From contig CANKZM010000007.1 in NCBI GenBank assembly GCA_947488305.1, forward strand, positions 134,860-198,859: a stretch of DNA of 64,000 nt, in the 5' to 3' direction. Within the stretch, counting starts at the first letter, position 1, and each line of letters begins with the position of its first letter. This document shows, piece by piece, positions 1-64,000 of this stretch. A program made the translations under genes and the position numbers. Source of the DNA: an uncultured Roseobacter sp. (GTDB taxonomy: Bacteria > Pseudomonadota > Alphaproteobacteria > Rhodobacterales > Rhodobacteraceae). The notes under the pieces are model-generated. The model was not told the origin of the DNA. It did no database searches and was given only the letters and a program-made list of their open reading frames with translations.

Positions 1-541
1 CGACAAGCGCCCGATCGATCAGGATTAACCCGCCCGGCAAGTGCAGACTGGTTGTGACAGCACCTGGTAGGATATGGATTGGCCCGCTTCCGAGCCGCGC
101 GCGCAAAAGCTGCACGGCGCGTTGCCCGGCGTCATTAGTGCAAGCTGGTCCCGCCATACGTTCAATACGGGTCAGAAGCGCATTCCCAATTTCAGCGCGT
201 TTGACAGAGGGGACAACAGAAACCGCGTGAGAGGTCATCGCGCCAGGCAGCCATAAAAACGCGGCCGCCATGACAGCCGCAAAAGAAGCTGCCGTTCCCA
301 TCCAGCGCAATCGGCCTGGGCGTGGGCGGGTGCGTTCGACGGCGCGGCGCAGCTTTTCGATGGCGTCAATCATCTGCGCTTCGTTTTCGGCGAATTCTAG
401 CGTTTCGCCGGGATCACCATCAGGGTAGAATATCGCCGGTCTCGTTCCCGGGTTCGCTCTTGTGACGGCGGCAAGCGACCAATGGGTGATCGCCTGATCT
501 CGCATATCCGAGATCATGACTGTTGCGTCTCCAATAGACAC
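1..541 (-). CDS. hypothetical membrane-associated protein, partial (C-terminus beyond window start)
   Basis: Hand translation of the minus strand gives an uninterrupted frame from 646 down to 2. It is absent from the ORF track because no stop lies inside the window. It reads ...VSIGDATVMISDMRDQAITHWSLAAVTRANPG...MIDAIEKLRRAVERTRPRPGRLRWMGTAASFFAAVMAAAFLWLPG (one hydrophobic helix)...LHLPGGLILIDRALV. Start set at GTG 541-539 because GGGAGG sits 5 nt upstream; GTG 625, ATG 517 and ATG 505 are alternatives. No family recognised. Confidence 0.45.
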   Translation of the reverse strand, partial: MSIGDATVMISDMRDQAITHWSLAAVTRANPGTRPAIFYPDGDPGETLEFAENEAQMIDAIEKLRRAVERTRPRPGRLRWMGTAASFAAVMAAAFLWLPGAMTSHAVSVVPSVKRAEIGNALLTRIERMAGPACTNDAGQRAVQLLRARLGSGPIHILPGAVTTSLHLPGGLILIDRALV

Positions 542-729
542 AATGACCTCCCGCCGCTGATCTTCGGGGGAGGCGCGCCACAGGCCGCTGGCTTCCAGCC
601 TTGTATATTTTTTCAGGGCCGTCACTGGAGTATATGCTGCTCGAAATTACCTGGGCCCATCTTATCAGCAGGGCAAATGCGAGCAATGGCCGTTTGGAGG
701 GTCGAGACCGGTCTCGAAAAGAAGTGAAA

Positions 730-2355
730 CTACATTTTTGCGGCCAGTTTGCGCAATTCGAATTTTTGAATTTTGCCGGTTGAAGTTTTGGGGAGATCTT
801 GAAAAACAATGTGTTTTGGCGTTTTGAAACCTGCCAGCGTCTGTCGGGAAAACGCGATCAATCCATCGGCGTCTTCTTTTGCGCCGGGTTTCAATTCGAT
901 GAACGCACAGGGGACTTCCCCCCATTTGTCATCTGGTTTTGCCACTACTGCGGCAAGCAAAACGTCGTCATGCCCCATCAAAACGCCTTCAACTTCCACC
1001 GAAGAGATGTTTTCGCCACCGGAGATGATGATGTCCTTTGCCCGGTCGGCGATCTGCATATAGCCGTCGTCATGCTGGACCGCGATGTCTCCTGAATGGA
1101 AATAACCGCCAGCAAAGGCTTCGGCGGTGGCTTGTGGGTTCTTATAATAGCCTTTCATGACGCTGTTGCCACGGACCATGATCTCTCCCTGAGTGCTGCC
1201 GTCACGCGGGATTTGCTGCATGTCAGCGTCCATAACCGTGATGTGATCCATCATGGGGAAGGCTACCCCCTGGCGGGCTTTGACCGCGGCGCGAGCGGCT
1301 TTATCCAACGCGTCCCAGTCGGCCGCACGCCACAGGCATTCGGTCACGTGACCGTAGGTTTCGGTCAGCCCGTAGACTTGTGTCACATTGAATCCCAGCG
1401 CTTCGATCTTGGTGAGCGTGGCAGGGGCTGGTGGTGCGCCAGCTGTAAATACCTCGACTTGGTGGTCAAACGGGCGGCGTTCTGCATCTGTTGCGTTCAC
1501 CAGCATATTGAGGACGATTGGCGCCCCTCCGAAATGGCTGACGTTCTCTTCCGCGATGGCCGAATAGATTGCCTCTGCCGTAGTGTCGCGGCAACAGACC
1601 AGCGTGCCTCCGATCAGCGGCATCATCCACGCGTGGTTCCAGCCATTGCAATGGAACAGCGGCACGATTTGCATAAAAATCGGGTGGAGTGTCATGCGCC
1701 AGCTAATCACCGTGCCCATTGTCATCAGATAGGCTCCGCGATGGTGATAGACGACGCCTTTAGGTCGCCCCGTTGTGCCGGAAGTATAATTCAGCGCGAG
1801 GCTCTCCCATTCGTCTTCCGGCACGACCCATTCGAAGTCAGGCTCCCCCTCTGAAAGGAAGGCCTCATAAACCTCGTGCCGCCCTGAAGCCGCGATGCCT
1901 GCAACAGGGTCCGGTACTTCGATGATCTGCGGAGGCGTTTGCAGTCCCTGGCAGGCTGCTTCGACCAGATCGAGAAACTGCGTGTCCACCAGCACCAGCC
2001 GGGCCTCGCCATGCTCGAAGATGTAATTGACCGTATCAACATCGAGGCGCGTGTTGATTGTATTCAGCACCGCACCACAAGCGGGCACGCCAAAATGCGC
2101 TTCAACCTGAGCCGGTATGTTCGGCAAAACGGTGGCAACCACTTGCCCGGGAGCGATCCCGCGTTTGGCCAGAGCACTTGCCAGTTGTGTGCAACGGGTG
2201 AAGTGTTTTTCGTAAGTGTGACGTGTTTGACCGTAGACGACCGCCTCATGTGTGCGGAACACCTCCGCCGCACGGCGCAAATGTGACAGCGGTGTGAGCG
2301 GTACATGGTTCGCGGCATTCTTATCCAGCCCGGTTTCATCGCTCATCCATCCCAT
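730..2355 (-). CDS. AMP-dependent acyl-CoA synthetase/ligase (fatty-acid--CoA ligase family)
   Basis: ORF 730..2451 carries the AMP-binding motif YTSGTTGRPKGV and the C-terminal GKIQKFELR. The track start at 2451 is TTG. ATG at 2355 (MGWMSDETG) has GGAGG 8 nt upstream; ATG 2346 is also possible. Confidence 0.9.
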   Translation of the reverse strand: MGWMSDETGLDKNAANHVPLTPLSHLRRAAEVFRTHEAVVYGQTRHTYEKHFTRCTQLASALAKRGIAPGQVVATVLPNIPAQVEAHFGVPACGAVLNTINTRLDVDTVNYIFEHGEARLVLVDTQFLDLVEAACQGLQTPPQIIEVPDPVAGIAASGRHEVYEAFLSEGEPDFEWVVPEDEWESLALNYTSGTTGRPKGVVYHHRGAYLMTMGTVISWRMTLHPIFMQIVPLFHCNGWNHAWMMPLIGGTLVCCRDTTAEAIYSAIAEENVSHFGGAPIVLNMLVNATDAERRPFDHQVEVFTAGAPPAPATLTKIEALGFNVTQVYGLTETYGHVTECLWRAADWDALDKAARAAVKARQGVAFPMMDHITVMDADMQQIPRDGSTQGEIMVRGNSVMKGYYKNPQATAEAFAGGYFHSGDIAVQHDDGYMQIADRAKDIIISGGENISSVEVEGVLMGHDDVLLAAVVAKPDDKWGEVPCAFIELKPGAKEDADGLIAFSRQTLAGFKTPKHIVFQDLPKTSTGKIQKFELRKLAAKM

Positions 2356-2438
2356 TTCTCGGACCTCCCCTGAAATCTCTTTGCGCCGTTCCTGCGCCAC
2401 GGATAGTAAGATATTGGATTTGCCGCATTTGAAAAGCG

Positions 2439-2453
2439 AATTGTAAGACAATT
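2439..2453. promoter_or_regulatory. 15-bp palindrome AATTGTAAGACAATT nested in GCCGCA(2422-2427)/TGCGGC(2453-2458), in a divergent promoter region
   Basis: Read directly from the sequence between the acyl-CoA ligase start and the sulfotransferase start. Function as an operator is inferred only from symmetry and position. Confidence 0.3.
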
Positions 2454-2486
2454 GCGGCTAAGGGTACGGGAGTGGATGAGAGAACC

Positions 2487-3137
2487 ATGATCATCTCGAC
2501 GGGCCGAAACTACATCTTTGTCCATATTCCCAAAACTGGCGGGACATCGTTGGCTTTGGCGCTGGAAGAACGCGCCATGCGTGATGACATACTGATCGGT
2601 GATACGCCAAAGGCGAAACAGCGTAAGAAACGGTTGCAAAAGCTCATGCCGCGCGGCCGGCTTTGGAAACATGCGACCCTGGCAGACATCGACGGTATCC
2701 TGTCGCAAGAAAAGCTTCCGCAGATGTTCACCTTTACGCTGGTTCGCAATCCGTGGTGCCGTATGGTCAGTTACTATCACTGGCTAGTGGACCAGTCGTT
2801 CGAACATCCGGATGTCACGCTCGCCAAGACGCTGGATTTTGACGGGTTTCTCAGGGACCGATCGCTGCAAAATCGGCTCGCGGCCAATCCTGCACGGACT
2901 TATATGACAGATGCCTCAGGACAGGAGCGGTGCAGCAGTTACATCCGTTTGGAGAAATTTGAACAGGACGCGGGGCCGCTCTTCGAGCATCTTGGGTTCC
3001 AAATCAAGCTACCCCATGTGAACCAATCGAAACGGCCTACGGATTATCGCCCGCTCTATTCCAGTGATGCGCAGGCGATTGTTGCGCGGGTTTTCGCCGA
3101 AGATATTGCCCGTTTCGATTACGCGTTTGACGTGTGA
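2487..3137 (+). CDS. sulfotransferase family protein (Sulfotransfer_2-like)
   Basis: N-terminal IFVHIPKTGGTSL matches the PAPS 5'-phosphosulfate-binding loop of this family. The track ORF starts at GTG 2472; ATG 2487 (MIISTGRNY) is preferred. Confidence 0.75.
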   Translation: MIISTGRNYIFVHIPKTGGTSLALALEERAMRDDILIGDTPKAKQRKKRLQKLMPRGRLWKHATLADIDGILSQEKLPQMFTFTLVRNPWCRMVSYYHWLVDQSFEHPDVTLAKTLDFDGFLRDRSLQNRLAANPARTYMTDASGQERCSSYIRLEKFEQDAGPLFEHLGFQIKLPHVNQSKRPTDYRPLYSSDAQAIVARVFAEDIARFDYAFDV

Positions 3138-3322
3138 CGCTACGACAGGTGTTGTTTCCATACACGCAATGATGGAGTCATCAGGCCTGTCATTGCAATT
3201 TCAGATAAGAAAATGCCTCTGGCCTGCCGCATTCCGGCCCAAGAGGTGTCATTGTTTAAAGTTTATCTCAAAACAAAGGTGGGCTTTGCTCACGAATGAT
3301 ATGTGAAACTGGGGAGTGTCGC

Positions 3323-3964
3323 ATGTACGGATGGAGTGTAAACGTAGGGCCAACGCCGATAGAAAAGCGACCCAATACGCTCGCGTCGCGCGGGCTTTTT
3401 GGGGGAACCTTGATCGGATGTGAGGACGGGTGGCGTCCGGTCGAAAGTATTTCGGCAGGCGATTTGGTTTGGACCTTCGACAACGGTCTGCGCCCGGTCA
3501 AAGGCGTCAAGTTTCATGAATTGCGGCCCAGGGACGACAACCCCGACCTCGAACTTGTGGTGTATCGCGTACCCTCCGGGGGGCTCGCAAACGCTGAAGT
3601 GCTGGTTTTTTTACCAGGGACCGGTTTGTTGCTGGAATGTGAAAATGCCAGTGATGCCCAAGGCGATCCCTTTGCGGTGGTTCCGGTTGACGCGCTTGAA
3701 GGCGTCTGTGGTGTCCGGCGCGACACGGTGCCTGGGCGGATCGTGCTCTATACTTTGACCTTTGAGCAGGAAGAAGTGTTCTACATTGACAGCGGCCTTC
3801 TGGTGCACGCAAAGGCGCATCACGCTGACGGCGCGGCACATTACGACGTTAAGTCGGTTGAAGCTGCGCAAGAAATGCTTACCGACCTTGATTTTGCCGA
3901 ACTCGCCCTGCGCGAGGCGGACGAAGAGTTTTTTGGGGAGATGGCATCAGAACGCGTTGCGTAG
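3323..3964 (+). CDS. Hint (Hedgehog/intein-like) domain-containing protein
   Basis: GTLIGCEDGWRPVESISAGDLVWTFDNGLRPV...VLYTLTFEQEEVFYIDSGLLVHA matches the Hint-domain pattern that is expanded in Rhodobacteraceae. ATG 3323 has GGGGAG 6 nt upstream; the track start is 3296. Confidence 0.7.
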   Translation: MYGWSVNVGPTPIEKRPNTLASRGLFGGTLIGCEDGWRPVESISAGDLVWTFDNGLRPVKGVKFHELRPRDDNPDLELVVYRVPSGGLANAEVLVFLPGTGLLLECENASDAQGDPFAVVPVDALEGVCGVRRDTVPGRIVLYTLTFEQEEVFYIDSGLLVHAKAHHADGAAHYDVKSVEAAQEMLTDLDFAELALREADEEFFGEMASERVA

Positions 3965-3983
3965 TTTCTGGTGTCCGTCACGG

Positions 3984-4015
3984 AAAAGAGGGGCCATTGT
4001 GGCCCCTCTTTTTTT
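3984..4015. terminator. bidirectional rho-independent terminator
   Basis: AAAAGAGGGGCC(3984-3995)-attgt-GGCCCCTCTTTT(4001-4012) is a perfect 12-bp stem flanked by an A-run and a T-run. It lies between the convergent Hint gene (stop 3964) and the fadB-like gene (stop 4017). Confidence 0.75.
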
Positions 4016-4016
4016 G

Positions 4017-6212
4017 TCAGGCTGCTTTGGAGGCAGGTGCAAAACGTCCATAGAACGTTTGATTTTTCGCAGCCATGTCGCGCAGAAGGTCTGGGCAGGC
4101 AAAACGTTCACCGTAAGCTGCTGTCAGCGTATCGCAACGTTCTGCGGCATAAGCTGCGCCCAACATATCGAGCCAGCTCAAAGGACCGCCTGACCAAGGC
4201 GCAAAGCCCCAGCCAAGGATGGCGCCAACGTCGCCTTCACGGATGTCCATCAAGACACCTTCTTCGAGTGCGCGCACGGCTTCCAAGGTTTGAGCAAAAA
4301 GTAGGCGATGCTGCACGTCGATCAGGTCGGGCTGATCGTCCAGCGTTGGATATCTCTGTTTGAGACCATCCCAAAGGCCCTGACGTTTCCCTTTGTCGTC
4401 ATAGCTGTAGAATCCGGCATTCGATTTGCGCCCAAGCCGGCCTTCCTCCTCCAGCCAGAAGATCACCTCATCGGCGTAATCGTCGTAATCCTCGCCCATC
4501 CCGGCCTTTGTGGCGCGGGCGATCTTGGCGCCCAGATCAATCGACGTCTCATCAGTCAATTGCAGTGGACCCAGTGGCATACCGACTAATTTGGCCGCAT
4601 TCTCGATCAGTGCGGGTTCAACGCCCTCTTTCAGCATCCGGACGCCTTCGTTGACGTAAGGCAGGATACAGCGGTTGGCATAGAAGAAGCGCGCGTCATT
4701 GACCACGATCGGTGTCTTGCGGATCTGGCGCACATAGTCGAGCGCTTTGGCCACGGCGCGGTCGCCGGTGCCTTTACCCTTGATGATTTCGACCAGCAAC
4801 ATTTTCTCGACAGGCGAGAAGAAGTGGATACCGATAAACTGCTCTGGGCGGCTCGATGCTTTGGCCAGCTCTGTGATCGGCAAAGTCGACGTGTTGGAGG
4901 CAAAGATGCAGTCGTCGGGGATCACTGCCTCGACCTTTTGCGTCATCTCTGCCTTGACCTTGGGGTCTTCGAACACTGCCTCAACGATCAGATCACAGCC
5001 TTTCAGCGCGTCCAGATCGGTTGTCGCGGTGATCAGGCTGAGAAGCTGTTCCTTCTTCTCCGGCGTGGTTTTCTTGCGCGCGATGCCCTTGTCGGCAAAA
5101 TTCGCGGTATAGGCCTTGCCACGGTCGGCAGCTTCCTGCGTCTGGTCGATCAGCACCACTTCGATACCCGCCTGCGCGGAGACAAGGCTGATACCGGCCC
5201 CCATCATGCCCGCGCCCAACACGCCAAGTTTCTTGACCCTTTGGTCCGCGACATCCGTCGGTCGCACAGCGCCCTTTTCCAGTGCTTCCTTGTTCACAAA
5301 GAGCGAGCGGATCATGGCCGACGACGATGGATTCATAAGCACATTGGTGAACCAGCGCGCCTCAACCTTGAGTGCGGTGTCAAAAGGCACGAGCGCGCCC
5401 TCATAGACCGCAGATAAGAGTGCCTTGGCTGCAGGGTAAACTCCTTGGGTCTTGCCATTGACCATGGCGGAAGCCCCCACGAAGGTCATGAAACCTGCAG
5501 GATGATAGGGCGCGCCACCGGGCATCTTGTACCCCTTGGCGTCCCAGGGTTTTACAAGATCTGCGTCTTTCGCGCCCAGGACCCAATCGCGGGCGGCTGC
5601 CATCGGATCATCCGAGACCTCGTCGATCAGGCCCGCGGCTTTGGCCGCTGCAGGCGCGACCAGTTTGCCTTCCAGCAGGAAAGGCGAGGCCGCCATCGCG
5701 CCCATCTTGCGCGTCAGTCGCGTTGTGCCGCCCGCACCGGGAAAGATGCCAACCATGATTTCGGGCAAGCCGATTTTTGCTTTCGGGTTGTTGGCAGCAA
5801 AGATGCGATGCGTGCTGAGCGGGATTTCCAACCCGATACCAAGCGCTGTGCCCGGCAAGACGGTAGCAATCGGTTTCCCGCCCTTAAGTGTCTTGGTGTC
5901 AATACCGGCGCGTTCGATTTTGCGCATGATACGATGCGCATTCATGATGCCATCGAACAGACCCTTTGCGGGGTTGTCGCCCGCCAGTTCCTTCATCTTA
6001 GCGATGACATTCAGGTCCATCCCGCCCGCAAAGCTGTCCTTTCCAGAGGTAATGATCACGCCTTTGACCGCATCATCGCCAAGCGCTTCATCGATCAACG
6101 CGTCAAGGACATCCCAGGCTTCGAGTGTCATCACGTTCATGGACTTGTTCTTGACGTCCCATGTGATGGTCGCGATGCCATCGGCATCTTTTTTCATTGT
6201 AAAATCAGTCAT
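4017..6212 (-). CDS. fadB: multifunctional fatty-acid oxidation protein: enoyl-CoA hydratase / 3-hydroxyacyl-CoA dehydrogenase
   Basis: 731 aa. N-terminal crotonase-like region, central Rossmann motif VLGAGMMGAGI, and 3-hydroxyacyl-CoA dehydrogenase C-terminal repeats. A thiolase gene lies immediately downstream. Confidence 0.92.
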   Translation of the reverse strand: MTDFTMKKDADGIATITWDVKNKSMNVMTLEAWDVLDALIDEALGDDAVKGVIITSGKDSFAGGMDLNVIAKMKELAGDNPAKGLFDGIMNAHRIMRKIERAGIDTKTLKGGKPIATVLPGTALGIGLEIPLSTHRIFAANNPKAKIGLPEIMVGIFPGAGGTTRLTRKMGAMAASPFLLEGKLVAPAAAKAAGLIDEVSDDPMAAARDWVLGAKDADLVKPWDAKGYKMPGGAPYHPAGFMTFVGASAMVNGKTQGVYPAAKALLSAVYEGALVPFDTALKVEARWFTNVLMNPSSSAMIRSLFVNKEALEKGAVRPTDVADQRVKKLGVLGAGMMGAGISLVSAQAGIEVVLIDQTQEAADRGKAYTANFADKGIARKKTTPEKKEQLLSLITATTDLDALKGCDLIVEAVFEDPKVKAEMTQKVEAVIPDDCIFASNTSTLPITELAKASSRPEQFIGIHFFSPVEKMLLVEIIKGKGTGDRAVAKALDYVRQIRKTPIVVNDARFFYANRCILPYVNEGVRMLKEGVEPALIENAAKLVGMPLGPLQLTDETSIDLGAKIARATKAGMGEDYDDYADEVIFWLEEEGRLGRKSNAGFYSYDDKGKRQGLWDGLKQRYPTLDDQPDLIDVQHRLLFAQTLEAVRALEEGVLMDIREGDVGAILGWGFAPWSGGPLSWLDMLGAAYAAERCDTLTAAYGERFACPDLLRDMAAKNQTFYGRFAPASKAA

Positions 6213-6235
6213 TTCTCTTCCCTCGTCTCAGGGTT

Positions 6236-7447
6236 TCAAACGCGTTCGATGATGGTGGCCGCACCCATGCCGGAGGCGATGCAAAGCGTGGCGAGCCCCA
6301 CTTCCTTGTCCGCGCGTTCCAATTCATCAAGCAACGTGCCGATGATTATCGCGCCTGTCGCCCCAAGCGGATGACCCATCGCAATGGAGCCGCCGTTGAC
6401 GTTGACCTTGCTGTCTTCCACGTCGAAGGCCTGCATGAAGCGCAACACCACCGAGGCGAAGGCTTCATTCACCTCAAAGAGATCTATGTCTTTGATATCC
6501 ATACCGTGATCAGCGAGGATTTTCTGCGTCACAGGCACGGGGCCGGTGAGCATGATGGTCGGATCGGTGCCGATCTTGGCCGTTGCACGAATGCGTGCTC
6601 GCGGTTTGAGCCCGTGTTTTTCGCCGAATTCTTTGTTTCCGATCAGTACAGCGGCAGCTCCGTCCACGATGCCGGATGAATTGCCAGCGTGGTGGATGTG
6701 GTTGATCCGCTCCAGATGCGGGTATTTCATCAGGGCAACCTTGTCGAAACCTGGCATGACCTCCCCCATCGCCTGAAAGGCCGGGTTGAGTCCGCCAAGG
6801 CTCTGCATGTCGGTTTGCGGGCGCATGTATTCATCGTGATCGAGGATCGGCAGACTGTTCTGGTCTTTGATCTCGATGACGGATTTGGCGAAACGCTTTT
6901 CATCCCACGCCTGTTTTGCGCGGCGTTGCGATTCCACCGCCAGTTGGTCCGCGTCATCGCGGGTAAAGCCGTATTCTGTTGCGATGATGTCCGCACTGAT
7001 CCCTTGCGGGACGAAGTATTTCTCCATCGCCAATGTCGGATCGACGGCGATTGCGGCACCATCGCTGCCCATGGCCACACGTCCCATCATCTCCACGCCG
7101 CCGGCGATATAGGCGTCGCCGGCGCCACCCTTGACCTGATTGGCTGCGAGGTTCACTGCCTCCATACCGGACGCACAGAACCGGTTGATCGCAAGGCCGG
7201 GGATACGTTCATCAAGGTCAGAGGCCAGCACTGCTGAACGCGCCAGACAGCCTCCCTGTTCCATCACCTGTGTAACGTTACCCCAGATCACATCCTCGAC
7301 TGCGTGACCTTCAAGGTTGTTGCGCTCCTTCACGGCATTCAGCGTCTGGGCCGAGAGTCGCAGGGCGGTCACCTCATGCAGGCTGCCGTCTTTGCGGCCT
7401 TTGCCCCGCGGGCTGCGGAGCGCATCATAGATATAGGCTTCGGTCAT
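6236..7447 (-). CDS. fadA: acetyl-CoA C-acyltransferase (3-ketoacyl-CoA thiolase)
   Basis: Active-site [11 protein letters not shown] and C-terminal [20 protein letters not shown] 7447 (MTEAYIYDA) has AAGGAG 6 nt upstream; the track start 7477 is rejected. Confidence 0.92.
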
Positions 7448-7484
7448 TTCAGTCTCCTTTCGGCGCCGATCCGGCACCTCGTGT

Positions 7485-8123
7485 TCAGGCGCGGTCGGCA
7501 GGCGATCCGGGCATCAGTTCGTATGGGGCTTTCCAGCCCGGTGTGTCAGAGAGGCGCGTGAGCCATGCGTCGATGTTCGGCCAGTCGGCGCGATCAAAGC
7601 CAAAAGGTTCGGGGTAAAAGAGGTATCCGCAGCAGCTGATATCCGCATTGGTGATCCCGTCGCCGACAATCCAATCGCGTCCTTCGAGATGATCATTCAA
7701 GACCGCGTAGGCAGCCTTGAGCCTGCCCTGGTGAAAGGCGATTACTTCTTGAGGCCGTTTGTCTTCGGGCAGGAAATTCATCAGGAAACGGGTCATGCCC
7801 GCCCCGGAACTGAGCTTGTGATTGTCCCAAAGCACCCAGCGGAGGACTTCGCGTCGCTCGTTGGCGTCTTTGCCACCGAACTTCCCGGATTTCTCGCTCA
7901 CATAGTCCTGTATCACACCCGATTGAGTCAGCTTGATATCACCGTCGACCAAAACCGGAGCTTCGCCCATCTCATTGATGGTCTCGCGATATTCTGGTGT
8001 ACGTGTCTCTCCACCGAAGAAATCGACCTTCACCGGTTCCCAATCGAGGCCAGACAGCTCAAGCGCAAGTGCGGCCTTGTAAGCGTTGCCGCTTTCGCCA
8101 AAGCAAAAAAGTTTGATGGTCAT
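7485..8123 (-). CDS. glutathione S-transferase family protein
   Basis: 212 aa. Thioredoxin-like N-domain (KLFCFGESGNAYK...APVLVDGDIKLTQSGVI) plus a helical C-domain. Confidence 0.85.
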   Translation of the reverse strand: MTIKLFCFGESGNAYKAALALELSGLDWEPVKVDFFGGETRTPEYRETINEMGEAPVLVDGDIKLTQSGVIQDYVSEKSGKFGGKDANERREVLRWVLWDNHKLSSGAGMTRFLMNFLPEDKRPQEVIAFHQGRLKAAYAVLNDHLEGRDWIVGDGITNADISCCGYLFYPEPFGFDRADWPNIDAWLTRLSDTPGWKAPYELMPGSPADRA

Positions 8124-8147
8124 GTGGCCAGCCCTCCCAAGGCGTTT

Positions 8148-9296
8148 TCAAAGTGATCTTGAGATCAGTTCTTTCATGATCTCATTCGTGCCGCCGTAGA
8201 TGCGTTGGACGCGCGCGTCCGCCCACATCTCGGCTACGTCATATTCCAGCATGAAACCGTAACCGCCGTGTAACTGGACACATTCGTCGAGCACTTCGCC
8301 CTGCGTGTCCGTGATCCAGTATTTCGCCATTGCTGCCTTCTCGACGCTCAACTCACCGCGCAGATGCTCGGTCATACATTCGTCAAGAAACGCGCGGGCG
8401 ACGGTGGCCTTCGTTTTGCATTCCGCCAGCTTGAACCGCGTGTTCTGAAACTGCGTCAGCGGCCCGCCAAAGGCTTCGCGTTCCTTGCAGTAAGCGATCG
8501 TGCGATCCACGGCACCTTCCATCGCGCCCACGGCGCCACACGCAATGATTAGCCGCTCTTGCGGCAGTTGCTGCATCATCTGGTAAAAGCCCTGACCCTC
8601 GGCGCCGCCAAGGATATTTTCAGGCGGAATCTCCACGTCGTCAAAAAACAGCTCAGATGTATCAGCAGCGTGAAGGCCCACTTTTTCAAGGTTACGGCCG
8701 CGTTTGAAGCCTTCCGCTCCTTCAGTTTCGACCACAACCAAAGACACCCCTTTCGATCCTTCGGTCGGGTCGGTCTTGGCGGCAACGATGATCAGGTTGG
8801 CATGTTGCCCGTTGGTGATGAAGGTTTTCTGACCAGAAAGCCGGTAGGCGTTTCCGTCTCGCAGGGCCTTGGTCTTGATCGCTTGCACGTCGGATCCGGT
8901 CGAGGGTTCGGTCATGGCCAGCGCACCAACCAACTCGCCGGAAGCCATTTTGGGCAGCCAACGGTTTTTCTGATCCTCGGTACCATAGGACAGCACGTAG
9001 TGAGCCACGATTCCGGAATGAATGCCATGGCCCCAACTGGCCAGATTGGCGCGACCCGCTTCGATCAGTATCGCCGCCTCATGGCCAAAATCTCCGCCTG
9101 CGCCGCCGTACACCTCCGGCACCGAAGGACACAGCAGGCCAAGTGCGCCCGCTTCGCCCCATGTCTCGCGATCCATTTCGCCTTGCTTGCGCCATTTCTC
9201 AAACAGGGGCTTCCATTCATTTGTAATGAATTGCGCTGTCATGTCCGCAATCATGCGGTGCTCGCCGGTCATCCAGGGTGAGGCAGCTTGGGTCAT
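8148..9296 (-). CDS. acyl-CoA dehydrogenase
   Basis: 382 aa with typical ACAD motifs ([33 protein letters not shown]). Confidence 0.92.
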
Positions 9297-9311
9297 GGTG
9301 CGGTCACGGTC

Positions 9312-9524
9312 CTATTTTTTGCGCGCATCGAGTTCGGAGTTGAAAAGCCGAAGACGGTGGCCAAAAGTCTCTTCATTTATGACGCTGTCAAAGTTCTCGA
9401 AAAGAAACGAAAGCGCTTCGCCTTCATCCAGTCCGGCATCTGACGAAAAGCGTTTCAACCTTCTGTATCCATCCTCTGTCATGGCGACATTGAACCGACG
9501 GGTTGCGCGAAAGCGTTTTGGCAT
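9312..9524 (-). CDS. small conserved-looking protein, possible ribbon-helix-helix fold
   Basis: ATG 9524 (MPKRFRATRRFNVAMTEDGYRRLKRFS...) has AAGGAG 6 nt upstream. The track start 9587 would overlap the upstream gene end. The basic N-terminus, short beta-strand and helix pattern resembles CopG/RHH. It lies between two acyl-CoA dehydrogenase genes. Confidence 0.5.
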   Translation of the reverse strand: MPKRFRATRRFNVAMTEDGYRRLKRFSSDAGLDEGEALSFLFENFDSVINEETFGHRLRLFNSELDARKK

Positions 9525-9573
9525 GTGTTGCTCCTTCTGGTGTATGAGGTGGGCGCCAAGCCCACCCTTGCCG

Positions 9574-11355
9574 TCAGAAGTTTGCAACGTCCAGTGCCAT
9601 CACCGGATCCGCGCCGGATTGGATGCGGCTGAGGTGCAATGCAGTCGCAGGCAATTGCCGCGCCATGTAATAGCGTCCTGTCGCGATTTTCGTCTCGTAG
9701 AATGCGGTATCTGATGCGCCGGCAGCAAGTGCAGCCATGGCAGCTTTACCCATTTTAGCCCACATCAGGCCAAGGCAGACATGGCCGAACATATGCATGA
9801 AGTCATAGGATCCCGAGAGCGCATTGTTCGGATTCTTCATGCCATTTTGCATGAAATACATCCCCGCTGCCTGCAGGTCCTTGGACGCGGCCTTCAAGGG
9901 TTCGAGGAAGGCGCTGTCATATTCCGCATCAGCACCGGCGTTGTCCTTGATGAAGCTTTTCACCACGTCAAAGAACGCCATCACGTGCTTGCCGCCGTCC
10001 TGCGCCAGTTTGCGCCCCACCAAGTCAAGGGCCTGCACCCCGTTGGCACCTTCGTAGATCATCGCGATCCGGGCATCCCGAGTGAACTGGGACATTCCCC
10101 ATTCCTCAATATACCCATGCCCGCCATAGACTTGCTGAGCCTTGATGGTCATGTCGTAGCCCTGATCGGTCAGGAAGCCTTTGATGACCGGGGTGAGCAG
10201 GGACACGAGGCCGTCTGCGTCTTTGTCCTCTGATCTGTGAGCGGCGTCGATCATCGTCGCCCCCCACAGCATGAAGGCCCGGGCTCCCTCAACAAAGCTC
10301 TTTTGATCCATCAGGGACCGGCGGATATCGGGATGCACGATCAGCGGGTCTGCGGGTCCATCGGGATTTTTTGTGCCGGTTACATCACGGCCCTGCAAAC
10401 GGTCCTTGGCGTATTCCAGCGCATTCTGGTACGCAACTTCCGCCTGGCTCATGCCTTGCATGCCAACGCCCAGACGCGCTTCGTTCATCATGGTGAACAT
10501 TGCGCGCATACCCTTGTGCTCTTCGCCCAAGAGATACCCGGTCGCACCGTCATAATTCATGACGCAGGTGGAGTTGCCGTGGATACCCATCTTCTCTTCG
10601 ATTTTGCCCACGGCAACGCCATTCCGCTCTCCCAGGGAACCGTCATCTTTGACCATGTATTTCGGCACGATAAAGAGCGACACGCCCTTGATCCCTTCCG
10701 GGCCACCACTGATCTTGGCGAGTACCAGATGAATGATGTTATCGGACATGTCGTGCTCACCCGCCGAGATGAAGATCTTCTGACCGGTGATTTTGTAGCT
10801 GCCATCTGCCTGCGGTTCCGCTTTGGTGCGCATCAGGCCCAAGTCCGTTCCGCAATGTGGCTCGGTCAGGTTCATGGTGCCGGTCCACTGACAGGAAACC
10901 ATGTTTGGCAGGTATGTGTCTTTCTGCTCCTGCGATCCATGCGCAAGAATGGCGGATGCTGCACCATGCGTGAGGCCATGATACATTGTGAAAGCCATGT
11001 TGGATGCCGAGAACATCTCGCCAACCGCAGTCCCAATGACGCAAGGCATGTTTTGCCCGCCAAATTCTTCGGGCATATCCAGTCCCGGCCATCCGCCTTC
11101 GCGGATCTGATCAAAGGCGGCCTTGAAGCCCGTGGGTGTCCGCACCACGCCATTCTCAAGAGTGCAGCCTTCAGTGTCACCAACCACGTTCAGGGGGGCC
11201 AATACTTCAGACGACAGCTTGCCAGCTTCTTCGAGGATGGCAGATGTGAAATCCGCATCAAGGTCCTCATAGCCCGGTATCGATTGTTCTGTAACGTTCA
11301 GAACATCGTGCAAAACGAATTGCATGTCTTTGGTCGGGGCGATGTAGCTTGGCAT
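9574..11355 (-). CDS. long-type acyl-CoA dehydrogenase (about 593 aa, with C-terminal extension domain)
   Basis: [19 protein letters not shown]..., [10 protein letters not shown], and [17 protein letters not shown] 11355 is preceded by an AGGGAGAAAC Shine-Dalgarno sequence; the track start 11442 is rejected. Confidence 0.9.
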
Positions 11356-11387
11356 GAGTTTCTCCCTTAGGTGGACGGGCCTTGAGG

Positions 11388-11789
11388 TTATTGAGCGGCG
11401 TCTTGTGGTCTGCGCATGGAAGCGATCATGTCTTCGCCCCACTTGAGCTGTTCTCTCAGATCTCCGATCGCCTGGTCGAGGTCTTCGCGCTGTCGGATCA
11501 GGTCGGCGAGCCGTTCCTGTGCGATTTCGAACGCACGTTCCAGCTGCGTCAATTGCTGGTCGCCGATGTCATAGAGATCGAGCAACTGGCGGATCTGTTC
11601 GAGGCTGAAGCCAAAGCGCTTGCCCCGCAGGATAAGTTTGAGCCGGGCGCGGTCGCGTCTTGTGAAAAGTCGCTTCTGACCTTCGCGAATTGGAAACAGT
11701 AGTTCTTTTGATTCATAAAAGCGCAGCGTGCGTGGTGTGACATCAAAGGCGTCACACATCTGGCGTATTGTCATTGTTTCATCGGTCAT
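11388..11789 (-). CDS. MerR family transcriptional regulator (LiuR-like)
   Basis: N-terminal [29 protein letters not shown] plus a coiled-coil C-terminus. It is first in the acyl-CoA dehydrogenase operon. Confidence 0.88.
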
Positions 11790-11861
11790 CGATCTGTTCT
11801 CTCATCGTCTGGATGATGCGCAGGTATGAAGTCTGGCCCCTGCTACAATAAGTTTGATGGT

Positions 11862-11884
11862 TTACGTAAGTTGGACGTTACGTC
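11862..11884. promoter_or_regulatory. candidate MerR-type operator: TTACGTAA (11862-11869) plus GACGTTACGTC (11874-11884)
   Basis: Two adjacent ACGT-core palindromes lie 73-95 nt upstream of the MerR gene start (11789). Coordinates were anchored on flanking ORF-track codons. Confidence 0.35.
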
Positions 11885-12296
11885 ACTTCAGTAGCGATTT
11901 TGGGAAGCCGATTTTCAAGGGGAATTCCCGCGCATTTGCAACCATGTGAAGAATCTTGAACGGGACATCAGATCAGAATTTGACTGCCATGATGTTGGTT
12001 TTCTGGCGCCAGACCAGTTGTCCAGCGCCCAGCCCAGCCCATTGCCATTGTGCACACAACGGATGCAATTCGGCGTTAGTCTGTTGTTTTGGCTTGGAAT
12101 TCGTGTCCAGTAAAATTTCAAAGCGACGGCAGGATTGTCGCGCCGGCCGCCAACTCTAGTTGCCCGAAAAACTGAACAATGACGGGTCACATACAACCTT
12201 GCTCAAGGGCGCGCGGCACGTGTTCGACGGTTGGACGGAACAGAGAATTACCGTCTACATGACGTGACGTTCGCGCAGCGACCTGTCTCAGTGCTG

Positions 12297-12668
12297 TCAG
12301 TCTTTCAGGACAGAGGCCGTATCGTCGCGGAGCTTTTTTAACTCGCGAATGGCTTCTTCAAGCTGGGCGCGTTCCTCTGCGAGCTGCTCGAGTTGTTCAT
12401 CCGCCAGCGTGATCCATTTGCGCATCTGAACATCCGTGCCTTCGTTTTCATAGATCAGAAGCCACTGCCGGATATCCTCAAGCTGAAAGCCGAACTTGCG
12501 GCCCCGCAATATCAGCTTCATTCGCGCCCGTTCGCGGGGGCCATAAAAACGTGACCGGCCTTCGCGGTCTGGCTGCAGCAATTCGATGTATTCATAGTAC
12601 CGCAGGGTTCGCGGTGTGACGTCGAATGCTGCGCACATTTCTTTGAACGTCAAACGATCGGATGTCAT
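12297..12668 (-). CDS. MerR family transcriptional regulator (paralog of 11388..11789)
   Basis: [26 protein letters not shown]...RARMKLILRGRKFGFQLEDIRQWL. ATG 12668 (MTSDRL) is preceded by a GGGAGAGAAGGA Shine-Dalgarno sequence. It is divergent from the thioesterase genes. Confidence 0.85.
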   Translation of the reverse strand: MTSDRLTFKEMCAAFDVTPRTLRYYEYIELLQPDREGRSRFYGPRERARMKLILRGRKFGFQLEDIRQWLLIYENEGTDVQMRKWITLADEQLEQLAEERAQLEEAIRELKKLRDDTASVLKD

Positions 12669-12797
12669 TGTCCTTCTCTCCCTTGGTGCTACGCTAGGAC
12701 GCAACGAGAGCGAGCGCAACAGTCGCCCTTGCCCTTCGGCAACGACTGGTATGATAAGGGGCAGGTTTGGAATTCAAAGAACAGCGCAGGACCAGGA

Positions 12798-13220
12798 ATG
12801 GCTGACAAAGAGAAGATCGCACGACAGTTCATCGAGGCCATCCCTCATAGCAGAGCATTGGGTATGCGGCTTGCCGATATGGCCGATGGCAAGGCCACCA
12901 TTGATATGCCGTTTGATGAGAAGCTTGTGGGTGATCCTGAAACCGGCGTGATCCACGGCGGCGCGGTATCGGCTCTTATGGATACCTGTTGCGGAGCAGC
13001 TGTGATGTGCCACCCGGACAACCTGGGCAGTACGGCGACGATCGATTTGCGTATCGACTATATGCGGGCCGCGACACCGGGCCAGCGCATCCGGGCACAT
13101 GCGGAATGCTATCATGTGACCCGCAGCGTGGCCTTCGTCCGTGCGACGGCAACGGATGAGGACGCCGAAAATCCGGTCGCGGCGGCTACCGGCGCCTTCA
13201 CGGTGGAGGGCGCGAAATGA
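12798..13220 (+). CDS. PaaI-family hotdog-fold thioesterase
   Basis: IPHSRALGMRL...GVIHGGAVSALMDTCCGAAV is typical of PaaI/YdiI-type thioesterases. ATG 12798 (MADKEK). Confidence 0.8.
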   Translation: MADKEKIARQFIEAIPHSRALGMRLADMADGKATIDMPFDEKLVGDPETGVIHGGAVSALMDTCCGAAVMCHPDNLGSTATIDLRIDYMRAATPGQRIRAHAECYHVTRSVAFVRATATDEDAENPVAAATGAFTVEGAK

Positions 13221-13732
13221 GAGCGCCACGACGTCCGCCCGAACCCGTACAGGTCGTCAAACAGCGTCGAGACGCGACCTTGCGCGCGTTGGTGGACGGC
13301 GTTCCCTACATTCAGTTTCTCGGTATTGAGTTCGAAAGGCGCGGGGATGAACTCACGGGCATCTTGCCGTTTGATCAAAAGTTGATCGGCAACCCGTTGT
13401 TGCCAGCCATCCATGGTGGCGTAACCGCGGCGTTTTTGGAGGTGACGTCGATCATAACGCTCAGCTGGACCTATCTTTGGAAAGACGTGGAGTCCGGGGC
13501 GATCGACGCTGAAGGGCTCGCGAAAGGTGGTATGCCAAGGTTGCCCAAGACGATCGACATTTCGACCGATTATCTGAGATCGGGCTTGCCACGCGACGCC
13601 TATGCGCGCGCCCGCATCGTTCGTTCTGGTCGGCGTTACGCCAGCGTGCACGTCGAGGCTTGGCAGGACAACCGGGACCGTCTGTTTGCACAGGCGACCG
13701 GGCATTTTCTGATGCCAGAGCGACGTGAGTAG
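13217..13732 (+). CDS. PaaI-family hotdog-fold thioesterase (second copy)
   Basis: VPYIQFLGIEF...PAIHGGVTAAFLEVTS. Start overlaps the previous stop (ATGA). Confidence 0.75.
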   Translation: MRAPRRPPEPVQVVKQRRDATLRALVDGVPYIQFLGIEFERRGDELTGILPFDQKLIGNPLLPAIHGGVTAAFLEVTSIITLSWTYLWKDVESGAIDAEGLAKGGMPRLPKTIDISTDYLRSGLPRDAYARARIVRSGRRYASVHVEAWQDNRDRLFAQATGHFLMPERRE

Positions 13733-15056
13733 CACTGTCGAAGCAGCTACTGCCAACATTTCCCACCGGCGCGTACTGAAGATCGCGCTGCCGATTGTTT
13801 TGTCTAACGCGACGGTTCCGATCCTTGGAGCGGTTGATGTGGGTGTCGTGGGTCAGCTGGGCGAGGCGGCGCCGATTGGTGCGGTGGCACTTGGCGCGAT
13901 CATACTGTCGTCCCTGTACTGGGTCTTCGGCTTCCTGCGTATGGGGACCGTTGGTTTGGTCGGACAAGCCGAGGGATCTGGTGACACGGCCGAAGTCTCA
14001 GCCTGGCTGACCCGCGCGCTTGTTGTGGCGCTCATCGGTGGCGTTGCGCTTATTACGCTACAACCCCTTGTCATCTGGGCGTCCTTGCAACTGGCTCCCG
14101 CAAGCGAGGAGGTCGAAGATCTCGCCCGCCAGTACCTGACAATCCGGATCTGGACGGCACCTGCCGCCATCGCGGTATTTGCGCTGACCGGTTGGCTCGT
14201 GGCGATGGAGCGCACCATCGCCGTCTTCTGGGTCCAGCTTGTAATGAATGGCGTGAACATTGCGCTCGATCTGTTGTTCGTGCTGGTGCTTGACTGGGGC
14301 GTACCAGGTGTTGCCGTGGCAACCGCCATCGCAGAAACCACCGGTGCCGCATTAGGGTTGTGGTTTTGCCGGTCGGCGTTCTTGCAGCCTGCCTGGCGTG
14401 ACTGGTCTCGTATCTTCGACCGGGCAAAACTTGTGCGTATGGCACTGCTCAATACAGATATCTTTCTGCGATCAGCGATGCTCATGATCATCTTCACATC
14501 ATTTGTTTTCATTGGTGCGCGATTTGGGGACGTGACACTCGCCGCGAACGAGATCCTTGCCCAGTTCATGCACATCACTGCCTACGCGATGGATGGATTT
14601 GCCTTTTCCGCCGAGACGCTGATTGCAAGGGCTTATGGAAAGCGCGACCCCGCCCAAGTGCGCCGCAGTGCTTTCGTAACCTCCTTCTGGGGCCTTGTTG
14701 TCGGCATCACGATGGCCATCGGATTCGCACTGGTCGGCGCGTGGTTGATCGAAGTGATGGCGAAAGATGTTGAGGTTCAGCAGACTGCGCGACAGTTCCT
14801 GCCGTATATGGTCGCAGCGCCACTAATTGGATGTGCCGCCTGGATGCTGGACGGTATCTTCATCGGTGCAACCCGCAGCCGGGACATGCGCAACATGATG
14901 GCCCTGAGCTTCGTGATCTACTGGCTTGCCATATTCCTGCTTCTGCCAATTTACGGAAATCACGGGCTTTGGGTGGCTCTGCTGATTTCCTTTGCGGTAC
15001 GTGGCTTGTCGTTGGGCTTAAAGTACCCAGCGTTAGAACGTGATGCCGCAGCCTGA
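13725..15056 (+). CDS. MATE family efflux transporter
   Basis: 443 aa, about 12 hydrophobic helices. The N-terminal RRVLKIALPIVLSNATVPILGAVD is typical of MATE. GTG start overlaps the thioesterase stop. Confidence 0.88.
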   Translation: MSSTVEAATANISHRRVLKIALPIVLSNATVPILGAVDVGVVGQLGEAAPIGAVALGAIILSSLYWVFGFLRMGTVGLVGQAEGSGDTAEVSAWLTRALVVALIGGVALITLQPLVIWASLQLAPASEEVEDLARQYLTIRIWTAPAAIAVFALTGWLVAMERTIAVFWVQLVMNGVNIALDLLFVLVLDWGVPGVAVATAIAETTGAALGLWFCRSAFLQPAWRDWSRIFDRAKLVRMALLNTDIFLRSAMLMIIFTSFVFIGARFGDVTLAANEILAQFMHITAYAMDGFAFSAETLIARAYGKRDPAQVRRSAFVTSFWGLVVGITMAIGFALVGAWLIEVMAKDVEVQQTARQFLPYMVAAPLIGCAAWMLDGIFIGATRSRDMRNMMALSFVIYWLAIFLLLPIYGNHGLWVALLISFAVRGLSLGLKYPALERDAAA

Positions 15057-15082
15057 GCCAAAGGCTAGTGTCACCGTTTCAG

Positions 15083-16126
15083 TTATAGCCATCGCTCAAA
15101 ATCTGACCCGCAGGCTTCGCTGACAGAGGCGAAGCCGTCCTTTGCCAGCAAGCTGTCGACCTCATCCGCAATGCGCGCGGCCAGTGAAAGCCCGCCAAAA
15201 ACCATGCCTGTATACAGCTGAACAGCCGACGCGCCCGCGCGTATCTTGGCGTAGGCCTGCGCACCACTCGCAACGCCGCCAACACCGATCAGTGGAACAT
15301 CTGTCAGCGTCGAAAGCCGCGCCAAGACCCGCGTCGATTTTTCGAACAGGGGCTGTCCGGAAAGACCGCCCGGTTCTTCCCCATGGCGGCTTTGCAGCCC
15401 GGTCCGGTCCAAAGTTGTGTTTGTTGCAATGATGGCGGCGACACCTGTCGCCTCAGCCACTTGCGCGACATCGGCTAATTCGCCATCCGAGAGGTCCGGC
15501 GCGATCTTGAGGAAGACCGGCGTTGAGCCGCGTACCTGCATCACTCCCTCCAAAAGGGCCTTCAGCGCGTCCGCGCCCTGCAGGTCGCGAAGCTTTTCGG
15601 TGTTGGGGGAGGACACATTGACCGTCGCAAAATCCACATCTGCGCCCAGATGCTGCATCACCTTGGCAAAATCAGCAGCCCGGTCAGGGCTCGTTTTGTT
15701 TGCGCCCAAGTTTATGCCTACTGGAATATCTGTCGAAGTTGCAATCAAACGCTCTCTGATAATTTCCATGCCGTCATTGTTAAAGCCGAACCGGTTGATC
15801 GCTGCCTTGTCTTCGGCCAGTCGGAACAACCTTGGTTTGGGATTGCCCGGTTGGGGCAGGGGCGTCGCGGCGCCAACCTCCAGAAAACCGAAACCGGACA
15901 TGGAAAGGGGACCGATTGCCTCTGCATTCTTGTCAAAACCAGCGGCCAGACCGATCGGGTTCGGCAATTGCAGTCCCGCGAGTGTTGTCTTCAGCCGGGC
16001 AGATGTAACTGGCCCCGGACGTGGAGCAAGACCCATGTTCAGCGCCTTGAGCGCCAACCCATGCGCTTTTTCAGGGTCGATCTGCCGTAAGAGACCAAGC
16101 CCCATGTTTTCCATCAGGCGGTTCAT
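15083..16126 (-). CDS. pyrD: dihydroorotate dehydrogenase (quinone), class 2
   Basis: [55 protein letters not shown], and IGVGGV. Start is uncertain: ATG 16126 avoids overlap with DUF952; TTG 16165, ATG 16114 and ATG 16105 are alternatives. Confidence 0.9.
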
Positions 16127-16136
16127 AAGTCGCGCG

Positions 16137-16490
16137 TCATTCAGCGCAGGCTTCGTCGAGTCCAACTGGAAACTGATGCGTTCCGTTCACCAGCGGCAGC
16201 GGTTGGGCCCACGCCACGTCGTCTAAGCGCAGAGGACGATAGAGGTGTGGGAACAACTGATCACCGCGAGAGACTTCCCATTTCAAAGACGTGTCCAAAC
16301 GGTCAGTGTCAACGCCAAGAAGCATCAGATCAGTTTCGCCTGAAAAGTGCTTTGCAGCAGTCTCCGCTGCCTGTTTTGCAGTGGAGAAATGAACAAATCC
16401 ATCTGCGATATCGATGGGTGCCCCCGGCGACGCGCCGTCACGGCGCAACGCCGCCCATTCGTCGGCTCTGAAAATCTTGAGTATGATCAT
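16137..16490 (-). CDS. DUF952 domain-containing protein
   Basis: [19 protein letters not shown]...FVHFSTAKQ...LFPHLYRPL matches the DUF952 pattern (about 117 aa). ATG 16502 (MTTRMIIL) is an alternative start. The 280-aa track ORF is an upstream over-extension. Confidence 0.7.
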
Positions 16491-16625
16491 GCGCGTGGTC
16501 ATGCCTTGGGCAGTCAAACGCGTCAAGGGGGGCTGGAGCGAAAGTCCACACCAACCGGTTGAAAGAGGCTTTGACAGTCCCGGGCCAGCGGGCCACCATA
16601 CACCCAGAGTTCTTTCGAGGGGAAA

Positions 16626-18185
16626 ATGATGAAACGATTCCTGACAGCAACGGCGCTTATGGCCGTGACGGCGGGCATGGCGGCGGCCGAATACAACCTG
16701 ACCATCCTGCACACCAATGATTTCCACGCACGGTTCGAGCCGATCAGCAAATATGACAGCGGCTGCTCTGCCGAAGATGACGCGGCGGGCGAGTGTTTTG
16801 GCGGCTCGGCCCGACTGGTGACGGCAATTGCCGATGCCCGCTCCCGCAGCAACAACGCGATCCTTGTCGATGGTGGCGATCAGTTCCAGGGCACTTTGTT
16901 CTACACCTACTATAAAGGTGCGCTGGCTGCCGAAATGATGAACAAGCTTGGCTATGACGCGATGACCGTGGGGAACCATGAATTCGATGATGGGCCGGAG
17001 GTGCTGCGCGGGTTTATGGATGCCGTAAATTTCCCGGTTCTGATGTCAAATGCGGACGTGACACGCGAGCCGTTGCTTGCGGATAACCTCCCAAAATCCG
17101 TAGTGATTGAACGCGGCGGCGAAAAGCTGGGCCTGATCGGTCTGACACCGGAAGATACAGATGAGCTGGCCTCACCCGGTGACAATATCACCTTTTCCGA
17201 CCCGGTCGCGGCGGTTCAGGGTGAGGTCGACAAACTCACGGCAGAAGGTGTGAACAAGATCATTGTTCTGAGCCACTCAGGCTATGGTGTCGATCAGCGG
17301 GTGGCAGCTGAAACAACTGGTGTTGATGTCATTGTAGGCGGGCATTCCAACTCCCTTTTGTCTAATACCAATGACCGGGCTGACGGACCTTACCCGACAA
17401 TGGTCGGCAATACAGCGATTGTTCAGGCCTATGCCTATGGCAAGTTCCTTGGGGAATTGAACGTCAGTTTTGATGACGAGGGCAATATCACTGAGGCTGT
17501 TGGCGAGCCGCTGATCATGGATGCCTCCGTCAGCGCAGACGAAGCGACTGCGGCGCGGATCGCGGAAGCGGCTGCACCGCTGGACGAGATCCGCAACAAG
17601 GTTGTCGCCGAGACAGCTCAGGAAATTGTTGGTGTCCGCGAGGAATGCCGTGCCAAGGAATGCGCCATGGGTAACCTGATTGCCGACGCGATGCTTGATC
17701 GTGTGAAGGATCAAGGCATCGACATTGCGATCCAGAATGGCGGCGGCATCCGCGCAAGTATTGATGCGGGTGAAGTCACCATGGGCGAGGTGCTTACTGT
17801 TTTGCCGTTCCAGAACACACTCAGCACTTTCGAGGTCACCGGGGCCACGATCCTCGCAGCACTTGAGAATGGCGTGAGCCAGCACGAAGAGGGGGCAGGT
17901 CGCTTTCCGCAGGTCGCCGGGATGAGCTATGCCTTCGATATCGCGCAGCCGGCGGGCAGCCGAGTAAGCGATGTCATGATTGGCAATGCGCCGCTAGATC
18001 CCGAAAAGGTCTATGGAGTTGTCTCGAATAACTACGTGCGTAACGGAGGCGACGGCTATGACATGTTCAAGGACGCGATGAACGCTTACGACTTCGGTCC
18101 TGACCTAGCGGATGTCACAGCGGAATTCATTGCCGCCAATGCGCCCTACACGCCTTACAAGGATGGTCGTATCACGATGAAGTAA
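16626..18185 (+). CDS. bifunctional metallophosphatase / 5'-nucleotidase, secreted
   Basis: Signal peptide MMKRFLTATALMAVTAGMAAA, metallophosphatase motifs ILHTNDFH, GGDQFQG and GNHEFD, and a C-terminal 5'-nucleotidase domain. Confidence 0.9.
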   Translation: MMKRFLTATALMAVTAGMAAAEYNLTILHTNDFHARFEPISKYDSGCSAEDDAAGECFGGSARLVTAIADARSRSNNAILVDGGDQFQGTLFYTYYKGALAAEMMNKLGYDAMTVGNHEFDDGPEVLRGFMDAVNFPVLMSNADVTREPLLADNLPKSVVIERGGEKLGLIGLTPEDTDELASPGDNITFSDPVAAVQGEVDKLTAEGVNKIIVLSHSGYGVDQRVAAETTGVDVIVGGHSNSLLSNTNDRADGPYPTMVGNTAIVQAYAYGKFLGELNVSFDDEGNITEAVGEPLIMDASVSADEATAARIAEAAAPLDEIRNKVVAETAQEIVGVREECRAKECAMGNLIADAMLDRVKDQGIDIAIQNGGGIRASIDAGEVTMGEVLTVLPFQNTLSTFEVTGATILAALENGVSQHEEGAGRFPQVAGMSYAFDIAQPAGSRVSDVMIGNAPLDPEKVYGVVSNNYVRNGGDGYDMFKDAMNAYDFGPDLADVTAEFIAANAPYTPYKDGRITMK

Positions 18186-18206
18186 ACTAACGCGGGTTGG
18201 TTTTTG

Positions 18207-18240
18207 ACGCGGTCGGCGCTCCTGCTGGCCGCGTTTTTTT
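18207..18240 (+). terminator. rho-independent terminator after the 5'-nucleotidase gene
   Basis: ACGCGG(18207-18212)...CCGCGT(18229-18234) stem with inner G-C and G-U pairs, followed by a T-run to 18240. Confidence 0.6.
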
Positions 18241-18280
18241 GTGGCTGGTCGTGTTCTCGCAGGCAGGTTAAATTTCATCC

Positions 18281-18952
18281 ATGTGTGGACGTATCGTCAG
18301 TTTATTGCCCATTGACGCGATGGCGCAGCTTTTCGCTGCTCAGCCGGACAATAACCTTCCTGATGTGCCCAACTATAATGTCTGCCCGACAAACTCGATC
18401 CATGTAGTCACCGGTGGCCCGGACGAACCACGACGCCTTACATCGATGCGCTGGGGATTTATTCCGCGCTGGTACAAGAAACCAAATGGGGGGCCGTTGC
18501 TTATCAATGCGCGTTCAGAGACCATCGCCGAGAAGCCCGCGTTCCGCGACGCGGCACGTCAGAGACGCGCATTGGTTATCGCCAGCGGGTTCTATGAATG
18601 GACCAAAACGCCAGAGGGCGCGCGGGACCCATGGTATATACAACCCGCCTCGGACGACTTGATCGCGATGGCGGCAATCTGGCAGTATTGGACCAACGCG
18701 GAGGGGGAGCAACTGCGGACATGTGCGATTGTGACGACCGCCGCAAACGAGACAATGCGCAAGATCCATCACCGTATGCCAGTCATCCTAAACCGAGAAG
18801 ACTGGCCGCTTTGGCTGGGCGAGGCCGGGCACGGTGCGGCAACTCTGATGCGCGCTGCGAACGACGAATTGCTACGTTTTCATAGGGTGGATAGGGCCGT
18901 CAATTCCAACCGTGCCTCTGGTCCGTCATTGATTGAGCCGATTGAAACCTGA
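18281..18952 (+). CDS. SOS response-associated peptidase (SRAP/YedK family)
   Basis: N-terminal MCGR (catalytic Cys2), plus WGFIPRWY and FYEW motifs. Confidence 0.88.
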   Translation: MCGRIVSLLPIDAMAQLFAAQPDNNLPDVPNYNVCPTNSIHVVTGGPDEPRRLTSMRWGFIPRWYKKPNGGPLLINARSETIAEKPAFRDAARQRRALVIASGFYEWTKTPEGARDPWYIQPASDDLIAMAAIWQYWTNAEGEQLRTCAIVTTAANETMRKIHHRMPVILNREDWPLWLGEAGHGAATLMRAANDELLRFHRVDRAVNSNRASGPSLIEPIET

Positions 18953-18960
18953 AACAAAAC

Positions 18961-18982
18961 GGCCCCACCTTTCGGCGGGGCC
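18961..18982. terminator. bidirectional stem-loop between convergent genes
   Basis: GGCCCCACC-tttc-GGCGGGGCC (one mismatch) lies between stop 18952 (+) and stop 18990 (-). Confidence 0.5.
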
Positions 18983-18989
18983 ATACTCG

Positions 18990-19343
18990 TTACCGTACCT
19001 CTTCGTCAGCAGCGCTGGATTCATCTAGGAGCAGCTGCCCGACAATCCTTTTTCCTGACATACTCGCGAATTTGCCGATCATGTCCGGCGTAATCGTTAC
19101 CCAAATCGCGTCTCCCGTGGCGATGGATGGTGTCTCCCATACGCCCTCGACGTGAATAATTGCCTTCTCTTGCTTACTTTCGTTGACGAAACGCACGACG
19201 TCCCCGGGCCTCAAGATCGTCGTATCCGGAAAGAAGGCGGTATCCAGAATAATCACTACATGTTCTTCTGCCTGTGCGGTTACCGCGCTGAGCGAGACCG
19301 GTCCGAGGGACAACAAGGATACTAACAACGCGGCTCTAACCAC
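18990..19343 (-). CDS. secreted cupredoxin-like protein lacking obvious copper ligands
   Basis: GTG start. Signal peptide MVRAALLVSLLSLGPVSLSAVTAQA. FFPDTTILRPGDVVRFVNES resembles the cupredoxin N-terminal strands, but there is no Cys and no C-terminal C..H..M ligand set. Confidence 0.5.
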   Translation of the reverse strand: MVRAALLVSLLSLGPVSLSAVTAQAEEHVVIILDTAFFPDTTILRPGDVVRFVNESKQEKAIIHVEGVWETPSIATGDAIWVTITPDMIGKFASMSGKRIVGQLLLDESSAADEEVR

Positions 19344-19551
19344 CTAACAAACAATCCTCAGATCGGTCTCTCTCATTCAGCAGACATCTACTTTCTAATA
19401 GTGGATCAGGACGGAATTAGGCCTCGCCCGTGGCAGGTCAGCGGCAATGGCAACCTGCACAGAGTGTTTCCAAATCCGATATAATCTATGGAATGTGGCC
19501 GGAATGCCCGCGAAACGGGTTTTAATCAATCGATTGGGTCAAAAGCGTGCC

Positions 19552-20454
19552 CTAGCTGTCTGTTTGTTGACGCAGCCAAGCGCGAAATGCGGTGAGGGAG
19601 CGGCTTTCTTTGGAATTCGACGGCCAGACAAGAAAATATTTCCCGATACTCTGCGTCGTATGCGTTGACGCCAGTACCAGCTGATTGTTGTTGAGGTAGG
19701 GCTCGGCCACAAAAACCGGCAAAAGAGCAATGCCGAGGCCGTGAATTGCTGCCTGTGCCATGGTCGAGAACTGGTCAAAAACCATCCCTGGCGGAAGGTT
19801 CGGCTCTAAATCAAGGGTTTGAAACCAGCGTTGCCATCCTCGGGCGCGTGTTTCCAGGTGCAGAAGATCGTATTTCAGGATGGCCTGAGGGTCGGCGACG
19901 GGTGTGGAAATCAGTGAGGGAGAACAGACGGGCACAACGACTTCAGGCATCAGAGGCATATGGTTGGCTCCCGCCCAGTCTTCGCGACCGAAATGAATAG
20001 CAGCATCAAACCGCGTGCCGCGAAAGTCGAAAGGCGCAAGGCGCGTCGACAGATTGACGGTGACTTCAGGATGCTCTTGCGCAAAATCCCGCAACCTCGG
20101 TGCCAACCAGTGCATTCCAAACGCAGGCAGGATCGACAGGTTCAGTGTGGCGTCTTCCGCATCCGTGCACGCGGCGATTGAAGCGGTTTTCAACCGTTGA
20201 AGAACTGCCCGCACTTCATTGACATAGGTTTCGCCCTTAGGGGTCAGACACAGTTGTCGTCCGCGGCGTTCCAACAGGGCAATCCCGAGTTGGGCTTCCA
20301 GGGATTTCAATTGGCGGCTGACGGCACTTTGCGTCAACGAAAGCTCTGCCGCGGCTTGCGTGGCACTTCCAAGCCGCGCCACGGCCTCGAAGCACATCAA
20401 CGCCGAGATGGACGGCAAAAAACGGCGAGACGCATTCATATGAGTTTTTCTCAT
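19552..20454 (-). CDS. LysR family transcriptional regulator (GcdR-like by position)
   Basis: N-terminal HTH LPSISALMCFEAVARLGSATQAAAELSLTQSAVSRQLKSLE. It is divergent from the glutaryl-CoA dehydrogenase gene. ATG 20439 is an alternative start. Confidence 0.88.
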   Translation of the reverse strand: MRKTHMNASRRFLPSISALMCFEAVARLGSATQAAAELSLTQSAVSRQLKSLEAQLGIALLERRGRQLCLTPKGETYVNEVRAVLQRLKTASIAACTDAEDATLNLSILPAFGMHWLAPRLRDFAQEHPEVTVNLSTRLAPFDFRGTRFDAAIHFGREDWAGANHMPLMPEVVVPVCSPSLISTPVADPQAILKYDLLHLETRARGWQRWFQTLDLEPNLPPGMVFDQFSTMAQAAIHGLGIALLPVFVAEPYLNNNQLVLASTHTTQSIGKYFLVWPSNSKESRSLTAFRAWLRQQTDS

Positions 20455-20547
20455 GTGTTGCAGAACAAAGCATCGTTAGCCTTTTGCGACCTTACTTGCA
20501 ATAATGCGCGAAACTCCAACTGCCGCCTCGATCGAAAGGATCCCTAA

Positions 20548-21771
20548 ATGAACGCTGAAGCCGCTATTCTCAAAGCCAAGGACGCGCCGGATCTGGGCAC
20601 TTTTGACTGGGCTGACCCTTTGCGTCTTAGCGATCAGCTTTCAGAAGACGAACGCATGATTGCTGACAGTGCAGCAGCCTATGCAAAGGAAAAACTTCAG
20701 CCCCGAATCGTAGACGCCTTCGAAAACGAGGCGGTTGAGCCTGCGATCTTCCGGGAAATGGGCGACATGGGCCTTTTAGGCATTACATTGCCAGAGGAAT
20801 ACGGCGGATTGGGCGGGTCTTATGTGTCCTACGGACTTGTCGCCCGCGAAATCGAACGTGTGGATTCCGGCTACCGGTCCATGATGTCGGTGCAATCCTC
20901 TTTGGTCATATATCCGATCTACGCCTACGGCTCGGAGGATCAGCGCAAGAAGTACCTTCCCAAGCTTTGTTCCGGAGAATGGATTGGGTGCTTTGGGTTG
21001 ACGGAACCAGATGCGGGATCCGATCCGGCTGGTATGAAAACGCGCGCGGTAAAGACCGCGACGGGTTACAAGCTGACGGGATCAAAGATGTGGATTTCCA
21101 ACGCGCCGGTGGCCGATGTCTTTGTCATCTGGGCAAAGTCCGAAGCGCATGGGGACAAGATCCGTGGGTTTGTTCTTGAGAAAGGCGCCAAAGGGCTGAC
21201 TGCGCCGAAAATTGGCAGCAAGCTCAGCCTGCGTGCGTCTGTGACTGGCGAAGTTGTTATGGACGGCGTGGAAGTTGGTGAGGACGCTCTGCTTCCGAAT
21301 GTCCAGGGTCTGAAAGGGCCATTTGGCTGTTTGAACCGCGCGCGATATGGGATCAGCTGGGGCGCAATGGGCGCGGCAGAGTTCTGTTGGCATGCGGCCC
21401 GCCAATATGGGATGGACCGCCATCAGTTTGGGAAACCGCTTGCCGGAACGCAGCTTTTTCAGAAGAAGCTAGCGGATATGCAAACCGAGATTGCTTTGGG
21501 TCTTCAGGGTGCCTTGCAGCTGGGTCGGCTAATGGATGATGCGCGCGCGGCCCCCGAAATGATCTCGATCATGAAGCGGAACAACTGCGGGAAAGCATTG
21601 GATATTGCGCGCATGGCGCGGGATATGCATGGCGGCAATGGGATCAGTGGTGAGTTTCAGGTGATCCGCCACATGATGAACCTTGAGACCGTAAATACCT
21701 ATGAAGGGACGCATGATATTCATGCTCTCATTCTGGGGCGTGCGCAGACCGGTGTACAGGCGTTCTTTTAG
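20548..21771 (+). CDS. gcdH: glutaryl-CoA dehydrogenase
   Basis: [55 protein letters not shown], and [16 protein letters not shown] are typical of GCDH within the ACAD family. Confidence 0.88.
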
Positions 21772-21963
21772 GCCGCTGTGCTTCGGAAGGAGCGACTAAA
21801 ACACGCAATCAGCGGCACCGGGATTGTGTTTGATTCGCCTTTATGGCGAAGTGATCGACGCCCATTCGCCTGTTCGAGCGGGGGTGTTGGCTTCCTGAAC
21901 GAATGCCCGATCTCCCTTCTTAAGCTGATGCAAAACATACTTTTTGTGCAAACGCTCGGTCGA

Positions 21964-21981
21964 TTTGCACACGTGTGCAAA
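21964..21981. promoter_or_regulatory. perfect 18-bp palindrome TTTGCACACGTGTGCAAA, candidate LacI-family operator
   Basis: Self-complementary over all 18 positions with a central CG. An extra half-site TGTGCAAA lies at 21945-21952. It is 81 nt upstream of the ABC ATPase start (22062). The only LacI-family gene in the window is in the same operon. Confidence 0.55.
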
Positions 21982-22061
21982 AATGTCTTGCCAAAAGGTA
22001 TACGCGGCGACTAGCGTCGAACAGACCCGTAAAACGCGGGCTGCGACAGCAGGGGGTTGCT

Positions 22062-23117
22062 ATGGCTGAGATACAACTGCGGAACGTGAACAAGCGTTGG
22101 GGCAGCTTTGTTGGCGTCGATAATTTTGACCTGACCATAGCGGATGAGGAGTTCCTTGTATTGCTCGGCCCATCCGGCTGCGGAAAGACCACCACAATGC
22201 GGATGATTGCCGGTCTGGAAGATGCGACAGAAGGTGAAATCATTATCGACGGTCGCGTCGTAAACGATCTTGATCCCAAAGACCGGGACGTGGCGATGGT
22301 TTTCCAGTCTTACGGTCTTTATCCGAACATGAATGTCTACGAGAACATTCGCTTCCCTCTAAAAGTTCGCAAAATCCCTGACAGTGAGCATGACGAACGG
22401 GTACGACGTGCGTCTGCGATGGTCGAGCTTGATGACTTCTTGCACCGCAAGCCGGCGGAGCTTTCGGGCGGTCAGCGCCAGCGTGTTGCTTTGGCCCGCG
22501 CAATCGTGCGCGAACCGAACGTCTTTTTGATGGATGAGCCGCTGTCGAACCTTGATGCCAAGTTGCGGGTGTCGACCCGCGCGCAGATCAAGAACCTCAG
22601 CCACGAGTTAAAAGTTACCACCGTCTATGTGACCCATGACCAGATCGAAGCCATGACGCTCGCGGACCGGGTTGTTGTCATGAAACAGGGTAAAGTGCAG
22701 CAAGTCGGCACACCTACTGAAATATACGACAATCCAGCCAATACATTTGTTGCCAGCTTTATCGGCAGCCCTGCCATGAATTTGATGGATGGCCAGATTG
22801 AAGGCGGCGTGTTCACGGGCACGAATGTACGCATCGAAGGCCTTTCCGGTCCGGACGGTGAGATCACGCTCGGATTCAGGGCAGAGGATGCCACCCTTGC
22901 GGCCGAAAACGCAGGGGAGATCAACGGGCCGATCTATACGATCGAGCTTCTTGGCGACGCAACGATGTTGACGGTGCGCGCCGGAGGTCAACTGGTTTCG
23001 GTGAAAGCGCACAAAGAGTACAGAGCCGAAATAGGAGATTTGGTGTCCTTCTCGGTGCCAACGGCGATCTGCCATTTGTTCGATAAGGACAGTGGAAGCA
23101 GGATAGCCACAACCTGA
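22062..23117 (+). CDS. sugar-type ABC transporter ATP-binding protein (UgpC/MalK-like)
   Basis: Walker A GPSGCGKTT, signature LSGGQRQRVA, Walker B FLMDEPLSNLD, and a C-terminal TOBE-like domain. ATG 22062 (MAEIQLRNV); the track start is GTG 21975. Confidence 0.92.
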   Translation: MAEIQLRNVNKRWGSFVGVDNFDLTIADEEFLVLLGPSGCGKTTTMRMIAGLEDATEGEIIIDGRVVNDLDPKDRDVAMVFQSYGLYPNMNVYENIRFPLKVRKIPDSEHDERVRRASAMVELDDFLHRKPAELSGGQRQRVALARAIVREPNVFLMDEPLSNLDAKLRVSTRAQIKNLSHELKVTTVYVTHDQIEAMTLADRVVVMKQGKVQQVGTPTEIYDNPANTFVASFIGSPAMNLMDGQIEGGVFTGTNVRIEGLSGPDGEITLGFRAEDATLAAENAGEINGPIYTIELLGDATMLTVRAGGQLVSVKAHKEYRAEIGDLVSFSVPTAICHLFDKDSGSRIATT

Positions 23118-23204
23118 AAAATAACGAGGCGCGGATCACCGGGCCAACCAAAAGGTGCAGCCTTGCAAGATGCACCCAACCTAACTGCAACAGGGAGTTT
23201 GCAT

Positions 23205-24425
23205 ATGTTTTTGAAAAGAATTGCTTTGGCGGGCGCGGTCTCGCTTATGGGAAGCGCGGCTTTTGCGGCTTGCTCCTATGAGAACGAAACCCCGATCAAG
23301 TCGCTGAGTGCCGGGTTTGAGGCGTGGAAAGCGGTCACGGACGCTATGGCGGAATGCGGCAACTTCCAAGCTGAATTGGACCAGGAATTCCGCACCAAAC
23401 AGCCTGCGGCCTTTGAGGCCAATCCGTCGCTATACCACATCGGCGGGGTGTCAAACGGCACGATCACACCGCTGCTCAACGCAGGTACAATTCGGCCTCT
23501 GGATGACTTGGTGGCAAAGTACGGCGAAAACCTCAGCCCGAACCAGTTGATCCGCATCAACGGTCAGATCATGGCCGTCGCGATGATGGTGAACACCCAA
23601 CACCTGATGTATCGGTCTGACATTCTGAGCGATCTGGGTATCGAGACGCCAACCTCGTGGGATGAGGTCTACGCTGCTGCGGACAAGATCAAGGAAGCGG
23701 GGGTCGTGGATTATCCGCTTGGCGCCACGATGAAGTCCGGTTGGAACCTCGCCCAGGAATTCGTGAACATGTACCCCGGCCACGGCGGTACTTTCTTCAA
23801 TGATGACAACACCACAGCCGTGAACTCGGAAGCTGGCCTGGCGGCGCTCGGAACAATGCAAAAGGCGCTGGCATACACTGACCCGGAGGTTCTGGTAAGC
23901 GACTCCACATACGTGCAACAGCAATTCCAGCAAGGCAAGATTGCGATGGCAAACCTCTGGGCGAGCCGGGCAGGGGCCATGAATGACGAGGCCGAAAGCC
24001 AGGTTGTTGGCAAGGTCGCCATGGCGTCAGCGCCGAAAGCGGTTGCTGATGGTGCTCCGGCCACAACGCTGTGGTGGGACGGTATCGTGATTGCGAAGAA
24101 CATCACGGATGAAGAGGCTGACGCGGCATTCCGTCTGGCCATGGAAGGTCTTGATGCAGAGATGGTGAAGGGCGCCAATGACGCTGCCATCTGGCTGGTA
24201 CAGGGCTACGAACCTACGGACATTGCTGCGGGCGCGATTGCTACGGCAACAGCAAACCCGGCACCACCTGCCTATCCATCGACCACACAGATGGGTCTGC
24301 TTCATACCGCGCTTGGCAATGAGCTTCCCGCCTTTCTGACCGGCGAAAGAGATGCCGCCGCGACTTTGGTGGCGATTGAGGAAGCCTACACAACATCGGC
24401 AAAAGAGGCCGGCGTTCTCGAATAG
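23205..24425 (+). CDS. ABC transporter substrate-binding protein (extracellular solute-binding family 1)
   Basis: Signal peptide MFLKRIALAGAVSLMGSAAFA, about 405 aa, with sequence character typical of CUT1 binding proteins. ATG 23205 is preceded by an AGGGAG Shine-Dalgarno sequence. Confidence 0.85.
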   Translation: MFLKRIALAGAVSLMGSAAFAACSYENETPIKSLSAGFEAWKAVTDAMAECGNFQAELDQEFRTKQPAAFEANPSLYHIGGVSNGTITPLLNAGTIRPLDDLVAKYGENLSPNQLIRINGQIMAVAMMVNTQHLMYRSDILSDLGIETPTSWDEVYAAADKIKEAGVVDYPLGATMKSGWNLAQEFVNMYPGHGGTFFNDDNTTAVNSEAGLAALGTMQKALAYTDPEVLVSDSTYVQQQFQQGKIAMANLWASRAGAMNDEAESQVVGKVAMASAPKAVADGAPATTLWWDGIVIAKNITDEEADAAFRLAMEGLDAEMVKGANDAAIWLVQGYEPTDIAAGAIATATANPAPPAYPSTTQMGLLHTALGNELPAFLTGERDAAATLVAIEEAYTTSAKEAGVLE

Positions 24426-24433
24426 TCAAACAT

Positions 24434-24463
24434 GCGTTGGCCCGGAGGAGACCGGGCCAACGC
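24434..24463 (+). other. intra-operon stem-loop after the binding-protein gene (no U-tract)
   Basis: GCGTTGGCCCGG-aggaga-CCGGGCCAACGC is a perfect 12-bp stem starting 9 nt after the stop at 24425. Confidence 0.55.
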
Positions 24464-24551
24464 ACTCCCTCGTCGGTTTCGCAAAAGGCGACAACACCGT
24501 GTTTTGCAAAGCTGACCCGATATCCACGCGGAATGCCGCAAGGAGAGCCCC

Positions 24552-25577
24552 ATGAAGTTCAAGACTTTTGCAGCCTTTGTTGGACCGTCGGTGTTCATGA
24601 TGTTGTTGTTCATCGCGGCACCACTTGTCAGCGTTTTTATTCAGAGCTTCCAAGTGACGCAGCCGATCCTTGAGCAGGTCGAAGTGGAAACCTGCACGCC
24701 GGGGTTTCTGACACAGACCTGTACGACGGAAACCAAAACGGTGCCTGTGCTGGATGAGAACGGCAAAACGATGACCGAGACCAGCTGGGTCGGGTTCCAA
24801 AGCTATCGGAATGTTCTGCAAATGGACAAATTCTGGGAAGCCGTGGGCAACGGCAGCTGGAATGACATCAACCAGATTGATTTCTGGCGCGCGCTGCGTT
24901 TCACGCTGATGTTCACGCTCCTGACTCTCCCGATGGTGTTGATCGTGGGGCTCGCCATCGCGCTTGCGGTCAATAACGCCGTCAGATCGATCCGAGGACC
25001 AGTGATCTTCATTTCACTCCTGCCCTTCATCATTACGCCCGTGATCGGATCGCTCTCGATCTACTGGCTTTTTGTGGGGGACGGCATCCTGACACGGCTG
25101 ATGGAGCAATGGTCTGGTCAGAATATCTCCATGTTCGCCCAGGCCTGGACGATCGAATTGCTGATGTACTTCTTCCGGGTCTGGAACAACGCGCCCTTTG
25201 CCTTCGTCATTTTCTACGCGGGGCTACAGACGGTCAACATGGACACGCTGGAGTCTGCCGTGATCGACGGCGCCAGCCGCTGGGAGCGGCTGCGCCACGT
25301 CATCATCCCACACCTGATGCCGCTGATCATCTTTATCGCGCTCATCCACCTGATGGACGTCTACCGCGTGTTCGAAGAGATCGTGGGCTTCCGAAGCCAG
25401 GCACATGTGATCTCACTGCAATGGCTCACCTATGACTTCATGACGCCGGACGATGCGGGCAACCGCGCCATGAGCCGTGCGTCGGCTTCTGCGATGCTGA
25501 CCATGATCGGGATTGTCTTTTTGTTGATCCTGCCGCTGCGCCGTACCTGGCGTGACCACAAAGGGAGCGCAAACTGA
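24552..25577 (+). CDS. ABC transporter permease (MalF/UgpA-like)
   Basis: Multiple TM helices and the EAA loop ESAVIDGASRWERLRHVIIPHLMP. Confidence 0.88.
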   Translation: MKFKTFAAFVGPSVFMMLLFIAAPLVSVFIQSFQVTQPILEQVEVETCTPGFLTQTCTTETKTVPVLDENGKTMTETSWVGFQSYRNVLQMDKFWEAVGNGSWNDINQIDFWRALRFTLMFTLLTLPMVLIVGLAIALAVNNAVRSIRGPVIFISLLPFIITPVIGSLSIYWLFVGDGILTRLMEQWSGQNISMFAQAWTIELLMYFFRVWNNAPFAFVIFYAGLQTVNMDTLESAVIDGASRWERLRHVIIPHLMPLIIFIALIHLMDVYRVFEEIVGFRSQAHVISLQWLTYDFMTPDDAGNRAMSRASASAMLTMIGIVFLLILPLRRTWRDHKGSAN

Positions 25578-26734
25578 TGTCTACGCCCAAAGCCATGCAG
25601 CAGTCTTTCGCGCTGCGCTTTTCCTCCGGTGCATTTCTCGCGTTCTGGTGCCTTATCGCGGCCTTCCCGATCTTCTGGATTGCAGTGATGAGCTTCAAGT
25701 CCCCAGTAGACGCATTCGCGGCGAGTCCATGGGACGTCATCACCGGCCCCGCAACCCGCGCGAATGGCGATGGGCTCTCCATCCTCGACATCGTTGTAGG
25801 GCTTGTTGTTCTCTACTTCGCCATCCGCTGGGCATTTACGCGTCTTCCGGGCCTCGTGCGTCAATACTGCCCGCCGGGCATGATCGTGTTGGGCTGGGTC
25901 ATCGGCGCAATCGCATATGGCATTCTGTTCGTGCTGGTGTTCTTCACTCTGATGCCGCTGATCCTGGGGCCAATCAACAGCCTCTTGGGTCCACTTGGAA
26001 GTCCAATCCTTGGCCTGACAACGGAACACTACGTTGCGGTCTGGGGGGAGAATGAATTCTACCGAAATTTCCTGAATTCGATGTTGGTAACCGCAGGCGT
26101 CGTGACCGTCTCCCTGACAGTCGGAACCCTGGCTGGATATGGGTTGGCGCGCTCAGGCTCGGATCTGGCCTTCTGGCTGCTTATTCTCGCTCTGATCTTC
26201 CGCGCCTTGCCGCATTCCGTGCTGGTTGCTGGTTACTTGCCGGTGTTTATCAATTCCTCGGAAATCCTCGCGCCGATATTCGGTGAAGGGGCCCCGACCC
26301 TCTATGGCCAACCCTGGGCCGTCATCGCGGTGCTGGTTGCGATCAACCAACCCTTTACCATCTGGATGCTGCGGTCCTTTTTCCAGAATATCCCGGCCGA
26401 GCTGGATGAGGCAGCCCGGGTTGACGGGTGCTCCCACTTTCAAGCCTTCCGGCGGGTGATCATGCCTGTGATGTGGCCCGGTGTCATCACCACGGGGCTG
26501 TTCAGCTTCTTGTTGGGCTACAACGACTTTCTCGTAACGTCCTTGTTGCTGGATGCGCAGAACCAGACGATGGTTCCCGCGATCGCGGGCTACTTCAACC
26601 GTGAAACCACCACGACAGATCAGGTTGAGGCGGTTGCGGCTGCGGTCTCTATCACGGCGCCGCTTTTCCTGCTGGTCATGATATTCCAGCGCCAAATCGT
26701 TAGCGGTCTGACAGCGGGGGCGGTGAAGGGCTGA
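25577..26734 (+). CDS. ABC transporter permease (MalG/UgpE-like) with extra hydrophobic insertion
   Basis: EAA loop EAARVDGCSHFQAFRRVIMPVMWP. TGATG overlap with the previous gene. About 100 additional residues follow TM1 compared with typical 280-aa family members. Confidence 0.88.
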   Translation: MSTPKAMQQSFALRFSSGAFLAFWCLIAAFPIFWIAVMSFKSPVDAFAASPWDVITGPATRANGDGLSILDIVVGLVVLYFAIRWAFTRLPGLVRQYCPPGMIVLGWVIGAIAYGILFVLVFFTLMPLILGPINSLLGPLGSPILGLTTEHYVAVWGENEFYRNFLNSMLVTAGVVTVSLTVGTLAGYGLARSGSDLAFWLLILALIFRALPHSVLVAGYLPVFINSSEILAPIFGEGAPTLYGQPWAVIAVLVAINQPFTIWMLRSFFQNIPAELDEAARVDGCSHFQAFRRVIMPVMWPGVITTGLFSFLLGYNDFLVTSLLLDAQNQTMVPAIAGYFNRETTTTDQVEAVAAAVSITAPLFLLVMIFQRQIVSGLTAGAVKG

Positions 26735-26908
26735 TGAGCAAAGCCGCGCGATCTGGCTGGGTGCAGCGCCATCCCGCGCTGAACCGAATGCCAAGGGACT
26801 TCATCTTGGGGCATGCGCGCCATTTCGCATGTTGCAGTTTCAAGATGAAAGGATGATCCGATGAAGGGATCGAGACCTGAACAGGCCGTATTGTCCAAAG
26901 ATACGGAT

Positions 26909-27400
26909 ATGTCAAAAACAGACGCTACCCGCGCTGTCATCGAGGGTATGATCGATGGGCTGAACGACCACCGTATTGACGACATTGGAACGTTCTTTGC
27001 GCAGAGTTTTCGGTGGATGGGCAATCAGGGATGCGGGACCAAGAACGGCCTGCGCGAGTTTCAGGACAACTGGCAGCGCCCGTTTCAGGCAGCGTTTTCC
27101 GATAAAGTCTGCGTGGATGAAGCGCGGCTTTACATGGGCGAGTGGGCTGCGGCTTTCGGTCGTCAGGAAGCGACCCATTCAGGGCAGTTCATGGGCTTGG
27201 CACCAACCGGCAAGCGCGTCGAAATCCGCTATATGGATTTTTGGAAAGTTGAGGACGGGAAGATCACTGATAATTGGGTGATGGTGGATTTCCCGCATGT
27301 GTTGGCCCAGTTGGGCGTTGATGTATTCGATGGGGAAGGCTGGGAGGCCTTTGACCGCGGTGAACGTATCCCACCGCGACCCGATCAGGGAGGAGAGTAA
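26909..27400 (+). CDS. SnoaL-like (NTF2-fold, 'ester cyclase') protein, single domain
   Basis: GKRVEIRYMDFWKVEDGKITDNWVMVDFPHVLAQLGVDVF matches the SnoaL-like polyketide cyclase family pattern. ATG 26909; ATG 26861 is an alternative start. Confidence 0.72.
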   Translation: MSKTDATRAVIEGMIDGLNDHRIDDIGTFFAQSFRWMGNQGCGTKNGLREFQDNWQRPFQAAFSDKVCVDEARLYMGEWAAAFGRQEATHSGQFMGLAPTGKRVEIRYMDFWKVEDGKITDNWVMVDFPHVLAQLGVDVFDGEGWEAFDRGERIPPRPDQGGE

Positions 27401-27403
27401 CCC

Positions 27404-28732
27404 ATGGCAATAGAATATCTCAAGTCAGGCAAGTCAGATGCCGAGCGTGCCGATGATGATGCCAAGACGCGGGCAGCTGTCGAAGCGACGCTTGCGGACA
27501 TCGAAAAGAATGGGGACGCGGCTGTACGAAAACTGTCGGAGAAATTCGACAACTACAGCCCGGAAAACTTCCGGTTGAGTCTTGAAGAGATCGAGGCGCT
27601 CATCGCGCAGCTGACACCGCGCGAACTTGAGGACATCAAATTCGCGCAGGAGCAGGTCCGCAATTTCGCTCAGGCGCAGCGCGACTCCATGCTCGACATC
27701 GAAGTGGAAACAATGCCGGGCGTCATTCTTGGTCACAAGAACATCCCGGTGCAGTCGGTGGGGTGTTATGTCCCGGGTGGCAAGTTCCCGATGGTGGCGT
27801 CTGCCCATATGTCTGTGGCAACCGCTTCTGTCGCCAAGGTGCCGCGCATCATCGCCTGCACGCCGCCGTTTCAGGGCAAGCCAAACCCGGCGGTCATTGC
27901 TGCAATGCACTTGGGAGGCGCGCATGAGATTTACGTCATGGGCGGCATACAGGCGATTGGCGCCATGGCGCTGGGAACTGAGACAATCGACCCGGTGCAT
28001 ATGCTGGTCGGCCCCGGTAATGCCTTTGTGGCTGAGGCCAAGCGGCAGCTCTTTGGTCGCGTCGGCATTGACCTTTTTGCAGGTCCGACCGAGACGATGG
28101 TCATCGCAGATGAAACGGTCGACGCTGAAATGTGTGCGACGGACCTACTGGGTCAGGCTGAGCATGGGTATAACTCGCCCGCCGTATTGCTCACCAACTC
28201 GCGTAAGCTGGCGGATGAAACGCTTGCTGAAATAGAGCGTATCCTAAAAATCCTGCCGACGGCAGAAACCGCGCGGACAAGCTGGGAAGACTACGGTGAG
28301 GTCATTTTGTGTGACACCTATAACGAGATGTTGGAAGTCGCGGATGATATTGCCTCCGAACATGTGCAGGTGATGACCGATCGTGATGACTGGTTCCTCG
28401 ACAAGATGACCTGCTATGGCGCGCTGTTTCTCGGGCCGCGTACCAATGTGGCTAATGGCGACAAAGTCATTGGCACCAATCACACGCTACCGACCAAGAA
28501 GGCCGGGCGCTATACGGGTGGGCTTTGGGTTGGAAAGTTCCTCAAGACGCACAGCTATCAGAAAGTCACCAGTGATGAAGCGGCTGCCGAAATCGGTGCT
28601 TACGGATCGCGGCTGTGTATTCTGGAGGGGTTCGTCGGGCATGCAGAGCAGTGCAATTTGCGCGTTCGCCGATATGGCGGCATCAATGTGCCATACGGCG
28701 AAGGTGCACCGGCCAAACAGGCAGCAGAATAA
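27404..28732 (+). CDS. histidinol dehydrogenase family protein (HisD paralog, non-histidine context)
   Basis: 442 aa with the family motifs [22 protein letters not shown] and [16 protein letters not shown] Shine-Dalgarno sequence lies upstream. Confidence 0.88.
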
Positions 28733-28738
28733 TCGGGC

Positions 28739-29743
28739 ATGAACCTCAATCAGGCCAACAAACGCAAGGCCCGCGCAGTTTGGGCAGCCTTGGACAACGA
28801 TCCGGCGGCTGCCGAAAACCTGTTGCCGAGGCTGTCACACTGGCAGGGCCCTGAACCAATTGGTCTGCAGACCAGCAGCAGTGCAATTATTGAGGCTATG
28901 TTCGCGCCATTGCGCGATGCCGTTCCGGACCTCGCGCGTCAAATCCATATCCTGATGGGCGGTCAGTCTTCCGCAAGCGAAGCGGGTGACGGCGATGGCG
29001 CATGGTGGGTTGCGGGGACTGGCTACTATACCGGTCGTGCTGCTTCGACGGTGTTCGGAATTCCGGCGACGGGTCGCGACTTGCGGATCCGTTGGGGAGA
29101 GTTCTTTCGCTTTGATGCCTCGGGCGAAATCACACACGCCCAGACCATTTGGGATTTCGTTGATTGGTTTGATCAGATTGATCTGCCTGTCTTGCCGCGT
29201 CCCAGAGGGGCTGCGCATGTCTATCCGGCTGCGACTGCCTATGATGCAGTTCTGTCGGATCCACAGACGCCTGCCGAAACGGACAAAACGCTTTCATTCG
29301 GGCGCGACTTTATCTTTGGTGGCTTGAACAGTTTCGATGAAAATGACCTGAGCAGCATGGGGATGGCGCGGTTCTTTCATCCGAATGTGAAGTGGTACGG
29401 GCCGGGCGGCATTGGCGCGTGCCTGTCATTGCAGGAATTCGAAACACTGCATCAACAGCCTTGGCTGATTGCCTTTCCAGACCGAAAAGTGATGCATCTT
29501 GAGAGCCTTTTTGCGGAAGACCGTATGCTGGCGGCGTCGGGTCCGAAAGGTGTCGTTGGAACCCACGGCGGTACCTATCTTGGACATGCCGCGACAGGAA
29601 ATCCCATCGAAGTTTCCGGATTGGATTTCTGGCTTCGCACCGGCGGCCAGTTCACCGAAAACTGGGTCTTTGTGGACATGGTGCATCTGTTTGCACAAAT
29701 GGATGTCGACCTTTTCGCACGAATGAAAGCACATGCCCGATGA
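28739..29743 (+). CDS. tandem SnoaL-like (NTF2-fold) domain protein
   Basis: Two repeats: IPATGRDLRIRWGEFFRFDASGEITHAQTIWDF and GNPIEVSGLDFWLRTGGQFTENWVFVDMVHLFAQMDVDLF. Confidence 0.65.
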   Translation: MNLNQANKRKARAVWAALDNDPAAAENLLPRLSHWQGPEPIGLQTSSSAIIEAMFAPLRDAVPDLARQIHILMGGQSSASEAGDGDGAWWVAGTGYYTGRAASTVFGIPATGRDLRIRWGEFFRFDASGEITHAQTIWDFVDWFDQIDLPVLPRPRGAAHVYPAATAYDAVLSDPQTPAETDKTLSFGRDFIFGGLNSFDENDLSSMGMARFFHPNVKWYGPGGIGACLSLQEFETLHQQPWLIAFPDRKVMHLESLFAEDRMLAASGPKGVVGTHGGTYLGHAATGNPIEVSGLDFWLRTGGQFTENWVFVDMVHLFAQMDVDLFARMKAHAR

Positions 29744-30789
29744 GCGACAGGCCCACCTCCCACAAAGAACTTATCGCGCCATTGCGGGCCGCACTCTACG
29801 ACTTTGATGAACAGAAAGTGCGTGCTGTTCTGCATGAAGTTTGTGCGGCAGATGTTGTCTTCAACCTCGCTTTTCCTTTTGAAACAACCGTTGGCGTTGA
29901 TGCCTATGTGGACAAGGTCTATGCCCCGCTGGCGAAGGCCATACCCGACCTGGAGTGCCGGGATTTCATCGTTATGGCGGGCCCGACACCCGACGGTGCC
30001 GACTGGGTAGGATGCGGTGGGTACTATACCGGTGCGTTTATGGCGCCTTGGTTGGACATTCCTGCAACCGGACACATGGCCCATCTGCGCTTTCATGAAT
30101 TCTACCGGATCGAAAATGGCAAGATCATTGAGATGCAGGCGCTTTGGGATCTGCCCGAATTGATGATGCAAGCCGGGGCATGGCCGATGGGTCCGTCGCT
30201 CGGCCGCGAGTGGCACATTCCGGGTCCTGCCACCTGCGACGGCATTGTCCCCAGCCCTTATGATGCCCGGTGGGGAGAGGAGACCTGTCAGCGCATTATC
30301 GACATGCTCGCCCATCTCAAGAAACACCCCGGCGAAGGTGGTCCGGAAGTGATGGAGATGGAGCGGTTCTGGCATCCCAGGATGTCATGGTACGGGCCCT
30401 CAGGCATCGGCACGGGCCGGGGCGTGCGAGGGTTCCGGCACTGGCACCAGATACCCTTCCTCAACGCCATGCCGGACAGGGGGCAGTATCTTGATGAAAT
30501 CGAGTATCACTTCTTTGGGGATCGCAACTACGCAGCGGTCACGGGTTGGCCGAACATGTACCAATCCATCACAGATGGTGGTTGGTTGGGGATCGCACCG
30601 ACGGGCAAGAAGATCGCGATGAGATCACTGGATTTCTGGCGTTTGGAAGGGGATCTGATCCGCGAGAACTGGGTCCTGGTAGATTTGTTGCATATGTATG
30701 ACCAGATCGGCGTAGACGTCCTCGCGCGGATGCGTGAATTCAATAAGGCCCGTGCCGGGTTCGACGCAGAAACGGGAGCAGCCCTTTGA
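29740..30789 (+). CDS. tandem SnoaL-like (NTF2-fold) domain protein, paralog of 28739..29743
   Basis: IPATGHMAHLRFHEFYRIENGKIIEMQALWDL and GKKIAMRSLDFWRLEGDLIRENWVLVDLLHMYDQIGVDVL. 4-nt overlap with the previous gene. Confidence 0.65.
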   Translation: MSDRPTSHKELIAPLRAALYDFDEQKVRAVLHEVCAADVVFNLAFPFETTVGVDAYVDKVYAPLAKAIPDLECRDFIVMAGPTPDGADWVGCGGYYTGAFMAPWLDIPATGHMAHLRFHEFYRIENGKIIEMQALWDLPELMMQAGAWPMGPSLGREWHIPGPATCDGIVPSPYDARWGEETCQRIIDMLAHLKKHPGEGGPEVMEMERFWHPRMSWYGPSGIGTGRGVRGFRHWHQIPFLNAMPDRGQYLDEIEYHFFGDRNYAAVTGWPNMYQSITDGGWLGIAPTGKKIAMRSLDFWRLEGDLIRENWVLVDLLHMYDQIGVDVLARMREFNKARAGFDAETGAAL

Positions 30790-31547
30790 CCAATTTGCCC
30801 AAATCCCCTGGTTTTGATCTGACAGGTAGATGCGCGTTGGTCACGGGCGCATCCTCCGGCATCGGCCTGGCCTGTGCCGCCGCGCTCGCAGAAGCAGGGG
30901 CTCACGTGGTCTGTGCCGCGCGTCGTATCGGCCCGCTGCAAGAGACCGTCGATGCTATGACGTCTGCTGGTTTTTCAGCTGAGGCTTTGGTGCTGGATCA
31001 AACCGATCTGAGGGCGCTGGAAGAAGCCTTATCGTCGCCTTTTGACATTGTTCTGAACTCAGCGGGATTGGCGCGCCACAGTGCCGCTGTCGAGACACGG
31101 CCAGAAGACTATGATGCCGTCATGGATATCAACCTGCGCAGCGCGTATTTCCTGTCTTCGTATTCGGCCAAAGCGATGATCAATGACGGGCGACGCGGAT
31201 CGATCATCCATATCAGCAGCCAGATGGGGCATGTTGGAGGCATTGATCGCGCGGTCTATTGCGCGTCAAAACATGCACTGGAGGGGATGGTCAAGTCGAT
31301 GGCCATTGAGTGGGGCAAGTCAGGAGTTCGGATCAACACGATCTGTCCGACCTTTATTCGAACGCCCCTGACGCAGGCCACTTTCGACAACCCGGACCGG
31401 TTGGCGTGGCTTATGGAAAAGATAAAATTGCCTCGCGCGGGCGAGGTAGAAGACATAATGGGGGCTGCCGTGTTTCTGGCCTCGGACGCGTCCGCGATGG
31501 TCACGGGGACGTCAATGCTGATCGATGGCGGGTGGACAGCAGGGTGA
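30786..31547 (+). CDS. SDR family oxidoreductase
   Basis: TGASSGIG cofactor motif, catalytic YCASKHAL (YxxxK), 253 aa. 4-nt overlap with the previous gene. Confidence 0.9.
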   Translation: MTNLPKSPGFDLTGRCALVTGASSGIGLACAAALAEAGAHVVCAARRIGPLQETVDAMTSAGFSAEALVLDQTDLRALEEALSSPFDIVLNSAGLARHSAAVETRPEDYDAVMDINLRSAYFLSSYSAKAMINDGRRGSIIHISSQMGHVGGIDRAVYCASKHALEGMVKSMAIEWGKSGVRINTICPTFIRTPLTQATFDNPDRLAWLMEKIKLPRAGEVEDIMGAAVFLASDASAMVTGTSMLIDGGWTAG

Positions 31548-31565
31548 CGGGAGGGTGCCGATCCA

Positions 31566-32582
31566 ATGGGTAAAGTGACATCACTCGATGTCGCCGAGAA
31601 GGCCGGGGTCAGTCGCTCCGCGGTCAGTCGTGTGTTTACGCCCGGCGCGTCAGTCAGCGCGACGACGCGGGATAAGGTTCGCAAAGCCGCCGCCGCCTTG
31701 GGATACCGCCCGAATGTCATCGCGCGGTCGCTGAATACGGGCCGCAGCAGGATCGTCGGACTCGTCGTTGCCTATCTTGAAAACCAGTTCTACCCGGAAG
31801 CAATTGAGAGGCTATCCAAAACCTTGCAGGCGCAGGGATATCACGTTCTGGTATTTATGGCCTCGAACGACAACAAGGCCACGCAAGGTGTTATTGATGA
31901 GCTGCTGGATTACCAGGTGGATGCAATCATTGCCGCCTCGGTGGGGCTGTCGAATGACCTGACGAAACGGTGCGAGGATCTTGGCATTCCAATCGTGCTG
32001 TTCAACCGCCACCAATATGACGCGCAGCTGACGTCAGTTACGTCTGACAACATAGCGGGTGGGCGCAAACTGGCCGAGTTTCTGGTCGCAGGCGGCCATG
32101 AGCGGATTGCGCATATCGCCGGATGGGAAGGCGCCTCGACACAGATTGATCGCGAGGCCGGTTTTCTGGAGGGGCTGCGCGACGCGAACGTGCCTCTTTT
32201 TGCCCGCAACATCGGAAATTTCAATTTCGAGACGGCAAAGCAGGCCGCACGTACGATGTTCAGTGCGGTTGAGAAGCCCGATGCCGTCTTTGTAGCCAAC
32301 GATCATATGGCATTTGCAGTGATGGACGTTCTGAGGTTTGAGCTTGGGTTGAGCGTTCCGGACGACGTCTCAGTCGTCGGGTATGATGACGTGGCACTTG
32401 CACAATGGCCAAGCTACGACCTGACAACCATCCGCCAACCTGCAAACAGAATGGTGTCAGAAACAACAAACGCTCTTTTGGCCCGATTGAATGATCCGAC
32501 CGTTCCAGCGCGCCAGATCGTTCTTGAAGGGCCATTGATGATCCGCGGTTCGGCCCGCAAACCCAAGGAAGGCAAGACATGA
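31566..32582 (+). CDS. LacI family transcriptional regulator
   Basis: N-terminal HTH VTSLDVAEKAGVSRSAVSRVF followed by a periplasmic-binding-protein-like sugar-binding fold (about 338 aa). Confidence 0.9.
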   Translation: MGKVTSLDVAEKAGVSRSAVSRVFTPGASVSATTRDKVRKAAAALGYRPNVIARSLNTGRSRIVGLVVAYLENQFYPEAIERLSKTLQAQGYHVLVFMASNDNKATQGVIDELLDYQVDAIIAASVGLSNDLTKRCEDLGIPIVLFNRHQYDAQLTSVTSDNIAGGRKLAEFLVAGGHERIAHIAGWEGASTQIDREAGFLEGLRDANVPLFARNIGNFNFETAKQAARTMFSAVEKPDAVFVANDHMAFAVMDVLRFELGLSVPDDVSVVGYDDVALAQWPSYDLTTIRQPANRMVSETTNALLARLNDPTVPARQIVLEGPLMIRGSARKPKEGKT

Positions 32583-33547
32583 AAGGCTTCGACAAGAAGT
32601 TTAAGGATTTCCCCGACTATATCATCGGGATCACCAAGGAAATCTGGGAAGACCGGGGCATTGCAACCCTTCACAACTACTACTCTGATGACATCGTTGT
32701 CCGCTCACCGGCTTCGGTAGTGATCGGCAATCAGAACGTTATCGGTGCAACCATGGCCACCCTGGCGGAGTTTCCGGATCGTACGCTTCTGGGCGAGGAT
32801 GTCATCTGGTCGGGAACACCCGAAGAGGGCATGCTGTCGTCACACCGTTTGTTGAGCACCGCGACACATATGCACGATGGTGTTTATGGCAAAGCGACCG
32901 GCAAAAAACTCACCTACCGAATTCTGGCCGACTGCCATGCCATCAACAATCAAATCAACGATGAATGGCTGATCCGCGATCAGGGGGCCATCGTGCGCCA
33001 ACTTGGGTGGGACCCGAAGACTTATGCGGCAGACCTCATTGAGAATGAAGGGGGTCCGGAAACCTGCGTAAAGCCTCTGTCACCGGTGACCGACAAACCG
33101 GGCCCCTATAAGGGTCGGGGGAATGAAAATGAATGGGGTGCCAAATACGCGGACTTGCTTTCTCGTATCATGGGCGCCGATATGGCAGCCGTCTCATCCG
33201 AATATGACCGGGCAGTACAGGTGGAGTATCCCGGCGGGAAGACAGGGCACAGCCATTCAGATGTGGATCAGTTCTGGATGGGTCTTCGTGCGTCTTTCCC
33301 GGATGCTCAGTTCCAGATTGATCACCAGATCGGGCGAGAAGACCCGATGATGCCACCCCGTGCGGCTTTGCGCTGGTCGTTGACCGGCAAGCACTCTGGC
33401 TGGGGCATATTCGGCCCGCCCACCGGTGCCGACATCTATGTGCTGGGTATCTGCCATGCAGAGTTTGGCCCATGGGGGCTGCGCCGCGAATGTGTCATCT
33501 ACGATGAGACCACGATCTGGAAGCAGATCCTGTTACACACTGGCTGA
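32579..33547 (+). CDS. tandem SnoaL-like (NTF2-fold) domain protein
   Basis: ATGKKLTYRILADCHAINNQINDEWLIRDQGAIVRQLG and PTGADIYVLGICHAEFGPWGLRRECVIYDETTIWKQI. 4-nt overlap with the LacI gene. Confidence 0.62.
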   Translation: MKGFDKKFKDFPDYIIGITKEIWEDRGIATLHNYYSDDIVVRSPASVVIGNQNVIGATMATLAEFPDRTLLGEDVIWSGTPEEGMLSSHRLLSTATHMHDGVYGKATGKKLTYRILADCHAINNQINDEWLIRDQGAIVRQLGWDPKTYAADLIENEGGPETCVKPLSPVTDKPGPYKGRGNENEWGAKYADLLSRIMGADMAAVSSEYDRAVQVEYPGGKTGHSHSDVDQFWMGLRASFPDAQFQIDHQIGREDPMMPPRAALRWSLTGKHSGWGIFGPPTGADIYVLGICHAEFGPWGLRRECVIYDETTIWKQILLHTG

Positions 33548-33595
33548 TCCTTTCAGTTTTACAAAAAAAACAAGCCGACGAAAGAAAGAGAAATC

Positions 33596-34561
33596 ATGAC
33601 ACCCGCCGAGATGGAAGGCCGCATTGTTCGATATGGCGATCTGAAACCATGCAAAACCGCGTTCATTGATGCGCACACTCCAGGCTCCGATCAAAAGGAG
33701 AACTTTACCATCATCGGAGGAGGTGTTTCCGAGAGCCCGGATCAACATGTCCATATTTCGATCCCGCACGGCTTTAATATCGGGGCAGCGGGCCAACCGC
33801 CAAAATGCCGGAATTCGCTGCATAGCCACCGCACGGCGGAGGTCTTCTTTGTCTTGTCCGGGCGCTGGCGGTTTTTCTGGGGCCGATGGGGAAATGCCGG
33901 AGAGGTCACATTGGAGCCGGGAGATATCTTCAATATCCCGACCGGTATCTTTCGGGGGTTTGAAAACATCGGAAATGACTATGGAATGATCATGGCCATT
34001 CTCGGCGGCGATGATGCGGGGGGCGGGGTCATCTGGGCGCCTCAGGTGATTGAGGATGCCGCGCACCACGGGCTGGTTTTGTCGGAAGAAGGCAAGCTCT
34101 ATGACAGCAAGAAGGGTCAGTCATTGCCGGAGGGCGTCGCGCCGATGCCGCTGCTTACCGATGAGGAACTCAAGGCGTATCCGGAACCTACGACGGCAGA
34201 TGTTATCCCCAACTACGTCGCGCGCTACTGGGATATGGTGGCGCTCGCGGATCGCAAACCAGCCAAGGTGATTGGTGAAAACGGCATGTTGCGTGACAAG
34301 CCGGGGTTCGAAGTCGATCTGGTGACGCGCGCCTCGGCATCTGAAGAGATGCACCAACATGATCGACCGTCTGTCCTTATGCCGGTCAAGGGACATTGGC
34401 ATGTCAACTGGGAAGGTGGCAGTGCCACATTGGCGCCGGGCGACACGATGTCCGTTCCGGAGAACCTGATGCACAATGCCGTGCCTTCGATGACGGGCGA
34501 CGCCAGCCTCTACCACATCGTGGCGACGGGGGATCCGGCCGGAGCAACTTGGCAGCAATAA
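33596..34561 (+). CDS. bicupin (two cupin-fold domains)
   Basis: NSLHSHRTAEVFFVLSGRWRF...EPGDIFNIPTGIFRGFEN, and a second module VLMPVKGHWHVNWEGGSATLAPGDTMSVPENLMHNA. Confidence 0.68.
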   Translation: MTPAEMEGRIVRYGDLKPCKTAFIDAHTPGSDQKENFTIIGGGVSESPDQHVHISIPHGFNIGAAGQPPKCRNSLHSHRTAEVFFVLSGRWRFFWGRWGNAGEVTLEPGDIFNIPTGIFRGFENIGNDYGMIMAILGGDDAGGGVIWAPQVIEDAAHHGLVLSEEGKLYDSKKGQSLPEGVAPMPLLTDEELKAYPEPTTADVIPNYVARYWDMVALADRKPAKVIGENGMLRDKPGFEVDLVTRASASEEMHQHDRPSVLMPVKGHWHVNWEGGSATLAPGDTMSVPENLMHNAVPSMTGDASLYHIVATGDPAGATWQQ

Positions 34562-34563
34562 TT

Positions 34564-34632
34564 TGAACAATGTTCACAAAATTCTTGAACGGTACGCTAC
34601 GATACGTTATCGAATTCATGAACATAGTTCAT
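34564..34632. promoter_or_regulatory. cluster of TGAAC-type palindromes in an AT-rich spacer
   Basis: TGAACAATGTTCA (34564-34576), half-site TGAAC (34586-34590), CGATAcgtTATCG (34600-34612) and ATGAACATAGTTCAT (34618-34632). All lie directly upstream of GGAG (34633-34636) and ATG 34643. Confidence 0.4.
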
Positions 34633-34642
34633 GGAGATAAGA

Positions 34643-35848
34643 ATGCATACGATAGCTGATACAAAAATGCTGGTAGAAGAGGGTGTTATCTCTCAAACAG
34701 CGGCCAGAATCATCGAGGCGCGCGCACGCAGCACAATGGTCGCATTAGCCATCAACGCGGTGCTTTGCGCAGGAATTCTCTTTGCCACCTTTGGCTTGAT
34801 CTTCTGGTTGGCAGACGCGTTTGCTGTCGCGGTTTGCGGTGGTGTCTTCCTTCTCGCGGGCGTGCTGACCCTGAACAAGGGCAACGCGCTTTACAGCATG
34901 TTCGGCAATGCGGCGGCGCTGATCGGCGCGGGTATGCTGATTGGGGGTGCTGGCATCGAATTGGCTGACAAATACCACGATGTCGCGGGTGGGATCATGT
35001 CCTTGGTCGGCGCGGGCATTGCCTTGAGCATGATCGTGGCACGGCGATCGACCGGCTTTGCCACGCCGTTCGTGACTGGGGCCATTCTCTTGATGGCTGT
35101 TGCCTTGCATCTTTGCGGCTTGGGCTTTTTGGCAGACCAATTTAGCCTTTTCGGCCTTCCGATGGTCGCGTTCTGGCTCTACGCCTCTGCAGCGATTGCC
35201 GCGGCCGGTTGGTTCATCGACGTGCGTCTCGTTTCTGCACTTGCTATCGTCCCCTTTGCGCAGGCGCTCGACACTGGCACTTTTTACTTTCACGCAGCCT
35301 ACGTCTTGTATTCACCGGAACCCACTCTCTCGATCCTGCAGATGATCGGGTTGATCGCGGCCATGTTTTGGGTCGCTCATCGGGTTGATGAGCGGTCTGC
35401 GCGCCATGCACGTATCCACGTCATGATGGCTTTCATTGTCGCCAACCTTTGCGCGCTTATGGGCAGCCTGTGGGGCGACGTCGTGGGCGAGACGGTCTTT
35501 GGGCCAAACCGCGACTTTCTGCGCAAAGGTGGGGATTACACCGAATGGCGCGAAGCCGTCGATGCCTTCAGGGCCAACGCTCTGGTGATCCACGAACATG
35601 TCTTTACGGTCGTCTGGGCCCTGGCGCTGATCGGTGTCACGGTAATTGCAGCCCATAAGAATGCGCGGGCGCTCTTCAATGCAGCCGTGACTTTTGGAGG
35701 CATCCACGCCTATACACAAGCTATCGAGACCTTCTACGATGAACCACTTGCCTATGTGGTCGGTGGCTTTATTGCAATTCCGCTGGCTTGGGGAATGTGG
35801 CGGCTCAACACCTGGTTTTTGGGTCGTGCCGTCCCGGGAAACGAATAA
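34643..35848 (+). CDS. polytopic integral membrane protein of unknown function
   Basis: About 401 aa with about 10 hydrophobic helices. ATG 34643 has GGAG 6 nt upstream. I could not assign a family confidently; the N-terminus LVEEGVISQTAARII is reminiscent of DUF2157-type proteins. Confidence 0.7.
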   Translation: MHTIADTKMLVEEGVISQTAARIIEARARSTMVALAINAVLCAGILFATFGLIFWLADAFAVAVCGGVFLLAGVLTLNKGNALYSMFGNAAALIGAGMLIGGAGIELADKYHDVAGGIMSLVGAGIALSMIVARRSTGFATPFVTGAILLMAVALHLCGLGFLADQFSLFGLPMVAFWLYASAAIAAAGWFIDVRLVSALAIVPFAQALDTGTFYFHAAYVLYSPEPTLSILQMIGLIAAMFWVAHRVDERSARHARIHVMMAFIVANLCALMGSLWGDVVGETVFGPNRDFLRKGGDYTEWREAVDAFRANALVIHEHVFTVVWALALIGVTVIAAHKNARALFNAAVTFGGIHAYTQAIETFYDEPLAYVVGGFIAIPLAWGMWRLNTWFLGRAVPGNE

Positions 35849-35900
35849 GAAAGTTGCCGGATCTGCCAAAGAGCAGGTCCTGCAAACGAGGGAGACTAGA

Positions 35901-37025
35901 ATGACCAAGACGACCCACGTCGGCAGCCTGCCCAGAACGCAGGAGGTGGTGGACTACATCTTTGCGCGGGAAAAGGGAGAGCCGTTTTCACAGGATGATT
36001 TTGATGCGGCGATGACCCGCGCCGTTTCAGATACCGTCGCCAAACAGGTCTCGGCAGGCATAGACATCGTGAGCGATGGCGAGACATCCAAGATTTCCTA
36101 TGCGACCTACGTCAAGGACCGCTACACCGGGTTTTCCGGCGACAGCCCGCGAAATGCGCCCGCTGACCTCAAGCGTTTTCCCAGCTTTCTCAAACGGCTC
36201 GCGGATGACGGAGGCACGCCGCAATATGCCCGCCCGATGTGCACGGGTGACGTTTCCTCCAAAGGGCAGGAGGAATTGAACAAGGACATTGCCAACCTGA
36301 AGGCCGCGATGGCCGAACATGGGGCCAAACGTGGTTTCATGAATGCGGCGTCTCCCGGTGTCATCTCGCTTTTCTTGCAAAACGATCACTACCCGACGCG
36401 TGATGCCTATCTGGCGGCCCTCGCAGAGGCCATGCGGGAGGAATATGAAACGATTGTCGCGGCAGATCTAGATCTGCAACTTGATTGCCCGGACCTCGCC
36501 TTGTCGCGTCACATGCTCTTCAATGATCTTTCGGACGCTGAGTTTTTGAAAATCGCCGATGCGCATGTGGCGGCCCTGAACCATGCCTTGCAAAACGTCC
36601 CACAGGATAAGGTGCGTATCCATATCTGCTGGGGCAACTACGAAGGTCCGCATGTCTGTGACATCGGGATGGAAAAGGTTTTTGATACGCTGATGTCGGC
36701 CAAAGCACGTTACGTGCTCTTTGAAACGTCCAACCCACGGCATGCCCATGAATGGACGGTCTTCCGCGACCGGAAATCGGATATTCCGGAGGATAAAGTG
36801 CTTGTTCCTGGTGTGGTGGATACCACCACGAACTTTGTGGAGCACCCGGAAGTTGTGGCGCAACGCATTGAGCGGTTCACTGACATCGTCGGCAAGGACC
36901 GGGTGATCGCAGGATCTGATTGTGGTTTCGGAACCTTCGCCGGTTTCGGTTCGGTTGATCCGGAGATCGCCTACGCCAAGCTGGGTGCTTTGTCCGAAGG
37001 GGCCGCTCTTGCGGCGGCGCGCTGA
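35901..37025 (+). CDS. cobalamin-independent methionine synthase II family protein (MetE C-terminal-domain-like)
   Basis: MTKTTHVGSLPRTQEV...IVSDGETSKISYATYV...IHICWGNYEG. About 374 aa. ATG 35901 is preceded by GGGAG; the track start 35694 lies inside the upstream gene. Confidence 0.82.
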   Translation: MTKTTHVGSLPRTQEVVDYIFAREKGEPFSQDDFDAAMTRAVSDTVAKQVSAGIDIVSDGETSKISYATYVKDRYTGFSGDSPRNAPADLKRFPSFLKRLADDGGTPQYARPMCTGDVSSKGQEELNKDIANLKAAMAEHGAKRGFMNAASPGVISLFLQNDHYPTRDAYLAALAEAMREEYETIVAADLDLQLDCPDLALSRHMLFNDLSDAEFLKIADAHVAALNHALQNVPQDKVRIHICWGNYEGPHVCDIGMEKVFDTLMSAKARYVLFETSNPRHAHEWTVFRDRKSDIPEDKVLVPGVVDTTTNFVEHPEVVAQRIERFTDIVGKDRVIAGSDCGFGTFAGFGSVDPEIAYAKLGALSEGAALAAAR

Positions 37026-37720
37026 TGGACGCGGCATTGCACAAACTGCTGACCGAGGTCGACACGCCGACGGTTTGCAACGCGATTGAAGTGGCTCAGG
37101 GCAAACGGGGTTTCAACGCGTTCACACGAGGCACGATGTTGGCATCTCACCCGGAAGCGCCAGCCATGGTAGGCTACGCTCGCACCGCCCGTATCCGAGC
37201 GGTTGAGCCGCCCTCTGAGCCGCCGGAGGTCATCAAAAAGCGACGAATGGGCTACTACAAACATATGGCGGAAGGCCCACGCCCCTCGGTTTGTGTGGTT
37301 CAGGATCTCGACGTGCCTAATGCCATTGGCGCTTTCTGGGGGGAAGTCAATACGAACATCCACAAATCCTTCGGGCTTGCGGGAACCTTGACCAATGGTG
37401 TCATGCGGGATCTGGGCGATGTGCCGGATGGGTATCCGGTGGTGGCCGGGTCCGTCGGGCCCAGCCACGGGTTCGTGCATGTCGTCGATTTTGGACAACC
37501 GGTCGAGATTTTTGGCATGGCAGTGGCGGATGGCGATCTCGTGCACGTGGATCGTCATGGTGCAGTTGCTGTGCCACCGGAGGTTGTCCCAAAGCTTGCG
37601 CAGGCGATCCAGACCTTGATGAATTCCGAGCGTATCATTTTTGACGCCGTCAAAGGCAAATCCCTGACGTTTGAAGAATTCGAAAGTGTCTGGGCGGCTT
37701 TCGAGGCTGCGCGGACCTGA
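37025..37720 (+). CDS. RraA family protein (RraA / HMG-CHA aldolase / oxaloacetate decarboxylase-like fold)
   Basis: VDTPTVCNAIEV...AFWGEVNTNIHKSFGLAGTLTNGVMRD...GDLVHVDRHGAV. TGATG overlap with the preceding gene. Confidence 0.78.
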   Translation: MDAALHKLLTEVDTPTVCNAIEVAQGKRGFNAFTRGTMLASHPEAPAMVGYARTARIRAVEPPSEPPEVIKKRRMGYYKHMAEGPRPSVCVVQDLDVPNAIGAFWGEVNTNIHKSFGLAGTLTNGVMRDLGDVPDGYPVVAGSVGPSHGFVHVVDFGQPVEIFGMAVADGDLVHVDRHGAVAVPPEVVPKLAQAIQTLMNSERIIFDAVKGKSLTFEEFESVWAAFEAART

Positions 37721-37726
37721 GGCGAT

Positions 37727-38200
37727 CTACTTGCCCAGCATCGCCCCGATGGAGGCTAGCCCAGCGTCATAAATCCCGCCGATTACGTCTTCCATGGAGG
37801 GGTCATCCGACGAAAAGCTACCGGACCAAGTAAGGGTCGGTTCCGCTCCCCGGGTGATTGCCATCGTGGCTACGTATTTCTCTAATGGTAGCGGCGAGCT
37901 TTCGATTGTGTAGGTGTAGGATATTCCCGGCTCCTCCGCGATGCGCTTTTCCACGAACTCTGCGCCGTCGGCCAGCGTTAGCACCCGGTGCAAGCCGCCG
38001 TCGATTACGCGCAACCGGCAGGTCTCTATCGCCGGGAGCCAATCGTCGATGTCGCAAAAATCCCCCGCCACATGCCAGGCCGCATCGGCCGAACTAACCG
38101 TTAACTTCCGCTCCACCTTGTAATTCTCTGCCGCACTGGCCTGTGCCACAACGGCGGCAAGAACCGTTAAGATCGTGAAGGCTGAAGGTTTCATGGTCAA
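37727..38200 (-). CDS. secreted SRPBCC (Bet v1 / polyketide cyclase-dehydrase-like) protein
   Basis: Signal peptide MTMKPSAFTILTVLAAVVAQASA, then ...AAWHVAGDFCDIDDWLPAIETC...YTYTIESSPLPLEKYVATM, typical of Polyketide_cyc2-type SRPBCC proteins. Confidence 0.68.
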   Translation of the reverse strand: MTMKPSAFTILTVLAAVVAQASAAENYKVERKLTVSSADAAWHVAGDFCDIDDWLPAIETCRLRVIDGGLHRVLTLADGAEFVEKRIAEEPGISYTYTIESSPLPLEKYVATMAITRGAEPTLTWSGSFSSDDPSMEDVIGGIYDAGLASIGAMLGK

Positions 38201-38565
38201 ATCTCCTTTTCAAAATTTCCGCTTTGGGAGGCAACGTCGCTGAAATATCTATGCCCGACGTTTTGCGTTGCCCGTTGGCCACGCGACGCGTCATCCGGAA
38301 CCATATCATTTCCCTGTTCAATTGTCGCTAGTCTGCAGGTTCGTGGTGGTAACACTGGATCCCAGCCGAGTAATCTCTGCCCGTGTCGGGAGACAGGCGG
38401 ACATCTCGTCAAGTTACGAAGTCGGGTAAAGAAGTGCCATTCTAAGAATGCTTTTCTAATGGTTGCAAGGGATTGAACAATAGGAAGTGGACACGGATCG
38501 TCTCGGACTGGGCGAGCGTTCACGCCGGACAGGCCGCTGCCGCCAGCAAAACGCTAGCGGTCGTT

Positions 38566-38823
38566 ATGGCCAAGGATAATCTGGAAGATTGCTGGTTCAA
38601 TAACTCCAACCCTCCCCTCGATGAAACGCAGGACGACGACAATCCTTTCGGTGATGATTGGCCTGAGCTTGACCCCTGTTTGACCTATACGTTGGACGTA
38701 ATTATCAGGGAAAATAACGTGAACGCCGCATGGGACTATTTTCAGGGTTTGGTGCTGAGACACGCCGGTTCTCAGTCTTTAGGTGCTGGCGCGCCACCTT
38801 CAAAGTTGTTTCCGTTGACATAG
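38566..38823 (+). CDS. doubtful small acidic ORF (85 aa)
   Basis: This is the only ORF candidate in a 570-bp gap. It has rare codons (AGA, AGG, TTA), no clear Shine-Dalgarno sequence, and overlaps the convergent enolase-superfamily gene by 52 nt. Confidence 0.2.
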   Translation: MAKDNLEDCWFNNSNPPLDETQDDDNPFGDDWPELDPCLTYTLDVIIRENNVNAAWDYFQGLVLRHAGSQSLGAGAPPSKLFPLT

Positions 38824-40004
38824 TCGCAGGGGTCTTCGCGCATCTCCAGATGAAGCCCTTCGCCAGTGTAGGGATTCGCGCGCGCTAGTTCTTCATCGAC
38901 GTCGATGCCCAGACCGGCGATGTCCGGGGGCGTGATGAAGCCGTCTTCCACGCGTATCGCGCCTTTGATCAGGGCGTCGTGGAAGGGTGTTTCTATCGTT
39001 TCAGCCATCAACAGGTTGGGAATGGACGCCGCAAACTGGATGTTTGCGGCCCATTCGATGGGTCCTGCATAAAGATGAGGCGCCATTTGCGCGTTGTAGA
39101 CCTCGGCCATGGCTGCGACTTTCTTCATTTCCCATAGTCCGCCGGCGCGTCCAAGTGCGGGCTGAAGAATGGTTGCCGCACCTGCGCGGAGCACTGGCGC
39201 AAACTCTGCCTTGGTCGTCAGTCGTTCGCCCGTCGCAACTGGAATGCGCACAGCTCGGGCCACTTTTGCCATCTCTTCGATTGCGTCGGGTGGTACCGGT
39301 TCTTCGAACCACAGGGGGCTGTAGGGCTCCAGCGCCTGACCCAACCGGATGGCCCCAGCGGTTGTGAATTGGCCGTGAGTGCCGAAAAGCAGATCAGCCT
39401 TGTCGCCCACAGCCTCCCTGATGGCCTTGCAAATGGCGACTGAGGTCGAAATATCGCTCATCGCGGGCATGTGTCCGCCGCGCAACGTATAGGGGCCGGC
39501 GGGATCAAACTTCACAGCAGTGTATCCTTGCCGGACCATTTCTGCCGCGGTCTCGGCAGCCATTTCAGGGGACGTCCAGAAATCCTCCAGACTGTGCTGA
39601 GGCAACGGGTAAAGGTAGGTGTAGGCCCTGATCCGCTCATTCATACGACCGCCCAGAAGAGCATGGATGGGCCGGTCACGTGCTTTGCCGAGAATATCCC
39701 AACAGGCAATCTCCAGACCGGAAAAGGCGCCCATGACAGTCAAGTCAGGCCGCTGCGTGAATCCCGAGGAATAGGCGCGCCGGAACATCAGTTCGATATT
39801 TTCCGGGTTCTCACCCGCCATGTGCCGGTCAAAAACGTCTTCAATGACGGCACGCATGGCCTGTGGTCCGACCGAGGCAGAATAACACTCACCCCATCCG
39901 GTGATCCCGTTGTCAGTGGTGAGTTTAACCAAAATCCAATACCGCCCCCCCCATCCCGGCGCGGGCGGGGCGGTTACAATGATGTCGAGGTCTTTGAGTT
40001 TCAT
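38772..40004 (-). CDS. enolase-superfamily enzyme (mandelate racemase / muconate lactonizing family, acid-sugar dehydratase-like)
   Basis: MKLKDLDIIVTAPPAPGWGGRYWILVKLTTDNGITGWGECY is the typical N-terminus of the D-galactonate/mannonate dehydratase-like subgroup. 410 aa. Confidence 0.86.
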   Translation of the reverse strand: MKLKDLDIIVTAPPAPGWGGRYWILVKLTTDNGITGWGECYSASVGPQAMRAVIEDVFDRHMAGENPENIELMFRRAYSSGFTQRPDLTVMGAFSGLEIACWDILGKARDRPIHALLGGRMNERIRAYTYLYPLPQHSLEDFWTSPEMAAETAAEMVRQGYTAVKFDPAGPYTLRGGHMPAMSDISTSVAICKAIREAVGDKADLLFGTHGQFTTAGAIRLGQALEPYSPLWFEEPVPPDAIEEMAKVARAVRIPVATGERLTTKAEFAPVLRAGAATILQPALGRAGGLWEMKKVAAMAEVYNAQMAPHLYAGPIEWAANIQFAASIPNLLMAETIETPFHDALIKGAIRVEDGFITPPDIAGLGIDVDEELARANPYTGEGLHLEMREDPCDYVNGNNFEGGAPAPKD

Positions 40005-40007
40005 ATC

Positions 40008-41105
40008 TCAGGTCCCGGTATCAAAAATGATGACATTCCTGCGGGCGGAACCGCTTTTGGTATCGGCAATGGCTTCGTTTATCTGATCCAGGGACCATCT
40101 TCCGGAAATCAATTCGTCCAGTTTCAGCCGCCCCTGCGCGTAAAGATCGGCCATCCATGGAATGTCGCGCTGGATCACAACATCCCCCATCTTTGATCCG
40201 ACCATGCCCTGTCCGATGGCCGCGAGGACAACAGGTTCATAGGTGGAGGTTGCCCCCGAGTGAGGCATGCCAACCATTATAACCTTGCCGCCTCGGCCCA
40301 GATATCGAGGCGCCTGATCATAGGCCGGGATCGCCCCGACGGTGACGATCACCGCATCTGCGCCACGCCCGCCAAGCGCCTTGATGGCCGCCTTCCAGGG
40401 CTTGTCCTGTGTCGCCAAAACGCCCTCCGTTGCGCCAAACTCCCGCGCTGTTTCCAATTTCTCCTGGCTCATATCCACGGCGACGATACGGCGGGCTCCT
40501 GCGATACGCGCGCCCTGAACAGCATTCAACCCGACGCCACCCGCACCGATCACAACGACGTCCTGTCCGGCCCGAAGCTTTGCCGCGTTCACGACCGCGC
40601 CAACGCCGGTGATGACGCCGCAGGCAATGAGGCTGGCCGCCTCTTTTGGGATGTCCGGGCTGATTTTGACAACCTGTGACTGATCCACAACCACCTTTTC
40701 CGCAAATCCGCCTGTTGCCATCGCCTGGTGTAGTTTGCCGCCTTCCGCAGTGGTGATTGGGCCCCGGTCGCCATCGTAGCCGGTTTCGCAGAGTGTTGGC
40801 ACACCACCTGCGCAGCTGCCACAAGTGCCGCAGGCTCTGATCAGGGTGACGACAACACTGTCACCGACATCTAGCCCTGTAACACCTGTCCCGGTAGCGG
40901 TAATTTTGCCTGCTGCTTCATGGCCGTAAACCGCTGGCAGGGAACCTCCCCAGGCACCGTCGGCATATGAAATGTCCGAATGACAAATGGCTACGGCGTC
41001 CAGGGTAACCTCGACTTCACCCAAGGTTGGCGGTCGAATGGTGATGTCTTCGATGACCAATGGCGCGCCGAATTCATGGCACACAGCGGCTTTTATTTTT
41101 TGCAT
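40008..41105 (-). CDS. zinc-dependent alcohol dehydrogenase (class III-like MDR)
   Basis: KAAVCHEFGAPLVIEDI, CHSD, GHEAAG, and Rossmann motif GAGGVGLNAVQGA. ATG 41105 (MQKIKAAV); the track start 41174 is rejected. Confidence 0.88.
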   Translation of the reverse strand: MQKIKAAVCHEFGAPLVIEDITIRPPTLGEVEVTLDAVAICHSDISYADGAWGGSLPAVYGHEAAGKITATGTGVTGLDVGDSVVVTLIRACGTCGSCAGGVPTLCETGYDGDRGPITTAEGGKLHQAMATGGFAEKVVVDQSQVVKISPDIPKEAASLIACGVITGVGAVVNAAKLRAGQDVVVIGAGGVGLNAVQGARIAGARRIVAVDMSQEKLETAREFGATEGVLATQDKPWKAAIKALGGRGADAVIVTVGAIPAYDQAPRYLGRGGKVIMVGMPHSGATSTYEPVVLAAIGQGMVGSKMGDVVIQRDIPWMADLYAQGRLKLDELISGRWSLDQINEAIADTKSGSARRNVIIFDTGT

Positions 41106-41202
41106 GGGGTGATTGTTTCCCTGAGGCCGTTTTTCGTTCTCGCCCAGCGTTACGCCTCGCCCGGTTCTGTGCAAGTCCCAACGCGACGAAATGATCGCAT
41201 TC

Positions 41203-42414
41203 CTATCCGGAAAACGACGTTAGCCGACGTCTCCCGGCAAATACAAACAACCCCAGTAGGACGAGTAATGCCGACAAGACAAACGGTGCTCCGGGGAAAT
41301 AGATCAGGGCGTCAGGGCCGGTGAAGGCTGCAAATGTCCCGGTCATCATCAAGGGGGACAGGATCATCGCCAAAGCAGTAAGCGAGGCCAACGCGCCTTG
41401 CAGTTCCCCCTGTGCGTCCGGCCCGACAGCTTTTGACATGATGCCCTGCAAGGCAGGCGTGATCACTGCAGCAAGGGCCGCCAACGGTGTCAGGATCAAT
41501 GCGATGGTTCCGCTGGTCACGAAGGCCAGCGCGAGAAAGGCCATGATGTCAAACACGTGACCATAGATCACCGTGCCGCGTTCGCCCAGAAGCCGCAATA
41601 CTGGCCGGATCAATCCACCCTGTACAATCGCCAGCATGATGCCAAAAAGCGCAAGGCTCATCCCGATGGTCGAAGGCTCCCAACCGAACCGCTCTTTGCC
41701 AAAAAAAGACCAGACTGCGGGATAGACGCTGAAGGCTACCTGATAGATGAAGAAGACGAGGAGCAGCGGGCCGAGGCCTGGCAGAGACTTCAGTTGACGG
41801 AAGCTGCCCAGAGGATTGGCACGACGCCATTCAAACTTGCGGCGATTTTTTAACGCCAGTGTTTCTTTCAGGACGAAATAGCCAAAGATGGCATTAGCAC
41901 CGGACAAAGCAGCGGCCGCGTAGAATGGCGCGCGAGTGCCAAACTCCGCCAGCAGCCCACCCATCAGAGGCCCGAGCACAAAACCTATGCCGAATGCCGC
42001 TCCTATCAGGCCAAAATTGGCGGCCCGGTCCTCGGGGGCGGAGACATCTGCCATATAGGCGTTTGCCGTGGCTTGTGTGGCCGACGTGATGCCGCCCACA
42101 ACCCGCCCGAGAAACAGCAGCCAGAGGCTGCCGGCGACCGCCATCACGAGGTAATCCAGCGCCATAACAACAAGCGAGATGAGCAGGACGGGACGCCGCC
42201 CGAAGCGATCAGACAACCCACCGATAACCGGCCCAAAGACGAATTGCATCAATGCAAACACGGTCGCGAGAGCACCCCCCCAAAGGGCCGCGGTGCTCAA
42301 GTTAACGGCCCCCACCTCCTGAAAGAGATCTGGCAGAACGGGAATGATCAGACCGATACCCATTGCATCGATCATCATGGTGATCAGAATGAAAATCACC
42401 GCTGGGCGCTTCAT
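41203..42414 (-). CDS. MFS transporter (TCR/TetA-like)
   Basis: MFS motif A GGLSDRFGRRPVL and about 12 TM helices. ATG 42414 overlaps the pcaB-like stop by 1 nt; the track start 42417 is TTG. Confidence 0.88.
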   Translation of the reverse strand: MKRPAVIFILITMMIDAMGIGLIIPVLPDLFQEVGAVNLSTAALWGGALATVFALMQFVFGPVIGGLSDRFGRRPVLLISLVVMALDYLVMAVAGSLWLLFLGRVVGGITSATQATANAYMADVSAPEDRAANFGLIGAAFGIGFVLGPLMGGLLAEFGTRAPFYAAAALSGANAIFGYFVLKETLALKNRRKFEWRRANPLGSFRQLKSLPGLGPLLLVFFIYQVAFSVYPAVWSFFGKERFGWEPSTIGMSLALFGIMLAIVQGGLIRPVLRLLGERGTVIYGHVFDIMAFLALAFVTSGTIALILTPLAALAAVITPALQGIMSKAVGPDAQGELQGALASLTALAMILSPLMMTGTFAAFTGPDALIYFPGAPFVLSALLVLLGLFVFAGRRRLTSFSG

Positions 42415-43739
42415 CAAAGGGCCCTTACGCGTGCCACGAAGCTGCGTGCGTCACTTGGAGCCTGACCCAGATTGGAAAGCGGATCCAACGCGCCCTCCGA
42501 TAGGTCAGGGTAGGCGTCGCGCGCCAGTGTCTGCAAAGGTGTACCCTCCGCCAAAGCCCGTGCACACAGGTCTTTGACCGCCGCTTGCGCTTGCGGGCGC
42601 GGCATTCGTTCGGCAAGCGCAAAACTCAGCGCTTCCGCCTGGACCAAACCCAAACCTTCCGTCAGGACGGCTTTCATCCGTTGAGTATCAGGAGCAAGCG
42701 ACTCGCTCAGTTTGACAGCGATTTGAATTGCGGCGGCGCAGGACAACGCAATCTGTGGCAGGGTCATCCATTCCGTGAACCAGGCCGCTCCGTCCCGTTG
42801 GTGCTGATGCAGTCCAACCGCATTCAGGGTGTTTTGCAGTCCGGAGGTTTGATGGGCGAGGGCGATCAGTGTTTCCGCCTGCACTGGGTTTTGTTTTTGC
42901 GGCATGGTCGATGAACCACCAGCCGCGTTGAACCTGACCTCCTCGACGCCGCTAGCGGCCAGCGCGCTCAAAGTCGCGCCCATGCTGCCCAGTGTCGATG
43001 TCAGCCCAACCATCCAGTCAACAATGCTCGTGATCGGCCCGCGATCCGTGTGCCATGACCGGCCGGGATCCCGAAGACCCAAACTTTCGGCCAGTGCAGC
43101 TCGCAGCGCCGGTGCTTCGGCACCCAACGCGCTCGCCGTTCCAGATGCTCCGGACAGCGAAACGCAGAGCGAGGTGCCGCGCAAGACTGGCAGCGCCTCC
43201 AGCGTATCCAACAGCGGCATACCCCATTGCGCAATGACTGCCCCCCAAGTGGTTGGTGTCGACACCCGCCCATAGGTGCGTGCGGCCATGGGGGTGTCCG
43301 CATGGGCGTCGGCCATCTGCGCCAGTTGATCCAGCATCGCTTTCAGATCAGCCTCCGCCAGCGAAAGCACCTGTCGCAGGCGCAACATCAATCCAGTGTC
43401 GATGATGTCTTGTGACGTAGCCCCCCAATGCACGAATTGCGCGTGTTCAGGCGCATTCATTTCTGCACGGAACGCATTGACCAGCGCCGGTATGCAGACG
43501 CCATTCTGCCCGGTTTCCTGCGCAAGCGCACCGGGATCAATTTGGATCTCAAGGCTCGCGCGATGAATCGCTGCTGCGCTAACTTCGGGGATCACCCCTG
43601 CTTGACCCTGCGCTTTGGCCAGAGCACCTTCGACCAGAAGCATCGCACGGATCGCGGCACTGTCGGAAAAGAGCCGCCCCGCCTCGCCTGTTGGAAAAAG
43701 CTGTGCATATAGAGGGCTGTCAAATACGCTTGCGGCCAT
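42414..43739 (-). CDS. pcaB: 3-carboxy-cis,cis-muconate cycloisomerase-like lyase (class II fumarase/aspartase superfamily)
   Basis: Superfamily signature GGSSTMPQKQNPV. The N-terminus SPLYAQLFPTGEAGRLFSD resembles PcaB. Exact substrate is not certain. Confidence 0.75.
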   Translation of the reverse strand: MAASVFDSPLYAQLFPTGEAGRLFSDSAAIRAMLLVEGALAKAQGQAGVIPEVSAAAIHRASLEIQIDPGALAQETGQNGVCIPALVNAFRAEMNAPEHAQFVHWGATSQDIIDTGLMLRLRQVLSLAEADLKAMLDQLAQMADAHADTPMAARTYGRVSTPTTWGAVIAQWGMPLLDTLEALPVLRGTSLCVSLSGASGTASALGAEAPALRAALAESLGLRDPGRSWHTDRGPITSIVDWMVGLTSTLGSMGATLSALAASGVEEVRFNAAGGSSTMPQKQNPVQAETLIALAHQTSGLQNTLNAVGLHQHQRDGAAWFTEWMTLPQIALSCAAAIQIAVKLSESLAPDTQRMKAVLTEGLGLVQAEALSFALAERMPRPQAQAAVKDLCARALAEGTPLQTLARDAYPDLSEGALDPLSNLGQAPSDARSFVARVRAL

Positions 43740-43742
43740 GAG

Positions 43743-44453
43743 TCATCCTGTTGCTACTTGATCCAGTCGCTTCGCCAGCCCTTCGGGGTCAGCAAAGAAC
43801 GGTGAATGTCCGCAAGACATGTCCTGTATCGAATTTTTGTCCCACCCATCCGTCATTTTGATCTGAAACTCTGGCGGTATCGTGCGGTCATCCCGACACC
43901 GAATGTAATGTCGGGGCAGGGCGGTCTGTTGAGGTGTGCTGACAAACGGAACGTTGGTTGGTGCGGTGGCCTGAGGGCACAGCCGGGAAACCGCATCCCG
44001 CGCGTCTTCGACCGAACAATCATGATAAAAGAGATCTTTGGCCATTTCCGCGTCAACGGTGAAGCTTATCCCATCGGCGCGCATTCGGATTGCGGGCAAA
44101 AGCGGCTGTCTGGGCGCCTGCATACGCATTTGAGCCAGCGACAACCCTTCACGAGGGACATAGGCGCAAAGGTAAATGAGTTTGGCGATCTTCTCCGGGA
44201 CCAGCCGAGCGGCCGCAGCGATGGCATATCCGCCCATCGAATGACCTACCAGCTGAGTGTTTTGACCACAAGCTTGCGCAATCGCTTCGGCATAGGCGTC
44301 CAGTGTAACCTTTTGAACAGGTGTCTGATCGTTCCCGTGGCCAGGCAAATCAATCGCCTGGACCTTGTGGCCATTCGACTCCAGAAATGGAATTACGCGC
44401 TTCCAACACCATGCGCCGTGGCACGAGCCATGCACGAGAAGAAATTCAGCCAT
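43743..44453 (-). CDS. alpha/beta hydrolase (esterase-like)
   Basis: FLLVHGSCHGAWCW and the nucleophile elbow GHSMGG. ATG 44453 has a G-rich Shine-Dalgarno-like stretch upstream; ATG 44468 is an alternative start. Confidence 0.8.
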   Translation of the reverse strand: MAEFLLVHGSCHGAWCWKRVIPFLESNGHKVQAIDLPGHGNDQTPVQKVTLDAYAEAIAQACGQNTQLVGHSMGGYAIAAAARLVPEKIAKLIYLCAYVPREGLSLAQMRMQAPRQPLLPAIRMRADGISFTVDAEMAKDLFYHDCSVEDARDAVSRLCPQATAPTNVPFVSTPQQTALPRHYIRCRDDRTIPPEFQIKMTDGWDKNSIQDMSCGHSPFFADPEGLAKRLDQVATG

Positions 44454-45249
44454 CTGCCCCCGCGACATGGCCGACTTCAGTTAGAAAATCGGTGAGTACG
44501 CGCGCGTACTCCTCCGGCTTTTCAACGCAGGGCAAGTGACCTGCCCGACGGATCAGGTGGAACTGACTGCCGGGGATGAGGTCGACGGTCTCGCGCACGA
44601 GGTCAGGCGGCGTGGAGCCGTCCTCGCTGCCCGCGATGCCCAAGGTGGGCAAACGCAGACTGGCGGTCGTCGTGAAGAAGTCGCTTCCGGATATGGCGGC
44701 GGAACATCCGACATATCCCTCGTCTTCCTGGCGGACCAACATGTTACGCCACAGCTCAAGTTCCGGTTGGGCGCGAAACTCGGCTGAGAACCATCTTTCC
44801 ATAACCGCATCTGCCAGAACTTCGATGCCGCCGTCTTCCACGTCACTGATGCGGGCATCCCAGATGTCCTTGGTGCCGATCTTTGCCCCGGTGTTGGACA
44901 ACACCATGGCGCGGATGAGGTCAAGGCGCTTGACCGCAAGTCCCTGTGCGATCATTCCGCCGATGGACAGCCCCACGAAGACGCAGTTTTTGACGGCGAG
45001 GTAATCCAGCAGCTGTTCTGTGTCGCTGATCAGGGCGCCCATCGAATAGGGCGCTGGGGGGCAGGTCGAGAGGCCGTGCCCGCGCTTGTCAAAGCGAATG
45101 ATCCGAAGACCTTGCGGCAGCAATGGCAAGATCGGATCCCAAAGCCGCATGTCGGTTCCCAGTGAATTGGCGAATACGACCACCGGACCGTCCTCAGGAC
45201 CTTCGACACGATAGTGCAGGGAAACGTCGTTGAGTTTTGCAATGTCCAA
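44446..45249 (-). CDS. pcaD: 3-oxoadipate enol-lactonase-like alpha/beta hydrolase
   Basis: LHYRVEGPEDGPVVVFANSLGTDMRLWDP...RFDKRGHGLS and GLSIGG. TTG start at 45249 has AAGGAG 6 nt upstream. Confidence 0.78.
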   Translation of the reverse strand: MDIAKLNDVSLHYRVEGPEDGPVVVFANSLGTDMRLWDPILPLLPQGLRIIRFDKRGHGLSTCPPAPYSMGALISDTEQLLDYLAVKNCVFVGLSIGGMIAQGLAVKRLDLIRAMVLSNTGAKIGTKDIWDARISDVEDGGIEVLADAVMERWFSAEFRAQPELELWRNMLVRQEDEGYVGCSAAISGSDFFTTTASLRLPTLGIAGSEDGSTPPDLVRETVDLIPGSQFHLIRRAGHLPCVEKPEEYARVLTDFLTEVGHVAGADG

Positions 45250-45270
45250 AGGTTTCTCCTTTTACGTTTG

Positions 45271-46257
45271 CTAGGGCAATTTGCCGCCAAATCGGGTCAG
45301 TGCCATTTCGAAAACTTCCGCATCCACATTCCCCCCTGAGATGGTAACGATGACATCATCGCCCTGTATCTGGTCTGGTCGGAAAATCGCTGCTGCCAGG
45401 GCAACCGCGCCACCCGGCTCTGCCACCAGTTTGAAGTGTTCAAATGCCAGAGCCATCGCGTGCAGCGCCTCATCGTCACTGACAACCATACCCGGTCCAG
45501 CGAGGCGTTGAAGGATCGGAAATGTCAACTCGCCCGGCGTCGGGGAGATGATCGCGTCACACAAACTGCCGGATGTTGTGGCGTTACTGAGCCTTTTGCC
45601 AGAGGCCAGTGAGCGCGCCATATCATCGAAGTTCTCAGGTTCGGCGGGCCTGACGCGCATCTTGGGCGCTTTAGCCTCCAACGCCAGCGCGATCCCGGAG
45701 GCAAAGCCGCCTCCACCGCAACATACGATGACATCGCCGGCATTGACTCCCATCTCTATTGCCTGTTCCGCAATCTCCAGCCCGGTTGTCCCTTGCCCAG
45801 CGATCACCTCTTCATTGTCAAAAGGTTTGATCAGGGTAAGGTGCCGTTCATCCGCAATCTGTTTGCCCATTGCGTCGCGATCTTCGCCCGCGACCCGGTC
45901 ATAGAGCACCGTTTCCGCGCCAAGCGCGCGCGTGTTCTCAATCTTCATCCGAGGTGCATCGGCGGGCATGATAATCACTGCCGGTGCACCGGCCTGGCGC
46001 GCCGCCAAAGCAATGCCCTGCGCGTGATTTCCACTGGAATACGCGATAATCCCCAGCTTTCGCTTTTCGGGCGAAAGTGCTGAAATCGCCGAGAGCGCGC
46101 CGCGGTATTTAAAGCTGCCCGTGTGTTGAAGGCATTCCGGTTTCACCCAGATCCGCCGCCCCGCAATTGTGTCCAACAAGGGGGCGTTCAGAAGCGGCGT
46201 GCGCCTGAGCTTGCCTTTGGTACGCTGCGCCGCCGCGCTGATCTTCTCGATATTCAC
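45271..46257 (-). CDS. PLP-dependent threonine/serine dehydratase family protein
   Basis: PLP-lysine motif HTGSFKYRGA and glycine-rich loop CCGGGGFASG. GTG start overlaps the upstream stop (GTGA). Confidence 0.85.
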   Translation of the reverse strand: MNIEKISAAAQRTKGKLRRTPLLNAPLLDTIAGRRIWVKPECLQHTGSFKYRGALSAISALSPEKRKLGIIAYSSGNHAQGIALAARQAGAPAVIIMPADAPRMKIENTRALGAETVLYDRVAGEDRDAMGKQIADERHLTLIKPFDNEEVIAGQGTTGLEIAEQAIEMGVNAGDVIVCCGGGGFASGIALALEAKAPKMRVRPAEPENFDDMARSLASGKRLSNATTSGSLCDAIISPTPGELTFPILQRLAGPGMVVSDDEALHAMALAFEHFKLVAEPGGAVALAAAIFRPDQIQGDDVIVTISGGNVDAEVFEMALTRFGGKLP

Positions 46258-47078
46258 TTCATCGCCTCGATCCAGTTTTGCAACGCGGCAACCGCTTCCG
46301 GCTCATCAAGGAACGGGATATGCCCGCGTCCGACGGCGGTCGCCGTTATCATGTCGGGTCGGCGTCGCATCATTTCATCCAGCGTTTTTGGTGCCAGGAG
46401 ATCAGAATTCTCCCCCCGAATACAGGCGACAGGCAACCCTTCCAGCGCATCGAAGAACGGCCAGAGATCGGGCGCTGCCTGTGCGCCTTGTTCTTCGACG
46501 GCATCCCGAAGTTTTGGATCATAAGTGATACTCAGGCCACGCTCGGATTTGTCGTAGTGTTTTACAGCTTCTTCCATCCAGCGCGACAGGGGGACGTCTT
46601 TGAAACCAGTCAGTCCACGTTCCATTGCCTGGGCCGCTTCAAGGTGGGATTTGGCAACGGGGCGTTTGCCCAGATACCCCATGATAAATTCGAGCCCCTT
46701 GGGATCAATTTCCGGCCCAATATCGTTCAGTGCAACCCCAAGAAGTCTTTCCTTGGCGCCGAAAGCCAATCCCATGGCCAGCAGGCCACCACGGGACGTG
46801 CCCAGTATCGCCGCCTTATCCAGCGCCAGGTGGTCAAGTAATTCGATGGCATCCCGCCCCTCCACGCCCAGATTGTAGTTGCGCCAGTTTTGGTCCCAGT
46901 CAGACTTTCCCCTGCCGCGATAATCCATTCTGATCACGCGTACGCTCGACAGATGGGGTGCGACATAGTCAAAATCCCGGGTCGTTCTGGTTAACCCGGC
47001 AAGGCAAAGCACCGGCACGCCGTCGCCCTCGTCCGTGTAGTGAAGTGATAGGCCGTCGGTTGTTTCGAACTTCGGCAT
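46254..47078 (-). CDS. alpha/beta hydrolase
   Basis: MPKFETTDGLSLHYTDEGDGVPVLCLAG and the nucleophile elbow GTSRGG. ATG 47078 overlaps the HAD gene stop by 1 nt; the track start 47141 is rejected. Confidence 0.82.
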   Translation of the reverse strand: MPKFETTDGLSLHYTDEGDGVPVLCLAGLTRTTRDFDYVAPHLSSVRVIRMDYRGRGKSDWDQNWRNYNLGVEGRDAIELLDHLALDKAAILGTSRGGLLAMGLAFGAKERLLGVALNDIGPEIDPKGLEFIMGYLGKRPVAKSHLEAAQAMERGLTGFKDVPLSRWMEEAVKHYDKSERGLSITYDPKLRDAVEEQGAQAAPDLWPFFDALEGLPVACIRGENSDLLAPKTLDEMMRRRPDMITATAVGRGHIPFLDEPEAVAALQNWIEAMK

Positions 47079-47767
47079 CAGGAGACTCCTGCCAGCGCCG
47101 GAATGCCTGTCAGATCCGCCAAGACTTGAGAGGGTGTCCACGGTAGCCTGTCCATGGGTTCTTCGGCTCGGTTCACCCAGACAGTGCTGAATCCGTAGCC
47201 AGTTGCACAGGCGGCATCCCAGCCGTTTGACGACACAAAGAGCACCTCTTCTTTAGCACAGCCAAATCGCTGACCGACCAGATCGTATACACGCGCGTGC
47301 GGTTTGAACACACCAACATCTTCGACGGACAGCACGTCATCAAGAAAGGCTGCAATACCTGCGGAGTCGACCGCGCCTGATAGCATGTCCAGTGATCCGT
47401 TGGACAGGATCGCCGTTTGCAGGCCAGATTGTTTAAGGCTCACCAACATTTCTGGAACTTCCGGGTAGCATTGCAGTTCCCAATAAAGTGCCAGCAGGCG
47501 CTCGCGCAGGACGGCGTCGCCACCAACACCAGCTTTTTCCATCGCCCAATCCAAGCCTTGTTGGGTGACGGTCCAGAAATCGTCATGCGCGTCCGCAACA
47601 GCGCGCAGCCAGGTGTATTGCAATTGTTTTTGTCGCCAGTGTTCGGCCAGCGCCGGCCAGACCGGTTCGAAATAAGCAAAATCGGGTTCAGATGCCGCCT
47701 GACGGGCGGCGGCCGCGACATCGAACAGGGTACCATATGCATCGAAAACGCATGTCGTAATGGGCAT
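47078..47767 (-). CDS. haloacid dehalogenase type II (HAD superfamily)
   Basis: Motif I VFDAYGTLFDV, plus ILSNGS and FVSSNGWD, are typical of L-2-haloacid dehalogenases. ATG 47767 (MPITTCVF). Confidence 0.85.
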   Translation of the reverse strand: MPITTCVFDAYGTLFDVAAAARQAASEPDFAYFEPVWPALAEHWRQKQLQYTWLRAVADAHDDFWTVTQQGLDWAMEKAGVGGDAVLRERLLALYWELQCYPEVPEMLVSLKQSGLQTAILSNGSLDMLSGAVDSAGIAAFLDDVLSVEDVGVFKPHARVYDLVGQRFGCAKEEVLFVSSNGWDAACATGYGFSTVWVNRAEEPMDRLPWTPSQVLADLTGIPALAGVS

Positions 47768-47950
47768 CGTGCCGTTTCCTTTTTGCAATGCCCGATCAGA
47801 GTGTCATGACGGGCCCCCGGCGAAAAGGGCCAAATGCAACGATTTCGGCTTTACTCTGGCACGTCTGGCGGGCAGTTTGGGCTTAGCCCTGAAGAACCCG
47901 CGCGGTAATGCGGCCTTCGCTCCTTCCCCCCTTTTAAGACTGGAATTTTG

Positions 47951-48385
47951 ATGACCGAGGTTAAGTCCGGCGATACCGTTGCAATTCATTATACAGGGAC
48001 GTTGATTGACGGCTCTACATTTGACAGCTCTGACGGGCGAGATCCCCTGGAGTTTGTTGTAGGGTCCGGTCAAATTATTCCGGGCCTGGATGTGGCGCTG
48101 CCGGGGATGACGGTCGGTGACAAGAAGACCGTCAAGATCGCGTGCCAGGATGCCTACGGGCCCATCAACCCTGAGATGCAGCAAGCGGTGCCGCGAGAGG
48201 GTATTCCGGCGGATATCCCGCTCGAAGTCGGCTCGCAACTACAGATGCAGACGCCAGATGGTCAGGCCCTGCCTGTCATGGTCGTAGCGGTTGATGAGGC
48301 TACAGTGACCCTGGATGCAAATCATCCGCTGGCAGGTAAGGACCTGACCTTCGACATCGAACTGATGAAGGTAGAACCTGCGTAA
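47951..48385 (+). CDS. FKBP-type peptidyl-prolyl cis-trans isomerase (SlyD-like)
   Basis: GDTVAIHYTGTLIDGSTFDSS...LEFVVGSGQIIPGLD...HPLAGKDLTFDIEL. Confidence 0.88.
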   Translation: MTEVKSGDTVAIHYTGTLIDGSTFDSSDGRDPLEFVVGSGQIIPGLDVALPGMTVGDKKTVKIACQDAYGPINPEMQQAVPREGIPADIPLEVGSQLQMQTPDGQALPVMVVAVDEATVTLDANHPLAGKDLTFDIELMKVEPA

Positions 48386-48535
48386 GGCTTCCGGTGTTGC
48401 ACTATTGGTTTCGCGGTAAGCGGAGCCGATGTCAGACACCTCTTCGGAATCCTCGGGTCGTTCCTGTTAAGGTGCTGTTAACGACGGCACATAGAAGCGC
48501 TTGAAAACAAAGCGAAGTTCTTTGACATTTGTTGT

Positions 48536-48581
48536 GCAGCGTCGATGCGAACGCTGCGGGATCAGAAGGTCCGCTTTTTTT
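48536..48581 (+). terminator. double stem-loop ending in a T7 run (candidate rho-independent terminator)
   Basis: GCAGCGT(48536-48542)-cgatgcga-ACGCTGC(48551-48557), then GCGGG(48556-48560)...TCCGC(48570-48574), then TTTTTTT (48575-48581). It lies 150-195 nt downstream of the PPIase stop. Confidence 0.45.
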
Positions 48582-48601
48582 GATGAAAGTGAGATACCCC
48601 G

Positions 48602-49045
48602 ATGATCCGGACAAGTGGCCAATTTAGTGAACCGAAAGACTTGAATGTCTTGCAGATCGTCGTGATCAACTTTTTGGTGACGATTGGGGTACTAATTTGC
48701 GCTCTGGCAATGGGGGTCTCCCTGATGGCCGCGATTGCTGTTGCGTGGCTCATGGGCGCAGTCGCCACGATTTGCCTGGCTGCGGCAATTTCTTTTATGC
48801 GCCAGCATAACAATGTGCATCCGCGGCGCATCGCCGGCGGACCGGCACTTGTTCCAGCAAATGTATGTGATCCACTCCAGCTTTGGGAGGCGGATCGGTT
48901 GATGGAGATCGACCATGCGAAGGCTGCGATTGGTCTCGATAGTAGCGGCAACGCATCGCTAGATCTGAGAGAAGACGACGAGATTGCAGCTAGAGAAAAG
49001 CCGATAAATCTTAAAGATCACTCAAGAAAACGCCGTGCAGTATAA
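48602..49045 (+). CDS. hypothetical small membrane protein
   Basis: 147 aa with two predicted TM helices (LQIVVINFLVTIGVLICALAMGV, IAVAWLMGAVATICLAAAISF) and a charged tail. GC3 is lower than in its neighbours; no family recognised. Confidence 0.4.
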   Translation: MIRTSGQFSEPKDLNVLQIVVINFLVTIGVLICALAMGVSLMAAIAVAWLMGAVATICLAAAISFMRQHNNVHPRRIAGGPALVPANVCDPLQLWEADRLMEIDHAKAAIGLDSSGNASLDLREDDEIAAREKPINLKDHSRKRRAV

Positions 49046-49076
49046 ACGGTAACATGTGCACCATTCGGCAACGAAA

Positions 49077-49406
49077 CTAGTTTCTGTTAACAGGAACAGT
49101 GGATTCTGGAAGCCCGTTTGCGACGACGATCTGATCCAATGCATCCTCGTCCTGCACAAGATCATCTTCAGGAACCGGCCCCAAGATATCTTCTAGAGGC
49201 GTGTCCACGAGATAACTCGCCGCCGTAGGGCGGATCACTTCCAGTCCTTCAGCAAGCTTTGGCCCTAGATCGGGGTCTTGCCAAATCGCCGTGCCCAATA
49301 CGACAAAGGCGAAGGGCATCAAGAGTCTTGCAATGCCACGCGCACTTCTGGAACGCTCACGATAAGCGTTCTGGCGTATATCTCGTTTGGTCAGATTCAT
49401 CGACAT
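49077..49406 (-). CDS. hypothetical membrane-anchored protein
   Basis: Start trimmed to ATG 49406 (MSMNLTKRDIRQ...) to clear the fabI stop at 49469. One TM helix (LLMPFAFVVLGTAIW) and an acidic C-terminus. Confidence 0.4.
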   Translation of the reverse strand: MSMNLTKRDIRQNAYRERSRSARGIARLLMPFAFVVLGTAIWQDPDLGPKLAEGLEVIRPTAASYLVDTPLEDILGPVPEDDLVQDEDALDQIVVANGLPESTVPVNRN

Positions 49407-49468
49407 AACCGCATGGCAACAAATCAATGCGGCGCGAATAGGGCGCAAATATGGGGATGCTTGGGAGG

Positions 49469-50260
49469 CTAGAGGTTTTCGCCTTGCGGCATCCCAAGAA
49501 CGTGAAAGCCGCCATCCACCCGAATGACTTCTCCGGTCGTACAAGCCCCTGCGTCGGAGGCAAGATACACTGCCGTGCCGCCAACTGCTTCAAGCGTCGC
49601 ATTTGAGCGCAACGGCGCATTCTGATCGGTATGTTTGTAGGTTTTGCGTGCACCGCCGATAGCGGCACCTGCGAGGGTCTTCATCGGTCCCGGTGAAATT
49701 GCATTGACCCTGATACCTTCCGGTCCGAGGTCATTCGCGAGATAGCGCGTGGCACTCTCCAAAGCGGCCTTGGCAACACCCATGACGTTGTAGCTGGGCG
49801 TGACCCTGTTGGAGCCCATGTAGGTCAATGTCAGTAAAGTTCCGCCGTTTGCCACCATCAGAGGATGTGCCCGCCGGGCGATTTCAATGAAGGAATAGGC
49901 ACTTATGTCGAGTGAATTCTTGAAATTGGCGCGGCTGGTATTGAGGAAACGGCCAGTCAGTTCCGCCTTGTCTGAAAAGGCGATGGCATGGACGACGAAA
50001 TCAATGGTCGGCCAGCGGTCGGCCAGCGCCTCGAAGGCTGCGTCCAGCGAGGCATCGTCAGTCACATCAACATCGACCATGAAATCGGAGCCAACCGATG
50101 CGGCCAGTGGCTTCAGACGGGACCCGAACGCTTCACCCTGATAGGTGAAGGCCAATTCAGCACCCGCTTCTGCCATGGCTTTGGCGATCCCCCATGCAAT
50201 GGAGCGTTCGTTCGCCACTCCCATGATGAGGCCGCGTTTGCCTGCCAAAAGACCTGACAT
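49469..50260 (-). CDS. fabI: enoyl-[acyl-carrier-protein] reductase (NADH)
   Basis: 263 aa with GVANERSIAWGIA and SYNVMGVAKAALE (Y-x6-K). It is adjacent to fabB and fabA. Confidence 0.93.
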   Translation of the reverse strand: MSGLLAGKRGLIMGVANERSIAWGIAKAMAEAGAELAFTYQGEAFGSRLKPLAASVGSDFMVDVDVTDDASLDAAFEALADRWPTIDFVVHAIAFSDKAELTGRFLNTSRANFKNSLDISAYSFIEIARRAHPLMVANGGTLLTLTYMGSNRVTPSYNVMGVAKAALESATRYLANDLGPEGIRVNAISPGPMKTLAGAAIGGARKTYKHTDQNAPLRSNATLEAVGGTAVYLASDAGACTTGEVIRVDGGFHVLGMPQGENL

Positions 50261-50270
50261 CCCTTATCTC

Positions 50271-51500
50271 CTATCCAAGATACTTCGACAGGACCATTGA
50301 TCCGTTGGTGCCGCCAAACCCGAACGAATTGGTCATCACCGAGTCGAGGCCGGCATCGTCCACTCGTTCCAATGCAATTTCGGAGGCGTCCAGTGCAGGG
50401 TCCAGATTCTTTACGTTGATCGAGCGCGTGATGAAGTCATTGTCCAGCATCAAGAGGCTGAAAATCGCTTCGAGCGCACCCGCCGCACCTTGCGCGTGGC
50501 CTGTCATGGATTTGGTGGAGCTTACCGGCGGCGTGTTGCCTTGCCCGAAAACGCGACGTACGGCTTCGATTTCTCCGACGTCTCCGACAGGTGTCGATGT
50601 GCCATGCGCGTTGATGTAGCCAACCTTGCGTCCCTCTGGAACAGTGCTCAGGGCAAGACGCATCGCGCGCTCGCCGCCTTCGCCGGAGGGGGCAACCATG
50701 TCATGGCCATCAGACGTTGCGGCATAGCCTGTCACTTCCGCGTAGATTTTGGCGCCTCGTGCCAGCGCATGATCCAGCTCTTCCAAGACCACGATGCCAC
50801 CCCCACCCGAGATGACAAACCCATCGCGGTCGGCGTCAAAGGCCCGGCTCGCTTCCTCGGGGGTGTCGTTATATTTGCTGCTCATCGCGCCCATCGCGTC
50901 GAACAGGCAAGACAATGTCCAGTCGAGTTCCTCGCCGCCGCCTGCAAACATGACGTCCTGTTTGCCCAGCATGATCTGTTCCGCCGCGTTGCCGATGCAA
51001 TGCAGCGACGTCGAACAGGCTGAGGTGATGGAATAGTTGATGCCTTTGATCTTGAACGCGGTGCTGAGGTTTGCGCTGACCGTGGAGGACATGCACTTTG
51101 GCACGGCAAACGGCCCGATCCGCTTGGTCGCGCCGGTGTTGGCAACCACATTGTGCGCTGTCAGCATGGCCGACGTGGACGGCCCGCCAGACCCGGCGAC
51201 CAGGCCGGTTCTTGGATTAGAGATTTGGCTTTCATCGAGTCCCGCATCTGCGATGGCTTGATCCATGGCGATGTAGGCATAAGCTGCGCCGGGCCCCATG
51301 AACCGCAAGGTGCGTTTGTCCACATGTTCGCTGACATCAAGCTTAAGTGTCCCTGCGATTTGACTGCGGAAACCATGCTCAACCATTTCCGGGCTGCTGA
51401 CGATCCCGCTCTTTCCCTCTTTCAGTGAGGCGAGCACTTCTTGGGTGTTATTGCCGATGGATGAAACGATCCCCAAACCGGTCACGACGACGCGTCGCAT
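50271..51500 (-). CDS. fabB: beta-ketoacyl-ACP synthase I
   Basis: Active-site [10 protein letters not shown], plus HGTSTPVGD and GHAQGAAG. It is immediately downstream of fabA. Confidence 0.92.
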
Positions 51501-51529
51501 GGCGCACTCCTTTGTTCTTCGGGTCTGCG

Positions 51530-52039
51530 TCAGCTCTCAGAGAGCGCGACCTTCATATCGGTAACCTGATAGATGGTATCGCCATCTGCCTCAACCCGGC
51601 CATTCGCGACACCCATTGTCAAGCGTCTGGTCTGAAGAGCCTTCGTGAAATCCACAAAATAGGTCAGTTTTTTGCGATCAGGGCGCACCATGCCGGTCAG
51701 TTTGACTTCACCGACACCAAGCGCGTAGCCGCGCCCCTGCCAGCCGCGCCAGCCGAGGTTGAAACCCGTCAGTTGCCACAACCCATCCAGCCCAAGGCAT
51801 CCAGGCATGATCGGGTTGTTCGGAAAGTGACACTCGAAAAACCAAAGATCCGGTGTGATATCAAATTCAGCTACCACATGGCCTTTGCCATGTTCGCCGC
51901 CATCTCCTGAAATGTCCGTAATTCGGTCCATCATCAGCATTGGAGGGGCGGGAAGCTGTGCGTTGCCAGGCCCAAACAACTCGCCACGGGCGCATTTGAG
52001 AAGGCCGTCTTTATCAAAACTCGTGGGGTATTGGGCCAT
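51530..52039 (-). CDS. fabA: 3-hydroxydecanoyl-ACP dehydratase / trans-2-decenoyl-ACP isomerase
   Basis: [24 protein letters not shown] active-site region. 169 aa. Confidence 0.93.
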
Positions 52040-52234
52040 TCTGGCACATCTCCTGCTCGGCGTCGTTATTCAAGTCGAACCCCTCTAGCATCGGCTTGGT
52101 GCGTCCTGCAAGAGTGCCTCTCCTGTAGAAAAACAGTCATATTGGTGGGATTCATTGCCACAGGGCACTGCTTTACAATTGAAAATCGTTCGCAAAGGAC
52201 TTTATAAAGACATGGAAATGGACACGAGGCTGGC

Positions 52235-52651
52235 ATGATAGACGCACAACACGAGACCGGAGCGAACTGGCTTGCAACCGCTGGTCTACGTCCGACGCGT
52301 CAGCGCGTTTCGCTGGCCGCTTTGTTGATTGGTGACGGGCAGCATCGCCACGTCACCGCAGAAAGCTTGTTTGAGGCAGCCAAATCAGAAGGTGAAGCGG
52401 TCTCTCTGGCCACGGTCTACAATACGCTGCGTGCGTTTTGTGATGCGGGGCTGATGCAGGAAGTTACCGTCGATGGCTCCAAGAGCTATTTCGATACGAA
52501 CACGCATGACCATCCTCATTTCTACTGGGAAGATGATGCAACCCTGACCGATGCACCGTCGGATCAGTTGGAAATCGCTCGCTTGCCCGATGCACCTGAG
52601 GGTGCAGAGATCGCGTCAGTCGATGTCGTCATCCGTCTGCGTCGAAAATAG
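52235..52651 (+). CDS. irr: Fur family transcriptional regulator, iron response regulator Irr type
   Basis: RPTRQRVSLAALL...LATVYNTLRAF winged helix and the His-rich THDHPHF motif. It is divergent from fabA, as is common in alphaproteobacteria. Confidence 0.82.
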   Translation: MIDAQHETGANWLATAGLRPTRQRVSLAALLIGDGQHRHVTAESLFEAAKSEGEAVSLATVYNTLRAFCDAGLMQEVTVDGSKSYFDTNTHDHPHFYWEDDATLTDAPSDQLEIARLPDAPEGAEIASVDVVIRLRRK

Positions 52652-52716
52652 CGGCTGGTTTCAGCCTCCGTCTCGTCACCACTTTTCATTGGTGTCGGGT
52701 CAGTTTTGAACGATCG

Positions 52717-53586
52717 CTAGAACCACTGCCCCGGTTCCATGAGCCCCAGATCAAGTAGTTGACGAGAGTGCCATTCAAAAGGCGCGGAGTTGTGCCACTT
52801 GAACGTCTCGATCTCGAATTTGCTGCCTGGATTTGTCTTCAGAGCCTTGGCGGTACGGAACGAACAGATCACCGCAGTCAGGTTGTGATGCCAAGGGCAA
52901 GCGTAGGTGTTGTACTCTTCGTCCGAAAACGTGTGGTTTTCGCGTAAGACCAAACCGGGTTGCGCCCTGAACAAACCTATTCGATCTATCTTTCTTCTCG
53001 ATTCAGGGATGTGCTCTTCAAACCGCCAGCGTAAGCCACCAAAGAAGTCCAATTGCCGTTCCTTGGACTCGTTTCCGTCTTCAGACACTTTGCGCGCTAG
53101 CGAATAATACCCAGAGCGGTCCAAATGTGCATGATCAAGCGATACGGCATCAGGGAACCGGGTCAGGTCGTCCGCATAAAGATCGACAACATAAGTCAGC
53201 ATCGCGTCCCGCCGTTCTTCCGCATGGAAAGCCAGCATTTCGCCGATGGTCCGCGTCTCGCAAAACGGAAAGAACAGGTACTCCGCGTTATAGCAGTAAT
53301 ATAGCCATTGACCTGGCGCTGCATTGATGAGGGCGTTTACGGCGGCTTCGGTCGCGCCCTCAGCCGTGGCGTCAAAATCGATCCGCACGACCAATTCCTC
53401 GATGTCGGCGGGCAATTCAAAGCTCTCAGGCATCAGTGCGAGGACCGTTTTGAACCCGGTCTGATGATGATGCCTCAGCGTAGTCGCGACCTCCACGTCA
53501 TCTTCAACCAGAATAATCGCGATTGGCCCGCTCGAAAGCGCCGTGCGTCCATCCTTGAGGAAATCGTTGAGGTCGGAATAGCGCAT
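52717..53586 (-). CDS. hypothetical protein (289 aa), no family recognised
   Basis: Clean ORF with genome-typical composition, divergent from miaB. Sequence MRYSDLNDFLKDGRTALSSGPIAIILVEDD...WLYYCYNAEYLFFPFCE...WHHNLTAVICSF. Confidence 0.65.
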   Translation of the reverse strand: MRYSDLNDFLKDGRTALSSGPIAIILVEDDVEVATTLRHHHQTGFKTVLALMPESFELPADIEELVVRIDFDATAEGATEAAVNALINAAPGQWLYYCYNAEYLFFPFCETRTIGEMLAFHAEERRDAMLTYVVDLYADDLTRFPDAVSLDHAHLDRSGYYSLARKVSEDGNESKERQLDFFGGLRWRFEEHIPESRRKIDRIGLFRAQPGLVLRENHTFSDEEYNTYACPWHHNLTAVICSFRTAKALKTNPGSKFEIETFKWHNSAPFEWHSRQLLDLGLMEPGQWF

Positions 53587-53696
53587 GAGAGGCTCCGCTT
53601 TCTGTTGCCGCGAAAATCGGGCAATTCCGGCTACATTGCAAGCCCGTGCACGGGCTGATACGAGACCCGCAAAACCCCAATGATCGGACCCTTGTC

Positions 53697-55019
53697 ATGA
53701 CAACGCCTAAAAAGCTTTTCATCAAGACCTACGGTTGCCAGATGAATGTTTACGACAGTGAACGTATGGCCGAAGCGCTCGGCGGCGAAGGGTATGTCGA
53801 GACAAAGGATGCCGAAGAAGCAGATATGATTCTGCTCAACACCTGCCACATCCGCGAAAAAGCGGCGGAAAAGGTGTATTCTGAACTTGGTCGGATCAAA
53901 CCTCTGAAAGAACGGAACCCGGATCTGAAAATCGGTGTGGCCGGCTGTGTGGCACAGGCGGAAGGCGAAGAAATCATGCGGCGCCAACCCGCTGTCGATC
54001 TGGTTGTGGGTCCACAATCCTACCACCGTCTTCCTGAGATGGAGGCACGCCTGCGCGAAGGTAAAAAGGCGCTCGACACAGATTTTCCTGAAGAGGACAA
54101 ATTCGACGAGTTGAAAGCGCGCCCAAAGGCCAAGCGCGCGCCATCGGCTTTTCTGACTGTTCAGGAAGGCTGCGACAAGTTTTGTGCCTTTTGCGTCGTG
54201 CCCTATACGCGTGGTGCCGAAGTCAGCCGCCCGGTGTCGCGCATTCTTGAGGAGGCGCGTGCGCTGATAGACCGGGGCGTGCGCGAGATCACGCTATTGG
54301 GGCAGAACGTGAATGCCTACCACGGACAGGGCGCCGACGGATCAGAGAAATCTCTGGCAGACCTTATTTGGGCGCTGAGCGATGTCGATGGGCTGGAGCG
54401 ACTGCGCTTCACGACATCGCATCCCAATGACATGCAGGATGATCTGATTGAAGCCCATCGCGATTGTCCGAAGTTGATGCCCTATCTGCATCTGCCGGTG
54501 CAATCCGGATCGGACAAAATCCTGAAACGCATGAACCGTAGCCACACCGCCGACAGTTACCTGCGCTTGATTGAGCGTATTCGCGCGGCCCGCCCGGACA
54601 TTCTGCTATCCGGTGATTTCATCGTCGGGTTTCCCGAAGAAACCGAGGAGGATTTTCAGGCCACGCTCGATCTGATCCGAGAAGTGAATTACGGCTACGC
54701 CTATTCCTTCAAGTATTCGACGCGCCCGGGCACACCAGCGGCTGAACGGGCACAAGTAGACGCGGCGGAGGCAGATGATCGATTACAGCGTATCCAAGCG
54801 TTGATCACGCAGCAGCAACAGGCCATTCAACAAGCGATGGTCGGTCGCGATCTGAACGTACTGATCGAGAAACCTGGAAAGTTCGATGGTCAGATGGTCG
54901 GCAAGTCCGAGTACCTCCACGCTGTGCATATCGATGAGTGCAAGGCCCAGATCGGCGATATTCTGCCCGTCAGAATCGTTGAAGCAAAACGCAATTCTCT
55001 GGCCGCCGTGTCGCGTTGA
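53697..55019 (+). CDS. miaB: tRNA (i6A37) methylthiotransferase
   Basis: N-terminal TYGCQMN, radical-SAM CDKFCAFC, and a TRAM domain at the C-terminus. ATG 53697 ([10 protein letters not shown]). Confidence 0.93.
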
Positions 55020-55201
55020 TCGGCCTTAATTCAACACATTTAGGGTCAAATCCTGACTCTATTGGCTTAGTGGTGAGGAATCGAAAACAATTCCCCGTCA
55101 AATTTGCATGTGTTTACTGTCGATTTTACTTAGACTTAAGGTAATTAGTGACTGGCGTGCCGAATGTGCTTGGTGCGTACTCGTTTTTGGTAGGAAAAAA
55201 G

Positions 55202-55780
55202 ATGTTGGTAGAGCGACTATTCTGTTGGGGGAAATGGGCCGGGCTGGTCTTTGCCAGCCTTGTGCTCGCGGGGCAGGCCACAACGGTACTGGCTCAAGGC
55301 GCGTCTCAGGCCGGTTTGGATAAAGGGCAATACATCCCGAACATCTGGGTTGATCCGGACGGCTGCGAACACTGGGTGATGGATGACGGCGCGGAAGGCT
55401 ACATGACACCCCACGTGACGCGCGACGGCATCCCAGTTTGCAGAGAAGGTAACATCTGCGGGTTGGTCAAGTCGGATACGTTTTTTGACACCGGCAGCTT
55501 CGAAATAAGCCAAAGTGGTGCGGAACAGTTGCGTAGCTTCTTTGCAAATTCTGAGTCTCGCACGTTCTCGATTGCAGGCCATACGGACAGCCAGGCGTCT
55601 AGCGCGTACAACAAACAGCTGTCTTTGAACCGCGCCAATGCCGTGGCAACCATCGCCAGAGCCGCAGGTGCTCGAGTGTCAACGGTGCGCGGCTATGGTG
55701 AAAGCAAACCCGTGGCGTCGAACAATACCACTGCCGGCCGTGCTCAGAACCGCCGCGTTGAAATCATTTGCGTGAATTGA
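55202..55780 (+). CDS. OmpA-family (peptidoglycan-binding) protein with a novel-looking Cys-containing N-domain
   Basis: C-terminal OmpA_C domain (FDTGSFEIS...AGHTDSQASSAYNKQLSLNRANAV...NRRVEI). Signal-like N-terminus. ATG 55202 follows GGTAGGAAAAAAG. Confidence 0.8.
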   Translation: MLVERLFCWGKWAGLVFASLVLAGQATTVLAQGASQAGLDKGQYIPNIWVDPDGCEHWVMDDGAEGYMTPHVTRDGIPVCREGNICGLVKSDTFFDTGSFEISQSGAEQLRSFFANSESRTFSIAGHTDSQASSAYNKQLSLNRANAVATIARAAGARVSTVRGYGESKPVASNNTTAGRAQNRRVEIICVN

Positions 55781-55791
55781 GGAGAGCGAGC

Positions 55792-56100
55792 ATGCCAAGG
55801 TTTACTTTCGTTCCCCTAATTTGCGCGCTGGCACTTGCTGGCTGTGGCGAATTGGGTCCGGCAAAGACAGCTGATGATGGTCTGATCGACAGCAAGGAAC
55901 TCACAACATTACGAGCGGGGATCTGGGTTGACCCAAACGGGTGCGATCATTGGATCATTGACGACGGATTGGAAGGTTACCTTTCCGCACGCCTTGATCG
56001 CAGAACGGGCAAGCCGGTTTGTTCCGGCATCGCACCGCCAACGCAGACAGTTGGCGATTTCAAGGGCGGCGGCACCGTCATATTCGGCGATCCGTTCTAA
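55792..56100 (+). CDS. lipoprotein sharing the N-domain of the preceding OmpA-family protein
   Basis: Lipobox LALAGC and a GAGGAG Shine-Dalgarno sequence before ATG 55792. IWVDPNGCDHWIIDDGLEGYLSARLDRRTGKPVC aligns with IWVDPDGCEHWVMDDGAEGYMTPHVTRDGIPVC of the upstream gene. Confidence 0.65.
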   Translation: MPRFTFVPLICALALAGCGELGPAKTADDGLIDSKELTTLRAGIWVDPNGCDHWIIDDGLEGYLSARLDRRTGKPVCSGIAPPTQTVGDFKGGGTVIFGDPF

Positions 56101-56245
56101 GCGCGGTTGTTTCACTCAATATGGCGCTCACTTGAGCCAATTCGGAAATTGAACGCATCTGACGTATATTTGCGGTTCAAGTGCTTGCGTTGCGCTGCTG
56201 GAATTGGCACCGTCAGTGCGACTCACATGCGCCAAGGAGCCGCTA

Positions 56246-57262
56246 TTGCCGCCCAGTGACCCTAGTCCAACGGACACCCTGACAGCTGCCCCAGGCGGAA
56301 CCGTGGAATTTCCCGACAATCGTTTGTTGATCGACCTATGTGGTCCTTATGACGCCAATCTTGCTCAGGTCGAGAAGGCTCTTGGGGTACAGATCATGCG
56401 GCGCGGAAATCAGCTTGCTGTTGTGGGTGAGCACGATTCTCAAACCGATGCCATCCGGGTCCTGCATGCGCTCTACGCCCGATTGGAAAATGGACGAGCT
56501 GTCGAGGCAGGCGATGTGGATCGCGAGCTGCGGATGGGCCCATTCGATGAGGTCAGCGCGCCGGAAGATGGTGACCAGCTTGAAATGCCCATCGGAAACC
56601 GCATTGAAATCCAGACACGCAAAAAACGCGTGGAGCCGCGAACCGACGCGCAGAAAGCCTATGTGCAAGCGCTGTTTGAGAACGAGCTGGCTTTTGGGAT
56701 CGGGCCTGCGGGTACCGGCAAGACCTATCTGGCCGTTGCGGTAGGGGTTTCCATGTTTTTGTCGGGTCAGGTCGACAAGATCATACTCTCGCGCCCGGCT
56801 GTTGAGGCGGGGGAGCGTCTGGGATTCCTGCCCGGCGACATGAAAGACAAGGTCGACCCCTACATGCAGCCGCTTTACGATGCGCTGGGCGATTTTCTAC
56901 CGGGCAAGCAACTCACGCGCCTTATCGAGGAAAAGCAGATTGAAATTGCCCCCTTGGCCTTCATGCGGGGGCGCACGCTGTCCAATGCATTTGTGGTCCT
57001 CGACGAAGCACAGAACGCGACCACGATGCAGATGAAAATGTTCCTCACCCGATTGGGCGAAGGATCGCGCATGGTTGTTACGGGGGATCGCACGCAGATT
57101 GATTTGCCGCGTGGGACATCCTCCGGGCTTGCAGATGCAGAACGGCTTTTAAAAACGATATCCAAGATCAGTTTCAGCTACTTCACGTCCAAAGATGTCG
57201 TGCGGCACCCGCTTGTTGCCGCCATCATCGAAGCCTATGAAGCGGACCAGCCCGCGTCCTGA
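56246..57262 (+). CDS. phoH: PhoH-like ATPase
   Basis: Walker A GPAGTGKTYLA, plus LSRPAVEAGERLGFLPGD and DEAQN. Start is uncertain: TTG 56246 has AAGGAG 6 nt upstream. The track start TTG 56204 and GTG 56216 are alternatives. Confidence 0.88.
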   Translation: MPPSDPSPTDTLTAAPGGTVEFPDNRLLIDLCGPYDANLAQVEKALGVQIMRRGNQLAVVGEHDSQTDAIRVLHALYARLENGRAVEAGDVDRELRMGPFDEVSAPEDGDQLEMPIGNRIEIQTRKKRVEPRTDAQKAYVQALFENELAFGIGPAGTGKTYLAVAVGVSMFLSGQVDKIILSRPAVEAGERLGFLPGDMKDKVDPYMQPLYDALGDFLPGKQLTRLIEEKQIEIAPLAFMRGRTLSNAFVVLDEAQNATTMQMKMFLTRLGEGSRMVVTGDRTQIDLPRGTSSGLADAERLLKTISKISFSYFTSKDVVRHPLVAAIIEAYEADQPAS

Positions 57263-57304
57263 TCGAGGAGTTGGCAAACAGGTTAAGCAACGGGAGGCCA
57301 GGTC

Positions 57305-57805
57305 TTGGAAGTCGATATCCTGATCGAGGATAGCCGTTGGGAAGGCCTGAATTTCGAGGAATTGGTAAAGGACGCCTTGAAGGCGACGGCGGCACATCTT
57401 GGATTGCCCACCAAATTGATTGAGGTTTCCGTGCTGGCTTGCGATGACGCAAGGATCGCTGTGTTGAACCATGATTTTCGAGACAAGGCGAAGGCCACAA
57501 ATGTATTGAGTTGGCCAGCGGAAGAGCTTGCATCCGACACAGCCGGAGGACCCCCATCACGGCCAGCGGTTGGTGTCGACGGGACCGTGGCCTTAGGCGA
57601 CATCGCGATCTCTTATGACACTTGTGAGCGCGAAGCTGCCGACGCCGGAAAGCCGATCAAGGCGCACGTGACGCATCTTGTCGTTCATGGAACGTTACAT
57701 TTGTTGGGTTACGATCACGTTCGTGACCTTGATGCCACGCTGATGCAGGGGATCGAGACTGAAATACTTGGCAAAATGGGTCTGGATGACCCATATAGGG
57801 AATGA
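57305..57805 (+). CDS. ybeY: rRNA maturation RNase YbeY
   Basis: Zinc motif [18 protein letters not shown] start has GGGAGG 7 nt upstream, and there is no in-frame ATG near the N-terminus. Confidence 0.88.
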
Positions 57806-58740
57806 CGGGCGGCAATTTCCGCCTTAACGCAGAACAGGACCCAATGGGCGACACAGACGGATCATCTGACGCGGCGCGACGCGCGCGTGACGAACTCACC
57901 CCCCCGCAAGACCCCGAACCTTCCCGACAAGGCGGTTTTTTTAGCCGGGTGATCGAAGCACTCAGCCCCTCTGAGGAGGAGGAGAGTACATCTGGCGAAA
58001 CGCCAAGTCGTGAAAGCCATCAGACACACGGCATGATGAACCTGCGCAGGATGCGCGTCGAGGACGTCTCTGTGCCCAAGGCGGATATCACGGCAATTCC
58101 GGCGACGACCACGTTGGACGAGACAGTGGCTGTCTTTAAGGAAAGTGGCCTGACCCGCTTGCCAGTCTACGATGGTACGTTGGATACCCCCGTCGGATTT
58201 TTGCACCTGAAGGATCTCGCGCTGACCCATGGGTTCAATGGCGGCACCAAGAAATTTGATATGCAGACCATGCTGCGACCCTTGCTGTTTGTGCCGCCGT
58301 CGATGACCATCGGAGTGTTGCTCACCAAGATGCAGGCCGAACGGCGCCACATGGCGCTTGTGATCGACGAATACGGCGGCGTCGATGGTCTCGTCACGAT
58401 TGAGGACCTGATTGAACAGGTTATTGGGGAAATCGAAGACGAACACGATGTCGACGAAGGGCTCTTTTTTACCGAGGAAAAACCGGGCTGTTATCTGGCG
58501 CTCGCGAAGACACCTTTGGACGATTTCGAAGCCGAAATAGGCATGTCACTCACGGACCACGAAGAAGTCGATGAGGAAGAGATCGATACGCTTGGCGGGC
58601 TTGTCTTCATGCTGTCAGGTCGCGTGCCGGCGCGTGGGGAAATGGTGCAACATCCGGATGGGCCAGAATTTGAGGTGATTGACGCAGATCCCCGTCGGAT
58701 CAAGCGGCTACGCGTGCGCACAGACGCGCGTTCTTCCTGA
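57802..58740 (+). CDS. corC: CBS-domain / CorC_HlyC transporter-associated protein
   Basis: CBS pair ([13 protein letters not shown]...[19 protein letters not shown], ...[30 protein letters not shown]) and a C-terminal CorC_HlyC domain. ATGA overlap with ybeY. Confidence 0.86.
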
Positions 58741-58769
58741 AGGCTGTTGGACATGGCGTTGAAGCCGTA

Positions 58770-60275
58770 ATGCCAGGGCGGTTTGCAACCCTCCCATTGA
58801 TGGTACGACTTGGCGCGTCGGCGATGGCTGGCGCTTTCGGTGCGCTGGGTCAGGCGCCTTTTGACATTCCCGTTGCGCTACTCATCTCCCTGACATTTGC
58901 GTTTTGGCTCTGGCGGGTCGAATCCTTGCGGCCGGGTCTTATGGGTTGGGCGTATGGGGCGGGGTATTTTGCGCTCGCCCTGTCTTGGATTGTTGAACCG
59001 TTTCAGGTTGATGTCGACCGACATGGATGGATGGCCCCATTCGCAGTTGTGTTTCTGAGCGGTGGGCTTGCGCTTTTCTGGGGAACAGCGTTTTGGAGTG
59101 CGCGCAGGCTCTTCCAAAGCCCAATGGCGCTGGTATTCACTTGGACTGGTGTTGAAATGCTGCGCGCATATATCTTCACAGGCTTCCCCTGGGCGGCGCC
59201 AGCGCAGGTGTTGGTGAGCGGACCGGCTTCCGTTTCTTTGGCGTTGGTTGGTCCCCATGGGGCCACGATGGCTTTGATGGGTTTGGCATGCATCCTGTCG
59301 GCGGGCGGACCCCCTGAGCGCGTTATGACCTTTCGGATGGGGCAGTTTTTGCTTTTGGTGGCTGGCATGTTGGCCATGTCCATTCCACATGCGCGCCAGC
59401 CAGCCGAGCTATCAGCAAACACGGTGCGGATTGTCCAGCCAAACGCTGCGCAACACCTCAAATGGCGCCCTGACATGGCGGATGTGTTCTTTTCACGCCA
59501 ATTGGCACTGACCAGCGCGCCTCCGACTTCTCCGGCCCATCCTCCCGATCTGGTTGTTTGGCCGGAAACGGCCATACCGTGGCGTCTGGAGACAGCAGAA
59601 CCTGCCCTTCAAGCCATCGCGCAATCCGCGAACGGTGCGCCGGTTGCGCTTGGTGCGTTGCGGTATGAGGGCGATTTTCTGCGCAATTCCCTGGCCGTTA
59701 TCGCTTCACAAGGGGACATTGCGGCAATCTATGATAAGCACCATTTGGTACCTTTTGGCGAATATGTACCTTTTCGCAGCCTGACCGAAAAACTGGGTTT
59801 TGAGGGGTTGGCCGCGTCGATGGGCGGGTTCTCAAGTGGCCCGGGGCCGGCTCTCCTCGACTTTGGGGCCTTGGGCAAAGCACTACCCCTAATCTGTTAC
59901 GAGGCAGTCTTTCCTCACGGGGTGAACGCGATGCCAGAGCGCGCTGATTTTTTGCTGCAGATCACAAATGATGCATGGTTTGGAACCTACGCGGGACCAC
60001 AACAACATCTGGCTCAGGCCCGCATGAGGGCAATTGAACAAGGTCTGCCAGTGGTTCGATCCGCAAATACCGGTATTTCGGCGATGATCGGTCCAACGGG
60101 ACGTATTTTGGCACAATTGCCTCTTGGGAAGGATGGGTTTTTGGATGCGCGTCTTCCGATGCCGCTGCCACCGACGCTTTACAGCAAATTGGGGGATTGG
60201 CCGGCGATATTGCTCCTCGTGCTCGGGCTTATCGGCACCACCCTATTTGGATCCCGAAAGCCAAGGCAGAGATAG
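58770..60275 (+). CDS. lnt: apolipoprotein N-acyltransferase
   Basis: N-terminal polytopic membrane region and a CN-hydrolase domain (VVWPETA, catalytic Cys in PLICYEAVFP). Confidence 0.9.
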   Translation: MPGRFATLPLMVRLGASAMAGAFGALGQAPFDIPVALLISLTFAFWLWRVESLRPGLMGWAYGAGYFALALSWIVEPFQVDVDRHGWMAPFAVVFLSGGLALFWGTAFWSARRLFQSPMALVFTWTGVEMLRAYIFTGFPWAAPAQVLVSGPASVSLALVGPHGATMALMGLACILSAGGPPERVMTFRMGQFLLLVAGMLAMSIPHARQPAELSANTVRIVQPNAAQHLKWRPDMADVFFSRQLALTSAPPTSPAHPPDLVVWPETAIPWRLETAEPALQAIAQSANGAPVALGALRYEGDFLRNSLAVIASQGDIAAIYDKHHLVPFGEYVPFRSLTEKLGFEGLAASMGGFSSGPGPALLDFGALGKALPLICYEAVFPHGVNAMPERADFLLQITNDAWFGTYAGPQQHLAQARMRAIEQGLPVVRSANTGISAMIGPTGRILAQLPLGKDGFLDARLPMPLPPTLYSKLGDWPAILLLVLGLIGTTLFGSRKPRQR

Positions 60276-60316
60276 CGATTGACGCGGAAAAAAACCCAAC
60301 GTAGTCAGGCGCGACC

Positions 60317-60360
60317 GATCACAACGGCTTCCTGGCGTGGTCTTCGTATTTAATGGAGCA
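60317..60360 (+). ncRNA. SAM/SAH-binding riboswitch (SAM-SAH motif) in the metK leader
   Basis: GATCACAACGGCTTCCTGGCGTGGTCTTCGTATTTAATGGAGCA closely resembles, from memory, the published Rhodobacterales metK SAM/SAH riboswitch (conserved CACAACGGCUUCCUG...GUGG...UGGAGCA). GATCAC/GTGGTC forms stem P1. The loop CTTC can pair with GGAG (60355-60358), which is the metK Shine-Dalgarno sequence. Confidence 0.75.
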
Positions 60361-60364
60361 AATG

Positions 60365-61546
60365 ATGTCCCGCAAAAACTACACCTTCACCTCGGAATCC
60401 GTTTCCGAAGGCCATCCTGATAAAGTGTGTGATCGGATTTCCGATGCCGTGCTGGACGCCTTTATTGCCGAAGAACCAGAAGCGCGTGTCGCTGCCGAAA
60501 CCTTTGCGACAACAAATCGTGTCGTCATCGGCGGGGAAGTTGGCCTGTCCGACAAGACCAGGCTGCATGACTACATGGGACAGATCGAAGCCATCGCCCG
60601 ATCCTGTATCAAGGACATCGGGTATGAGCAGGATGAGTTCCACCACGCGACCTGCGAAGTGACCAACCTGCTCCACGAGCAATCTGCGCATATCGCGCAG
60701 GGCGTCGATGCCGGCCAGGACAAGGAAGAAGGGGCAGGCGATCAGGGGATCATGTTCGGCTTTGCGTCTGACGAAACACCTGAATTGATGCCCGCGCCAA
60801 TTCACTATGCGCATGCGATCTTGCGGCGTTTGGCTGAGGTTCGCAAGGATGGGACAGAACCCACGCTGCGCCCTGATGCAAAAAGTCAGCTTTCTGTACG
60901 ATACGAGGATGGTAAGCCGGTCGGTGTAAGCTCGATCGTTCTATCGACCCAACACGCTGATGAAAGTCAGACATCTGATGATATCCGGGCAATTGTCGAG
61001 CCATACATCCGTGAGGTTCTTCCCGATGGCTGGATATCGGCGGAAACGGAATGGTGGGTCAACCCGACCGGGACTTTCGTGATCGGTGGGCCGGATGGCG
61101 ATGCCGGGCTGACCGGGCGTAAGATCATCGTGGATACCTATGGCGGTGCAGCGCCACATGGGGGAGGCGCATTCTCCGGTAAAGATCCAACGAAAGTGGA
61201 CCGGTCCGCGGCCTATGCGGCCCGTTACCTTGCAAAAAATGTTGTCGCGTCGGGACTGGCCAGGAAGTGTACAATTCAGTTGAGCTACGCGATTGGTGTC
61301 TCGAAGCCATTGTCGATTTATTGCGACACATTCGGAACGGGCGAGGTGGACGAGAGTGAAGTTGAACGGGCCATTGGCAAGGTCATGGACCTGACGCCAC
61401 GCGGTATCCGCGAGCATTTGCAACTCAACAAGCCGATCTACCAACGGACCGCTGCCTACGGGCATTTTGGCCGCGCACCCGATGCCGACGGTGGCTTCAG
61501 CTGGGAAAAGACTGATCTGACCGATACGTTAAAAGCAGCGCTCTGA
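60365..61546 (+). CDS. metK: S-adenosylmethionine synthetase
   Basis: [32 protein letters not shown], and [19 protein letters not shown] 60365 lies 6 nt after the riboswitch-embedded GGAG. ATG 60353 lies inside the riboswitch and is rejected. Confidence 0.95.
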
Positions 61547-61579
61547 TCCAGCGGAGCAGCTGCGCTGCATGCTATTCAG

Positions 61580-61604
61580 GCTGAACACGAAGCCCGTGTT
61601 CAGC
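61580..61604 (+). terminator. stem-loop after metK (no clear U-tract)
   Basis: GCTGAACACG-aagcc-CGTGTTCAGC is a perfect 10-bp stem, 34 nt after the metK stop. Confidence 0.5.
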
Positions 61605-61710
61605 GTTGCCGCGCAGCCCGCAGGGTCGGTGTAGTTCGTTTTCTTTGCCGCGAGGCACAGGCGTCATCCCGCCCGTTGCATCGTGTCACGCCCAACGCTA
61701 AAGGGCAGAC

Positions 61711-62412
61711 ATGAAACGCACCGACCGACCGCACCGCAATTTCTATGGCAGGCTCAAGGGAAAATCTCTTAAGTCGTCGCAAAAGAAGTATCTCGAAGAA
61801 GATTTGGATGCGCTGTCTCCCGGGGCGGTCACCTGGGATGAAAACCCGTCACGCGAGCCGCTTGATTTAGAGGCCCTATTCGATGGCAAACCGGTCTGGT
61901 TGGAGATCGGATTCGGAGGTGGCGAACATCTGGTCCATCAGGCCACTGAAAACCCGGAAGTCGGCATTATTGGCGCCGAACCCTACATCAATGGCGTCGC
62001 CATGCTGCTGGGCAAGATACGACGGGCGGGTGTGAAAAACCTCGCCGTCTTTCCGGGAGATGCGCGGGATTTGATGGATGTTTTGCCAGAGGCTTCGGTC
62101 GATCGGGCCTTTCTGCTTTATCCCGATCCATGGCCAAAGGCGCGACACCATCGCCGGCGTTTTGTCACGCCCGAGCACCTCGGGCCGCTGTCCCGCGTGC
62201 TGAAACCCGGGGCAGTGTTTCGGGTTGCCACTGATATCGAGGATTACGTTCGCCAGGCATTGCAGGAAATCCCGCAGCAGGGGTTCAGCTGGCAGGCGCA
62301 ACGTCCTGACGATTGGCGTGTCCCCTGGCCAGACTGGATTTCGACCCGGTATGAGCAAAAAGCCCTGCGAGAGGGACGCACGCCGCACTACCTGACTTTC
62401 GTGAGAACCTGA
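61711..62412 (+). CDS. trmB: tRNA (guanine46-N7)-methyltransferase
   Basis: [14 protein letters not shown]-binding motif, plus [14 protein letters not shown] and EQKALREGR. Confidence 0.9.
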
Positions 62413-62492
62413 CCCAGCCTGCCCGAATGGGCTGGACGCTGCCCATGTGGCGCGGTAATCCAGCGCCAACCACGTCCAAGTTGAGTATTCCA

Positions 62493-63845
62493 ATGTCCAG
62501 TCATGGCTCTCCCATTCCGATGTCTTCGAACGCCTGCGGCCCTCTTTCTGGGGTTGCGAATGTGCCGGGTGACAAATCAATCTCGCACCGCTCGTTGATC
62601 CTTGGGGCGCTAAGTGTGGGTGAGACCAGCATAACGGGATTGTTGGAGGGCCAAGACGTTCTGGATACCGCCAAGGCGATGCGCGGCTTCGGAGCAACGG
62701 TGACAGAGCATGGGGACGGCAAATGGACCGTGAACGGCGTGGGCGTTGGAGGTTTTGCAGAGCCTGATCAGGTTATCGACTGCGGCAACTCAGGGACTGG
62801 CGTTCGCCTCATCATGGGGGCCATGGCGACGTCGCCCATCACGGTGACATTCACGGGGGACGCTTCTTTGAACGGGCGCCCGATGGCACGTGTGACAGAC
62901 CCCCTCGCGCTTTTTGGCACGCAGTCGGTAGGGCGCGAAGGCGGACGGCTTCCGATGACGCTGGTTGGGGCCGCAAACCCGATACCGGTGGAATATACGG
63001 TGCCCGTTCCCTCAGCACAGGTGAAGTCGGCAGTTTTGCTGGCGGGCCTGAATGCGCCCGGGAAGACAATCGTGATTGAGGCTGAAGCTACTCGAGATCA
63101 TACCGAGCGGATGCTTGCGGGTTTCGGCGCCGAGATTTCAGTTGAGGAAACGGACACGGGCCGTGTCATCACCTTGACCGGGCAGCCTGAACTCAAACCA
63201 CAACAAATCGACGTCCCGCGTGATCCCTCGTCGGCGGCTTTCCCGGTCTGCGCGGCGTTGATTGTGCCCGGCTCTGATGTGTTGGTGCCGGGGATAGGCC
63301 TGAATCCAACTCGGGCGGGGCTCTTTACGACGTTGCGCGAGATGGGGGCAGACCTGACGTATGAGAACGAACGCGAGGAAGGCGGCGAACCGGTCGCCGA
63401 CTTGCGGGCGCGTTTTTCCCCCGATCTGAAAGGAATCGAAGTTCCACCTGAACGCGCGGCGAGCATGATTGATGAATATCCGGTCCTTTCGGTGGTGGCC
63501 TCATTTGCCGAAGGAAAAACCGTCATGCGCGGCGTGAAGGAGCTTCGCGTGAAAGAGAGTGACCGAATTGATGCCATGGCCGTTGGTCTGCGGGCCAATG
63601 GCGTTGAAGTTGAAGAAGGCCCCGACTGGTGGATCGTAACCGGGCGCGGGCATGGCAATGTGCAAGGGGGCGCCACTTGTGCCAGCCATCTCGATCATCG
63701 GATCGCGATGTCTTTTCTAGTTCTGGGCATGGCGACGGAAAACCCGGTGCACGTGGATGACGCCGGGCCGATAGCGACCTCTTTTCCAATTTTTGAGCCA
63801 TTGATGGCAGAATTGGGTGCGCATATCACGCGCTCTGCGTCGTGA
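62493..63845 (+). CDS. aroA: 3-phosphoshikimate 1-carboxyvinyltransferase (EPSP synthase)
   Basis: [27 protein letters not shown], and [11 protein letters not shown] 62493 (MSSHGSPIP); the track start 62427 is rejected. Confidence 0.92.
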
Positions 63846-63850
63846 GCCGA

Positions 63851-64000
63851 ATGACCGAAGCGGCAGATCGTGCCTTCACGATCGCCATTGATGGTCCGGC
63901 AGCGGCGGGCAAGGGCACAATTTCAAAAGCAGTGGCCGCGCATTTTGGCTTTGCGCATTTGGATACCGGGCTGCTTTACCGTGCCGTGGGCGCAAAGATG
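63851..64000 (+). CDS. cmk: cytidylate kinase, 5'-partial in window
   Basis: Hand translation gives [49 protein letters not shown] (P-loop GPAAAGKGT). GTG 63842, overlapping the aroA stop, is an alternative start. The gene runs off the window end. Confidence 0.85.

Follow-up and report, generated by a model that had tools for sequence, protein, structure and literature searches.

Gene content and extent of the locus

The window, a 64,000-nt stretch of DNA from an uncultured Roseobacter sp., carries a chain of plus-strand genes with a palindrome in front of it:

21965..21980, no strand assigned: candidate LacI-family operator, perfect palindrome TTGCACACGTGTGCAA, some 80 bp ahead of the first gene
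22062..23117, +: ABC transporter ATPase, MalK/UgpC type (Pfam ABC_tran, 121 bits; OB_MalK; TOBE_2)
23205..24425, +: periplasmic solute-binding protein, CUT1-like (Pfam SBP_bac_1, 85 bits)
24433..24464, +: perfect 13-nt inverted repeat, immediately downstream of the stop codon of the binding-protein gene
24552..25577, +: ABC permease 1 (Pfam BPD_transp_1)
25577..26734, +: ABC permease 2 (BPD_transp_1, 75 bits), overlapping permease 1
26861..27400, +: Sno1, single-domain SnoaL/NTF2 protein, 179 aa (Pfam SnoaL, 74 bits)
27404..28732, +: HpsN-like HisD-family four-electron alcohol dehydrogenase, 442 aa (Pfam Histidinol_dh, 451 bits)
28739..29743, +: Sno2, tandem SnoaL/NTF2 protein, 334 aa (two SnoaL stretches, Pfam)
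29740..30789, +: Sno3, tandem SnoaL/NTF2 protein, 349 aa, core gene (two SnoaL stretches, 82 bits, Pfam)
30786..31547, +: short-chain dehydrogenase/reductase (SDR), 253 aa (Pfam adh_short_C2, 187 bits)
31566..32582, +: LacI-family transcriptional regulator (Pfam LacI HTH, 49 bits; Peripla_BP_3, 113 bits)
32579..33547, +: Sno4, tandem SnoaL/NTF2 protein, 322 aa, core gene (Pfam SnoaL, 57 bits, two stretches)
33596..34561, +: bicupin metalloprotein, 321 aa (Pfam Cupin_2, 50 bits)
34631..35848, +: multi-pass membrane protein, 405 aa, accessory (about ten hydrophobic segments)
35901..37025, +: single-domain MetE-like (Meth_synt_2) zinc alkyltransferase, 374 aa (PF01717, 55 bits)
37025..37720, +: RraA-family protein, 231 aa, last gene (Pfam PF03737, 55 bits)

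The first-pass annotation had delimited a 12-gene unit, and its twelve tightly chained ORFs at 22062-34561 are all present on the plus strand; the chain, however, continues past 34561 through the membrane-protein, MetE-like and RraA-family genes, and the unit comprises 15 genes ending at 37720. The junctions described earlier can be read directly from the sequence: a 1-nt TGATG overlap at 25577, gaps of 3 nt (27400/27404) and 6 nt (28732/28739), ATGA overlaps at 29740 and 32579, and a TTGA overlap at 30786, where the start codon is TTG. Pfam matches of the predicted families all lie above gathering cut-offs. Further downstream, a GAGGGAG ribosome-binding site precedes the MetE-like ATG at 35901, the RraA-family gene is translationally coupled to the MetE-like gene by a TGATG at 37025, and the gene 3' of 37720 lies on the minus strand, convergent with the operon. 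The inverted repeat probably forms an intercistronic hairpin.

The palindrome TTGCACACGTGTGCAA is single-copy in the window, and 74 related loci carry its counterpart (TTGCAnnCGnnTGCAA), identical in 47 of them, ahead of the ATPase start, mostly at 70-130 bp and overall at 28-129 bp; it is a candidate LacI-family operator preceding the operon, and the LacI gene lies inside the operon in all loci compared. Overlapping or near-abutting genes, the coupling at 37025, the convergent gene after 37720 and the single candidate operator, whose phylogenetic footprint spans 74 loci, together argue for a single regulated unit. The locus is a real operon that imports and degrades a small polar compound; the LacI-linked uptake-and-conversion locus proposed earlier stands, with a compound class that was drawn too narrowly.

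Conservation and modular variants

Close relatives of the Sno3 gene occur in 524 or more matches among species-representative genomes. Of the 80 best loci, four are short contigs or partial matches; the remaining 76 all share the gene order and orientation of the window, a neighbourhood conservation far beyond chance. In syntenic loci the ATPase is 78-96% identical. The operon is conserved across hundreds of marine and soil bacterial species. The membrane-protein gene, for which no Pfam family was matched, is found in few loci (about 7 of 88), and its position varies.

More distant genomes carry different subsets. In Vibrio pelagius the orthologous transporter (55-64% identity) is accompanied by Sno3 (54%), Sno4 (63%) and a further two tandem NTF2 genes, and the other pathway genes were not found there; the NTF2 step on its own must therefore give a usable product. 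Sarcosine-oxidase genes adjoin this locus, and in Vibrio europaeus a serine dehydratase gene lies beside a distant (about 30%) NTF2 paralog; either adjacency may be chance. Paracoccus, Ensifer and Mesorhizobium loci combine the cupin with an alpha/beta hydrolase and RraA, and Sinorhizobium medicae adds an amidase. Deinococcus has orthologs of the N-cupin and the alpha/beta hydrolase, an HpcH/HpaI aldolase replacing RraA, two HisD-like genes and a C-N hydrolase. Halobellus limi has four tandem and one single NTF2 genes with MetE-like, GcvT-like, aldehyde dehydrogenase and VOC proteins. RidA, M19 dipeptidase, GST, a PNPOx-like flavoprotein and a GMC oxidoreductase occur as accessory genes elsewhere.

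The transporter and the NTF2-fold proteins

The binding protein matches solved sugar-binding proteins weakly (5iai, 56 bits; MalE3; SmoF, a sulfoquinovosyl-glycerol binder, 41 bits). The seven SnoaL/NTF2 domains counted earlier are recovered by Pfam, one in the 179-aa protein and two stretches apiece in the proteins of 334, 349 and 322 aa. Sno1, present in all full-length loci, shares 34-37% identity with the Sno2 and Sno3 C-domains. Sno2 aligns with Sno3 end to end at 34% identity and occurs in about 32 of the 80 best loci, chiefly those of Tateyamaria and of the window's close relatives; it is a lineage-specific Sno3 paralog. Sno4 shows no BLAST-level similarity to Sno1-3 (E > 0.05; 19% identity) and is, judged by sequence, a separate lineage. 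The repeated C-terminal blocks reported before are those of the 179-, 334- and 349-aa proteins, with none from the 322-aa protein, and the N-domain motif IPATG..EF(F/Y)R exists but is common to two N-domains only.

Sno3 has 5443 homologs, and its AlphaFold model (pLDDT 93.4) contains two NTF2 cones, with Lsd19, MonBI-MonBII, IdmH, SnoaL-like proteins and limonene epoxide hydrolase as Foldseek neighbours. Sno4 orthologs in Ruegeria, Paracoccus, Octadecabacter and Ensifer are 74-78% identical. That NTF2-fold enzymes are central, as first suggested, is borne out by distant genomes that retain only transporter and NTF2 genes. Characterised NTF2 enzymes, such as ketosteroid isomerase, scytalone dehydratase and PhzA/B, act on cyclic enones.

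The remaining enzymes

The supposed HisD paralog does belong to the HisD family, in an HpsN-like branch: it scores 387 bits against HpsN (8v35), a sulfopropanediol dehydrogenase, versus 252 bits against HisD (4g07), and is 47% identical to CpHpsN. Every zinc and catalytic residue is invariant, but the sulfonate-binding motif of HpsN, including its His, is missing: 79 of 80 orthologs have G-K-F-P-M instead of the signature G-R-Y-A/S-H (motif as defined in PMC11382572). The best NCBIfam model for the SDR, KduD, scores 208 bits, under its cut-off of 339.

In the bicupin, 76 orthologs all keep the H76-x-H78-x3-E82 motif and R120, the usual second-motif His of cupins is Arg, and the C-barrel, a weak Cupin_2 match, has degenerate histidines in these orthologs. 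The Deinococcus monocupin aligns with the N-barrel (37% identity) and no other part; from these sequences, the N-terminal barrel is the likely conserved catalytic unit. The best Foldseek matches, at fold level only for an AF2 model of pLDDT 69, are quercetin 2,3-dioxygenase, oxalate decarboxylase, 3-hydroxyanthranilate dioxygenase and salicylate dioxygenase, a ranking that would place ring- and enol-cleaving dioxygenases nearest. Cupins known to cleave enol-ketones include acireductone dioxygenase, quercetinase and Dke1.

The MetE-like zinc motif H-x-C, E, C (RIHIC, FETSN, SDCGFG) is invariant in 64 orthologs; the gene is syntenic in marine loci and adjoins NTF2 genes in the archaeon Halobellus limi, and was not found in the Paracoccus, Ensifer and Mesorhizobium versions of the locus. 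The RraA-family R-D motif is invariant in 54 orthologs. HMG/CHA aldolases have the RraA fold and cleave 4-carboxy-4-hydroxy-2-oxoadipate; the characterised ones have no sequence-level match to the operon protein, a PDB search returned no aldolase at E <= 10, and assignment as a LigK equivalog was rejected with the best NCBIfam model below cut-off. The protein is a putative 4-hydroxy-2-oxoacid (pyruvate) aldolase. The earlier statement that the cluster holds no aldolase fails for the operon as a whole, because the unit to 37720 includes this gene (PF03737, "Aldolase/RraA") and the Deinococcus HpcH/HpaI aldolase fills the same position.

A possible substrate

What does the operon import and degrade? 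Full-text literature searches turned up no published pathway that combines these genes, in agreement with the first-pass annotation, which had recognised none; the homarine operon was checked as a match and excluded. The suggested polyol or amino-alcohol is too narrow, given the amidase, C-N hydrolase, RidA and dipeptidase genes of other genomes; these, with the cupin-hydrolase-aldolase module, point to an N-substituted, methylated and probably cyclic compound.

[quoted passage not shown] 4-Deoxygadusol is 3,5-dihydroxy-5-(hydroxymethyl)-2-methoxycyclohex-2-enone. In the proposed route, (i) the CUT1-type ABC system would import the MAA; (ii) NTF2-fold enzymes, with Sno3 and Sno4 as the core and Sno1 and Sno2 contributing further specificities or acting as tautomerases, would hydrolyse the imine and enaminone C-N bonds to yield 4-deoxygadusol, a cyclohexenone bearing both a C(OH)(CH2OH) centre and a 2-methoxy group, together with glycine, serine or threonine; (iii) the HpsN-like enzyme would oxidise the hydroxymethyl of 4-deoxygadusol to carboxylate with two NAD+, the zinc being chelated by the alpha-hydroxyl and ring carbonyl; (iv) the MetE-like enzyme would remove the O-methyl, probably to homocysteine, with an ester route instead or in addition in genomes carrying the alpha/beta hydrolase; (v) the N-terminal cupin would use O2 to cleave the enediol-one (aci-reductone) ring to 4-carboxy-4-hydroxy-2-oxoadipate; and (vi) the RraA-family protein would split this into pyruvate and oxaloacetate.

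Several points weigh against MAAs. The reactions all derive from family membership; CUT1 transporters and LacI regulators usually serve sugars; seven NTF2 domains exceed the need of two hydrolytic steps; and the SDR has no place in the route. All mycosporines are O-methylated, yet Paracoccus, Ensifer and Mesorhizobium lack the MetE-like gene, and invoking the esterase (alpha/beta hydrolase) as its substitute is ad hoc. The Arg in the second cupin motif, the low-pLDDT, fold-level bicupin ranking, the missing sequence-level match to a characterised HMG/CHA aldolase and the possibly fortuitous Vibrio adjacencies count the same way.

In favour of MAAs are the modular variants in Vibrio pelagius, Deinococcus, the rhizobial and Paracoccus loci and Halobellus limi, the chemistry known for NTF2, cupin and RraA-fold enzymes, the HisD-like protein that keeps its catalytic and zinc residues without the sulfonate-binding His, the intact MetE-like zinc site, the retained R-D motif and the predicted fold neighbours of the bicupin. 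According to a review that names no enzymes for the conversion (PMC3083659), Vibrio harveyi turns shinorine and porphyra-334 by hydrolysis into mycosporine-glycine and 4-deoxygadusol; this activity is second-hand and belongs to a Vibrio species other than V. pelagius. The carriers, which include algal-associated roseobacters, Roseibium, Vibrio, a solar-saltern archaeon (H. limi) and high-altitude and dune Deinococcus, live in habitats rich in MAAs or mycosporines.

A Catabolic Operon of 15 Genes

The operon at 22062-37720 is catabolic and encodes a pathway hitherto undescribed. The first-pass annotation had given it twelve genes, ending at 34561, and all twelve plus-strand ORFs are present where it placed them. 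Rereading the sequence also reproduced its junctions: a TGATG overlap at 25577, gaps of 3 nt (27400/27404) and 6 nt (28732/28739), and 4-nt overlaps at 29740 (ATGA), 30786 (TTGA, with a TTG start), and 32579 (ATGA). The twelve-gene extent, by contrast, falls short, as the same-strand chain goes on with three more genes:

34631-35848, plus strand: membrane protein of 405 aa, multi-pass, with no family match
35901-37025, plus strand: MetE-like gene; its true start is the ATG at 35901, with a GAGGGAG ribosome-binding site ahead of it
37025-37720, plus strand: RraA-family gene, the last of the operon, in a TGATG overlap with the MetE-like gene at 37025

The next gene lies on the minus strand and is convergent, so the unit ends at 37720.

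Pfam HMM searches with each protein, a check proposed at first pass, placed all assignments above gathering scores. The set comprises a MalK-type ABC ATPase with a C-terminal OB/TOBE domain, an SBP_bac_1 binding protein (23205-24425), and two BPD_transp_1 permeases, which make up a CUT1 importer; a Histidinol_dh protein (PF00815, 451 bits; HisD-like hereafter, 27404-28732); an SDR; a LacI repressor, with a LacI HTH and a periplasmic-binding-protein effector domain; and a bicupin (33596-34561), whose second barrel matches Pfam more weakly than the first. The seven SnoaL/NTF2 domains counted earlier are confirmed: all four proteins that carry them pass PF07366, one with a single domain (Sno1, 179 aa) and three in tandem (Sno2, 334 aa; Sno3, 349 aa; Sno4, 322 aa). 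The repeated C-terminal blocks said to reveal their paralogy do occur in the 179-, 334-, and 349-aa proteins, but none of the quoted blocks comes from the 322-aa Sno4, a separate SnoaL lineage that is recognized by HMM only.

How is this unit controlled? A perfect palindrome, TTGCACACGTGTGCAA (21965-21980), lies ~80 bp upstream of the first gene and is the sole copy in 64 kb. In 74 related loci the same element, TTGCAnnCGnnTGCAA, precedes the ATPase start, mostly by 70-130 bp and in a few by less, down to 28 bp; the copy is identical in 47 of the 74, and Roseibium/Hoeflea-type loci carry the variant TTGCATTCGTATGCAA. Palindromic, with a central CG, and situated in the promoter region, the element is a candidate operator, to which we infer that the LacI protein binds. 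A consensus promoter and terminator scan performed no better than on shuffled sequence. Given the phylogenetic footprint and the LacI gene embedded in the operon, one repressor-controlled transcription unit is the simplest reading. LacI-regulated CUT1 sugar operons, such as those of the thu/agl/smo type in alphaproteobacteria, share this transporter architecture and likewise have an internal LacI gene and an operator palindrome centered on CG; unlike them, the operon lacks a glycoside hydrolase, a kinase, and a sugar-pathway isomerase, and its enzyme set resembles no described sugar route.

Within the importer genes, a perfect 13-nt inverted repeat (TGCGTTGGCCCGG / CCGGGCCAACGCA, 24433-24464) directly follows the binding-protein stop codon, in the 126-nt gap ahead of the permease gene, and is likely an intercistronic hairpin.

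Conservation and Distant Variants

In a genome scan with one genome per species, at least 599 pattern matches were obtained, at least 524 of which (in species-representative genomes) encode a relative of Sno3. Neighborhood conservation, which the first-pass annotation had suggested examining, is extensive: in the best 80 of the at least 524 loci, from Roseobacter, Tateyamaria, Sulfitobacter, Roseibium, Hoeflea, and Defluviimonas, gene order is kept wherever the contig is long enough. The common order is ABC genes, Sno1, HisD-like, Sno2 (in ~32 of the 80), Sno3, SDR, LacI, Sno4, bicupin, a variable slot, MetE-like, and RraA; as a general statement, a catabolic operon with its modules in this order can be put forward with high confidence. 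The variable slot, between the bicupin and MetE-like genes, holds the 405-aa membrane protein in only ~7 of 88 related loci and elsewhere either a hypothetical protein of 306 aa or the pair of RidA and an M19 dipeptidase. Accessory genes that are absent from the window occur in related loci: a PNPOx-like flavoprotein (37 loci), DUF6653 (25), a GMC oxidoreductase (18), a GST (8), the M19 dipeptidase (4), RidA (1), and, between the bicupin or MetE-like gene and RraA, an alpha/beta hydrolase (18). The 120 closest bicupin homologs, from several genera, are 83-92% identical, and metagenomic homologs number in the thousands. For so abundant a locus to have no assigned substrate means that roseobacters process a considerable flux of marine dissolved organic matter that annotation does not capture.

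Distant variants differ in which enzymes they contain. In Vibrio pelagius, orthologs of the transporter (55-64% identity), Sno3 (54%), and Sno4 (63%) are joined by two further tandem NTF2 genes, and the locus is without dehydrogenase, cupin, MetE-like, and RraA genes; this NTF2-only set suggests that the NTF2 enzymes act first and, alone, give something useful. Paracoccus alcaliphilus, Ensifer adhaerens, and Mesorhizobium have the cupin, an alpha/beta hydrolase, and RraA without a MetE-like gene, and Octadecabacter and Roseibium loci have cupin, MetE-like, hydrolase, and RraA. In Deinococcus sp. QL22, a monocupin matches only the N-barrel (37% identity), the hydrolase has a homolog (32%), and the RraA position is taken by an HpcH/HpaI aldolase; the locus further includes two HisD-like genes, four NTF2 genes, an SDR, a LacI gene, a carbon-nitrogen hydrolase, and an ABC system of the sugar type; the Sinorhizobium medicae version has an additional amidase. 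In the saltern archaeon Halobellus limi, five NTF2 genes lie beside a MetE-like gene and a GcvT-like protein, with an aldehyde dehydrogenase, a beta-hydroxyacid dehydrogenase, an MBL hydrolase, and a VOC protein as further neighbors. Some of the gene neighborhoods used as support may be coincidental. Together, the variants point to a substrate that has hydrolyzable C-N-linked groups, a removable methyl group, and a hydroxymethyl group, and whose skeleton, cleaved by oxidation or hydrolysis, is converted to pyruvate in the end.

The pairing of tandem NTF2 proteins with a sugar-type importer recurs with other specificities. A smaller LacI + CUT1 + NTF2 locus (26-32% identity) on a Phaeobacter piscinae plasmid (L085, 3184-13186) adjoins an SBP56/methanethiol-oxidase-like gene, and Vibrio europaeus has such a pairing too, with an MFS transporter and a porin. 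Two homologous proteins, P0135 (692 aa) and P0137 (711 aa), consist of two tandem-NTF2 units, that is, four fused NTF2 domains per chain.

A Third Branch of HisD/HpsN Dehydrogenases?

The HisD-like protein passes the hisD model TIGR00069 (434 bits; cut-off 243.8), which accounts for its public/PGAP label, hisD. Authentic hisD is nevertheless rejected: the motif is G-K-F-P-M rather than G-S-A-P-L, the score against histidinol dehydrogenase is 252 bits compared with 387 for HpsN, and there is no his-operon context. The best solved-structure matches are those of HpsN, the 3-dehydrogenase of (R)-2,3-dihydroxypropanesulfonate (DHPS), at 387 bits (8v35) and 375 bits (8wwe) and 47% identity. HpsN has the same length and identical zinc ligands and catalytic Glu/His/Asp/Lys; across 80 orthologs of the HisD-like protein, there is no variation in the zinc ligands (Gln, His, Asp, and a His of the partner chain) or in the catalytic Glu-His, Asp-Lys, and His. 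These retained residues make it very likely that the four-electron oxidation of CH2OH to COOH, beside a zinc-chelating carbinol or amino carbon, is retained as well.

If the chemistry is kept, why should the substrate be a different one? HpsN has the signature G-R-Y-A/S-H, in which His126 binds the sulfonate (PMC11382572). The protein of the window instead has G-K-F-P-M, shared by 79 of 80 orthologs, and the two Deinococcus proteins have G-R-Y-P-M and G-R-Y-P-I. The substrate of the HisD-like enzyme is probably neither DHPS nor histidinol. Also, HpsN systems use a TRAP transporter, whereas the operon has an ABC system, and no hpsO/hpsP, suyAB, xsc, or cuyA was found in the operon or the scanned flanking ORFs of the window. 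The DHPS/HpsN pathway is thus out, with the sulfonate motif replaced and no sulfolyase.

A related proposal keeps the DHPS-like 2,3-dihydroxypropyl moiety and changes its partner: with, for example, deacylated betaine-lipid head groups or a quaternary-ammonium diol as substrate, the HpsN-like enzyme would oxidize the glyceryl end and the MetE-like protein would N-demethylate. The closeness of the dehydrogenase to HpsN agrees with this, as do the distant relation of the binding protein to the sulfoquinovosyl-glycerol binder SmoF and the C1-metabolism genes (soxBDAG-purU, GcvT-like) near NTF2 clusters in Vibrio and Halobellus. Yet the motif change is invariant, neither a sulfolyase nor a sulfite exporter is in the cluster, the cupin, hydrolase, and aldolase would have no obvious role, and betaines are normally taken up by BCCT or ProU-type systems; the proposal is very unlikely.

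The likeness to HpsN matters for surveys. Counts of hpsN in Tara Oceans data used a 167-bit threshold (PMC11131964), which the HisD-like protein would pass, given its 375 bits against the roseobacter DHPS dehydrogenase 8wwe; if proteins without the sulfonate motif were counted, estimates of DHPS cycling would be inflated.

Tandem NTF2 Proteins in a Catabolic Context

The AlphaFold model of Sno3 (pLDDT 93) shows two NTF2 cones, and each NTF2 domain has conserved Arg, Asp, His, and Glu residues. Among Foldseek neighbors are the tandem epoxide-opening Lsd19 and MonB, single-domain SnoaL-like proteins, and limonene epoxide hydrolase, the best matches (E ~1e-10 to 1e-11) being Lsd19, MonBI-MonBII, SnoaL, IdmH, and limonene epoxide hydrolase. 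The polyether epoxide hydrolase/cyclases Lsd19 and MonBI-MonBII likewise have two NTF2 cones per chain; however, identity to Lsd19/MonB/SnoaL-type enzymes is only 11-23%, and the relative domain orientation differs (whole-chain TM-score 0.3). PDB sequence searches with the NTF2, bicupin, MetE-like, and RraA-like proteins gave weak or uncharacterized matches only.

The context differs too: Lsd19 and MonB serve polyketide biosynthesis, while the operon is catabolic and has an importer. An automatic label, "ester cyclase / polyketide metabolic process," would make it a biosynthetic polyketide-type cluster. The SnoaL-family Pfam and GO labels are all that speaks for this, against the lack of NRPS, acyl carrier protein, and tailoring genes, the lack of PKS genes in any locus examined, the importer and embedded LacI repressor, and a score of 39.6 bits with the SnoaL/DnrD methyl ester cyclase subfamily model NF033407 (cut-off 200). 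Such biosynthesis is extremely improbable and is effectively refuted by gene content. Whatever the substrate, the locus gives tandem NTF2 proteins, and a branch of HisD/HpsN as well, functions that are new.

A Putative Cupin-Aldolase Module

In the bicupin, HxHxxxE of the N-barrel is invariant and the C-barrel histidines are degenerate; the second-motif His is Arg, and the usual fourth ligand is missing. An AlphaFold model from close homologs, of moderate confidence (pLDDT 69), has its nearest folds in quercetin 2,3-dioxygenase, oxalate decarboxylase, and 3-hydroxyanthranilate and salicylate dioxygenases, a likeness at the level of fold only. With quercetinase as top fold match, an invariant metal motif, and a weak sequence match to acireductone dioxygenase, the bicupin bears some resemblance to the enol- and diketone-cleaving quercetinase, acireductone dioxygenase, and Dke1, but at only 12-15% identity.

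The MetE-like protein (374 aa) is a single Meth_synt_2 barrel with an invariant His-Cys-Glu-Cys zinc site. MetE proper has two barrels in ~750 aa, with an N-terminal folate-binding domain, and the MetE-like protein is without these; a single barrel plus zinc site is also the make-up of the single-domain "core" MetE-like methionine synthases. Scores with methionine-synthase equivalog models all fall far below cut-offs (best, 89 as against 406). Since the gene lies within a catabolic operon, the methyl donor is probably a pathway intermediate.

The RraA-like protein scores 55 bits with PF03737 (cut-off 24.5), and G-V-M-R-D is invariant in 54 orthologs; its Arg-Asp we take to be the catalytic/metal motif of HMG/CHA aldolases, class II pyruvate aldolases with the RraA fold. 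The best NCBIfam model is PRK08245 (55; cut-off 208), no LigK/GalC/ProA equivalog was hit, and a PDB search at E <= 10 returned no characterized aldolase, the best match being the uncharacterized 3k4i. The HpcH/HpaI aldolase in the RraA position in Deinococcus, a family that does the same chemistry as the LigK/GalC-type aldolase step, speaks most strongly, of all the evidence gathered, for an aldolase function of the RraA-like protein, and the Deinococcus variant also supports cupin, hydrolase, and aldolase as one cleavage module. Indirect support exists for a putative splitting of a 4-hydroxy-2-oxo acid to pyruvate.

The order cupin, (alpha/beta hydrolase), RraA parallels the dioxygenase, hydrolase, and pyruvate aldolase of meta-cleavage and protocatechuate 4,5-cleavage/gallate pathways. 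In contrast to those pathways, the cupin lies outside the known ring-cleavage families, no hydratase or tautomerase is present, and the upstream steps fall to NTF2 proteins and a HisD-family enzyme. Does the operon degrade a methoxylated aromatic, for example a lignin-derived arylglycerol-type compound? The SDR and a GST would then cleave beta-aryl ethers, an NTF2 protein would be an LdpA-like lyase, and the HisD-like enzyme would act on the side-chain CH2OH; O-demethylation would fall to the MetE-like protein and ring cleavage to the bicupin as a dioxygenase, with the hydrolase and RraA forming a lower pathway of the meta-cleavage kind. LigD, LigE/F, LdpA, and LigM are parallels to the SDR, GST, NTF2, and MetE-like roles, the gene order is typical of aromatic meta-cleavage pathways, RraA-fold aldolases close the protocatechuate 4,5-cleavage and gallate pathways, and a GST and a GMC oxidoreductase are among the accessory genes. 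Even so, this is quite unlikely: the transporter and regulator are of the sugar type, NTF2-only processing would bring Vibrio nothing, no bicupin ring cleavage is known to give an RraA-type substrate, homologs of LigAB, LigI, LigJ, and LigM are absent, and the C-N-hydrolyzing accessory genes are left unexplained.

The sugar-type transporter and LacI regulator would suit a sugar-acid or polyol route, in which the HisD-like enzyme would turn a sugar alcohol into an aldonic or uronic acid and the bicupin would be a KduI-like isomerase, the SDR a KduD-like reductase, the NTF2 proteins dehydratases, isomerases, or mutarotases, and the RraA-like protein a non-phosphorylative 2-keto-3-deoxy-acid aldolase. 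RraA and HpcH aldolases do cleave 4-hydroxy-2-oxo acids, one source labels bicupin orthologs "mannose-6-phosphate isomerase-like," and KduD is the top NCBIfam model of the SDR, but at 208 bits against a cut-off of 339; the bicupin has no KduI Pfam match. No version seen contains a kinase, an enolase- or IlvD-family dehydratase, or a glycoside hydrolase. Such a route would account neither for the MetE-like zinc methyltransferase, conserved as it is, nor for the GcvT-like gene or the alpha/beta hydrolase that separates cupin from aldolase; genes for an amidase, a C-N hydrolase, RidA, and a dipeptidase would go unexplained, as would the NTF2-only Vibrio locus. A sugar-acid route is, on this balance, unlikely.

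A Possible Route for Mycosporine-Like Amino Acids

Which compounds combine all of these features? [quoted passage not shown] MAAs are cyclohexenimines or cyclohexenones whose C1 and C3 are substituted with amino acids or amino alcohols; they bear a 2-methoxy group and a C5(OH)(CH2OH) center, and without the nitrogen substituents they are 4-deoxygadusol. As this chemistry fits all substrate features drawn from the variants, MAAs, catabolized via 4-deoxygadusol, are put forward tentatively as a possible substrate. Known NTF2 enzymes work on cyclic enones, and PhzA/B catalyze the reverse type of condensation. Fungal mycosporines have serinol or glutaminol as substituent; the second HisD-like gene of Deinococcus and the amidases of the Deinococcus and Sinorhizobium loci would suit these. 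A review (PMC3083659) credits Vibrio harveyi with turning shinorine and porphyra-334 into mycosporine-glycine and 4-deoxygadusol, and names no enzymes for this.

In the proposed scheme, (i) the ABC system would import the MAA; (ii) the NTF2 enzymes would hydrolyze its imine and enaminone bonds; (iii) the HisD-like enzyme would oxidize C7 to a carboxylate; (iv) the MetE-like enzyme would take off the methyl group or, alternatively, the 2-methoxy-1,3-dione ring would be cleaved to a methyl ester, to be hydrolyzed by the alpha/beta hydrolase; (v) the cupin would cleave the enediol-one with O2, as acireductone dioxygenase, quercetinase, or Dke1 do, which on paper would give exactly 4-carboxy-4-hydroxy-2-oxoadipate; and (vi) the RraA-fold (or HpcH) aldolase would split this to pyruvate and oxaloacetate. 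The MAA reading has its weak points: the importer and regulator are of the sugar type, the RraA-like sequence is remote from known aldolases, loss of the MetE-like gene in soil-type versions requires an ad hoc explanation, and the scheme has no role for the SDR or the surplus NTF2 domains.

The same logic (import, NTF2 deconjugation, hydroxymethyl oxidation, demethylation or de-esterification, cupin cleavage, and aldol cleavage to pyruvate) could serve another N-substituted polar metabolite, for example a C7N aminocyclitol, a sugar-amino-acid conjugate of the Amadori or opine type, or some other algal or fungal compound. With this the operator, the synteny, the cupin-hydrolase-aldolase module, the C-N-hydrolyzing accessory genes, and the NTF2-only variants are all compatible, and sugar-amino-acid conjugates are taken up via sugar-type ABC systems. 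Against it, we can name no second compound class, found on land as well as in the sea, in which amino-acid substituents and a cleavable enol-one ring go together with a methyl group that can be removed and a carbinol carbon bearing a hydroxymethyl. The objection argues from a lack of alternatives, and another conjugate is possible, if doubtful.

That the pathway matches no characterized one was claimed at first pass, and full-text literature searches found no such match: no paper among those searched combines these families, and no MAA catabolic gene cluster was retrieved. The homarine operon (homABCDER) was excluded, having no families in common with the locus. To our knowledge, the enzyme families of the vitamin B6, rhizopine, validamycin, apiose, sulfoquinovose, and pectin (KduID) routes do not match it either.

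Taken as a whole, the MAA proposal would comprise the first genetic system for bacterial MAA/gadusol catabolism, a new class of tandem NTF2 C-N hydrolases for imines and enaminones, a third HisD/HpsN specificity branch, O-demethylation by a MetE-like enzyme, and a ring-opening reaction on an enediol-one whose product enters the known 4-carboxy-4-hydroxy-2-oxoadipate aldolase step; jointly, these are advanced quite tentatively. If the MAA reading is true, it would provide genes for the bacterial MAA-hydrolyzing activity, none of which we found named so far, make sunscreen turnover trackable in blooms, corals, and biological soil crusts, and offer enzymes for the manufacture or modification of MAAs and gadusol.

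Neighborhood of the Operon

Directly upstream (19552-21771) lie a divergent LysR regulator and acyl-CoA dehydrogenase pair. The dehydrogenase is kept in Roseobacteraceae loci (84-94% identity) and not in Roseibium or Hoeflea, a distribution that probably reflects lineage synteny rather than a part in the pathway. At the other end, a small SRPBCC/Polyketide_cyc2 protein with an N-terminal hydrophobic leader (37727-38200, minus strand) converges on the operon; it had no match in the related loci checked. Beyond it, a second tight cluster (38772-47788, minus strand) encodes an enolase-superfamily (MR/MLE) enzyme, a Zn-dependent alcohol dehydrogenase, an MFS transporter, a Lyase_1 protein (fumarase/CMLE-type), three alpha/beta hydrolases, a PLP (PALP) enzyme, and a HAD hydrolase. 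Farther upstream, the minus strand carries a beta-oxidation block (730-11442) with an acyl-CoA synthetase, a FadB-like multifunctional enzyme, a thiolase, and two acyl-CoA dehydrogenases.
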